A stretch of 58,804 bases of DNA, filler included, from Catajapyx aquilonaris (taxonomy: Eukaryota), in the NCBI GenBank assembly GCA_000934665.2. It is 2 parts of 2 records of this genome, joined end to end, with 100 filler letters (N's around TTAATTAATTAA, not from the genome) between each part and the next. Parts side by side here need not be neighbours in the genome. Positions count along the whole stretch, not along the records: positions 1 to 29,186 come from JYFJ02004826.1; 1 more part is not named here. The stretch is one strand, 5' to 3'. A program made the translations under genes and the position numbers. A model generated the notes under the pieces. It was not told the DNA's origin, made no database searches, and worked only from the letters and a program-made list of their open reading frames with translations. Below, one piece after another: positions 1 to 58,804 of the stretch. Position 1 is the stretch's first letter. Each line of letters starts with the position of its first letter.

Positions 1-220
1 ACAAGGGCATGCCACACTTCTCCTGTGGCGCGGGGGAGCGCCCGTCTGTGATTGGCCGGATAGAAGAGCCATGTTCCTCTGGCCAGACGTTTGTTTCAGA
101 AAAAGGAAGGGAGCAAAATGGACAAGATGGAGTCCTGATTATTAAGAGACTCTTTTTATTAGGGGAACTCGTCGCAGCCCTTCTCTCCCTTGCCTTTGGT
201 AGAAACCAAGGGATCTAGGG

Positions 221-3200
221 ATGTCGTCGATTCATTTCGTGGTCCATCCCTTGCCTGGGACGGACGACCAGCTTAGCGAACGGTCAGTTCTTGTTGTGTT
301 CTATTTGGAATGCGTGTGGTTGGGTTGATGATGATGATGAAACAAGAGGGGAAAAGGGGAAAGGCAATTTCGAATAATGGGAAAGGAACTGCCCTACACA
401 TCAGTTTTTGGGGGGCCGAGGGAGCGGCACTGTTGGATTGACATACACATTGCACCGTTCTTGGCACCATCTTTATATACCGTACATTTTTAAAAAAAAT
501 AATGGGGCAAAATTACACCATCCCTTGACTGGATGGCTGCTAACACAACAGGCGAAGAGTAATTAATATCATTGCGCCCTGGACGATTAGCTCGTTTGGC
601 GGAGAGAGCGTACCAACTTTAACAAAAAAAAAAAATGGTTACATGAGCCTCCCAACAGGTGAAGAGTATGCAGAACCTTTTTACTCATGCGGAACCTATG
701 AAATAATCTATAATAATAAAATCCTTACGGGAGTTGGCCGATCCCTCTGATTGGTCCGCCGCATATTGTTACCGCCACCTCCCCATTGGCCTGCGTTCTA
801 CTCATGCGCAATGGGGGTGTAAACAACTCCTGTTGGGTTGCCGGGGAAACTGTCCATTCCCCGGCGATATGGTGCGCCGAATAGGTACCCCAGGCCACAG
901 GCCTAGAAAAGAGCGAGCGAAGCGAGTGGTTTGCGAGAGTTTTCCTAGTATTCACATTAAAATTGTGCGGAAAACCAAACGACGATCCGACGTCATCGTC
1001 ACAACAACATGAGCAAACAGTGTCAACAAAAAAGCAGCATTGTTTACTCCTATTGTTGCGATGTTCGATCGTCGTTTCGTTTTCCGCGGTTTCGACCCGG
1101 CTCAGAAATACATTTGCCTTTATTAAACAGCCTATTCATCCCCCCTTCGCTCGTGGTACCCGGGTGATACGGAAAAGGACCACCTGTAATAAAAAGCTTG
1201 TACATCTTAAGCAAATAAAGGTACCGTGCCTATTGCCCAATTAGGGCGGTGCACTAACCCAATTAATTAATATGATGAGCCTATTCGCCACTGTTATCTG
1301 CGGAACACCGTGTTGCGCTACCCATTGCGAATCGGGTGCTCTAACCACTGAGCTACCAGGAGCGGAACAACGGTTGAGAATCAGTGGTACAATGCGGAAA
1401 ACGAAACGGCGATCTGACGTCATCGAGGTTTCCTTTGGAAATACCCTCGCGGAACAATATGAATAAACAGTAGCAACAACAAAAACAGACGATTACCTCG
1501 GATTCGTTGTTTGGTTTCCCACACGTTGTACATTGAATGACGTCAATGTCAAAAGATATCAGCGTCAATGGGGTGGAATTTCTGTCCCAGTGCTAGTTAC
1601 TGCTAACTTAGTCGTAACCATTTCCCAACACTTGCTAAGCTAGCAGTATAAGTGGGACGAAAATTCCATCAAAAAATGTACAGTTCTGTCGCCGAAGAAT
1701 TTAAACTCGTATTTGGCCAATCCTTGCGGAGGACACGTGAAACATTTAAAACGCCAGACTCCCAGAATGGTAGGAATAAAATTGCAATCCACACTTGTAG
1801 TACGTAATCGGCCGTCCCATGGAAAAAAAAGCCGTATCTGCAAAACCGTTAAGAGTCGACTTTCCCACTCTCGAGCACTGGCAAGTCGACTCTAACGGTT
1901 ACAGCTCCTGTTCCCTTCGCAATTAGAGTCAAATGTTGCGGTCAGTAAATAACGGTTAATGTTAAGAGCTGCATTTATTTGTACGACGAATAATTATCCC
2001 TTTCATGTTCTTTGTTACCGAGAGTCGTGGCTTTAATGACAATAGCTTCATTGTTCCTGGACGTGTTTTTTTGTATGAAGGCGGACTGGACTTTGAACCT
2101 GTGTATTTATACACTGGTGGTGTCATTGCCAGACGCATTGTCATACGTTGCACTATTTGCAGTTTGAATTTCAGAGCGAGATACGACACATTTTCCTGGT
2201 TCGATTCCCAATGTCATTACTCATGTTTTGTTCTTCCAGTTTGAAGGAGGTAGCGGAGAAGATAAATCGGTTTGGATCAGTGACTCAGCCTGCGTTGTCG
2301 TCGGTGAAGTACGGTGTGGTCCAGTGCGTGGTTGGTCCGGGACACATCGCCTTCCTTCTTGAAGATGGACGTGTTTGTCGTGTGGCCTTCTCGGTCATAT
2401 CCGACCGACTCGACCTCAGCCGATCAGAGTCCAGCCAAAAAGGTGGCGGCGGTGGGAAGGGCGGCGGGGGAAGCTCGGGAAGGCAGCTCACCAGGACCAG
2501 AGGGAGGATCCTCAGAACTAATGCCATCAGAGGACGAGGAACAGGCGTCATCATGGGGTCGTCAAGACCTGTTGTTCCAGCGCAGTATGTACCGGAGGAG
2601 CTGGTCTCGCAGGTGAGTCCCCATAACAGCTGTTGCCATCCGCAAGTCTTAACATGCCATCAAATTTTTAGGCCCAGGTGGTTCTTCAGGGTAAGAGTCG
2701 GAACATAATAATCCGCGAGCTCCAACGTACCAACCTGGACGTGAACCTGGCCGTGAACAACCTGCTGTCCCGCGACGACGAGGAAGGCGAGGAAGTGGAC
2801 GACTCGCAGGACTCGTACGTCCCGGAAGACCTAATCTCGCTTCTGGATGCGGGAATTCATGCGGATCATTCTAGTGTCATAATCGATGCGGATGCCATGT
2901 TCTCCGAGGACATGTTTGGCTACTCATCTATGCGAAAGTGAGCTGAATAACATCTTTTTATGAATTTGCAACCCATGCATGTACGATATTAATATTTCAT
3001 CGTAGTAGGTCAAGCAGCAGCAGCCGTCGGCCATCGGAACGTGATCGGGAATCCGAACGTGAACGGGAACGTGAGCGCGAACGTGATTCATTTTCCCGTT
3101 GGCGTGACCGCCAGTACTTCGGTCCTCGTCGGTGGTTAGAGTCGGCTCTACGTGACTCAAGCTGGATGGACAAAGACCTGGAGAGTAAAAAGAAGGAGTT

Positions 3201-6200
3201 GGCTCAACAAAGCCCGCTGTGGCTATCGGATGAACTGGAATTCTGGCCGACTCCATCGGGCGTATCGTCAGGCCACAAGTTCGTGCAGCTCGCATCGTTA
3301 CACTCGGAGCTAGTCGCACTTTCCGCATCAGGCCAGATCTACCAGTGGAAATGGTGCGACCCGGAGCCGTATCGTCACCCGGACAACAACATGATTCACC
3401 ATCCCCGTGCGGTTTGGTTGGGACTCTTGGGCGAGAAAGTGCTTCAAGCCAGTGCGGCCACCATACGATGCTCGGTTCTGACGGAATCGGGAAAGGTGGC
3501 CACTTGGGTCGACGAAAGCTTGGGACACGTCGCAGGGAAGCTGGAGCATTCGGCCCAAAACTTTCCGGAGTTTGCGTCGGACCGAGTTGTGCAGTTGCAT
3601 ACATGTGCGCTGTACACTGTTGCCAGAGTCGACAGTGGCGCATTGTACTGGTGGTACGTACTGTACGTAGCTGAGCCGATTCAAATTGATAATGTTTTGT
3701 TGCTTTCTTTTTAAGGGGTGTCCTGCCGTACAGCCAGCGTCGTAAGCTCTGGGAAAAGTATCGTGCCAAAGCCAAGAAGCATCGGCCGACCCCTGGCGTC
3801 CAGGAGGTCACCACCGGCAGCCAAGTTTGCATGAAGAACAGTCCGATGTACCAAGCCGGTGCAATTGGATTCACAGTCGCAAGTGGGATCCCGAAAGTCG
3901 GACAACTTCTCGGAGCCGCCTGGAATCTGACGGACACCTGCCTGTTCAAGCTGGTGCCGCCTGGACCAAGCGGAGCTTCAGCACCGCCTGAGGGACTAGT
4001 ACTTCCACCGTGCGGGGGTCCACCGAGACGCGAACCGAAAGCTGAAGGTAGCGGGAAGAGCAAAGAGACGCTAGACCGGCTGGACATGCCGCCACCGCCT
4101 TCCCCAGCAAGCAGCACTTGTAGCGACGCAGGAAGCATAACCAGTCCGGTACTCTCGTCTTCCCGCCGAACGAAGCGTCCGGCTCCAAAGGACGAACCGG
4201 ACAAGAAAGACGAAGAGGAATGGCCGTTAAAGGACGTGGTGTTCGTCGAGGACGTCAAGAACATACCGGTCGGACGAGTATTAAAAGTGGATGGAGCGTA
4301 CGCAGCTGTCAGATTCCCGTCCGCACCAGGGACAACCCAGCCAGTGAAGGATCCGCCACCAGAAGGAGACCCGGTTGCGCTATTGCAGGACTGCAGGTGA
4401 GCATTTATGAGCGACTAAGTGCTGAACGAATCGCTCCTGTTCATTACTTGAACTTGTCTTTTCCAGACTGGTCCGTAAAGACGATCTGCAAGTTGTTAAA
4501 TCCGGTGCTACTCCACGTGTACCAGACTGTTTCCAAAAGAGCCCCCGGAAGATAGGAATTGCGGACGCCGTCCAGATAGTTACGCTGAGTGTGGACGGGC
4601 AGGGAATACACGCAATTGTGCGGGGAGGCGGCGGCGGCACGTCTGGCGGTAGTGTCGGAGTTGCAGCCGGACCGAGCGGCGGACCGGGAGTGGCTGCACC
4701 ACCAGGGAGGCTGAGCTATGTGGTGTACAATCTGAGCACCGGAAAGGCGGAGCAGGAGAGTAACTTTCCGTCGGACACCACTGCTTTTCTCGGGATGGAT
4801 CCGCATAGTATTAGTCTAATGAGCACAGGAGAGGTGAGTTGTCGGCATGTTCATATTGGGTCGTACATTTACCAATTGTATGTGTTTTAGACGGAGTTTG
4901 TGACCATTTTGCGCGATGGCAACGGCACGCTCTATCCGCTTGTGAAGGACTGTCTGGAGGCGGTTCGTGACCCGCCGTGGCTCGACCTTCCGCCTCTTCG
5001 CTGCTTAGGACTCGGTACACATGCCCTCCCGCATGTCGGACCTTCCCAGAAGAACCAAGTGGCTGTGCTGGTGCTGGCATTAGCACCGCAGGTTCTGATG
5101 TCCCGATTGCTCCGTTGCGACCTTGAGGGCACCCGCCAGACACTGCTGGCTTTGGAGCAAGAGACCAAGACTAGCCCAATGCCGAGCTCGACACTTCAGA
5201 AGGTTTTACTGGAACGGTGCGATGGAAACCGCAATGTGATGCACGTATGCGTTTCCATGTGCGTACCGCAATCGAACAAGGAGAACGAGCAGGAATCTGG
5301 CGGGACTGGAGCCGGTCCTGGAGGGCCTGGAACTGGCGCATCATGCCCACCGCTGGAGCCAATCGACGCAATCGCATCGGCTATCAACAGCCGATCGGCC
5401 ATGAGTCTACGCGAGATGATGCGACGTGCAACCGCCGCCTCCCGCTCAACCCTGGACCGTGATGGCGCACCCGCTCCTGTCCCTGGATCCGGCTCAAATC
5501 CAGACCCATCCTCGCTTTCCGCAGATGAATCCGGAATCCCCACCTTGTCCTGGCCGCCCGAGCCGTTAGACCCGCACAGTGGCGACGAGGATTCGTTGTT
5601 GGGGCTTGCTTCGACAGGCGGTTCGAACAAACCGACAACCAGCGGATCGTCTGGAGTCGGCGGTGTTGGGATGCCTCCTGGGACGGCCTTGGTGCTGGAC
5701 CCTGCGGAGCGTCGGGCCAACGCACTAGCGGCACTGAAGCTGTTGTGCGAGAGCCCCGCACTTGCGCCGCATCTTCTGGAACTGCTGACGGCAAAGTGAG
5801 TCATGTTGTTACTGCTTATAAACTCTGTGTAATCGGAACATTTTTAGGGACGCACATGGGCACACACCGTTCATGTTGGCCGCCTCGTCCCGTGCGTATC
5901 CGGCGGCTCTGACACTTCTGGACACTGCCCAGCGAGTAGCCAAGGAGTTCTCGTCGAGCGATATTGACTCGCAGCGTCGCGCGCTTGCTTCAATGCTGTA
6001 CCCGCCCGGATCGCATCCGGACGACTCGCCCCTGCATGTTGTTTGCTGCAACGACACCTGCAGCTTCACATGGACCGGAGCTGAACACATCAACCAGGAC
6101 ATATTCGAATGCCGTACATGCGGCTTGGTCGGATCCTTATGCTGCTGTACCGAGTGTGCCCGCGTTTGCCACAAAGGCCACGACTGCAAGCTCAAGCGGA

Positions 6201-9200
6201 CCAGTCCCACCGCATATTGCGACTGTTGGGAGAAGTGCAAATGCAGGGCGCTGGTCACCGGCGGACAGGGAGCCAGATACGAACTTCTCTGCCGGCTTGT
6301 GAACGACACCGACCTTGTGACGATGCCGAACGCAAGAGGCGAGAGCATACTTCTCTTCTTGGTTCAAACGGTCGGGAGACAAGCGCTGGAGCAACGGCAA
6401 TACAGGATACCCAGGTACGTTAAGTCGCATTAATGTCCATATTGAAACATGAAATATATATTCCTCTCAGACCCAGAGCCACATCGGCTGCGTCCAGAAA
6501 AGCGGCGGCGGCAGCTGCGGCTTACGATTCCGAACCGGACATGCCCGAGCACGACTTGGAACCTCCGAGATTCAGTCGCCGCGCTTTGGAGCGGCTTCTG
6601 AACGATTGGGCCGCAGTACGCGGTATGATCATGTCCGGCGTACGTGAGGAAGTGTCCGGAACAGGCTCGTCCCATTCCAACCAGCAGCAGCCTGCTGGTC
6701 CGGTTTACGAGGAGCAGGCGTATCTCCAGAGCCAGAACGGGACGGCACTTCTGGACAAGTTCACCCACTGCCTGCTGGTCAAGTGCAGCGCAGAGGTGAC
6801 ATACGAACGATCGCCCAATGTAAAAAAATCTAAGAGCACCTGCCTTTTTTTAAAAAACTCGTTTCGTAATTAACCGCCCATTTCAGTACTAATATTGAGT
6901 CGCAATTTTGCAAAGTTAAACAGTAGTTAAAACCGAGGCTCTAAAATTTAACATGCTCGGAATAAACCTGACTAACTGTTGACGGAAATTATGATGTCCA
7001 GTGCGTTTATTCGAATGTATTTTCCGCAGGTTTTGGATACGCTGCTGACGACCCTGATTCGTGAGATCCAGAACGATTCGTCTCCTTCCCGTAAAGAGGA
7101 TGCGAAGGCGGTTGCTCGTCGGTTTATCCGCTCGGTGGCACGAATCTTCGTGGTGTTCAGCGTCGAGATGGCGCCGCATGCGTCTAAGAAAAAAGGTGGA
7201 GCCACATCCGGATCTGGATCAGTTCCGCAGCCGCTCTCGGAATGCAAGCGGGCCTTCCAAGCGCTGATCAATCTGGCTATTGAAGAGCTATGCGAGATTG
7301 CTGACTCGTTGGTGGCTCCAGTCCGACTTGGAGTTGCCAGACCGACCGCGCCGTTTGCATTGTCCAGCTCAAGTTCGGACATTATAACTGGATCTGAGGA
7401 GTTGTTCTCGGTCGAGCCGCTACAGCCGTATGCGTCGGTCGCTGTCGAGCCGCCTGCTGTCGAGGTTCCGTCAACATTGCGGCAGGTCCCGCCGCCACCC
7501 AGGCAGGATATTGAAGAGCCGCCTCCGGTTTTCCCGGCTGACGATATGGATGTTGAAGGGAGCGAACGGGATGACCCGGAGCGGTCTGAGCCGGACGGTG
7601 GGGGCGAAGGCGAAGGCGGGGATGCGGATCAGGAAGGTGAAGGCGACCCGGAAGGCGAAGGTGAAGGCGAATCGGATATGGAACTGGATCTTCTGGCGGA
7701 GACCGAAAGCGACTCGGATGACAACCAGTCCAATCAGGTTCGTTTTAAGTACGCCCCGAAATGGACAACGTAATACCAACTCTTTTCTGAAGGATAACGC
7801 CTCGGCACAACGCAGCATTCAAACGGGAGCGACGGCTGGGTCGGACGCTGGGGTTGCATCCCTTGCGCTGTTCTCGGAGGACGACTCGGCTGAATCCAGC
7901 CAGCAGGAAGACGACGACGAATCCGATGCGGGCGAAACAGACGAGCAGGATACAGAGGATTTTCCATTAGCGGACGAGCAGCTTGAGCGACGTGGCGGAT
8001 CATCATCGGCTCATGGAGGACACCGTGGCAACCTAGCACCGCAGTCGATGCAGTGGGCCATCCGCAGCCGGGACGCGAACCTCAGGTAGCCTCTTAGCCG
8101 TACACAATGTGCATGAAATAATGTGATGAATGTAGCTCAATTCCGCCTTTTTGCATTGTCATGAACATGCAGATCCACTCGTAGGTCCGGCGGAGGAAGC
8201 GGGGGCGGAGGAGGTGGCGGGGGCGGCCTTGTGTTCATCGACCCGTCTTCCCTCCGCCGCCCAGCCACCACAGCCACTGTTGCCGCAGCCGCAGCGGCCG
8301 GTCAGGAGCCGGTCACCATGGCCACAACGGCCAGCTGCCTCTCGCGGGCTTTCGGCATCGTCGTTCGGCAGATAGCGGACCTTCTCACAATGCTGCAGGA
8401 CTACCACGCACTTGCGCCGGCATTGCCCCGTACATTAGACGTGACATACCAGGAGTCCATCAACCTCCAGCTGTTCCTGGAGTACCACTTGAAACCGACG
8501 TGGGATTGGCTGTTGACGGTCATGGATTCGACTGAGGCTCAGCTGCGGTTCGGCGCGGCTTTGAGCCAGTCGGCCTACCCGTTGGCCGGGGTCGGATCAG
8601 GCGGAGGGACATATGGAAGCGGCGTATCCATTTCGATGCCAGTCGTTGCCAGCGTCGGTGGCGGAAGCAGCAGTAATGTCGGAGGCGGCGTTGGGGTCGT
8701 CAGCCGCGGTGGGAGAGTCAGGACTGTTGGGTTCGGAGGTGATGGACGAGGCGGCGGGACTGGCGGTGGCACAGGCGGCGCCGGAAGCGGCCCAGGAGTC
8801 GGCGTCGGTGTTGGAAGCAGCAGTGGCGGTGCAGGCGGTGGAGCCTCAGCCGGAACCAGTGGAGGTAGGTTCACATTCGGTGCTTTAATTAATTAAACTG
8901 ACCAAGTACATTAAATGATTAATCGTTTGGGAGCGATTGTTACGCCCCCCAAATAACGTAACCATGGCCTTTGCAGAGTAACATAAAACAGGTCGTTCAA
9001 TGAACAGACACGCACAAGTTGATTAACTTGTGTCGTCAATTAGCTAATTAGGATTGTGTGTAATGATGTTTATTGAGCGACCATGTCCCACTTTTTTTTC
9101 TGTGTGCCCCCATCCGTCAATTTGAAGCGATGACCACGGCCTCTGTTGTTCCCGGCACGCGTGCTGTGTGGGCAGTGTACTCGGGCGGTGGGGGCGGCCG

Positions 9201-12200
9201 GAGCGATGGGATCCAGCCTGGGGGCGGGGGAAGCGGAGGAGGGCCTCGCTCCACCTTGCCAGGCGGGGATCTGAGCGGAGGACGCCGGGAATTCCTGTCC
9301 TACTGCTTGTCCCTGATGCGGGCACACAACTCGGAGCATTCGGACAGCCTTCCTGTGATCGACGTTAGCAGTTTGAAGCACATTGCGTATGTGTTCGACG
9401 CTCTGATTTACTACATGCGATCGGGGACGGACGCGTCGGATACGGATGGCCGCGAACTTCAACCGGATCTGTGGAACGATCAGGATGAGAACGAGAATGA
9501 CGAACCTGAGGAGGAACCGGCCATGGAGGTCGAATCGGTGGAAGAGGAGCCACCGGCTGGTCCAGCCGCATCCGGATCGAAGGGTCGGAAGCACCCGTTT
9601 TTCCAGCGATCCGAGTCGACATTATGTTTGGGCTGCCCGCCGCCTGATCCGTTTCATACGCCCATGGGGAAAGCGCTTCCACTTGCCGACCAGCCGCATT
9701 TGCTACAACCAAACGCACGTCGCGAGGACCTCTTCGGCATACCCAGGCAGCCAGTGGCGGCCCAGGGGCAAACACAAGGGCAGTACAATCCTCTAGAGGT
9801 GCTCCCGACGAGGCTGGGGCTGTCAGTAAGAGCTGCAGATGCGACTGCGCCTCAAGCACCGCCGCATTACCATGAGACGGTGCCGCTATCGGAAGCCCTT
9901 GAGAGCTTAGCGGCTGCAACGATGGTGGCGCATCTTCCAATGCCGCCACCGCCTGAGGACGAACCGCAAGACCTTAGTATGCGCGGTGGTGGTGAAGCCG
10001 CAGAGGAGGATCCACCAGCGCCGGAACAACGCCGAGCTCCAATAATCGTCTCGCTGAAGAAAGCCAACCCAACACCGCCTCAGCCGGAAGTGCGACCGAC
10101 AAAGAGTGTGATTGTTCGTGCCCGTAAATCCGATGCTGCACCGGAAGTAATGGTCGTCGCTGTTGAAAGCACGTCTAAGGAAGAACCGGGCGATGTGTCG
10201 GCGAACGTTACTGTCGAAACGTCACGCGGGGCCAGCACCAGTGCTTCAGCGCCGCCTCCGCCACCAGCCGAACCGGCGGCTTCGACAGCAAGAGCTCCCA
10301 GCTCCATCGGGCAATCCGTATCACACGATCTGCTGCTGGGAAGGTGGAGACTCTCATTAGAACTGTTCGGACGAGTGTTTGTGGACGACGTTGGGCTTGA
10401 GCCTGGTTCGGTCATAGCGGAACTCGGCGGATTCCCCGTGAAGGAGGCGAAGTTCAGACGGGAAATGGAGCGGCTTAGAAACTCACAACAGCGGGATCTG
10501 ACGCTATCGAAAATGGATAGGGATCGTCCGCAGCTTATAGTTCAGACGTTCAAAGGTGAGTCGCATCCGGTCGTTGGCTGTCCCGTACTAACCGTTTCCA
10601 TTCCGTAGAATTGAATACGCAGTACAACAACTACCACCGTCGCACCAACGCATCGCAGCCGCCTTTGGCCGTCAACCGTGTGAAGGTGACTTTCCGTGAT
10701 GAGCCAGGAGAAGGTTCGGGTGTGGCTCGTAGCTTCTACACCGCGTTAGCCGAAGCCCTTCTTGGCGAGGAGAAGCTGCCCAGCTTGGAAGGCTGCTCCG
10801 TTGGTCCGAAGTACGCCCAGTTCAGCAGCATGCAGAGGCTGAAGCTGCGGGATCGGGAGTGCATACGACGCATCCCCCAGGTTGGTTCGCCCCCAACCTA
10901 ATTTTTTGTGTTGATCCCAAGTCCGAACCTGACCTTTCGGATGTCATACTCACATGGCGCTACACTGATTATTTTCATACATGTATTGCCATGTTTATTT
11001 GGTCCGATCCTTGGGAGTGAAAAACCAACACATTTTTTTTTTCTCCGCCTGCTGACCTCTCGAATGTTTGGGATTTTCCCCCCCTTTTTGCCTTTTCTTC
11101 CCGCCCCCCACCAGCGCTTTGCAGGCTCGAATCTCGAGGCAGTTTGTTTGTGCCGTCGGCAGGCCCACCGGTCGTCCTCGTCGTCTTCGTCATCCCAGAG
11201 ATCCAGGGAATCCAGACGCAACCTTTCGCTGGACGCACGGCCGTACTATCCGCAAGGGGAAGGAGGATCCAACGACCATCTGACGTTACATCAGCAGCAA
11301 CTGGGCGAACAGCTACATCCGAGGGTGAGTCGTCTCGTTTAATTTCGTCGCCAACGTCTAACCCTGTCTGTTTAGGTGCATTCGTTGCGTCCGTCATTGG
11401 CGTCCAAGATTACTGGGATGCTTCTTGAGCTTTCGCCGGCGCAGCTTCTTCTCCTGATGGCGTCGGAGGATTCGCTGCGGCAGCGGGTTGATGAAGCCGT
11501 CGACATCATTCTGAGCCAAGGGCGCGAGGCTGCCGTAGCCGCCGCGGCCGCAGCTGCAGCAGCCGCAGCAGCAGCCGCTGCCGCCGCAATCGCCACCTCG
11601 TCTTCCTCGACCACAACAGCCACTGGCAGCACCAACAGCGTTCCGTCAACCGCCGACTCTCTCGATGTAAGAGAAGCCGCGTTTGGCTTACTCAGCGGAA
11701 ACAAGAAGCAAGAACCGCCGAAGAACGAGGTAGTGGACGATCCTGCGGAAGAACTTGACGATTCAGCCCCGCTTTTTTATCAGCCGGGAAAGCGCGGGTT
11801 CTACTCGCCGCGACAGGGAAAAGGAAGTCCGGAGAGGCTCAATGCGTTTAGGAACGTCGGGCGGTAAGTACCGCATTGCGCTGCGGCTGAACCGTTGTAA
11901 CCGCCTTCTCCGTTTCAGACTAATGGGACTGTGCCTGCTTCAGAACGAGCTGTGTCCGATCTTTCTGAACCGACATTGCGTCAAATACATATTAGGCCGT
12001 CCTATCCGCTTCCATGATCTAGCCTTTTTCGATCCAGTCATTTACGAGAGCCTGAGGCATCTGGTCGTCGACGCGGAATCGAGCAGGGGCGATGGAGGTT
12101 CCTCCCTATTCTCCGCACTTGACCTGACCTTCAGCATTGACCTTAGCCCGGAGGAAGGCGGGGGATCAATGGAGCTGGTTCCAGGGGGCCGAGACGTTGA

Positions 12201-12840
12201 AGTTACAGCTCAGAATGTGTATGACTATGTGCGGAAATATGCAAAGTACCGGATGGTTAAAGCGCAGGAAAAGGCGCTTGAGGTAAGTCCCGCTTACGTT
12301 TGCGATTATTCGGATGTAATCAAGTTCGTTAACAGGAGCTCCGGAATGGAATATTCGATGTGTTACCGGCCGGGGCGTTGGAGGGGCTGACGGCGGAGGA
12401 TCTTCGGCTGCTACTGAACGGCGTCGGCGACATTAACGTGCAAACGCTGATATCGTACACGTCGTTCAACGACGAATCAGGCGAATCAAGCGAACGACTC
12501 GTCCGGTTCAAACGTTGGCTTTGGAACATCGTTGAAAAGATGAGCAACTTTGAGCGACAAGATCTGGTAATGTCCTCAGATTGCACATTATCGTTGCCTT
12601 GTAAATAACACTTGTGTTGTCCGGCAGGTTTACTTTTGGACTGGTTCTCCGGCTCTCCCTGCTTCGGAAGAAGGTTTCCAGCCCATGCCCAGCGTGACGA
12701 TCCGGCCTGCGGACGACGCTCATCTTCCGACGGCCAACACGTGCATCTCGAGACTTTACATCCCGCTCTACAGTTCCAAAGCGATTCTGAGACACAAGCT
12801 GCTTCTGTCCATCAAGACGAAGAGCTTCGGATTCGTCTGA
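221..12840 (+). CDS. hyd: E3 ubiquitin ligase hyd/UBR5 (EDD), about 19 coding exons
   Basis: Exon 1 at 221-282 (missed by the ORF track) encodes [21 protein letters not shown], the UBR5 N-terminus, and splices GT(283)..AG(2239) into [12 protein letters not shown]. Downstream: UBA domain ([40 protein letters not shown]), UBR-box zinc finger ([28 protein letters not shown]...CDCWEKCKC, ~6045-6245), MLLE/PABC ([33 protein letters not shown]), HECT with catalytic [10 protein letters not shown], ending [11 protein letters not shown] at 12840. Approximate exons: 221-282, 2240-2612, 2672-2937, 3006/3009-3654, 3716-4396, 4467-4833, 4891-5795, 5848-6414, 6471-6795, 7030-7737, 7793-8085, 8173-8864, 9128/9176-10556, 10609-10880, 11163-11324, 11376-11864, 11920-12282, 12336-12566, 12628-12840 (internal boundaries +/- a few nt). 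Confidence 0.97.
707..948 (+). mobile_element. Putative short non-autonomous Helitron in hyd intron 1
   Basis: A|TCTATAATAATAAA at the 5' end (707) and GAGCGAGCGAAGCGAG...CTAG|T at the 3' end (CTAG 945-948). TC...CTAG termini between A and T with no TSD match the Helitron pattern. The 3' hairpin is weak. Confidence 0.5.
964..1090. mobile_element. Small MITE-like inverted-repeat element, copy 1
   Basis: GCGGAAAACCAAACGACGATC (~967) pairs with GATCGTCGTTTCGTTTTCCGC (~1067-1088). A related copy lies at 1390-1528 and a partial arm at ~33790-33815. Confidence 0.6.
1136..1272 (+). mobile_element. 5'-truncated SINE 3' end
   Basis: CATCCCCC..TTCGCTCG.GGTACCCGGG...GGAAAAGGACCAC...GCAAATAAAGGTACCGTGCC...GTGCACTAACCCAATTA is near-identical to 55104-55230 and to the 3' tail of the minus-strand SINE at 55590-55928. 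Confidence 0.8.
1390..1528. mobile_element. Small MITE-like inverted-repeat element, copy 2
   Basis: TGCGGAAAACGAAACGGCGATCTGACGTCATCG ... CGATTACCTCGGATTCGTTGTTTGGTTTCCCACA, degenerate arms of the same family as 964-1090. Confidence 0.55.
1569..1670. mobile_element. ~100-bp palindromic MITE (GGGGTGGAATTT family), copy 1
   Basis: GGGGTGGAATTTCTGTCCCA...TGGGACGAAAATTCCATC inverted ends with internal CTAGTTACTGCTA. Same family as 31298-31405. Confidence 0.65.
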
Positions 12841-13244
12841 GTTCGGTTCGGACTAATTTGGCCCAAATTTATTGTTTTCCGTGGGTAATATTTCCAGTTC
12901 TTTCAACAGTAAAAAAAACGGGAGGCGTCGGGAGTTAGATTTTTCACGTTTATGGGGGATCCCGGTCGCAGCGACCAATTTTTTTGTTATTAATTATTAA
13001 AATATACAAATTGACTTGTTGCCACAACATCACCGAAAAATAACGAGGTGACATGACTGCAAGATTGTCTCTTCTTTTTTTTTTTGTGTAGAGTAGTAGT
13101 GTAGCCAGTAATGTTATTTGTCCCAAGTAGCTGTAATGTTAAGGAGATATGCAAAAAAAAATAAATGGAAGGAAACTTTCTCATTAATCGGAGCGTTTAT
13201 TAAATTGTACGTCGGATGACGAACATACTGCGATCACACTGCGA

Positions 13245-14389
13245 TTAATGTTTGCGGTATGCGTTGTTTACCTGTGTGGTACATTCTCGGCCGATCAAAA
13301 TGGGAATATTTGCGGTACAGGTATGTTCATAGGATACCGTCGCATCCATGGGTTGTAGTACGGTACCGGCCCAACTTGCGGAAACGCTGCCATCGGATAC
13401 CGTGGTAACCTGTAGAACTGCGGGATCTCCGGTTGGGCAAACGGCATCCAAGCAGTCAGCGGGTGTCTCGACATAGTTCCTGCAACAATGCACATTCGTA
13501 CAGTAACAATTAAAACGAATTCGGACGTCGTCAGTACCTGAATCATGTTGGATAGTCCGGCTTGGATTTTTCCTCCAAGCTTTGATGACTTTGGGAGCGA
13601 CTTTGTCTCGCGTTTCAATTATCGCGGGTGCATTATCAAAAATCGGGTCGAAGTTCGCTTCAGTGCTTGTCGTGCTATTAAATTCAGTAGTTTCGTTGGT
13701 AGCGGCTTCAGTGTCACGTCTGCTGTTAAATTCAGTAGTTTCATTGGTAGCGGCTTCAGTGTCACGTCTGCTGTTAAATTCAGTAGTTTCGTTGGTAGCG
13801 GCTTCAGTGTCACGTCCGCTGTTAACTTCAGTAGTTTCATCGGAAGCGACTTCAGTATTTGCTTCAGTGTCACGTCCGCTGTTAAATTCAGTAGATTCAT
13901 TGGAAGCAACTTCAGTGTCACGTCCGCTGTTAAATTCAGCACTTCCGTTGGTAGAAACTTCAGTATTTGCTTCTGTGCTGAATCCGATGCCAGATAAGTC
14001 GACTTCTGTTACACTGCCAGGGATCGGTTCAGCGGCTTCAGTGCTTTGATATCCTGACCAGGGCAGTTCAGACACCGGTTCAGTCGTGTCTCCAACTAAT
14101 TTATCGGGCTCATCTGTCGTACCGACAGCATAAGTTTGTTCGTTGGCGACTTCAGTAGTCGATGCAGGTAATTCAGTGCTTGTTGCAGTTGCTTCAGTTG
14201 TTTCGTCCGAGTACAAGTATGAATACATTTCGCTGTCGTACACACTGTCGTCAGTCGCACTCTGCAAATCTGCATGACATTTTTAGCTCATTATTTGTCG
14301 TATGGAAACGTTAGCTTACCTATGTCGTCTTCACCCGATATTGTTGCGAACGATGCGATTGCAACTAAAAGGAACAGTTCCGACCTCAT
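13245..14389 (-). CDS. Secreted mucin-like S/T/E-rich repeat protein with C-terminal 8-Cys domain, 2 exons (14389-14320, 14269-13245)
   Basis: Exon 1 encodes a signal peptide (MRSELFLLVAIASFATISG-EDD). A 50-nt GTAAGC...CAG phase-1 intron joins it in frame to the 340-aa ORF. The ORF has 16-aa repeats (DTEAATNETTEFNSRR) and a tail CYCTNVHCC...C...C...C...C. AATAAA on the minus strand at ~13196-13201. Confidence 0.8.
13655..13975. repeat. Coding 48-bp tandem repeat (~6 degenerate units)
   Basis: Unit GCTTCAGTGTCACGTCTGCTGTTAAATTCAGTAGTTTCATTGGTAGCG is repeated, with a 12-nt insertion variant. Confidence 0.9.
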
Positions 14390-14611
14390 TTTGCGGTACA
14401 TTGCAAGTGAAGCGTACGCCTTGAGCCATGCCACATTGACGCAACAGCTGCTGCGGTTGATGTACGACTCGAGGCTTGTCACATGTATCAAACGACATGA
14501 CATATTTGCGACTTTGCTGCTTTTGTCATGTGGAACGAAAACAACTCGTAACTTACAGGGTGAGAATAATGCTGAAAATGCCCAAGCAAAAATATGTTTT
14601 TAATGCCACGA

Positions 14612-17500
14612 TTACATTATGACAATCGCGTTCGATTGCATGTCCATGGTTTCTTCGTTGGTTTCTCCGGTCTCGTCCCGGCACTTGAAGTTGGCCAGCT
14701 CTCTCCGCACTTCCTGGCTGACCCCAGGGTGCGAGTGAACTTTGACCAGCTCCAGTATGGCCTCCTTCTGCTCCGTACTGATGTCCCCTTTGTAACGCTG
14801 CATGAACGTCAAGAGCGCTTGGTGCCACAGGACCGGAAGCTGTCTCCGGTCCGTCTGAAACCGCACAAAGTGGTTGACCACAGCGTCGACCACCCTGTAC
14901 GGCATGGCGTACTTCTTGTCGAAGAATATGCGCAGGAAGATTGAGTTCGCACCGCTGTAGTCCATCTCCGCTATCTTCAGCATTGCGGCCGCCGAGTGCA
15001 GGACGGGAATTGAGTTGCGGGCGATTATCGAGCCGATAACTATGGCCTCGCGGAGACTGCACGTGCCACTCTGCAATTGACGCCGCACTGTTAAATAAAT
15101 TAACGTGAACAAAACCGGAAAGGCGTACCTCGCACAGTGGAATCAGTATGCCCTTCATGAACGCCCCGGGTTTGAACAGCGCCTTTCTGAGCGCCTGGTA
15201 CAGGTGGAAGTTCAACCGCTTGTACTCGGATATGTCGTCCCTCACACGCGGAAGCAGCACCAGGTTGAAGTACCGCTGGGCCATCTTCTCCTTCAGGTTG
15301 GCCGTGAATATCCGCGTGGCCTGAAGCACCGCTGCGGCCGTCCAGCAGGGGGGGTCTGGAAAAACGACGTTGTCATTTAATTAACCCGGTCGTACATACA
15401 GCAAGTGTACTGTACCTGTGAGGTACAGGATCTGCTCCCAGTTGGAAAGGTGCGGCACGATCTTGAACGCCTTGGGGATCTTCCCGCTGCGGTACTTCGA
15501 CAGGACCTCCCGCACCCCGCGGTACAGCTGCTTCACCCGCGGGTCCAAGTCTTGCACCTGGACACCTGCAGCACATTACACAACGGAGATTACATCCCGT
15601 AACATTTATTATGCTGGTCATTAAAACTATTAAGCAACAATAATAACCCCGATATCAATAATTAAAATGGTCACTAATATTAATTGCCAATAACAACTAA
15701 TAATAGTAACTATTAAGTAACAATAACTATTAATTGCCAATAACTAATATCAATTGCCAATAACTAATAATAGTAACTATTAAGTAACAATGACCATATC
15801 AATTACAATAACTAATATTAATTGCCAATAATAACTTAATAGTTGTCAGAATAGCAACTAAAATTAAATGGTAATAGCTAACAGTTATGACTGGTCATGA
15901 CTAATAATTGTAACTAATATTAATTACAATGATCACTATTAAGCAACAGCAATGATAATCATAACGAATATTAAGAATAAATAAACAACCTTTACTATTA
16001 GTTATTACTTGTACAGTAACTATTATTGTCAATTTTAATATTAGTAACCAATGATAACCTTAACTACTATTAATAACTATTGCAAATAATAACCAATAAT
16101 ATCAGAAGACAATAATAGCTAATACTGTAATCGTAACTATTGGTAACCAATAATGGCTAATACTGTAATCGTAACTATTGGTAACCAATAATGGCTAATA
16201 CTGTAATCGTATTAGTAACCAATAACAGCTAATACTGCAATCATAACTTATTAGTAACCAATAACAGCTAATACTGCAATCGTAACTATTAGTAACCAAT
16301 AATAGCTAATACTGTAATCGTAACTATTGGTAACCAATAATAGCTAATACTGTAATCGTAACTATTGGTAACCAATAATAGCTAATACTGTAATCATAAC
16401 TTATTAGTAACCAATAATAGCTAATACTGTAATCGTAACTTATTAGTAACCAATAATAGCTAATACTGTAATCGTAACTATTGGTAACCAATAATAGCTA
16501 ATACTGTAATCGTATTAGTAACCAATAACAGCTAATACTGCAATCGTAACTATTAGTAACCAATAACAGCTAATACTGTAATCGTAACTATTAGTAACCA
16601 ATAACAGCTAATATTGTAGCAACCAATGACCAATACTGTGTCCACAACTAATATTAGTAACCAGTAGTAACTAGCCATGGTCATAACTATTAACAGCAAA
16701 TCTAATATTAATTACACTGATTTATAACTGATATGAATGCCCAGTGGATAATGACTGATATATTAATTTCAGGGAGCTAATAATAATTATATAGTTAAAT
16801 TGAGATGGAATGAAGTTGATTGAACTGACTTCCAATGTCTGAGAATTGGGTTTGGATCTCGGCTTCCTTCTCTGCGATCTTCTCCATGATGATGTCGGCG
16901 AGGGTGCGCCTGGGGGCCGGGTTCTGGTTCATGAAGAGGGACAGGGCCCGCTCGTCCTCCTCGTCCACCCTCTGCCAGAGGTCACAAAAATACAGGTCAA
17001 TCGGATACGACACGTGATTATTATGAAATGAGGAATATTGTACGCACCACCTCGTTGAAGTCATACTCGTCTGTGGGCTCCTCTTCCACGGGCTCCTCCT
17101 CCTCCGAGTCGCTGCTCTGGTCGCCCTGCAGCTTGTGCATGGTGGTGGCCAGGTACTGCCTTGCCCTTTGACCCTCCTCCGCTGCTGACCCTCCTCCTCC
17201 GTACTCCTCCACCAACTCCTGCTGCTGCTGCTTCGCCTGCTCCAATATGCGCCGGGACAGCCGGTCATCCACATACTGGGGGAGGAGGGGGAAAAAGAAA
17301 GGGTCAGTCACTCTTCTTTGCAGTTAAATAAATTAAATAAATTGCAATTAAACCTCCTGGTCCTGCAGAGCCCTGTCCCTGAACTTGATTCTGGCGACGT
17401 CTTTGGGCCTGGCGAACTTGTCTCCGTGCAGCTGAGCGGGTAAGGCCTGGCTGTGCTGGGACTGGCCGCTGCCACCACGCTTCTTCTTGCTCTTGGGCAT
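14612..17500 (-). CDS. bys: Bystin (Enp1/BYSL, 40S biogenesis factor), 6 exons
   Basis: Exons 17500-17354 (MPKSKKKR...), 17275-17048 ([21 protein letters not shown]), 16971-16830 ([15 protein letters not shown]), 15565-15416 ([44 protein letters not shown]), 15355-15129 ([55 protein letters not shown]) and 15070-14612 ([17 protein letters not shown]). These are hallmark bystin motifs and all introns are GT-AG with consistent phase. Confidence 0.96.
15660..16700. repeat. AT-rich intronic minisatellite (~31-39-bp unit) in bystin intron 3
   Basis: Unit TAACCAATAATAGCTAATACTGTAATCGTAACTATTGG is clearly tandem at ~16110-16620 and degenerate on both sides. Confidence 0.9.
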
Positions 17501-17629
17501 CTTGCGGTCAGCCACAGGTCACCAACTTGACCTCAGGGTCAGAAGAAAAGGAGTGACCAAAAAATTAACACGTGTGGTTCGGGGACGTTCCTTCGTCTAA
17601 CTAACACACGCTGAACCGGACCAGAGACA

Positions 17630-17885
17630 AAGGAACGGACCAAGATGGCCGGTGTGACTCAAGTGCGCATGCGTTGACTGTAGTTCGAGTAACAAAATTA
17701 AGCTGTAATTAGTGCGTAATTAGTGTATTAAATATATACAACATTTATTTCAGATATTATGTACGCGAGTGTATTTAAAATTATGTGAATCCGGGGGGTT
17801 ATTACTACGCCTGCGCAAATTCCGGGCATTCGCTGAAAATTGAATGTGCAAAAACTGAAGAACATTCAAAATGGCGCCAAGTTGA
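17630..17885. promoter_or_regulatory. Putative bidirectional promoter between bystin and the coiled-coil gene
   Basis: Divergent ATGs at 17500 (-) and ~18110 (+). YY1/Pho-like CAAGATGGCC (17641) and AAAATGGCGCC (~17868). NRF1/Ewg-like GTGCGCATGCGT (~17663) and CGCCTGCGCA (~17808). Confidence 0.5.
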
Positions 17886-18109
17886 AAAATCAGGTAATGA
17901 CAGTTCACGCTCATAAAAATCAACTTTAATGTCGTATTTCGCATTGTTTGGACTTAATTATCTTTGCGTTTATGACCATGGACTTTTCAACGAACTTGTT
18001 AATGTCATTGCAATGTGAGTGTAACCATAGAAACCGGTGTGATTTCAGTATTATTATACAACATTTGCTTAAAAAAACTCTCGTTAACATTTTAAATTGA
18101 CATGTGGCC

Positions 18110-19266
18110 ATGGACGATTATTTGGTAATCTGTCGTTTGGATTCAGACAGTTCAGAAGATGCGGGATTCAGAAAGGCATCTGCACATCAGAATCCTCCTG
18201 AAGAGAGAACAGGGCTGCTGAGCCGTATTCACCCGACAAACCTACAACACTTTAGGGTTTTAAAAATGTTCATTTAAACAAAATAGTCAACAATGGATTA
18301 TAGTGTCCTTTAAAAAATTTATTTTGTCCAATTACGGCAGGATGCGCTTCAAGAGCTGGACAACCAGTGGGCTTGTTACAATAATAAACTGGAGGACAAT
18401 TCATTCCTGGAGAAATCCCTGGACAATTACGCGGATCTCCTCAGTTCGCTATGGAACCGCCTAAGGACAACCAGAGATGATCTCGTGGATGTCCAGAAGC
18501 ACGACAATATCACGTTTGTATGCACATATAAGTACGCAATCAACTACAGTGAACAAATTCAGTACATAATCGCAATGTATTACAGGTGTGCAGGAAGTAC
18601 GACGGGATGGACTTCACATTAGCGGAGAACACTATCGGCTTGGCTTTGCAGGAACTGCAGCAAACTCTGAACTGGACCAAAGGACAGCTGGATGAGGTCA
18701 ATGCGGCTAAAAAAGAGGTGCTGACCAGCAAGGTCCAACGTCGGCAGAAGTTCAACGACAATCTGAACTTCAATCTGCAGGAGATGAAGCAGGTTTTCGA
18801 TGAAAAGCTGTACGCCAGGGCTAAAGCACGACGGCAGTACATCGAATCTGCTGAGGTTTCTCATGTACGCATGTGTGAGGAGATCACGCAGATTTATGTC
18901 GACCAGGTGAGCATTGCAGGTTTGACATTTGCTGTTAACATTTTCTTGTATCAGCTTGTCAACTCTTCAGTCGAGGACGTTGGTTCAGAAGCTGATGCGT
19001 ACAGGATGTCGGCTGAGAAGCTGGACCAGACGATCAAAGACGATGCTGCGGAGACGTCGCTGAGCCTCCTGAAGATAACGAGCGAGTACAACGACGAGGT
19101 GAGGGACGTGGCGTCCAGGCTGGTGGCCGCATACCGCGACCAGGACGACAGCATCATCCAAGCCGGACTGTCCGACCTGAGAGGAAACGCCGCAAGCTTC
19201 ATCCAATCCGTCGATTCAATCGCTGATATCTACAATAGCTACGCTGAAAAATTGCAGTCATTTTGA
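18110..19266 (+). CDS. Uncharacterised alpha-helical/coiled-coil protein
   Basis: In-phase GT-AG exons 18341-18517 (DALQELDNQW...), 18586-18906 and 18955-19266 (stop TGA), with AATAAA at ~19290. The first exon probably starts at ATG 18110; its donor is unresolved (after 18124 GTAATC or after ~18257). No family recognised. Confidence 0.7.
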
Positions 19267-19394
19267 ATAATCCTGAAGTATGATTGTGGAAATAAAATTT
19301 ATCAACACTCGAGAGCAACAATGAAGGCCGTTTCTAGGTACTGTCATTGTAAATTTCTTTGCGGAATACTCTTTCCAGTCCTGTTCGGATAGTC

Positions 19395-19889
19395 ATGGCT
19401 AAACCGTGTATTGATATTGACACGGTAAGTATTTTTGTTAATGTGCTTATGAAATGTTTGTTGCCGTCATTTGCTTCGTAATGACAATAATTATTGTTAT
19501 TCCAATCGCAGGACATTATTTTGCAATAATTATTAGCTGAATTTTGATCAATTCTGTTTGTTACTGATGATATATTTTCTTCCATATAGATTGATGTGTT
19601 ACTTGGCCTGCGTCTGATTCCTTCACTAGAGCAGCCAACTCCTTTGTCACTACAACGACCACGTCCTCCGCCACCTGCACGAGTACAGAGCGAACCCTTC
19701 CCAACACCGCCGCCGGTGGCAGAAGCAGCCCAACCGAACATGTCAACATCTCTGCCGAACCTTATTGACTCGGAAGCGGAATCCACGAACCGGACAGACA
19801 TCGGGATAAAAGTGGCCGTATTCTTCGGACTAATCACTTTGAGTTTAGCCGCAGCTAACGGACTTGGCCTGCTAAATTCGTCGCGATAA
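19395..19889 (+). CDS. Small (~109 aa) Pro-rich protein with a C-terminal transmembrane helix
   Basis: Exon 19395-19424 (MAKPCIDIDT|GTAAGT) splices in phase 0 to 19590-19889 (IDVLLGLRLIP...RPRPPPP...IGIKVAVFFGLITLSLAAANGLGLLNSSR*). AATAAA follows at ~19900. Confidence 0.55.
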
Positions 19890-20265
19890 AAAATCAAACA
19901 ATAAAACGGATTGGTATAACTGTTGTTGATTTTTAATTGTTGGCGGGTCGTTGACGACTGGAACAACCAGTGGCCGTAATGTTAAGCTCTGTTCTTTTTA
20001 ATTTAGATGTACAACTGGTAAGTCCGCAGTTACTTTTTAACATTGTCATGTTGAACTACAAAGTGTAACATATGCTTCCAGATTCCTGCTGTTGTGCCGC
20101 TGCGTGCATTTGTACCGTGCACGTCGAACTGAGAGCATAAAAAGTTCAGGAAATTTCAGCCAGTGTGAACCAGTAAGTTTTATTTTACGCTACTTTAATC
20201 GCATTTACATTTCATTGCGCAATTATTTTCAGGGTTACTCGTTACGTACGCAACCGTTTGAAATT

Positions 20266-23175
20266 ATGGATAAAACGTCTGAGAGCCGGCTGCCGTTGCC
20301 GCATGAGCCGGAAGTACCGCCGACGCACAACATAAATGAAGAGATGGTGCAAAATGTGAAGGTGACTTTGCGGAAGAAATTGCAGCAGATACCAGAGCGG
20401 GATCCGGTCGCAACTGCTGTGTACAACCCAGAGTACGTTAAGAATTTGTCTCACGTATTCGGTTAAAATGGTAATGACTTTTTTCTCCGTAGGAATCCAG
20501 ACATCAAGCGAGAGATGGTGAACAAAGTGACCGATCATATGCAAAAGTATAAGATAAAGATAGGCGGTCGGATGCAGACGGTCACGTACGATCCGCAGTC
20601 TAAAAACAGGCTGTGCTCGAAGGTCCAGTTCGTGGTGGACCCTCCTCCAAACAAGGACGACGATCTGTTCATACCGTACAAAGTGAAGGACAGGCCGATC
20701 CGCAAGAGGGACAAGGCACCTTCGATCCCAACCATCTTTCCGCATTTGCCTAGACCATCTCAAGCCTTCAGGGGCATGCAGGTAATCAACATTTTGGAAC
20801 TCAATTAATTTTTAATAATTAATGTCCGTTCGTCTTCAGGCTTTGAAGGAAGAGAACAGGCAGCTGCGGACTCAGCTTGCCTTAAAGCGCACCAGGATGG
20901 AGTCGCTAATGAAGGAGAAGATTGCGGCCGAGAAGGTCTACACTATCTTGCTGAACCTGCAGGACTTTCCGTTCCGAGCTAAGGACGTGCTGAGTCTTGA
21001 AGGTATCGCGGGTAAGATCGTGACGATGACGCATGAGAACAGGGCTTTGAAGGAAGAGATCACCCGGATGAGGAAAGGAGGAATCATGGAGGAGCCTAGC
21101 CGTCGGAGCAGGAAGGAACGGAGCATGTCCGTCGTCGACACGACTTTACACCAACGGTTGCCGTCAAGTGAGCCTCGCAATGAATTCAGCTAACGCAATT
21201 CATATCAATCGCATACTTTCACACAGGGATGTCCATGCAGTCCATACCCGAGGAGCAAAACATATGCGAGGAAGCTAGAGTGAAGAGCCTGGAGCGGAAG
21301 CTATTCGACACACTGAATAGATATCAGCAGGCGATGCACGCTCTCAAATTGCATCGTAAGGTAAGCTTTCATTAGTGTCGGTTTACATATGAAATGTAAC
21401 GAATGTAATTTCCAGGCGCTGAAGCTGGAGATCGGATACGATGTGAAGGTTGAGGACATCCTGAAGAAGGGTGCGACTTGGCGGGGGAGGGCCCAGGAGG
21501 TGTTCATGATGAAGCGGAAGCTGCTGTCGTTGGAGGCACGGTTCAAGCAGAATCTGACCCCGAAGGACGCTCCGTACGACGACCTCAAGTTTCCTTCGGT
21601 CCTACCAGGTGAGGTTACAGCAACTGATGGTGTAACTGATGCTGATTTCCCCCCATCTTCGCAGACGAGCACCATATGAAGAACCTGGACAGCATAATTC
21701 AACACAGGCGCATGAAGTACGAGATGGCCGACAGGGAGGCCAGGGAGTCCAAGGAGAAGCTGGCCGACTCGGAACGGAAGCTTCTAAGCGTCAACGCAAG
21801 GCTCACCGCCCTTCAGTTCTACATTATGGAGCTGCGGACCCTGGTGGAGGAGGCAAGGTTGAAGACGGAGAATTACGAGGCAGTCATCGCACAGCTTATG
21901 GTACTTTTTACCTGTTGACATTGTGCAGTTTTGACTCTTTGTGTCGTGTTGACAGAACGAGAGAGACTTCTTTGAGAGGAAGATGCACGACGGAAAGCAG
22001 GAGGCTTGGAAGGAGTCGAAGAAGGTTGAGGATCTGACTCGTGAGATTGCGCAGAAAACAGTCGTGGTGAGTGTGTACGATGCACTTAGTCCAAACCGAG
22101 GCAAACGGAACAAAAGTAATACGATTCATTTAAAAAAAAATTACAGTTTGACACGCAGAGGAAGGGCATGGAACGAAGCATCAGCAACGCCATGAAGTAC
22201 AGGGAGGGCTTGGAAGACATGATGCGACAGTTGAAGCAAGAGTAAGTACTGCAATAAATGCAAATAATGAGCGCACAGTTTGACGCTTTCGTTTCAAATT
22301 GATAGTATGGTCGTGACGACCAGTAGAAAACTGCAGAGGACACACTCGCTGCCGGAGCTCACCGGGCAGTTCGCCACTTACTTGGAGACGGAGCAGCAAA
22401 AACAGTGAGTAATCGCATGCGATTGGTAAGACTCATGCCGCAATTGATTGCGATGTTTTTTTCAGGGTTGACGTGACCCGATCTGTGGAAGATTTCTTCA
22501 GGATGCTGACCGATTATCGTGCTTTCCAGGACAGTGGTCTCTCACAGTTCGATGCGGTAAGGGACAGTATGTAGCCGTGAAATGTGTGGACGGTAAAAGA
22601 ACAAATAAACACTGGTTGAAACCTGGAAGTGCAATGTTTATAAACTAAAAAAGGTTTCATAAAATTTAAGGAGGGTGTGGGACGCTGTGCAATGGGGCAC
22701 GGTCTTGCAATTTATTATCACGCGGAATCGGTGAACGTCCTTTTCCATATGCAGGCGTTGCTCCCGGGCGGATCTCACCAACACAATGCGGCACAACCTC
22801 CTAAGAAGCATGGTTCAGCGTCTAGTGGAGCTGACAAGCAGCAGAAGGTTCGTGTAAAGTCAGTGCCGTCGACTGACGACGAGCAGTTCGGATCTCCGGA
22901 AAAGACAGGCAAGAACAAGATGGCTTTCGCAGCAGCAGGTCAGTTCGAAGTACCCAGCAACGCACGTTCTTCCTGGAGCAGTAGTGGCAGCAGGGGATCT
23001 GTGATTTCGGTCGGTTCAGGCTCGTCAATGAAGGTCATGAACAGGTAAATATGATTTGATGAATAATTATTTCCGTACACATTAATTATTATTATTATTC
23101 ACTTTATACCATTGCAGGGCTGGTTCCCTCGGATTCAAGATGGAAGCCATGAGACGCATCGCAAGAAAATATTGA
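20266..23175 (+). CDS. CCDC13: Coiled-coil domain-containing protein 13-like (centriolar/axonemal)
   Basis: Multi-exon coiled-coil ORF starting MDKTSESRLP (20266). It contains ALKLEIGYDVKVEDILKKGATWRGRAQEVFMMKRKLLSLE, which matches the recalled CCDC13 motif (LAREVGED...GTWRGRAQQILVL). The short form stops at TAG 22574. The long form splices 22556->22755 and ~23044->~23118 and stops at TGA 23175. Likely 5'-UTR exons at ~20007-20017 and ~20081-20172. Confidence 0.75.
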
Positions 23176-23579
23176 TGCCATTCATTATAATTTATTTTTT
23201 TCCAAACGAATGCACTGATCACGGCATATCAACAACATTGTGTTTATTCCTGTAAAACCGTTTCCGACGCTTAACAACAGCCAGAAGCACGGTGTTGTTT
23301 GATATAAAGTGAGCAGTGCATCATCGTCTTGCCATGTGGAGAAGCATCGGCAAAAAATACGTTTGATATTTTTTTAAATACGATTTCTATCACTTAATTG
23401 TATGTGGAATAAAGCTTTACTTGTGATACGTTCATTACTATACATAATAATACACAGGGAATGAAAAGTAAAGCTTGTTTTTTTTTGAAAAAAAATTATT
23501 ATAGTAAGTCCGTGTAAGGCCTACATTTTCACGAAGAAAGGAATGTAAAAATGTGCCAGTCCATCCCGCACGGTACTGC

Positions 23580-26500
23580 CTAGATGGCGTCGATCATTTC
23601 ATCCTGAAAGGTGAATAATTACCTTGCGTAGTATAGTAATTACAACGACAATCATTGCCAAGATATATACTTACTGTGGTGCAAACGCGGAATATGTGAT
23701 TGTAAAGTTTGAGGTTCTCTCGGAACAAGTAGGCCTGAAAGTCTATTGCAGGCAGCAGCTTGAAATGTCTGTCCAGAAGTTCAATGTCCCTGTGTGCGGT
23801 CAACATAATATGGATTTTAGCAATAGTTAAAGTAATAATAGGTGCAATAACGTACTTCTTGGCAATTTTAGGATCAAGATTGCTGTAGAATCCTCGTATG
23901 TCATGCTCCTCTGTGTAGTCTGTTCCAGCTGTGGTCGGGAAGAAATACGTCAAAAAATGACATGCATACGTAGATCGTTGGCTTTCAAAATAATTACGGC
24001 AATTAATACTGACACTTCTTAATTTCCTCTTCATGCTCTTTCTGTGCCTCTTGGGCCTCCCTCCGCAGCTCGGCTTGCAGCTCTCTCTCCTGCTCCAGGA
24101 TGTCCTTGGTGGCCTCCTGCACCTTGGACAGCTTGACCTTCTCCATGGCGATCTGGAAGCTGTCCACCAGCACGGCCACCAGGAGGCTCATGAAGCAGAC
24201 GTACTCCACGGCGATGTTGACCAGGAGGAACGCCAGCAGGACGGGATCCTTCTTCGACTTGTGGTAGATGTCCCCCCAGTTGTCCAGGGTCAACAGGCCG
24301 AACAGGGTCAGGCTTGACCTGCCCAGGTTGCCGAAGTTCACTGGGTCCAGCAAGGCGAACAAGCCTCGTCCGATCACAGCAAACATGTCTTATTGTTATT
24401 GATGCAGACAATGGTCGTTAAAGTCAACAACTTTGCTTTGTCATCACAGTCATTCTTTTATTAGACCACTTATTATTGTTATTGTGAAATTAATGTGAAC
24501 ATTACAATCACCTAACATATTTTATCCATATAGTTGCAGCAAAGAGTAGGATGCATTTGACAGTTTCCTTTGGTGATCTCGGCTGCATAGCAAGGCTATG
24601 GAGATCGAAGATAATATACCCATGTAATGAAGTAAGTAATGAAAATCCAGTAACTAGTAGAATTCTGATATCTAATAGAATTCTGGTGACTGTGATAGAA
24701 TTACAGTATATATATAGTAAAATTCCGATAACTAATGGAATTCAGCAACTAATACAATTATTTCCAGTAACTATATCATTCTGGTAACTATAATAGAATT
24801 CAATAGGTAATGAAATTCGATAAGGTGACTTATACAGTATAATGAAAATTCCAACCAAATTTCTATAAGAATTCCAATAACTATAATATAATTTTCAGTA
24901 ACTGATGATTCTTAATTAACTAATATAATTCCGATAAGTATAAAATTCAATAGCTAATAAAATTCTGATAACTAATAAAATTTCCAGTAACTGATGAAAT
25001 TTTCATCCACTACTAATAGAGTTCCGATAGCTAATAAAATTAGATAACTAATAACATTTAATAGCTAATAACATTCGATAGCTAATAAAATTTTCATCAA
25101 CTAATAGAAATACGATAACTAATAAAATTTAATAGCTAATAAAATTATATAACTAATGAAATTTAATAGCTAATAACATTCGATAGCTAATAAAATTTCC
25201 ATCAACTAATAGAAATACGATAACTAATAAAATTTAATAGCTAATAAAATTAGATGACTAATAAAATTTAATAGCTAATAAAATTCCGATAAGAATTCCG
25301 ATAACTCATAAAATTTCCGGTAACTAATAAAATTCAATAGGCAATAGGATTCGATAGCTAATAAAATTTCCGTCAACTAATAGAAATACGATAACTAATA
25401 AAATTTAATAGCTAATAGAAATACGATAACTAATAAAATTTAATAGCTAATAAAATTATATAACTAATGAAATTTAATAGCTAATAACATTCGATAGCTA
25501 ATAAAATTTCCATCAACTAATAGAAATACGATAACTAATAAAATTTAATAGCTAATAAAATTAGATGACTAATAAAATTTAATAGCTAATAAAATTCCGA
25601 TAAGAATTCCGATAACTCATAAAATTTCCGGTAACTAATAAAATTCAATAGGCAATAGGATTCGATAGCTAATGAAATTCCGAAATCGACGAATTTGCGA
25701 CAACTCATAAAATTCCGATATATAGGCAATAAAATTCGATAGCTACCAAGCCGCTAATATATTAATGACAACCAACAGTAGTATAACTGATATCCAATGA
25801 TAAAATAATGAATAGCTGCTCAATACTGTAAAATAAACCCAAGTATCGGGCTGGAAAAATCCCATGGATATCCAGCAGATATCCACTGATGAATCCCCAC
25901 TGGATATTTGGACATCCATGGGATTTTCCAGGGCGATTCGTAGTACCGTGCTACTCGTCGATGCACAAAATGATCCTGTGATGCCCATCATGAGTTCACA
26001 TTATGCAGAATAAGTTTGTGAAGATTGCTATGCGAAACACACCATGTATTTTGGCTTATTAGGTGTTAATAGGATACGTATACATCGCAGAAGAAAGGAT
26101 ACAGAGGAAGAGGAACATGAGGCAGGCGATGGACCCAATGGACTGCATCGACGAGAAGAAGCTGCTCACAATGAGCTGCAGGTTGCCTAGAAATCTTCAT
26201 CAGGAAGAAGAAGAAGAAAAAGGCAAATTTATTGTTATTATTATTGTCAGCATTATATGGATCTCATCGGAAGCTGCTGACTTGATGGTCCTGAGCATCC
26301 TGAGTGCTCTCAAGGCCCGTATTATCCGAAAGATGCGGAACACCCTGAAGATGGCGGCGCCACTCAGGCTGGCCACGTTCTCCAGGATGTAAGGCAGGAC
26401 CTGGTCGGACACGCTGAAGATGACGATGGTGAAGTCCAGGATGTTCCACGAGTCGGAGAAATAATCCCTCCTCAAAGCTATTAGCTTTATGATGGCCTCG

Positions 26501-27515
26501 AAGATGTAGATTCCAAGAAGAGCCGTGTCGCATTCAGATATGTAGAACTCTGAGGGGAAATAGAATCCCATCATTGGCAATAGGCAACACTGCCCGGCTC
26601 GCCCCCCTTCACTTAGACGTAGTACGATATGCCACAAAGTAGATGGCGCGCACATCCACCCTCTCTGCACGCTACTGCCACGGTGGCGACTATGGTAACT
26701 ACATGCACGTTGGTGATGAGTCAACGCGTGCCATGCCTAGCCAATTCTATGTGAATTTTTGTTACCTGAACCACTGACCAAAATAGACGTTGATGTATTC
26801 AAATGTTTGGGCGATGATGAGACCAGTGTTGAAGAAGATGATGCTCATGATGACAGTGGTGAACAGTGGCTGCTCAATGATGTGATGGACGTGCTTTCGA
26901 AAACTGGAGGCGTTGGCCAGTCTCTTCTTCTTGTTGATTGCTTCGACTCGTGTGTCCAGTAGATATTGCCTGTCGTCCACGTCGGATGTCTTGAGAAACT
27001 CGTTTCTGAAGGCTGCTTCACTCTCTGTTTCCATGGCTGCCAGACGTTCAATTTCCTGGATCTCAGCTTGTCTCCTGAGATCTTCTGCTAGTTTAATCGC
27101 CTCTTCGTCTATTGGGGTTACCTCAGCATACACTGGGATACGGAGCTTTCGAAGTGCCTACAAGTTTCGTCGTTATACTGATGATGCCCTATTATGTAAA
27201 ATTTGGACCATGAAATTTATATACCTTGAATGACTTTCGTCCTAGCAACATTGCTCTTTTGAGAGAGGCCTTCTCTTGCTCCTTTGCAGTCTTCTTGAAG
27301 TCGGACATTTCCGTGCTTTTGGTCGATCCAGCCGACCCAGTGGAGGCAGTCTCCATGGAAAACACCCCAGTGGACACAGTCCCTTGGGACACCCCAGAGC
27401 GGACAGAGGAAACGGAATCCCCTGAGAGCCGCCGTTGCTGCTGAGGCTGCAAGGTGGCCCCAAACGGTACATTTGTGCCTCCTCCTCCTCCTCTCCTGTC
27501 TGGAGGGGACGCCAT
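23580..27515 (-). CDS. CATSPER1: CatSper1-like sperm cation channel alpha subunit (single 6TM domain), 8 coding exons
   Basis: Reconstructed exons: 27515-~27225; ~27157-26780 (S1 LFTTVIMSIIFFNTGLII); ~26549-26282 (S2-S4: IYIFEAIIKL, DSWNILDFTIV, FRVFRIFRIIRALRALRMLRTIK); 26194-26103 (MQSIGSIACLMFLFL); 24388-24014 (YMFAVIGRGLF..DPVNFGNL..LTLFGLLTLDNW..LLVAVLVDSFQ plus coiled coil); ~23928-23855; ~23789-23674 (ELLDRHFKLLPAIDFQ); ~23603-23580 (DEMIDAI*). S5-pore-S6 closely resembles recalled CATSPER1 (SIAAILILMF..LF..DPKRFQN..TLFTLLTLDDW..VLVDSFQ). Confidence 0.85.
24880..25745. repeat. AT-rich minisatellite (~19-21-bp unit) with a higher-order duplication
   Basis: Unit ~CTAATAAAATT(T/C)xATAG/A. 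Block 25101-25362 recurs apparently identically at 25412-25673. Confidence 0.9.
25851..25931. repeat. ~80-bp imperfect hairpin
   Basis: CTGGAAAAATCCCATGGATATCCA ... TGGACATCCATGGGATTTTCCAG. Confidence 0.7.
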
Positions 27516-28108
27516 TGTCTTCTGCCGCTCAGTTTGTTCAGCTTATTCAGACGATCGAAAAGCAATGCACCAACAAAAATGAAGGCCATTTCTCATTACT
27601 ATGACGACACATTTCTCTGATGACTTTTCTTACATATCGCAACGATTAGTGTGATTATGAGCATGTTAATATTTATGCAAAAATGCAGGCGAATTACTAG
27701 TGATCAGCCACAACGAGCCGCATGATCAGTTTATATTTCCCGGTGTCAATATTGCCAGATGGAAATACATGTAATGGGAACCGTATGGTACTGTTTGTGG
27801 TTGACACAAGTTTTACTGTACAATTAGTAAATATTGATATGCATTTTTGTAAGTATAATTTGTGAGGCGTTTGATTCCAAAGGCACAGCTGCAGAGAACG
27901 ACTGCATCTGGCAACCCGTATCCAATATGGCTGCCTCCATGTGCCACCCCTGCTTGAAAAAAGTTGACATGTTATAATTATTTCATAACAATTTTTTCCC
28001 TGATTAATGATCCGTATCTTATCTGGGGGCCTCCTAATCCGTTCCCGTGCGTCACTAATTGCCGGTGCAGGTGGTCTCCTCGAGATACCTTTCGTGGCAG
28101 TGAAGACG

Positions 28109-28280
28109 ATGTCTTTGAGCAAGGTGGTAGTGGCCAGGCTGGTGTGCCCTGCTGATGCAGCTGGTGATGATGAGGACTGCCCATCCCATCCCCCGATAGA
28201 CCTTCCCCACGGAGTATCCGTGGCCGTGGGACGAGGGCCCCTCACGAAGGTCAAGGAGAGGGCATGTGCCAGAGAGCAAG
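28109..28280 (+). CDS. First coding exon of an aprataxin/PNKP/APLF-family FHA-domain protein (partial)
   Basis: MSLSKVVVARLVCP...HPPIDLPHGVSVAVGRGPLTKVKERACAREQ|GT resembles the recalled APTX/PNKP FHA start ([31 protein letters not shown]). An upstream acceptor TGCAG lies at ~28070. No further exons were found before or after the gap. Confidence 0.75.
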
Positions 28281-28441
28281 GTCATTACACTTATTATTAC
28301 ATTACATTATGCATTGTATTGTCAGTTATATTAAGCATTTCATTAGTGATATTAAGCTGTAGGCCTATTGTATTACTTAAATTATATTCCACTACATTAG
28401 TTACTTTACATGACGAGTTATATTAAGCTACATTGTATTAC

Positions 28442-28738
28442 TAATAATAATAATAATATAATAATAATAATAATAATAATGGATACCCCGTGATATAGGC
28501 CCCTTGGGCCTCTTAGGGGATCATCTTTTTGAAAATCCGACTTTAATCATTTGCCTGAAATGTGATGGATTTTGATTGCGGGAGGAAACGGGAGAACCCC
28601 GAGAAAACCCACGCTAACACGGAGAGAACCCATCGAAACTCTATCCACATAAGTATCCTCCATCCGACCCGGGGATCGAACTCGGGACCTTAGAGGTGGA
28701 AGGCTGCGGCGCTAACCACTCCACCACCATGTCGCCCT
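28442..28738 (-). mobile_element. tRNA-derived SINE with V-domain-like core and (ATT)n tail
   Basis: Minus strand: A-box TGGTGGAGTGGTTAG, B-box GAGTTCGATCCC, core GCGTGGGTTTTCTCGGGGTTCTCCCGTTTCCTCCCGC and tail (ATT)n at 28442-28480. Confidence 0.8.
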
Positions 28739-29090
28739 CACATTAGTTATATTAATTAGGTTACATTAGTCACACAATATGCATTCTATTAGCCACATTC
28801 TCTTGTTAATCGGGTGATATTAGTTACATAATCCAACATCCAGCTACATTCCATTTGTTATATATTAAGCTATATGCGTTATTAGGTTAATATTATATTC
28901 CATGATAGTAGTTACATTATATTAGCTACATTACATAATATCAAAGGTACATTATATATCAGTTATATTAAGCTATATTGTATTGGCTAAATTATATCCC
29001 ACTAGATTAATTTAGTTGCATTCTATTAGCTGTATTAATTTAGGTGCATTTTATTAGCTGTATTAATTTAGTTGCATTTTATTAGCTGTA

Positions 29091-29186
29091 CTAGCAGCGG
29101 TACCCGTTCTTCGCACGGGAAAAAAAGAGCGTGGATAATTATACCGAAATCTTCTTAGATCTCAAGCAATATTAAATGCAAAACTG
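29091..29186 (-). mobile_element. Helitron 3' terminus running into the gap
   Basis: Minus strand CCCGT-GCGAAGA-ACGGG hairpin, 8 nt, then CTAG|T. This is the canonical Helitron 3' end layout. Confidence 0.7.
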
Positions 29187-29286
29187 NNNNNNNNNNNNNN
29201 NNNNNNNNNNNNNNNNNNNNNNNNNNNNNNTTAATTAATTAANNNNNNNNNNNNNNNNNNNNNNNNNNNNNNNNNNNNNNNNNNNN
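29187..29286. other. Assembly gap with artificial TTAATTAATTAA spacer
   Basis: 44 N, then TTAATTAATTAA (stop codons in all six frames), then 44 N, totalling exactly 100 nt. Confidence 0.95.
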
Positions 29287-29384
29287 CTCGCCTACTGTTG
29301 CCTTTCCATATGGTGTAAATAAACTATTAGTTGCATCTGGACGTTACGTGCATTATTCCCACCACCTGACGGACCAGCACCTTG

Positions 29385-29560
29385 CTGGTCGACAGAAGCG
29401 GCTGTGGCCTATTATTTAGGAAGCAATCCCGGAATTCTCCTGGGGAGACCGTGGGAAACCCCAGAAAACCACGGTTAGGATTCCCGGCCCCGGGGCTCGA
29501 ACCCAGAACCTCCCGATTAGCAGTTTAACACCTTATCCCCTCCACCAAACTACTTCGGCT
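29385..29560 (-). mobile_element. tRNA-derived SINE (second family)
   Basis: Minus strand B-box GGGTTCGAGCCC, followed by GTGGTTTTCTGGGGTTTCCC...GAATTCCGGGATTGCTTCCTAAATAATAGGCCACAGCCGCTTC, a body typical of hexapod SINEs. Confidence 0.65.
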
Positions 29561-29755
29561 GATTCCCATCACTTGGTGCTGTTATACGCACGAAAAAATA
29601 TATTATAAGGATGTCAATTCGCCCATGACTTCCTGTTTCTCGTTTCATTTGTGTCCCAGAATACCCCTGAAACACTACAGCGCACAGCAATGCCCTAGCA
29701 TAGTTCCAAGTAACTCCTCAAAACCAAAGGTCAAAACCTTTCTACAATACTTGTA

Positions 29756-29970
29756 AGGTGAAGTGGGGTAAGTGCATACACGGGGTAAGTGCATAAACTG
29801 GCCGCCATATTGGAATGAAAATGGCTGACATGCTCACCTCTTGTGGGGATGTGATGTGCAGCTACACAAAAGAGTGCCTGACGTGTTTTGGTGTCGTCAG
29901 CCATTTTCATTCCAATATGGCGGCCCCGTGTATGCACTTACCCCGTGTATGCACTTACCCCACTTCACCT
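29756..29970. mobile_element. Palindromic MITE with TA TSD (Tc1/mariner-pogo-like)
   Basis: TA|AGGTGAAGTGGGGTAAGTGCATACACGGGGTAAGTGCATA...GGCCGCCATATTGGAATGAAAATGGCTGAC and its reverse complement ending CACTTCACCT|TA, with ~75-bp arms. Related motifs at ~56268-56305 and ~57950-58002. Confidence 0.85.
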
Positions 29971-30630
29971 TATATATTATTCCATTCCTCATCTGTAGCA
30001 ATATGTATCATCAAGAGCTCTTGGTATCATACAGTACACAGCATATTGTATAAGTTGTTTTTCCCCTTCCCCCTCCTGGTATACTTGCAGATTTCAAGTC
30101 TACTGATTAGTAAAGAGAACATAGCTTATGTAATTACCCCCGTCTGCCATTAGTTTAGGAAACTCAGGCCTCCTGCAGTCGATATCAAACAACTGAAGCC
30201 ACTCTTGGACTATGGGGGCGTAAGGTGGCAGCTCCCTCTCCCTTGACATGGTTCCTACTATTGCACGATGCTGATTTCTTAAAACTGGATTCAAAGATTC
30301 ATAGGATGGTTATCTGGAAGTGGATCATACAGAGATCAGGTCGTGGTGTTCGAATAGAAATAATACAGAAATGATTATCATCAAAGTACACAAATAAATC
30401 ATAATCAAATTATGGATTAATGCATGCATACGACACTATAATTACCAGATGTGCAATATACATGTTAAATTATGAATTATCTTCACTTACATTGGTTGAA
30501 AGTACGACTTTGTAGGCACAAGCGTGTAGAATCGCCTGGCCACTTCAAAAGCTGAGATGGTTATGACATTAAACAGTTGTTGCCAAGCAACCAATACAAA
30601 TAGTAACGCAACAATATTATGGCCTGATAA

Positions 30631-31161
30631 TAGGGTGATCCAACTTTATCGCTCCAACAGTTATTGAAAAAATCGCGTAAGCTGCTACTTTTTAAGCAGC
30701 TACTTGCTAAGAGTTGCTTTCTCGAGTATTTGGAATAGCACCTGCTGATATTAGGTCCATTGCTCATGTACCGTACCAATTAATGAGGGAAAAAAGGGTC
30801 ACCCGTGGGAAACAGGTCGTCTGCCGGGTTGTGACTGGCCAAATGGGTCAATCGCGAGGGGTCGGATGGTAACTGTTGCGACCCAGAAATGGAAAGGTCA
30901 TCTCTTTATTTCCTCATCTCCAAACTGATTCATGTGTTGGCCTGCATTTTGGTGTTCTCTGGAGGGATTCAGATGAAGTCACTAGCTGCCAATCAGAGGG
31001 CTATTAAATCCGTCGAACCGGACAGACCCGGTTGTGTCAATGAATAGGTCATTAATTGGTACATGGGCATTGGACCTATTATCAGCATGTGCTATTCTAG
31101 ATACTCGAGAAATTAACTCTTAGCAAGTAGCAGCTTAAAAAGATAAAGTTGGATCACCCTG
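30631..31161. mobile_element. Non-autonomous DNA transposon with ~110-155-bp TIRs
   Basis: AGGGTGATCCAACTTTATC...CTACTTGCTAAGAGTT...GTACCAATTAATGA (30631-30786) is inverted at 31049-31161 (TCATTAATTGGTAC...AACTCTTAGCAAGTAG...GATAAAGTTGGATCACCCT). No clear TSD. Confidence 0.75.
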
Positions 31162-31297
31162 GCTGCCCCTTTTTGCAAGCCATATTGCTTTCTGTGTAAG
31201 GTATACCATCAGGGTAATAATATTATGGGGAAGATTAGAAGTACTTTTTTGACAAATGACATTGTCATACATTCATACCTAGGTTTTGGAACCTATA

Positions 31298-31405
31298 GGG
31301 GTGGAATTTTCGTCTTACTTCTAGTTACTGCTATCTTAGAAATGCCAATGCCAACACTGGCACTACTAAGTTAGCGAAGTTAGCAGGGGGATGAAAATTC
31401 CACCC
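31298..31405. mobile_element. ~110-bp palindromic MITE (GGGGTGGAATTT family), copy 2
   Basis: TA|GGGGTGGAATTTTCGTC...GATGAAAATTCCACCC|TA, sharing internal sequence with 1569-1670. Confidence 0.7.
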
Positions 31406-31828
31406 TAGCATTTTTGATTGAGAAGTGTTCATGCTTAACTTGTTTTGACATTTGACAGTTTAGGCCTAATATTGTCCAACACGGAAGTTAATTTTAGTAA
31501 GTAGACTTCTGTGTCGGGGAGGAGAATCATGTAGGCTGTAAAAAGTTGATGTAAGTGTTGGTTCCTGAATCTTACTGTTGGTAGGTTTTCCTGGGTTAAG
31601 TGGTGTAGTTTTAAGTCAGCCTTAAGTAAAGATTCTTAGTTGAAAGATGGCAAAGTTCTTATGTAGGCCCTATACTTATTTTTTGATCAAATAACTAGGA
31701 TTGAAGATGATCCACATACCCCTCGAGCGTCTTCTCATTTTGTGTCTCTTAAGAACTGGGATTGTGTAGCCTATTGTTTGAAGGCTTTATTATGAAGTGG
31801 GTAAGTTTGGAATTGAGCAGTCAGAGGG

Positions 31829-33719
31829 GGCTCAAACCCCGAAAACGGCAATTGGGCGAAAAAAAACGTCCATACTGCAGAATGCTCTATGCCAAACCAT
31901 CCATTCCGCAGAATGGATGGAGCATTCTGCAGAATGCTCCATGTCCAATCATCCATTCAGCAGAATGGACGGTTTGACATGGAGCATTCTGCAGTCTGGA
32001 CGTTTTAAACCATCCATTCTGCAGAATGGACGTGTTAATGAAACGGCCAGACCCCGAAATGCTCTTTTAAAAATGCCAGAACGCTTTCCTGGGCTAAACT
32101 TAAACGTCAGGACGCCAATTCATGTCGGGATGGCTGATTTAGAAGACGCCCATAACTCATTGTGTCAGTTTCCTGTTTCCCACTATGCCATGTAGATGCT
32201 GGAAATAAATCACCCTATTGTTGTTTGGCAAATGGTTGAAATACTTAACATTTGATGATGCTGTTTATTTTCCAGGAACTATTACCTTCATCATAAGAGG
32301 CGGGATTCCAATGTCCCCTAGGTCCATTGGTGTCCTTTTGAGTTTTCAGTTTTTGTTGTCATAAAGTATATATAATTATGAACTTATGGATTTGGGAAAA
32401 TCCTCCGATTTCCGTGCTTGGACATAGAGACATTTGGTGTATTCTGACCTCAGGAGGAGGTGGGAAGTACCATAAGCTACCAATCGATGACTGTCCTCAC
32501 TTCATTTTTCTTGAAAATGGACTTAGGGGACTTTGGAATCCGCCTCTAGCATTCTTACAGGCACCGTTAGTTACACTTAGAATATTATTACATTTAGTAT
32601 TGAACGACATTTACATTTCTTATCAGTGCAGTACTTTTTGCAACTGGAACTTACGAATCCATGCTTACTACCTGAACTTAAAAGCTGAAGCCGATCGAAG
32701 AGATATAGATCTGGTGGAAGGAACTTCGTTCAGGTCTATAAAATTGCAATTAGCAGGTGTGAACTCTTTGCAAGCATAGAGCCTCTCTAAAATGCAGCCT
32801 TCTTTGGTGCCCAACTGGTATAGAGCCCAGATGCTTGAACGTAACCTAAAACAACCCTTAACACATTCCTATAGGAGCCAAAAACATTCTCGATTGACTT
32901 CAGGTACTCTATTTCAGAGTTTTCATGCTGAAGCTGAACAACTCGAAGCTGCTGCCATCCTGCTGATTTAAATTTTATAGATCTGAACGAAGTTCCTTCC
33001 ACCAGTTATGTATCTCTTCGATCGGATTCAGCTTTAAGTTCAGGTAGTAAGCAGGGATTCATAAGTTGCAGTTGCAAAAAGTACTGCAAGAAATGTAAAT
33101 GCCGATCAAGCAATATTAAGTGCAATTCTAAGTGTAATTCGCACAGTGCCTGCAAGAACAAATAGACTAATAATAATTGAAGGATAACAGTTCCTGGAAG
33201 AAGATGTACTAGTAATAATGGTAATGAATATTTGGAGGTAACACAGTTCTTGGAAAATAAACAGCATCATCAAATGTCAAGTATTTCAACCATTTGCCAA
33301 ACAACAATAGGGTAATTTATTTCCAGCATCTACATGGCATAGTGGGAAACAGGAAACTGCCACAACGAGTTATGGGCGTCATATAAACCAGCCATCCCGA
33401 CACGAAATTGGCGTCCAGGAAAGCGTTCTGGCATTTTTAAAAGAGTATTTCGGGGTCTGGTCGTTTCATTAAAACTTTCATTCTGCAGAATGGATGGTTT
33501 TAAAATGAGCATTCTGCAGAATGGATGGTTTAAAACGTCCATACTGCAGAATGCTCCATGTCAAACTGTCCATTCTGCAGAATTGATGGTTGGACAAGAA
33601 GCACTCTGCCGAATGGACTGTTGGACAAGGAGCATTCTACAGAATGGACGGTTTGACATAGAGCATTCTGCAGTATGGACGTTTTTTTTCGCCCAATGGC
33701 CGTTTTCGGGGTTTGAGCC
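31829..33719. mobile_element. 1.9-kb foldback-type element with long modular inverted arms
   Basis: Outer arms 31829-~32280 and ~33245-33719 (GGCTCAAACCCCGAAAACGG / CCGTTTTCGGGGTTTGAGCC) carry tandem CATTCTGCAGAATG palindromes. Inner arms ~32560-32760 and ~32960-33155. No transposase ORF. Confidence 0.85.
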
Positions 33720-36700
33720 TAACATATACATTATTATCCAGAGGTGCGTTTGGCAGATTTCCGTTGACTAGAAGTCGGTAAACAAACCGATGACGTCAGA
33801 TCGTTCTTTCGTTCATTCTTTTCTGTACATCTTCCTGCTCCTTTTTACATCAATAAAAGAAGCCGCAAATCTGCAAAAGACAACACTGCTCCAATTTCAA
33901 TCTGCATGTGTAGTAGCCTAACCATTAACTGTTAGGTTGAAGCCCCACTTTTTGAACATCATCTGTCTGCTTGATAAATTGCACTGCGGATCCGTATTGT
34001 ATCATGTAAAGTAATACTGCCAGCTCAGATCAACAAGTGTAGCTGAAAATAAAAATCAAGTGCATTTTTTTTTTCAAACCGAAGCCCTTGAAATGTATTA
34101 TTTACGTCGTGTGTGTCAATAGGGGTAAATGCAAAGTGTGTTATCCAGTTTAATGAAAAATTCAATTATTCAAAACACAAACAGACGCACAGTCGACAGA
34201 CGAAAATGTAATGCAGGTTCATGGCACAGGGTTGGTCGTGGGTTGGTGTGGGGTAGGGAGGAGAGGGGCATATGTGTGTATATGGGTTGGGTAGGGTGTG
34301 GATGGGTGGACGGCCGTAGTGGGGAAGTTGGGTGGATATGTAGTGGGTGGAAGGGAGTTGTTGCATTCCCGAGCTGACAGGATGTGAAAATGGCCCTTTT
34401 CCAACGCACGCGTCGGAAAATTGTTCGATCTCCTCTCATTATTACAGACTGCTGACCCCTTGCATGTAATTATGGGAGGGGGAAGGGGGGGGGGGGCAAA
34501 AGGGGCAACCAAATAAGCGCTCGTCACGTCCGCATCAGGCCTACGCACATATCTCTCCCCCCGTCTCTTGGAAATTCTGCTATCCCCCCCCCTCCCCCCA
34601 AAAAATGGCCTCGTGCTCATTCGACTGTTTCAGTCGAAGCAATTTGCAACTATTTTCAAAGTGCCACCTGCAATATACGGCTTCGTTAATTTCCACACTT
34701 GCCAGAAGCCCCATCTAATGAAGGGGACTTTGGTACCAGTAGGTGTAGAATGTGTCGCCTAAGGCTTTAGAAGTGTGAGAGTCATATATACTATTTTAAG
34801 GTGAAGGAGAATTTATTGTTCACATTTGGAGGGTGGGAGTTTTTTTTTAAACAGAAACAAATCAATGATCATTATAATGCTGATTGTTCCCGCAGGACAT
34901 AATAACATGCTAACTTGCCACAATGAAAGTGAAAAGGATCTTCTGAAATCAGTAGAAAACCCTGAAAAAAATTGTCGATCCTTGTCATTATTTCTATTGT
35001 TACTAACAGTGAATAATAAGGATCAACAATTTGTACTAGATTTACTATCGATCACGCATCCCAGCCTTCATGAAGGGCTATCCAGTATATTTCCCACAGG
35101 TTAGTCCATACCAATGTTGCCAGTTTTTAAAATGCATACCTCCCACAATTGTGCTAACTGTTTTAGCTCCCTGACTCATAAATGCATTTAAAAATGACAG
35201 GTTTGTGGAAAATAATGCAGTAAAAAATTTGTACCCAGTTATCGTACAGTACTGTATATATTCAATGTTATCCAAAACTCCATCTGAACATAATTACTAT
35301 CAATACTGTATATAGACATCCATCTAACCATTGCACTGTGGAGGAATACCTCACATCTTCCCCAGAATTTTTCCAAAAAGTAACTCCAAATGTCAATTCA
35401 TGCGTCGGATGTAGGCCTAGAGTCTATCCGTAAAAATGCGGATTTTAATAATAATAAACAAAAATAAATAAAATCCGGCTATAGGAAAGGAAAGAAACAA
35501 TACTAGCAACAAGAGAAATGTCTTGCCTGTGATTGTGGTACTGTTGATCTGATGCAAATATTGCGACAGGATAATAATTGCCTAATTACACGCATGACAG
35601 CATCAGTTTTGACGCGACCCTCGTATTATACATGTATTATACGAGGATTTATAAAAGTCTGTTATCCCGTTTCACAGAGTTGACAGTACAGCTGCATCTA
35701 TGATGAGAGCTAATGATCCTCGAATGGAACAAAGTTGTCGGCAGGAGTTATTAATCAAAACGAGACCAAAAAGGAAACGCTGATTTAGCAACTTTCCATA
35801 TCCCCCCCCCCCCCTCACTTTCCCCACTCCTTTTCACTTTTTACACGAGCTGGTTGGGGGAAGGGTGTTGGGGAAGAGGGGGAAGGTGGGAGTCAGGGGG
35901 GGATTTTGCAGACGTGGCTGAAACCGCGAGATATGCAGAATGTGAACTTTGAATTGACCCTGCTGTTAAACTTATTAACTACCCATATTTTAATAATAGC
36001 AAGGAGATCCTATTAAACGTTGCTATTCGTATGTAACAAAGTTGCATAAAGGTGGTACACCCAGAACAAGTTAAGGGTGTCGTTAAACAAAATGTAAGCA
36101 AAAAAATGGGGTTCGTATTGTTTTAGTTTCTAGTAGAATTTCGATTTGACCAACCAATTCAGTTTAGACCAAAATGTAGCCGTTCGGAAAAGCAAGTTGT
36201 TATGTAGCTATATTAGCTACATAACAAAAAAAACACGAATTCCACCTCAGTTTTAAACCCACATCCCCATATACCCTGCTCGTATAAAACCCCCTAAGTT
36301 GACTCGCATTCCCAACACATTTTTTTCCTCCTCCCAAATCCAACAATATTAATCTCCCCACTCATCTCCCCAACACTCTTTGTCAAGACCCAAGATCTCC
36401 ACTCAACTAAAGAGTGCACCCAACGCAATACGCCCCATAAAGCAACTTTGCATCAAATAACTTCAGTCAGCATTCGAAATGAAGTGCAAACTTTTTTTTT
36501 TCTTTTTTCTAATGCGTCCCCATTAACGAGCCAGCTAGTCTAGCTTTGTATGCAGCAAGTATAGTGTCATAGAGCTTAGCCCCCCCCCCCCCCACATGCA
36601 CAGTGTATGCCCTAGCTATATGCACCAACCGGCCGTCAGAGTCCGGGTTTGTGGTGGCCGTGAAATGAGGGCTAATCGCATGTAGGCTTGAGAGCAGAAA

Positions 36701-39212
36701 ATAATGGCTCCCATTGCTGACAATAAATCTAGCGAGGGGAACACGTGCTGGAAAACAAATAGCGTATCGTTGACGACGGGAGTGAAAGCGGTGTAAATTA
36801 TTTATTTTCACAACGCTGTCACCCTGGAAAGATTTACTCGTAAAACTGGCTTTCTGTCCGACATGCAAAATGCCTGTCATGTACTGCTAATTTCCCTTGT
36901 ACTCATCTCCAGATGGATACATACACTCGGTTCTGGCCAGTCAGAGTTAGTAGATTCATTAATTTTAGTGAATTTTAACAAATATATTTCTGGACGTGGA
37001 GTCGAGTCGTACAGTCGCCATTTTTCTTACACGCGTGGCATGAAGATGACTGGGGCCGAGAGGTGGAGCTAGTGTACTAAAAGTTTTTCCATCAAAATTT
37101 AGGGAGGCTGGGGGAGTGACAAGGATAGCAATCTTCAAGGACAAAAAAGGGGGACGAAACAACTTTTGAAAGGTAATAAATCAATCCTGGGTCAATCTTA
37201 TTTGCAAGGACTCAATAGGTAGAAAACCCAGTATTTTGACAATATTTAGTAATCGGTGTGGATGTGCAGGTATATGACCACTCTTTCTTTGGTCTCGCCA
37301 TCGGCCATTAAAAGTGACGTCATTTGGCGGGATTTGCCTCCCATGACTTTACACTACATTTGGACGGCATTTGAACCCAATCAATCCCCTTCCGGAAGAT
37401 TAGGCTGGGCAGCCATGCGGGCATCAACTTGTGAAAAATCATGGTCATTACTCCTCCCCCTACCAACCACCCCATCCACCCTTTTCCAGCAGCACAGCCA
37501 GCACCCGCCTCGCCCAACAACCCCATCAGGGTATAATAGTGCTTAACGTCCTTGTTGCAAATGGACTCTCCCAATAGACATCATCAGAGCGCAAAAGTGA
37601 CGTTTGGAGAATGGTGCGCACTGCGAGATATACCACCAACCTACCCAGCCTTTCTGGGGAATCTGTATTATGAAGAGTCTTCCGCATCTCAATACTGCTA
37701 GCTGTCAAAACAAGCACATCTCACGCTCCACTGAGATACTATCATTTCTGACAAATCATAAGTATACAGGGACGTAATCTCATCTGGGGGGGATGGAGCT
37801 AAACGAACCAACTTCCAGTTTCTCAACAAGACTGGCATGTAATGTAGACCCTATAAATGACAATAATTCAGCCCTTTGAGTGTTTTGTGCTATTACATGC
37901 TACTGTATTACATTACGTTTCGTTCCAATTCATAAAGTGTATAATACCTTTCAGGGGTAAAATTAATATTATTTATTGAGTGTAGAGAAAACACTTTCTC
38001 ATAAATCTGCAAACAAATTTACATTCGAGATAATTCAATATTAATAAATTTATAATCCTTCCCCAGATATCCTGAGAGTACGGAACGCATTAGTGTGTCG
38101 TAGTTTTCCATGGGACACAAAAAGTCATGCGTGAATCGACATCTTTATAAACAGCAGCAAGTGATTGAGATCAGGTCAATTCGATCTCTAGCCATCTGAA
38201 AGTCTTACTGTCTCTAGCAAAGACAACCCCAAAGTGTTCCAGTAATTGACCTCTCCTATCAAATTGACATTTCACGTTTGCACGACGGGTCACTTAGGCG
38301 AGACTCCAGTCTTGTAATTCAACCAAACGCCCCATGTAATTAGTCTGTTTCACCACCATCACGAACCAGGTGACCCAGACAAGTCGGGTACCTTTCCCAG
38401 AAGTATAGAAGGGTCAGGTTGCCATTGCAGATGGTGCAACGAACGCGAAACACTACAATATTCTCTCATCCGCCAGTGCTCTGTGTGCAGATCATCCACA
38501 GCATGTTCATTCACCTAGTCAACCTGGAAGAGTTCAAACACGCGGACGACTATTTGTTTTTGGTGAACAATTGGGCACGCTTGAACAGGCGTGTCCTGGT
38601 GCACTTCGGACACTTCAACAACAGCCGCCAAAAAAAGGCGCTGGCAAGTGTCCACGAAGGAGTGATGTACTGTTTTCTTCTAAAGCTGAAGAGAATAATG
38701 GAAGTTTATGTAATGCAGACAGGGCAAGAAGAATAAGCCAGCGCTTATAGGTGTAAAATTGAATTCATTGTTGTGTCTCGGGTACTTCATCCTAACATAA
38801 AATTGAAGGTTATGAGCATCCTACACTCTTTACATGATATAGGGTCGTTCCATGGAATTTGAAACCATGGCTCCTTTTTTAAAGTTTTAAATAAAAACTG
38901 CGTTACCATCATTTATTAATGTACAGATTGTGCTCTTTCCAATGGTATTATGGTATTATTTATATTTGTGTCAAAAATATCTAGGACTATAATTGACTAA
39001 GTTTATTTGAAGTGTAGTATATGTAAAGGAATGTTCATTTTCGTGTATTCAGCATTTGTCTTTTTGAGAATTAATTACACCATAAATGATTATTTAAAAA
39101 AATTCCAATATAGCAACCCAATTTTAACACATACGTACTATTACATAACACTTCAAAATTTATTATTATATCTCATTCCTGCATGCTATTCAGCTTCCAT
39201 TAAATAAATAAA

Positions 39213-39510
39213 AGGTTCGATCCCCGCCTGGGGAGTTTTCCATTCACCTGCGTCGGGAGGGTCTCTGACCTGCACCTTGGATGTGTCTGGCAACCTAACC
39301 TCCCGAGGGACTGCACATGACCCATAGCTACGACATTGCACCTTGCACCCCTGTCCCCTCCCCAAAAATCTCTATCCTTACCTAATGTCCTTGATTCCTT
39401 GCACCGGAGACTGAAGTTAACAAAGCAGAAAATTGATGGCGGTGTGCCACCCCCCAAAAGGGCCTATGGAGGCCTATCACGGGGTAAAATAAATAAAATA
39501 AAATAAATAT
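39213..39510 (+). mobile_element. 5'-truncated tRNA-derived SINE with (TAAAA)n tail
   Basis: Starts at B-box GGTTCGATCCCC. The body and tail (..TATCCTTACCTAATGTCCTTG.TTCCTTGCACCGGA..GTGCCACCCCC..ATCACGGGGTAAAATAAAT) are shared with a second copy at ~45520-45945. Confidence 0.75.
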
Positions 39511-42500
39511 ATTACGCACTTTTTCCACCAAAATTCATTTAAAAAATGGCTTCCCACCTAAGCTGATTTTCTTTCCAGGCAATGCTGAAATCCTTGAAGC
39601 TCAGCTTGTATTTCGCCACCTGCAAAACTGATCTCACTCCTACAAACAGATATCAAGTCACATGCTCAAGAAGCATCTAGCAATCATGGATTTCATTTTC
39701 GTAAAAATACTTTGTGTTTATCCTGAGGCGAACCGTCTGCACACACCGGATAATTGTCAGGCGGGAATTGACAGGAAATTGAGAAACGTATTAATTTCTC
39801 CAAGAGCGCCATCTAGATAAACCAATGAGAGGTTCTGGCTGGAGCAAGGTTGCCACTAGGCTTCCGTAAGAAGTCCACCTCGTCAATCGGATTGTTGGTA
39901 GTGACCCGCGGCGATAATCCTCAATCCCCCCCACTTTTCCCTCCCCTCCCTCCTCCCCCTCCCCCCAAAAGGAGCGACCCTCCGGGAGAAAGAAACGCGC
40001 CATTAACAAGGAGGAGATTAAAAACGGGAAACCATTCCGGGAGGGCTTTTTGGCGAGATTGTCGCCCGCTTCTCTGCCGCCCAAATCGCCATTATAAAGT
40101 TGAGATGGAGGCCTGGATAGTGAAGGAAGGACCCAAGCCTGGGCTCTAATGTTTAGGGGCGACATAAGCTTCAGTCCCGACGATGCCTCCCCCAATCCTA
40201 ACCCCCACTGCAAAAACGCGCTTTGATTACAGCTGTTCCAGACCTAAAATGCGACGTGTCTGCCTACCCTTCGAGATTACGTCAGCAGGGAAAGAATAAG
40301 TGCCCCCCCCCCTCTTTTTTATTACCTATGACCCCCCCCCCCTCACTCAAATATCCATTCTTTCTGAGGTACAAAAATTGGATTCTAGGAATAGCTACAC
40401 ATTGCACTTGCACCTAATAGGAAGCAGTTATATGATGAAATGAAGGAAAATGTATGAAAGACGGACATCAGCAGCTGCGTGGGCTACAAGTGAGTGCTTG
40501 GAAATGCGCGCATCTTGCATTGGTTTATGGTGGCTTGGGTGGTACTTGGGTGGCCGTTGAGTCTCCAGTTAGGCCCCCGCACCAGTTAGGTGTTATTGTA
40601 AACGATTATGAGCGGCCATTTTCCACACTGACGTCGATGTTGGGAGCGTTTCGGAAGCGCGCTGGATGTTATGGATATTATTTAATCAGGCGCGCTGTCA
40701 TATTCGCAGCTCGGGGCTTTCCGGCCTCTCATAAATAAGCGGCGCTTTCCCAATGAATCTGACGCTAACGACGGAGCTTCGGGGGGGAAAGGACTTTGAG
40801 GACCCCCCTTTAATTGCGGCAGGGGCCTCATCCCACCGGATTTACGGCCACAACCAAGGTAAAAATGACGTCATTGGAATCAGTTTGCTGTGCCCATTTT
40901 CTTCCCCCTCTCCACTTGCTCAGTTTGGCTGCTTGTCTACCCACCCACACCCAGATCAAGCCCGGATTTGTCCCGGATTCATCCCTGACATCTCTCCCAG
41001 CTGCTAACGGCGCCCTTTTGTTTTATCACTTGTAGGCTACCAACGCCGCCCCCAAATGCGCTCTATACAGCTGCACCACACCATGCAACGATGCCATCTC
41101 TTTTTTCTTTCTCTTCCTCTTCTTTTTTAGTGTCCTTTTGCCCGCATCTCCCCAGCCAACCGCACTCAAGTCAACATCCATGTCCACTTCCAGCAGGAGC
41201 GACATTAACAAGTGGAAGGAACCCTGGAGTCGAAAACGGTTTGCGGACCCCCTTTGCGTGACTCTTGCTGATACATCCGCCCCCAAATGTTCCTCATCTG
41301 GTACGGGACATTACGAAAAGAATATCTTTTCGGTTCCCAGCGAATGAGCCGGCTGGCAGCATCAGCGGGGCTCCATCCAGTCTTCCTTCACTTTGGACGG
41401 ATGGGTGCATCGGATAGGCGTGCAGATGGAACTGGCTTGAAATATGAGTCCGAACCCCACACCCATTCCTAACTTGTCCCCCCGCCACATGCACCGCTCG
41501 CAAATGACGTGTTCAAATCGACGCACTCTTCCAGACTGCAAGCCGGCCTGTGTCACGTCCCTGAGTCCACTTGCATGGAATTGGATGCTCTCAAATTGAA
41601 AAGGTGTGCTTAATTATGCGGTACTCATTTCATTTGCCTGTTGCTTGTATGGCAATATTAGGCTGATAGCACCTTTCAAATTATAGTCGGCAGCAAATTG
41701 AATCAGGTTTATCATGTAGGCCACGCTAGGCGCAGGGATAGCAGGGTGGGGCCTACCTTTCCTATACCTTTACTACCTTTCCTATACGTTTCCTACCTTT
41801 CATACCTTTCCTACCTTGGGATAAACCTCATTCAGGTATGGTACCCGGATTGTGCATATACATTGACGGATATGAGCTGCGTAAATTTGGGCCTGAACAC
41901 CGGATACCTCAGCACTATACTGGGCTTGAGTATTGCGGTACGCTTCAGTTAGTTATATATCTAGCAGAATAGGTCAGCTCCAGGCAAGTACTCCAAGCAC
42001 TTGCACACCACTCCCCCGTTTCGCCCCCCTTCCTCCACCCCCTGGAAGAGCTGGGGAAAAGCATGATGGCAGTTGTAAATCTGCTGGCAAATAGTCGAAA
42101 CGGAGCATTAAAGCAATGGACGGGGGGGGGGNGGGGGGGGGGGGGAATGTGCCCCGGCTTTTATTTCCACCCCCTTCAAACCGAACGATAGTCTTTCCCA
42201 ATCGGTGCCATTGTTTTGTGTGTCCGGGCTCCAATGGGATACTTGGGCTTTATTCCGCTCTGCTCCACCGCAGCAACAGCCTCATATCTTCCTCTTCAGT
42301 CAGGCTGCTGCTTTCTTGCCTGGGATAGCAGGGTAGTAGTACAGCCCTGCTGTGCACTATGTCTCTGGATGCTGCTGGCTACTGGTGCTATACCATGTAA
42401 ACTGCTGCACTGCTCGGTGCAAGCCACTTTAGCTCTTGGCTTTTCAGACCCGTTGCATGCCGGAATTATTAGAGGGAGGAACTCTCGGTCCTTCAAGAAG

Positions 42501-45500
42501 CTAAGGCCACCTCTTGACTGATTCTTTTTACTAGCTTCCACTATGGAGCATAAGGATTAAATTGATGTTATCTACTTTTTCATTCGTGAATTTCACCGAT
42601 TTTCACTTTCAGAGAAAATATCAATTCTGGGTTTCATATGCACCGTTTCTAATAGCCTATGCGAATGACTGCACTTACAAGTTAGATCAATTTTGTCATC
42701 TTCGTGTGCATGTGTCTGTGCTATTATTTCAGGCCTATGCGTTATAAATGTTTCTCATGTAGAGCAGAAAAATTTGTTACGCTATATAACAGCATAAAAT
42801 CAGGTTGTAACTTATACCCTGATAAAACATTAGGCCTAGGAAGAAATCTCGAAATGAGTGTATAAGATTTACAATGAGTTATAACGCAAAATATTAAATA
42901 TTTGTGAACGATAAATGTCAAATTAGTTAAAACTCTTATTAACTCGTCGTCAGTAGGTGCAAATTGTCATATAAACAATAGACACAGATTGGTCTACAGT
43001 AAATCAGGCAAAGCTGCAAAAGCACATAATTAAGTGATCTCTTTCGTGTTTATAATGTACCCTGCAATACACACAATAATGCAATTCTCACTACTTCAAT
43101 ATTGTGCACGTGCGATTATACGAAAGTTATACAAAAGCATCTCTTTAACATGGTTACATGAGTAGGGTTATAGATAGCATGTTATTAATCTTTCACGAAT
43201 GCAAATAGAAACTCACATTAGCATAGGAGGATGGATTAACGAACAAAGACCTCTGATATATGATTTAAGGGTTGACCGTGTTGGCCTTTGTACAGTACAA
43301 TTATGCCGAAATTAATTTCTTGTTGCTTATTTTTAGCTATGTATAAGTAATGAGGACGACGTATTGAATAAATGAATACAATATTATCATAATACCACTT
43401 ATATTAGCCTCCATAGTATAAATTATTCCCTTATACATTGTGTATATTAACTTGAGATGCAGCATTTTAAAACAATGATCTAGAATTTTAGGCCAAAAAG
43501 TTTGCACCAATGGCGTCTAGCAGAGTAATTGCCCTCGGAGAGGGCATTCCATAAGTAGTGTCTAATCGACAAAAAACAAGAGAAGCTAAAGAGTCGTTGG
43601 CAGCCCCACCCCACTCCCTCAGCAATACTATTCTCTTTTTCTACCCTCTTTTTCTTCTTCGGAGAAGCAAAGTGAAAGAAACCTTGAAACGGCTCTAATT
43701 GGACCGTGAGGCTGGCGAGGTGGACAAAGGAGGCATGGAAGGCTGTATTTTACACCGGAACACCAATTCCGACTCGGACAATGAAAATCCCAGTAGATCC
43801 GGAAAAAAGAGAAAGGTCCGGTTGAAAGGAGACCGCAACGAGCTCGGATTTAATTGAACTCGCCTTTAGCTCCACTCTCTCGCTCCAGCCTTTGGGCACA
43901 AATTCGCACTTTTTTGAGTTCTCTTTTCTGTTCTGGAAGGAACCAAATCTGGCTGTTGCCCTCTCTTTATGCCAATGTTTCATAACACAAGCTCAGAACG
44001 CCTCAACCATATCGTTGCTAAGGATCAACGCCCAAAATTTAAAATTTTCAAACTTCCCGCCTCATATGATACTTGCTAAGCCACGCCCCTAACAAAGCTT
44101 GCAAGAGGCGTTCAAAATATGCACCCTTTGCACCTCCAGCTGTACATAAAAGTGTCAGCTAGAGTGAGACTGAACATGGAATTAGCTGGTTACACATTTG
44201 GTGTAACACCACGGGAAAAAAATGCCCCCTTAATCCACAAAGGCCACTGATGCCAACTAGAGTGCCGCTTGTGACAACAAAGGCAGGGTCATTAGTAAAA
44301 CTGGAAACAAGAGGCCACATATGCAGCTTCCCTTTCCCCCCCTCAACCTTTCCCGCATGCGCCTTGCACACCCCCACCAGCATAATTACACACATGATAT
44401 ACACAACTGCAGGCAGGGCTCGAATCCTGAAAAACAAAAAAAAAAAAGCCCTATGGCTTCCCCGAGAAAATAGAACCATTAAAAAGGGCTCATAATTACC
44501 AGCAGCAGGTAGAGCACAAAAGTCTTTAAGCGTCTGTCACAAACAAAATCCTATTTTCGGAGGACTTTCCGGATAATACCTTCAACACAACAGACGGCGC
44601 TTTTATATCTCCCCCTTTTCCCCTCCTCCCCTATTTTCCCCCTGCCTTCCCCCTCCCTTTTCCCCGATCTCTCTGCCACCATTAATACCCTGTCCAGAAG
44701 CTTTGACAACACCGACAAACGCCCAAGCCTGTGGATAGCTTTTTATTTTCTGCCTGAGTTCAAAGTAATAGACGATTGTTCTATACGCACTTCACAAAAA
44801 AGGGGGGGGNGGGGTGGGCACTGCATAGACCACGGGGCTCAACATGTAGGCCGCACTTTGGGTAATGGCTTGCGTAATTTCTCTACCGATGAAAGGCGGT
44901 CCAGCATCAAAAACCCGCAGGCGAATTTCGCAGCAGACTACAGTTTATAGAATTATTATTCCAGATATAACTGGCTGTGTTATAATTTTTTTTTGCCGCC
45001 AACAGGTTGCAGTAGGGTAGAGCTATATCTCTCCAGGGTATCCAACCTGGTGTATAGAATATGGTTTCCTCAAATACCTTGTTCTCGAAAGGCAATTACA
45101 TTCGCGTCATTAGTGTACACACACTGTAGAATAGCTTGAGGCCAATGATCGCTTTTAAATAACTTGAACCCTACCTCAAAGCAACGGTCGGTTGGATGAA
45201 AATATGGCGGTCAGTTATACTCCTCTGTACAGTCAAGCATTGAACCGCATTCTGTCTAACAGTAAGCTGTGGACAACAGAGCACCTTGTGGTTGAAAATG
45301 TTGCCCGGTTGCGCCTGCAGGTTATGCTGCACGTGATACAAGCTGTGGTTGCATAACCGGTCAGGATGAAGGTGGCTGATTGGACCAACACGACTACAGT
45401 AGGGACAAGATAACTTATGGGTTTTGGGAGGTGGCTTATCAGTGTGGCTTAACGTCGACCTATTTCTGCTGCTAAGGCTAAACACCGACGCCAGGGGGTG

Positions 45501-45558
45501 GTCCTCCGCCTTTGGCCACCTGCACAAGTGTCCCCTCCCCGAAAAATCCCTATCCTTA

Positions 45559-45790
45559 AGGGCGGTATCCACTGCTCAATATCAAGGGGTTTCAACCCGT
45601 TCAACCCCTTGAATCAACCCCTTGAGCGGACTTGAACCAAGTAGAGCACGGCTCTACTCGGTTCAACCCATTGAATTCAAGGGGTTGAACTGAGTAGGTC
45701 CATGCTCTATGGTTCAAGCCCGATCAAGGGGTTGATTCAAGGGGTTGAACGGGTTGAAACCCCTTGACATTGAGCAGTGGATACCGCCCT
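45559..45790. mobile_element. PIF/Harbinger (Tourist-like) MITE, TTA TSD, inserted in a SINE copy
   Basis: TTA|AGGGCGGTATCCACTGCTCAAT...ATTGAGCAGTGGATACCGCCCT|TTA; the element is almost fully palindromic. The uninterrupted site TATCC-TTA-CCTAATG is present in the SINE copy at ~39373-39387. Confidence 0.9.
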
Positions 45791-48700
45791 TTACCTAATG
45801 TCCTTGTTTCCTTGCACCGGATAATGAAGAAAAAGTTGCAAAAACACTAGAAAACTGATGGTGGTATGCCACCCCCTATAACGGCTTACAGCTGTATCAT
45901 GGGATAAAATAAATTTAAACCATAATAAAAATAAAAATAAAAAAAAGTTACCATCAAAGCCTTATACTCGCACACCCATATAATTTATGCCAATTTCATA
46001 GAGTTGTTCATATTGCAACAGTATGGTTTGCCATCTACGGCACCACCTGCACAATACACCGGTGCTGTTGTGTTCTGCAGGCGATAGTTCCCTTTTCGCC
46101 TGATGTTGTAGGAGGAAAGCGTCCATGGTACAGAGTGTGCCTGGCTCATTATGAGCAGCCGAGCTAGCCACTTGGAAAGCATGAATGAGCCAGCTAGGCG
46201 TCCAATTGCCAACACTCCCTCCCCTATCCAGCTACACTCAGACGACACCGCCAACTTCTCACCCTTTATGAGAGCTATATCCCTAACAGTCTCTGGAACC
46301 CACCCGGCTTGATGTGGCCATATCTGCACTAGATATGTTGTTTATCTCTATACCCCCCCTCTTACTGTACTGAAACTTCCAGTGAGTCAAAAGCTGATTT
46401 CATGATGCGAATGACTGACTACCTGCGCAGCTACTTCTAGGCATATAGCAGATTAGCGTTCAAAACTTTTCCTTCGGGTTCAGTCACCGGCACAACGTGA
46501 TCCTCGCATTACTCTTACCGTATTATTACCCCGGTTTTTTTTTATTATTGCGCGCATAAATTACAGCGCGGACTTCTTTGCAGCGGGACTTAATCGCCGA
46601 TAATTAACAGCGATTTTAACTCCGTCCCGACTCTCCCTGCAGGATTATAATTACGGACGTAACACGAGAGCATTGAGGCTTATCCGGCAGATGACTGTGG
46701 CGGGGATTCTATTTAATCATCCGGCCGACTTTGGCATCAACTTCACCTGGGCCAATTTGGACGTCTCCGATGTCGCTAGTCAGATATACACCAGACGGTT
46801 GACTATTATTATGCGAAACTATATACAGTGGACAAGTGACAATAGGATTGAATATTCGTCACCATTTTTCCGGGGAAAAAAATCTGGATAAGTGAAGTGA
46901 AAAATAAGCGATGCGGCGGACGGAGAGGAGGCTTTAACGAAGGCTGCGGGCTTCATTCAGAGACCGACCATGCGTTAAATTCCGCCCAATATGCGTCAAA
47001 TTGCAAATCGATGTCAAGAAATCCGCATAAAGGGAGCTGGCTTGGTATTCATCACCGAGGAAGACTCGCCTCTCGCGCCTTCAAGATGGATATTCTCGCT
47101 ATAAACTCCCCGCTTTACACCCTCTAATGTTTCTCAAGAGTGTAAATAAAGCTAAGGGGGGTTCTATAATTATACCAGTCATGATTACATCTCCATTTTC
47201 ATCATAAATCTCCACTCTAAATGTACCGTCATTTGAAGCAATCCTGTTGTCCACATATGACATAATTATATTGGAAAATGGCGAGACAAAATATATATAT
47301 ATATATATTGTGAGGCATGGAAGTGACGAGGTTGAGATACTTGGGAATGATCTTTTCATTAGGCGTGAAGCTGATTGCTGGTTGGGATCGTCGTCCTGAA
47401 ATCGATCTTTCCTTCCTTCCTTGCTTGCCTCATTCATCCAGTTTTCTCCTCTTCCCCTCCTCCCACACCCCCCACCATCTCCTTCGACCATCCTCTCTCA
47501 CGTTTCCTTATCGGACTCGCGAGCTGGCTACGAGGATGACACCTATTGTTCCGGGCCCAGCACTTAATTAAAGGGCTTTATTGTTTCTCTCAATTAAGTG
47601 TGGCAAAGGAAGAGTCCGACTAGTTCGGTAACTCGGGCAAACGCTCGCCTTTGTTTTCCGACTGGAAGGACACTGAAGGAGAGAACAGACAAATCCAAAC
47701 AATCAACAAATCGTGGACAAAAATCGGATGAGCCTCTGTGTACCTACCTAACTCGTCATAGTCCGCGTCTTATAATACAAAACTATTTCTAGCTAGCTTA
47801 ATGGAAACATCTGATACGAACAAAATGTATGTAGGAAAAAGGAGGGGAGGACTGGGGAATTGGGGAGGGGGGGGGGGAGATGCGGAATGCCATTTAATTT
47901 AAGCCCCTTTATGCGCCATTGATAAGTGCCGGCTTCTTTATCCGCACTGCATCTCCTTTCATCGTGTACAACATTATGACAAGTTAAAATCCTCCATCCC
48001 CGCCGTAAAGTTATATATCGCAGCATCCAAACGCTGCTCTCGCTTTAGAAGGGGAATAAAATCCCTACTTGGAAGCTCATACTACACAACCTGCCACTTA
48101 ATCTTCTTCCCCGCTGCAACTTTTATGAAAAAGAGAGTGGATGCCTGCCTTCCCTGCTGCCTGCGTGTGTGGAATAACTCCTCCCCTCCTCTCCCCACTC
48201 CAGAAAAATTCCCCCCCCCCCCTTTTTTTTGCTCTTTTCCCTGCAATAACAAGGCCAGTCGCACAGAAAATATCCTCTCCTGGCGAATTCAACTTTTATA
48301 TTCTCCTAGACGTCATTTTTAGGTCCCTCATGAGCGTTTCGATACTTTCTTCTCAATAATTGATTCCATTTGGTTCAGGCACAATCGCACAGCAATTCAA
48401 TTGCCATGATGGGTCATCCATGTGCTGGACAGGTCAGCAAGGTTGCCGCAGTCTGCTTAAATCCATCAGGATGATAAACGTCAATACAATGGTATTCCTG
48501 GCGCAGGTAGCCCAAGAAATGTCAAGGCTGAATCGTGTCGAGGGTCGGAGAGGTTGGGAGCTCTAGTATAAGGGAGCTCCTTTCAAACACATCTCCTGAT
48601 TTGCTCATCTATCTGCGCCGACAAGCGGCGAGAAACAGCCGCTGAGCAGGGAGCCTTGGGAGAAGCCCTGAGAATAAGATGCACTCGAATGGGAGCGCAA

Positions 48701-51700
48701 AAGGGAAATTTCATTTTGGTGGGCCATGGGCGTTGCCAAAAATCCCCGCCAATTGTGTTTTATGTCCAGCTGTGACTGGGGAAGAGTCAGGCCTCGCCCA
48801 CTTACACACGGAAAATGATGGCCGATATAAGTCCCATGGCCCGCCGCCTGTTCCACTCATAAAAATGAGCCTCGCCTTCATAAACCATCACTCTCTCGGC
48901 GCTGTTCCTGACGTCACGCCCCACACTTCGCACCGCCACTACCTAAGTGGCCATGTACCACCGCATCCAGATGCCACAGGTTCCTAGGAAGTTACTCCTG
49001 GTCCGGCCCTGCTGAGTAATTGTTGCCAAATTAGTTTCCCCCATTTTTATCCTCCAGGCCCAGAAAAAGAGCTTGCGAATACTCCATGGGGGCGCCCCCA
49101 AATTAATTGAGACACGACGGATCTCTCAAGATTCTATTTGCCTAACGAGATTTTATTTTTCCCCGGTAGGAAGGTGCATCTGTCGGTGGGAGTGATTAAT
49201 GGCGAAAAGGCAAGTCCGCCGCGGCCGACAGAATTAGAGTCAATCAGACTAATGAGGATTGAGGCTGGGGGTAGGCGGGTTGGGAGTGAGGGGGGAGGGG
49301 GGAGTAGGGTGGATTCCCATTACGGAATATAGAATTTTTAAGCCTCCCTTCCCCAAGCCAGCATTCTCTGTCTCCCCTCCGCAAGCAGCAGCCTTCAATT
49401 CCAACCTGCTCCTGCCTGCAATTGGGGACTTTCTGTCAAGGGATTCCCGCCCAATCCCCTCCCCTCTATTCGCAATCACTTCGGATCAGGTTTTAAGCAC
49501 GACACTGGCACAGAGGAGCCAACCGGGCCGAGCTTTTGCTGCCAACATACCACCTACAGGCAGCATGGTGACCACCCACTGGTCGTCACCAGTATCACAC
49601 CTCCTGCTGGTATCAAATCTTCGAGATGTCCACCTGCAATTGCCACCTGGGAACTTGGAAAGATGTCTCAGGAGGATCCCCTCTTCCAACCAGCATTTCC
49701 ATGTGATTGGAGAGCCACCCCAAGTGCTGGGGCGGGGAAAATAATGTCGCGATGGTGCGTGTGAGATATATTAATGCATCAAAAGGGATTTATGGCTTCG
49801 GAAATAAACCCTGCTGAACTGGGTGTCGCGATTAGAACTGCGCGTCGTATATCTCGCAGGACAAGAGCAGCTTATTGTGGTCGGGTGATGTACACTCATG
49901 GAATCTGAATTTGTGGCGCACTCAATCAAAGCCCGGGCAAAGTCGCGGGTTCAGACTGCGCCCGGGGGCCAGTCCACTCGGCCCCCATTACCAACCCATC
50001 AAACCCGCGCCGGGATGACCAGGAATTATATGGCAGTTATGTGGGTCAACATTTTTGAGGGAGATGGAATATGCGACGTAATCGTAGTGTCCATACCTGG
50101 ACGGTCAAGCACACTGGTCTGAACTGATATTGGGGCAGGCTATACAGGGTGGTGTAATTTTTCGTCTTGGAATACCAGTATACAAAATAATGCAGACATT
50201 TTTCAACACCCTATATGTAACTGCTTTTTAGTATATAAGTTACTTTAAAACTGTTCTGAACTAACCTAAAGCATTAATAAGTGATACAATAAAGCTCAAG
50301 ATGGTCGGGTTCAATGAGCCCAGCTTTCATTACAGTGAACACACCCGGGCCTTATGCATAAGAGAAATTTGCTGCATAGTTTTTCGCAGGTCCGCTAGCA
50401 GTAATTATAAAGTGCTTTTTCAGAAGCGCAAAAAAAAAGAGTAAGCGACGTCGCCAAAAGCCATCCTTCGAAAAAAGAAACTTTATCCCTTCCCCCATGG
50501 TGCTCTCGAGATTTTCCTTTTCCGCGGCCATATCGGCCTCTCTCCATCAGCAAGATAAATATTGAACATCAGATGTGCCATTTGAAAGGGATTGCTTGGA
50601 TTTTTTCTCTCTTCATCCCGCCTCTCGGGAAGAAAAAGCGAAAGTTTCCGGGGAAGATACCGGATAACATTCTGACAGAGAAAGTAGGCTAATAAAAGCC
50701 TGCTTGATACACCTCCAGGACCACATCCAATTCTGCGGAATTTTAATTAATCTTCACAAATGAGAGACCCAACAGCAGAGAAGCCTAGCTGGCTGCTGAC
50801 ACTCGAATTGCATGGTTATCGAAGGGAAAAGGGGGGTAAAAAGAGGGAGACAAAGAGACAGAAAAGTAATAATAGAGTGGAAAAAGGGAGAGACAATTGA
50901 AGCAATTGGAAGCAGCATGGAAACAGTTGTGGAAGCTCGATATGCCAAGGCCTATTGCCTTTCTTATCAGGCGGAAGTCTGCACAAAAGGCCGCTGCAGG
51001 AGAGAGCTGGAACAATATTTTCCCAAAAGAAGATAAAAGGAAACGATGAGCGAGCAGCCTCACACAGAACAGAGAGAGAAGAGAGAGGCCTATTGCTTTA
51101 ACTTGATGAGGATGGTGTCGGAGGGGCCGTTGAGGCACACCAGAATGATCCATGGCAACCTCTCCTTCTTCCATCCTCATCCCTCTTCTTCGTCTTATAC
51201 ACTCTCCACTTGCTTCCAACACCCGCCTACTTCCGAGTCTTCTTCTCTTCCTTCGCCCCCCCCCNCCCCCCCTCCCATATGAAGCCGGCTCGGGAGCTGC
51301 TGTATACAAACTGCGCCATTTCCATTCCTTTTCCTGCAGCCTTCACATCGACTAGCTTCGGAGTGACTCAGCCCCACTCATCCTCTTATCAATTCACAAT
51401 CCCCGCATTGACTCGGCCGGGTCCGAATCGCCGACTTCCAACTCGACGACTCCATTCCGTCTTTTTCAGCAAAAGACGGTGAAACAGATTAGCACGCTGC
51501 CAACAATTTATACCACACTGCAAGGAAAGAAGATTGTACAAAAGGAAACATAGTGCATTACATGTTGGACATTTTTATTTCATTGTACCTAACCTCTGAA
51601 TAAATATCCCTCCGATTATGCCTACAGGACATAGTCCGATAGTCGGAGGGGTATTTATAAAGGGACTTTTTGTATACATACCAAATCCATGCTCATATAT

Positions 51701-53962
51701 ACTCATAACTGGAACCCCGAATCGAGGCACGGTCTCCATCTGTGGAGTCGAGGCGTAACTCAATGTCGGATCGTCATCAGCGATGTCGCTTTTTGTCACC
51801 CGTTTTTTTTTTTCTTTGTACGGAGATGGAGGGATAAGCCGGGGGGAGGCTCAGCAGGCGCGGCATGTTGCAAATGTTTTCGGCACGTTCCTAAAATGCT
51901 TCATCCAACCAGAAAATTTTCATTACCTTTACCTGCTTACTGTCCTGGATCCAGGCAAAAGTCCCAAACTACTGCAACAAAGTCTGGAGTTGAGGGGAAT
52001 TCTTTCCCGCTCGCTTGTCAAAAGGGATTGGAAACAGGTGGAGGCTGGGGGGTAGAGAGAGAGAGAGAGGGGGGGNCGGTGGGGGGGGGAAGGAATTATT
52101 CTGGCATCTCATTTGAACCGGCCAAAAGGGATTATGCATTGGGCTTATTAAGTGAGATGAAAGGAGGGTGGAGATTGGTGCTGGATTCCGGAATTCCGGA
52201 TGGTAATGTTGACGGTAGGGGTTCTTATGGGTGGGGTGGGAGGTGGGGGGGAAGCTGTAGATGTACACGGTTGAGGTTGGAAGGTAGTGCGTATAGTAGT
52301 CTCGGCAGTGGTGCGGGCAAAATTGCTAATAGTTGGGCCTAGGAATGAAGCTTTCATTAGCACTAATGGGCATTAAGCAGAAGGCACTGCACTTGGCGAT
52401 AATTAATAGCTTATTAGCCTTATAATTGTAGTCTCCCAGCAGGGAGAGACGTTTCATTTCGCGCCTTCCTTATTACGCGCCACAGACGGATGGACCTCTT
52501 TGTTCCAATTTTGAAAAACACACTCACTCGATTGGGCCGCCGTTACACACCCACGCATAATGAGGCACATCCCACCCTACCTCCCCACAAGCAGCCTGCT
52601 CTTAAATTTCCACTCCCCGAGATGCTTAAATGATATATGGCTGTTGAATGGGAAATTTCTCAAGTCGGCACCCCTTTCTCTAATAATTTAAAGTGATTGT
52701 TTCGTGAATGAGGCTTGCCTTGGAATTGGATAATGCAGCCTCTAGGCGGCATCCATCCATGTATGGGGAGGTTCGAATCCGAGCCCGCCCTTTGCAGTTG
52801 CCTTCTTCTCGAGGCGTTTAAGCTTGATTAATGATTCTCACTTTGTATCCGTCACTTGCAATGCCAGAGCCAAACCAACGCCGGGGCATCCCTAACCGTG
52901 TATATCTTGCATACCCTGAAAATCAGCACACCTCTCTCAGCCCGCCCTTACCCCCTGGCGATGCCACTTTGGAATCCCCAATATCGCAGCACCAGTGCGC
53001 AATAAACTGTGGGCAGAAATTGAATTAACATGCTTGCATTTCTCATCACTTACATGCATGCTACAATTTCATCAGGATTTGCATTGCCACCGGAAGGAAA
53101 AGTCACAATAAGTTATGGAAATGGTGGGCCTTGGCCAAGTGGAGAACCAAATTCTTGCAAATGACAAGTCATTCCTTCACGTGACAGCGACAGGTGAGGA
53201 AAATGATGCGGTTGAGATGCACAGTGCATCCAACTAACAACGGCCGAAAGGGTTAAACTAACCTTAATGAAACTCCTGCCCCAGCCCCATCCCCAGTTCC
53301 CCTCCTCCTCCTCATCTCCCACAACCTCATCTTGTTTACCCAGTAAAGTCAGGAAAAAGGAAGCCATTAAAAGTTTGGAGAGCAAGAGAGAGAAGTAGTC
53401 ATCCACAAGCCCACCCCTCCTTCCTCCTGCTCCTCCTCCTCCCGACACCCCCCCCCCTCCCTCACTTCACCTACAAAGTTGTCAGTATTACTGGAGCCGT
53501 TCAAGTTGAGAAAGATCATTAATTAAAAACTTGGTGGGCCTGTCAGCAGCATCGGCCAGCGTAATTAATGAGCCCCGTCTTCTTTANNNNNNNNNNNNNN
53601 NNNNNNNNNNNNTTTACCCCCCCCCCCCCCCCCACCACCGTCTTATTCCACACAGAATAGACATCTCCTGCAGATCCTCCCCAACCACCAGAATATCGTG
53701 CTAGTTGATTTACCAGGCATTCCTGTGTGTTCCCCACCTTCGTTTAAATGGTTTATTTATTTTACATGCAATGGTGCGTAAAAATTAACACTGTGCTATC
53801 TATCCTCCCTTGTTCTGGAAGAGGGAAGTGTAGAACTCAGACTCCGACAGTTTGCATCTGTACTTCTGGACCATCTCTTGGACCCGCAGCTTTCGACGCA
53901 CGTGTGGCGGCTGGTAGCTGCAATAAAAATGTGAAAACAATGCTGAATGTATTGTTCATAAC

Positions 53963-54035
<73 letters not shown>
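53963..54035. repeat. (TAA)n microsatellite
   Basis: About 24 perfect TAA units. Confidence 0.97.
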
Positions 54036-54036
<1 letters not shown>

Positions 54037-54393
54037 GGGGGGGGGGGAACATGGTCTAGAAACCCATTTATCTTTGCTAAAACTGCAAAAACTCCTTCCT
54101 GAAATAACATAGGTATTAATAATTTTAATTGCCTATACAATATCTAAATTATGCCCAGGACCTGATAAGAAAATTAGGTATTAATGTAGTTTTTAGGCTA
54201 ATATCTCCAATGCATTTTCTCTTTGAAAGCAAAGATCTAAGAGGGACTTTTTTCTTTCCTGGAAAATTCCCTCCATTTCACTGAAGAGGCAAAAATGATT
54301 CCACAATATCATGTTCCATTCCTTTCATCATGGCTGCAGATATATGATTTCTTCTAATCAGAAGCTCTACCTAACAACAACTCAGTGATGCTA

Positions 54394-54728
54394 AGGGAGG
54401 CGGAATGGTGCTGCGGTAACATATGCGCCCATGGATGTTAAGGTCCCGGGTTCGATCCCAGCCCGGGGTTCCCCCCTTCATCTCGTGCAGAGTTTGGTCG
54501 TCTCTGGCTTCAGCTTGGGTGGAAATTTCCACTAGACTAATCCACTCGGGGGAACTCACAAAATGACCAATAAACGGCATTGTACTTGCACTTTGCACAT
54601 CCACTCCTACTTACCCCTGGAACAATTAAATAATATCACATTATATGGTTCCAAAAAAATTGTGGTATTCCACTCCCCTAAAAAGGGCCCAAGGCCCGAG
54701 AACGGGTACAATTAAAAAAAAAAAAAAA
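54394..54728 (+). mobile_element. tRNA-derived SINE family A, tail type 1 (poly-A)
   Basis: GGGAGGCGGAATGGTGCTGCGGTAAC...GGGTTCGATCCCAGCC...CCCCTTCATCTCGTGCAGAG head and body, ending ...GGGCCCAAGGCCCGAGAACGGGTACAATT(A)n. Confidence 0.8.
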
Positions 54729-54923
54729 GTAATGCTGCATAAAAATGTGCTAGGTACAATCTTGCTCAATCATTTAGCACAGAGTGCTTGAGGAACCTGT
54801 TACTGTTTAAGAAACTCCACATTCAATTTACACCTGTCCTATACACACAGACATGAGTATAAATTAATCTTGTACTTGAATGGTCAAAAAGTGCGACTAC
54901 ATGATGTCAGAAAGACCTGAGAC

Positions 54924-54957
54924 TTTCTCTCTCTCTCTCTCTCTCTCTCCCTCTCCC

Positions 54958-54991
<34 letters not shown>
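54924..54991. repeat. (CT)n microsatellite
   Basis: Interrupted CT dinucleotide run. Confidence 0.95.
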
Positions 54992-54992
<1 letters not shown>

Positions 54993-55096
54993 TTTCATAT
55001 AAATATTGGTATAGTCTTGGTTATTTCCAGTGAGATATCAGCTAGCAGTGGAATGTGATTTTTACAAGTTAAATGTAGTGGCATTTTCAAGGGGGG

Positions 55097-55252
55097 TCCT
55101 ACTCATCCCCCCTTCGCTCGCGGTACCCGGGCGTTACGGAAAAGGACCACTTGTAAAGCTTGTACATCTGAAGCAAATAAAGGTACCGTGCCAGATGCCC
55201 AATTAGGGCAGTGCACTAACCCAATTATTATTATTTATTATTATTATTATTA
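55097..55252 (+). mobile_element. 5'-truncated SINE family A (tail type 2) with 14-bp TSD
   Basis: Flanked by ATTTTCAAGGGGGG at 55083-55096 and 55253-55266, with a (TTA)n tail. Confidence 0.85.
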
Positions 55253-55277
55253 ATTTTCAAGGGGGGATGCTGGGGTA

Positions 55278-55439
55278 CAGTCTTGGACATTAATCAAGGC
55301 ATACTGCTAGTGACATTTTCCGAAGCAGTAGAAGAAGGAATCCAAGATAAGGATAGTGCAAGCCAGGCGAGCAAGATTCCTTCTTCTGCCGCTTCGGAAA
55401 ATGTCGCTAGCAGTATGCCTCGATTAATGTCCAACACTG
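55278..55439. mobile_element. Palindromic MITE with Tc1-like CAGT termini
   Basis: TA|CAGTCTTGGACATTAATCAAGGCATACTGCTAG...GAAGAAGGAATC pairs with GATTCCTTCTTC...CTAGCAGTATGCCTCGATTAATGTCCAACACTG, ~65-bp arms. Confidence 0.75.
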
Positions 55440-55574
55440 TTCCTCCCTGAAGGAGGTCATCTGAAGCCCCAAGTGGTTTTCAAATGGATAAGCAAGGGTC
55501 AATCCAGTTTCAAAAATATCATTAATTGCAATGTAACCATAATGCACTTGTCTGTACATAAACCTGTATAATAC

Positions 55575-55929
55575 ATAATAATATAATAATTGGGGTTAGT
55601 GCACCGCCCATTGATGGGCATCTGGCATGGTACCTTTATTTGCTTTTAGGTGTACAACTACATTTTTGGTCCTTTTCCGTAACGCCCGGGTACCGCGAGC
55701 GTTAGGGGATGACAGGAGGAGATGTGCAAAGTGCAAGTGCAATGTCTCAATAGTGGTACATTTTGTGAACTCCCCCGGGTGGATTAGTCTGTCGGAAATT
55801 CCACCCGAGACAAAGCCAGAGACGACCCAACTCTGCACGAGATGAAGGGGGTGTCCCCAGGCTGGGATCGAACCCGGGACCTTAACATCCGTGGGCACAT
55901 ACGTTACCACAGCGCCACTTCGCCTCCCT
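55575..55929 (-). mobile_element. Full-length tRNA-derived SINE family A, tail type 2
   Basis: Minus strand head GGGAGGCGAAGTGGCGCTGTGGTAAC...GGGTTCGATCCCAGCC, shared body, and tail ...GCAAATAAAGGTACC...GTGCACTAACCCCAATTATT. Flanked by the direct repeat ATAAACCTGTA. Confidence 0.85.
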
Positions 55930-55972
55930 CATATATATAAACCTGTAAGTACTGGTACCTAAAATGTGACTT

Positions 55973-56121
55973 TGAAACAAATCTTGTCAGTATGTATCAG
56001 TTTACTCGGAAATACTGCTGTTACTCTTCATGCATGCCCCTTCTCGTCTACATCTCACGCATATGAAGAGTAATAGCAACATTTCTGAGTAAACTGATAC
56101 ACACTGACAATATTTGTTTCA
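55973..56121. repeat. ~150-bp long hairpin (MITE-like or hairpin RNA)
   Basis: TGAAACAAATCTTGTCAGTATGTATCAGTTTACTCGGAAAT..TTACTCTTCAT pairs with ATGAAGAGTAA..ATTTCTGAGTAAACTGATACACACTGACAATATTTGTTTCA. Confidence 0.75.
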
Positions 56122-56542
56122 GTCTTTGCAAGCAGTAGATGAGAGGGAGAATGCATGTGTATTTCTTTCCCTGTCAAGTTCCTTCCACCATAACCTTGAT
56201 ATACCTACCAGAAAGAAACAAAATCTGCTCTTGTTGCATGAATGCAGGTTCAACGTAATTACATTAGGGTAAAGCAGGGTAAGTGCGTAAATGGGGCAAG
56301 TACGTATGGCACTGATTCTAATATATGACACAAGGTGGCAGGAGTTATCGAAAATCACGTAAATGTTCACGAGGACCTTTGACCACTCTGCTAAAAGTAG
56401 CACAATCTATTCTCTTTCATCACATTGATAAAAAATGGCTGCCAAGCTCAAGATGGCATTTTAACTTCTCCAGGGAGTATGTAGATATCTTTTGCAAAAA
56501 ATCTGACAAGGCTTGTATTGCATGCTGCATAACTGCTCCTCC

Positions 56543-56865
56543 GGGGAGGCGGAGTGGTGCTGCGGTAACGTAGCGCCCACGGATGTTACGGTCCCGGGTT
56601 CAATCCCAGCCCGGGGACACCCCCTTCATCTCGTGCAGAGTTCAGGGTCTTCGTCTCAGGTGGTATTTCCACAAACCACCCGGGGGAGTTCACTAAAAAT
56701 GGCCACATAAAGACATTGCACTGCACCTTGCACATCCCCTCCTGTCATCCTGCCCGTGGGCCCGGGCGCTTCAATAATTAGGTTCCAAATATGTACGTCG
56801 TACAAATAAAAGTCCGTGCTACATGCCGAGAGGCCAAGCACTACCCGGATATTATTATTATTATT
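56543..56865 (+). mobile_element. Full-length tRNA-derived SINE family A, tail type 3, 14-bp TSD
   Basis: Same head and body as the copies at 54394 and 55929, but a distinct tail ending GCACTACCCGGAT(ATT)n. TSD ATAACTGCTCCTCC at 56529-56542 and 56866-56879. Confidence 0.88.
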
Positions 56866-58804
56866 ATAACTGCTCCTCCACTGTATGTAAGAGGTTAAGG
56901 TGTACTATCACGCTGCTATTGTTCCGTTTTGGTGGCATAATCAGGCTGGTTTTTAAAATGGGTGTTGCACTTGCGCCCAACTAGCCATCATCAGGGTCAA
57001 GTGCATACCCAATTAATACGGGTACATGGATCGAAATGCAATATTGGAGGAATAAAGCTAACAGTCACCAAAAGAGGTGACAAGAGATCTTTATGTGGTC
57101 ACCAATGGATATTCCGTGACTGGTGACAGGCTAATTTCGAACACTGGTGTGAAAACACTTCGACGTGATTCATTTAAATCAGATAATGTTAGTAGGCTAC
57201 TGATAGCCAACCTATTGCGGAGCGGTGATTAACCTGTTGAGGGCGACGTCCATCATATGATGGTCTGCGGATGTTTGAATTTGGCGCGCGAAAATGTGCA
57301 GAGAGAATTCGAACTTTGTGGTTCCAAATTCGGTTCAATATACTCCTGCCATCTCTTGGATGGTGACTCAACTACCATGAGACTCCCACAATCCACTGGG
57401 TGGGAGCCAAGCTGAATCGAACATGTCAAGGCCACGCAGCTCCCGCGTCATCTTTCATGTAATAAAAACGCCCTGAGTACAGAGTGTCCATAAAGTCTGG
57501 ACGCTTGGGAGTTTCTCATAGTAGTGTTGTGGTAATATTATGCAACTATAATAACAGTGTATAGTGATTATGTAAACTTGTTAGGCCTATCGACGTTATG
57601 TGAGCAAAACGATTCTTTAAAAAATATTTCTGGAACACCCTGCAGAAGTGTAGATGAATTTTTTCCACCATTTTACATTAAAAAGAACCACCACGAATTA
57701 AAATGATTAATTTTGGCACGAAGTTGTTATTCATTAATATCACTCCTACATCACAAAAGAGAGAGAAAAAAGCCCAAAAACCTGCCAGACATGCCACCAT
57801 CAACAGGTTAAAAGTTTGTCCCATAAGAACTAGTTGGTATATTTTTATTCGGAAAAAACAGACTGACAGAGGAAGTTTTTGTCTAAGTTGTGGCACTATT
57901 AGTCCTATGCAACCTGAACAATGTTTATTACTATGACAGAATTCCAAATTTGCACTTACCCCATATCACGGGGCAAGTGTGGCACTAAGCACCCCGGTCT
58001 TATTGTAATTATTTTTCGGAGCACCCACAGAGATGAATAGGCCACGTTGAAAGTCAATAAGGTGAGGTACGAGGGGCATCAGGAAATTCACAAGACAGTA
58101 AATTGGAAATAGTCTAACCCCTACATCTCAGCTCAGGAACCCTGATTTGCAACAAAAACTGACAGCATAATATTGGAATCATAGATTTTTAAAGAATTTT
58201 GGGGGCTCAACTTTCCAAAGCTGGAATCCTTCCATTAGTAACAATTAATTATTATAGCAAAAATTATAATGGGCATCACATGGTCCAATAAAGTGGTCAA
58301 AATCAATGGCATAAGAATGAAATCCAGAAAAGTCTCAGTGGAACTAATAAAATCTGCATATGTATGTGGCTTGTATGAGTCCCATCTTTACCACTGCATA
58401 ATTTGTGAAAGGATGTGACCTTGTAATTTATGCAACTTTAGACTTGTCATCTTTGAATCCATTCTGTCAATACCAATTTGGAGCGATAGAGTGAAACATG
58501 CGTACTTAGCGGAATTGCTAAATTTCGTGATAATTTTCCATAAGTTTCCACTTCATCAGACAATCCTAAACTAGGAAAATAATTCAGCTGTATCTAATAT
58601 ATATAAAGCCCCACGCCGAGGAGGATATAGGATGGAAAAGATCTCCCACTTCCCGAGGTCGCACAGACCTCGGACTTACACCGTTGTATTCCTTGCACCC
58701 GTTTTCATATTTTGAAAAATCCTCAAAACCGCGAATTTCCCAGCCGTTTTCGAGATCGCCAAATTAAATGTAGACGCAAACCCGAGATCGCGAAATTAAT
58801 GTAT

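Follow-up and report, generated by a model that had tools for sequence, protein, structure and literature searches.

The minus strand of the window, by which we mean the whole stretch of 58,804 nucleotides that was analysed, carries a gene of very probable CatSper1 identity that runs from position 27515 to position 23580. In our own splice model the gene comprises eight exons that join into a single open frame of 538 codons, uninterrupted by any stop. A preliminary description of this DNA had proposed the same span and the same number of exons, and our independently derived model coincides with it. All seven introns are of the GT-AG type, giving 14 canonical splice dinucleotides, and measure, in order, 67, 229, 87, 1714, 85, 66 and 71 nt.

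Exon organization and the 3' end of the gene

Exon 1 (27225..27515; this and all further exons lie on the minus strand) supplies the ATG at 27515-27513, which is the first after an in-frame stop, and the first 97 residues of the N-terminal domain. Its protein is rich in Gly, Ser, Gln and Thr, has no match in Pfam and shows no detectable homology, and its donor reads GTATAT. Exon 2 (26779..27157; acceptor ...ttgtag, donor GTCAGT, phase 1) encodes the remainder of the N-terminal domain, which is charged and helix-like, followed by S1 and the first part of the S1-S2 loop. S2, S3 and S4 are encoded by exon 3 (26282..26549), and the S4-S5 linker with the first half of S5 by exon 4 (26103..26194), whose acceptor ...gatgaag follows a pyrimidine run and whose donor is GTATCC. 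The 1714 nt of intron 4 (24389..26102, minus strand) contain an AT-rich tandem array at 24912-25680, in which a 17-nt unit, present in 43.7 copies, is nested in larger units of 105 and 311 nt. Beyond this intron, exon 5 (24014..24388; donor GTCAGT, phase 1) encodes the second half of S5, the pore helices, the selectivity filter, S6 and a charged helix. A conserved C-terminal domain begins in exon 6 (23856..23928; acceptor ...gaccacag) and has its core in exon 7 (23675..23789; donor GTAAGT), and the last 7 codons and the stop TAG (23582-23580) are contributed by exon 8 (23580..23603; acceptor ...cctttcag). The coordinates given below for the filter, the S6 motif and the S4 ladder were derived by hand, and the remaining helices are placed to the level of the exon.

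Within the channel core, a CatSper1 prediction from Lingula (P0147) aligns without gaps over the joins between exons 2 and 3, 3 and 4, and 4 and 5. At the 3' end two forms can be written. If the exon 5 donor goes unused, the frame closes 7 nt on, at a TAA (24005-24003), and yields a protein of 471 residues. We do not take this five-exon model as the main form, since the alignments to homologues cover exons 6-8. With these exons added, 51 of the 379 domain rows extend beyond query residue 470, many homologue alignments end at the homologue's own C-terminus (e.g. Pollicipes 104-443 of 446), and the scores rise, from 223.5 to 233.6 for Patiria and from 217.4 to 227.8 for Pollicipes. The homologue alignments begin at about query residue 150-190, run through exon 6 and reach query residues 510-536. 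It is possible that the 471-residue form occurs as an intron-retention product.

Structural features of the encoded channel

The 538-residue product contains a single six-transmembrane (6TM) domain of the voltage-gated type, and is not a chain of two or four repeats. The Pfam Ion_trans profile matches exon 3 (1.4e-15) over profile positions 38-137 and exon 5 (1.2e-8) over positions 142-238, and every homologue alignment covers one domain, all of which upholds the single-domain 6TM architecture originally suggested for this gene. S4 bears a regular ladder of charges at 26343-26287, consisting of seven arginines at every third position, followed by a lysine across the join between exons 3 and 4. 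Among the four CatSper subunits, CatSper1 is the one with the most fully charged S4.

The two motifs that had been reported, LLTLDNW in the pore and LLVAVLVDSFQ in S6, are both present, the former with its TLDNW at 24290-24276 and the latter at 24185-24153. The filter follows the T-x-D-x-W pattern, with no variation at its T, L, D or W in any of the 24 aligned CatSper1 rows. The residue following the filter aspartate is N, whereas D occupies this position in at least 90% of CatSper1 rows and also in mouse (TLDDW). Mouse CatSper1 (PDB 7eeb chain A; also 9ubw/9ubx) otherwise presents the same set of features, namely a single 6TM Ion_trans domain, an arginine-rich S4, a T-L-D-x-W filter and a post-S6 helix, although its identity to the query is low outside the channel core.

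In exon 5 a charged helix of about 45 residues is continuous with S6, and in an AlphaFold2 model of this exon alone (24-row alignment, mean pLDDT 85) S6 extends as one helix over residues 48-123 with pLDDT >90. Of the C-terminal coiled coil that had been put forward, the long helix running off S6 is thus retained, while the heptad pattern is weak by eye. The region after S6 further includes a C-terminal domain common to CatSper1 of other phyla: the profile reaches residue 948 of the 955 in mouse CatSper1, and the pattern encoded by exon 7 recurs at the C-termini of the barnacle, springtail and Limulus CatSper1 proteins.

At the other end of the protein, the N-terminal domain of about 193 residues holds 3 His (1.6%, counted from the translation) and is not histidine-rich, in contrast to the mouse CatSper1 N-terminus, for which the available part of PMC13674862 gives 17.2% His. 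Table 1 of that 2026 paper, as far as available, includes CatSper1 of the springtail Orchesella cincta, with an N-terminal domain of 191 residues and 2.6% His, values near those of the query, and the invertebrate CatSper1 proteins in it likewise show no N-terminal enrichment in histidine. A His-rich N-terminus is therefore a mammalian trait and not one that defines the family.

Sequence conservation and the integrity of the gene

Of 65 columns that are nearly invariant in CatSper1, the query retains 53. Among the 44 reference rows, 42 retain more (median of the set 64), and the deficit of the query could reflect either the fast evolution of a sperm protein or relaxed constraint. Together with a long terminal branch and the change of D to N beside the filter, this deficit speaks for a gene derived from CatSper1 but fallen out of use, either as a young pseudogene or, where the lineage is on the way to losing the channel, under relaxed constraint. 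We regard such disuse as improbable. The 538 codons are open over all eight exons, with each of the 14 splice dinucleotides canonical, and the arginine ladder of S4 is whole. In exon 5, the query keeps the S6 motif and every one of the 20 columns that are invariant over 24 CatSper1 rows, the T, L, D and W of the filter among them, and most of the 12 changes in the broader set are conservative. Nor is the long branch peculiar to the query: those of the springtail, barnacle, rotifer and fish CatSper1 proteins are long as well, and CatSper1 is described as fast-evolving in the available text of PMC5553355.

Affinities with CatSper1 in structure and database searches

Among solved structures, mouse CatSper1 is the best per-domain match for both the voltage-sensor and the pore exons. 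With exon 3 it scores 65 bits in one stretch (7eeb_A), as against 36 for the best single Nav repeat, and no other CatSper chain is among the 60 chains listed. With exon 5 it scores 53.9-55 bits, again in one stretch, as against 36.5 for CatSper3 and 17.8 for the highest-scoring Cav3.1 repeat, and the 60 chains listed for this exon include neither CatSper2 nor CatSper4. A profile combining arthropod CatSper1 proteins with the query's own exons matches CatSper1 at 294.8 bits in one stretch, the next single-domain chain reaching 136, and in mouse CatSper1 the match continues into the C-terminal region.

The protein databases gave a concordant picture. An exhaustive HMMER search with exon 5 over 1.84 billion proteins recovered 677 matches at E<=0.001. 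Of the best 10 of these, seven are named CatSper1-like, two have uninformative names, one is unnamed and no name points to another channel. Two database names are automatic annotations and not experiments. When 20 further HMMER matches were looked up, each CatSper-named protein among them bore the name CatSper1. A profile search returned 111 proteins at E<=1e-10, and the names CatSper2, CatSper3 and CatSper4 are absent both from all of these and from the 150 listed HMMER matches. A word-based protein search with exon 5, run over 1783 candidates, found a single protein, the CatSper1 of a coral. Among the relatives recovered, the best identity is about 49-55%.

These results bear on the question of whether the gene might encode a different single-domain channel that resembles CatSper1, such as a BacNav/EukCat-like protein, a paralogue from the CatSper2-4 group or a lineage-specific offshoot acting outside sperm. 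A protein-atlas feature search yielded generic Ion_trans clusters only, and our trees contain no CatSper2-4 references, both of which leave some room for such a channel. We nevertheless consider it very unlikely. Single-domain Nav channels of bacteria (NaChBac, NavAb) and other eukaryotic channels with a single domain do resemble the query in their post-S6 helix and in having a lone 6TM domain, which has to tetramerise, but they score far below CatSper1, at 28-34 versus 55 bits with exon 5 and 136 versus 295 with the profile. In a 54-row tree (see below) the bacterial Nav rows form the outgroup over a branch with support of 100/100. CatSper1-named protist and fungal proteins lie closer to the query than does any repeat of a four-domain channel. 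The advantage of mouse CatSper1 over CatSper3 (55 versus 36.5 bits) and the post-S6 domain common to CatSper1 of other phyla point the same way. The earlier assignment to the CatSper1 type, in preference to other single-domain channels, hence finds support in structure scores, database names and trees; since the trees hold no CatSper2-4 rows, the distinction of CatSper1 from CatSper2-4 rests on the first two.

Phylogenetic relationships and the host lineage

In the 54-row tree, computed under LG+G4, the query groups with the springtails (97/88) and this pair with the barnacles (96/89), within Bilateria (95/94) and animals (100/98). A 27-row tree under the LG+C20 mixture recovers the same topology, with 93/79 and 88/84 for the two groupings and 96/93 for Bilateria. 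The query falls within the animal CatSper1 clade in both trees, and Limulus, whose placement is not firm, lies outside the pancrustacean clade in both. The query has a long branch (1.33-1.77 changes per column), and long branches may attract one another. With the springtails omitted the query tentatively joins the barnacles and a rotifer (82), and with the barnacles omitted it tentatively joins the springtails, Limulus and a fish (89).

The springtail proteins (Folsomia candida, P0297, entered as 'cation channel sperm-associated protein 1', and an unnamed product of Orchesella dallaii, P0139), sister to the query in both trees, have the same domain order and the conserved C-terminal domain. 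They differ in being longer (585-633 residues), in having an insert after the filter and in their very long stem branch, and their identity to the query over exon 5 is about 35%. The barnacle CatSper1-like proteins (Pollicipes pollicipes, P0011, and Amphibalanus amphitrite, P0292) are shorter, at 446 residues. The Limulus polyphemus CatSper1-like isoform X2 shows 49% identity to the query over 262 residues. A springtail protein as the nearest relative by plain similarity was accordingly rejected: annelid, brachiopod and Limulus proteins score higher, and the grouping with springtails comes from the trees alone.

A further view of the host is afforded by the bystin gene in the same window. Among the 120 listed of 1208 matches to it, the named proteins are almost all from Pancrustacea. 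The tree built on bystin places the window's protein as sister to 22 insect rows (81), and the whole group falls in a clade of 29 pancrustacean rows (96). This position, and that of the CatSper1 query beside springtails and barnacles, bear out the arthropod host proposed in the preliminary description, and the two trees suggest that it is an early-branching hexapod.

The similarity ranking also raises the thought that DNA of another animal was assembled into the record, the best-scoring named full-length relatives being annelid, brachiopod and Limulus proteins and not springtail ones. This is scarcely credible, as the gene lies in one contiguous window between genes with pancrustacean products, by similarity and, for bystin, by tree, the CatSper1 tree joins the query to springtails and barnacles under two models, and high annelid and brachiopod scores fit the short branches of those lineages. 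Sequencing runs are a separate matter. Five are listed, and no RNA run holding the stretch is among them. Four are DNA runs that come from a single study and sample, and in each of these 0.96 of the sampled words of the stretch occur, whereas the fifth has next to none; the four runs may themselves be the source data, and the shared words add no independent support on the matter of contamination.

We conclude with good confidence that the gene is a CatSper1 orthologue and that its host is a pancrustacean outside the insects, probably a hexapod that branched off early.

Potential function and evolutionary implications

If the channel of mouse and sea urchin is a guide, the CatSper1 orthologue would be one of the four pore subunits (CatSper1-4) of a heterotetrameric, Ca2+-selective channel of the sperm flagellum. 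Such a channel would respond to voltage and to alkaline pH, and the Ca2+ entering through it would alter the flagellar beat. The same analogy predicts that the protein assembles with CatSper2-4 and auxiliary subunits, is expressed in male germ cells, selects for Ca2+ and is gated by pH. Continued use of CatSper-based sperm signalling in this lineage, as proposed in the preliminary description, is likewise a prediction. Given that the N-terminus is not His-rich, any pH sensing must rest elsewhere in the protein.

The distribution of CatSper in arthropods has been touched upon in several earlier studies. The available text of PMC5553355 has the whole CatSper gene set lost on the arthropod line. 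That Drosophila is without CatSper, as the preliminary description had it, is stated in the available part of PMC6660944, which in 2019 termed arthropods heterogeneous in this respect. Nine supplementary PDFs of PMC6660944 contain no match to six arthropod genus names, and its supplementary file 9, as available, holds sNHE and sAC sequences only. A CatSper4-like EST from a springtail was noted as early as 2008, in the accessible portion of PMC2572835. In RefSeq/GenBank, CatSper1 is already annotated in two springtails, Folsomia among them, in two barnacles (Pollicipes and Amphibalanus) and in Limulus. The novelty first attached to an arthropod CatSper1 was accordingly overstated, the protein being on record in these animals as well as in papers. 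The gain is incremental, and the pattern was already readable from public annotation and three papers.

What the gene adds to the springtails, barnacles and horseshoe crab is one further non-insect arthropod lineage with an intact main pore subunit. Should the host be a hexapod that branched off early, this helps to confine the loss of CatSper among Pancrustacea to the insect stem and to those lineages whose sperm are non-flagellate, where loss of the channel may be tied to sperm form. Rather more speculatively, and with doubt outweighing belief on our part, a lineage just outside the true insects may keep a complete working CatSper complex, which together with the springtails would put the loss on the insect stem, and not at the base of arthropods, and have it coincide with a change in sperm transfer and activation; the filter-adjacent N and the fast-evolving core might then signify altered selectivity or gating. 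At a practical level the gene model may be of use, since automatic pipelines could break the gene in two at the 1.7-kb intron, filled as it is with repeats, or end it at the in-frame TAA just past exon 5.

Structure of the gene and the encoded protein

The preliminary description had reported an intact CatSper1-like gene of eight exons, and a splice model that we built independently of it, on the minus strand (27515-23580), agrees. The joined exons E1 (27515-27225), E2 (27157-26779), E3 (26549-26282), E4 (26194-26103), E5 (24388-24014), E6 (23928-23856), E7 (23789-23675) and E8 (23603-23580) form a 538-codon frame, from an ATG at 27515 to a TAG at 23580, and GT starts and AG ends all seven introns. 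Support for the joins comes from P0147, a library protein identified as a Lingula CatSper1 prediction because it is the zero-length sister of a named Lingula protein in the 54-row tree: its alignment to the spliced query (the CatSper1-like protein of the window) is free of gaps across the E2/E3, E3/E4 and E4/E5 joins. With exons 6-8 included, many single-domain homologues align to query residues 510-536, within a few residues of their own ends, and the scores of the Patiria, Pollicipes, Styela, Watersipora and Owenia homologues rise; the same C-terminal pattern is present in barnacle, springtail and Limulus proteins. The eight-exon gene is confirmed, because homologous proteins support both the joins and the C-terminal end.

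Six introns are short (66-229 nt), and intron 4 measures 1714 nt. The latter holds an AT-rich tandem array (24912-25680) of about 44 copies of a 17-nt unit with 69% matches, nested in higher-order units of 105 and 311 nt; the two copies of the 311-nt unit are 97% alike, which makes the last duplication recent. If the E5 donor is left unused, a stop follows 7 nt on, giving a 471-residue form of the protein. On the minus strand, exons 6 and 7 together with introns 5-7 lie inside a single 197-codon open frame (23597-24187), and the 66-nt length of intron 6 is a multiple of three, so that its retention would leave the frame open.

Pfam recognizes one Ion_trans domain, divided between E3 and E5. 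As read from the translation, an N-terminal domain of about 193 residues, which begins with low complexity, turns charged further on and contains just three histidines, precedes S1 in E2 and S2-S4 in E3, where S4 carries seven arginines and one lysine at every third position. E4 supplies the S4-S5 linker along with the first half of S5, and E5 the remainder of S5, the pore helices, the TLDNW filter, S6 and a charged helix. Both motifs quoted in the preliminary description, the pore LLTLDNW and the S6 segment LLVAVLVDSFQ, are present. An AlphaFold2 model of E5, made with a 24-row alignment (mean pLDDT 85), shows the expected order of helix, pore helix, filter and second pore helix, with S6 prolonged as a single helix, about 75 residues long, whose pLDDT exceeds 90.

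Affinities to CatSper1 and other channels

Against solved structures, whole-chain scores favour the four-repeat Cav/Nav channels, for the sole reason that their four repeats add up. Scored per stretch, the pore exon reaches 53.9 bits with mouse CatSper1, 36.5 with CatSper3 and 17.8 with the best Cav3.1 repeat, and the voltage-sensor exon 65 bits with mouse CatSper1 as against 36 with the best Nav repeat; the 60 structure chains listed include neither CatSper2 nor CatSper4. A profile built from arthropod CatSper1-like proteins and the two exons of the window matched CatSper1 over a single stretch with 294.8 bits; the single-domain chain that follows, a NaChBac chimera, scores 136.

An exhaustive HMMER search, run with the pore exon against 1.84 billion representatives, recovered 677 proteins at E<=0.001, none above 54% identity. 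Among the best 10 of these 677, seven (from a sea star, a shad, a brittle star, Limulus, a nemertean, a tunicate and a barnacle) carry the name 'cation channel sperm-associated protein 1-like', the names of two are uninformative and one is unnamed. Further look-ups found CatSper1-named proteins of a springtail, a bryozoan and amphioxus, along with two environmental ones; more distant matches come from an ichthyosporean, two protists and a fungus, the fungal protein again bearing the name CatSper1. The profile search returned 111 proteins at E<=1e-10, and all the rows that refer to CatSper specify CatSper1; insects, decapods and Daphnia are not represented among the 111, which in a word-limited search is weak evidence of absence.

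A quick initial tree with 82 rows placed the query among animal CatSper1, within a starred group of 32 rows. A more careful tree (LG+G4, 54 named rows, rooted on bacterial Nav) recovered animals (100/98, starred), Bilateria (95/94, starred), cnidarians, echinoderms plus hemichordates and a lophotrochozoan group, and placed the query as sister to springtails (97/88, starred), this pair joining barnacles (96/89, starred). An LG+C20 mixture on 27 rows left the topology unchanged with lower support (93/79 and 88/84). The query branch is long, and the tree tool warns that long branches meet. With springtails removed, the query grouped with barnacles and a rotifer (82), and with barnacles removed, with springtails, Limulus and a fish (89), the branch being unresolved each time. 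We therefore grade the placement: a position inside bilaterian CatSper1 appears solid, membership of a pancrustacean group likely, and sisterhood to springtail CatSper1 tentative. The main gap in the placement is that these trees contain no CatSper2-4 rows. Per-stretch structure scores, the names of the nearest proteins and the trees together support the CatSper1 identity proposed earlier.

A functional or a decaying gene

Of 65 columns with an identity of 90% or more over 44 animal CatSper1 rows, the query keeps 53 and the median row 64; below the query lie two rows only, a rotifer paralogue and a truncated prediction. The 12 differences are mostly conservative (R to K, V to L, T to S, F to L or V, N to S, T to A, D to N), with two non-conservative (Q to G and Y to N), and all 20 invariant columns of the 24-row alignment are kept. 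We read the gene as probably fast-evolving but functional, because of its open 538-codon frame, its 14 canonical splice dinucleotides and these conserved columns; a recent loss of function is an unlikely alternative.

The host

A bystin gene of at least four exons (about 17446-14666, minus strand; Pfam Bystin 4e-60) encodes a protein whose conserved part is 71-75% identical to that of cockroach bystin. A search with a bystin exon found 1208 proteins at E<=1e-20, and the 120 matches listed show 67-78% identity; insects and branchiopods account for nearly all of those that bear a name, beside two rotifers, a copepod and a mussel. For a tree of 315 stitched residues we chose 38 of the 120 listed proteins (25 named, 13 unnamed). 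Window bystin and a group of all 22 insect rows (94) came out as sisters (81), and both fall within a 29-row clade that also includes branchiopods and copepods (96, starred). This placement agrees with the CatSper1 tree. The bystin matches and tree bear out the claim of an arthropod host, and the best reading of these sequences is that it would be a non-insect pancrustacean near the base of the hexapods.

A large, multi-exon HECT E3 ubiquitin ligase gene of the hyd/UBR5 type lies at about 2100-12900 on the plus strand (Pfam HECT 9.1e-22; a weak UBR-box match, zf-UBR 0.003, is below its cut-off). Its exons are GC-rich, at 53-59% versus about 41-46% elsewhere.

Arthropod CatSper1 in context

The novelty attached to the gene in the preliminary description was overstated: CatSper1 is already named in public annotation of the arthropods Folsomia candida, Pollicipes, Amphibalanus and Limulus, and that of Orchesella cincta is in print, listed in Table 1 of Zhao et al. 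2026 (PMC13674862) with a length of 633 residues, an N-terminal domain of 191 residues and 2.6% His. Among older papers, Cai and Clapham 2008 (PMC2572835) already mention an EST from an Arctic springtail that resembles CatSper4, and the summary of Cooper and Phadnis 2017 (PMC5553355) has the CatSper genes disappearing as a set along the lineages to arthropods and to other taxa. Passages of Romero and Nishigaki 2019 (PMC6660944) call arthropods heterogeneous, give Drosophila as without CatSper, sNHE and sAC, and credit a butterfly with two alpha subunits. Literature searches on CatSper in springtails, hexapods and arthropods (the last since 2014) found no paper devoted to arthropod CatSper. The known arthropod CatSper1 proteins gain one further member, an addition of modest significance.

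Other features of the window

Rfam gave no match across the entire window. The window holds 118 N, some of them in its right half, as X in translations at 41974-42249, 44513-44950, 50785-51342, 51102-51482, 51635-52342 and 51969-52325 indicates. This half (28000-58804) has few long open frames and looks intergenic or repeat-rich. A 345-codon open frame at 13245-14282 (minus strand), without a family match above cut-off, is Thr/Glu-rich, and a unit of about 15 residues recurs in it. At 18314-23048 (plus strand), a series of open frames with no Pfam family above cut-off has a coiled-coil-like composition; these frames are probably one gene, whose end faces the CatSper1 stop tail-to-tail at a distance of about 500 nt.
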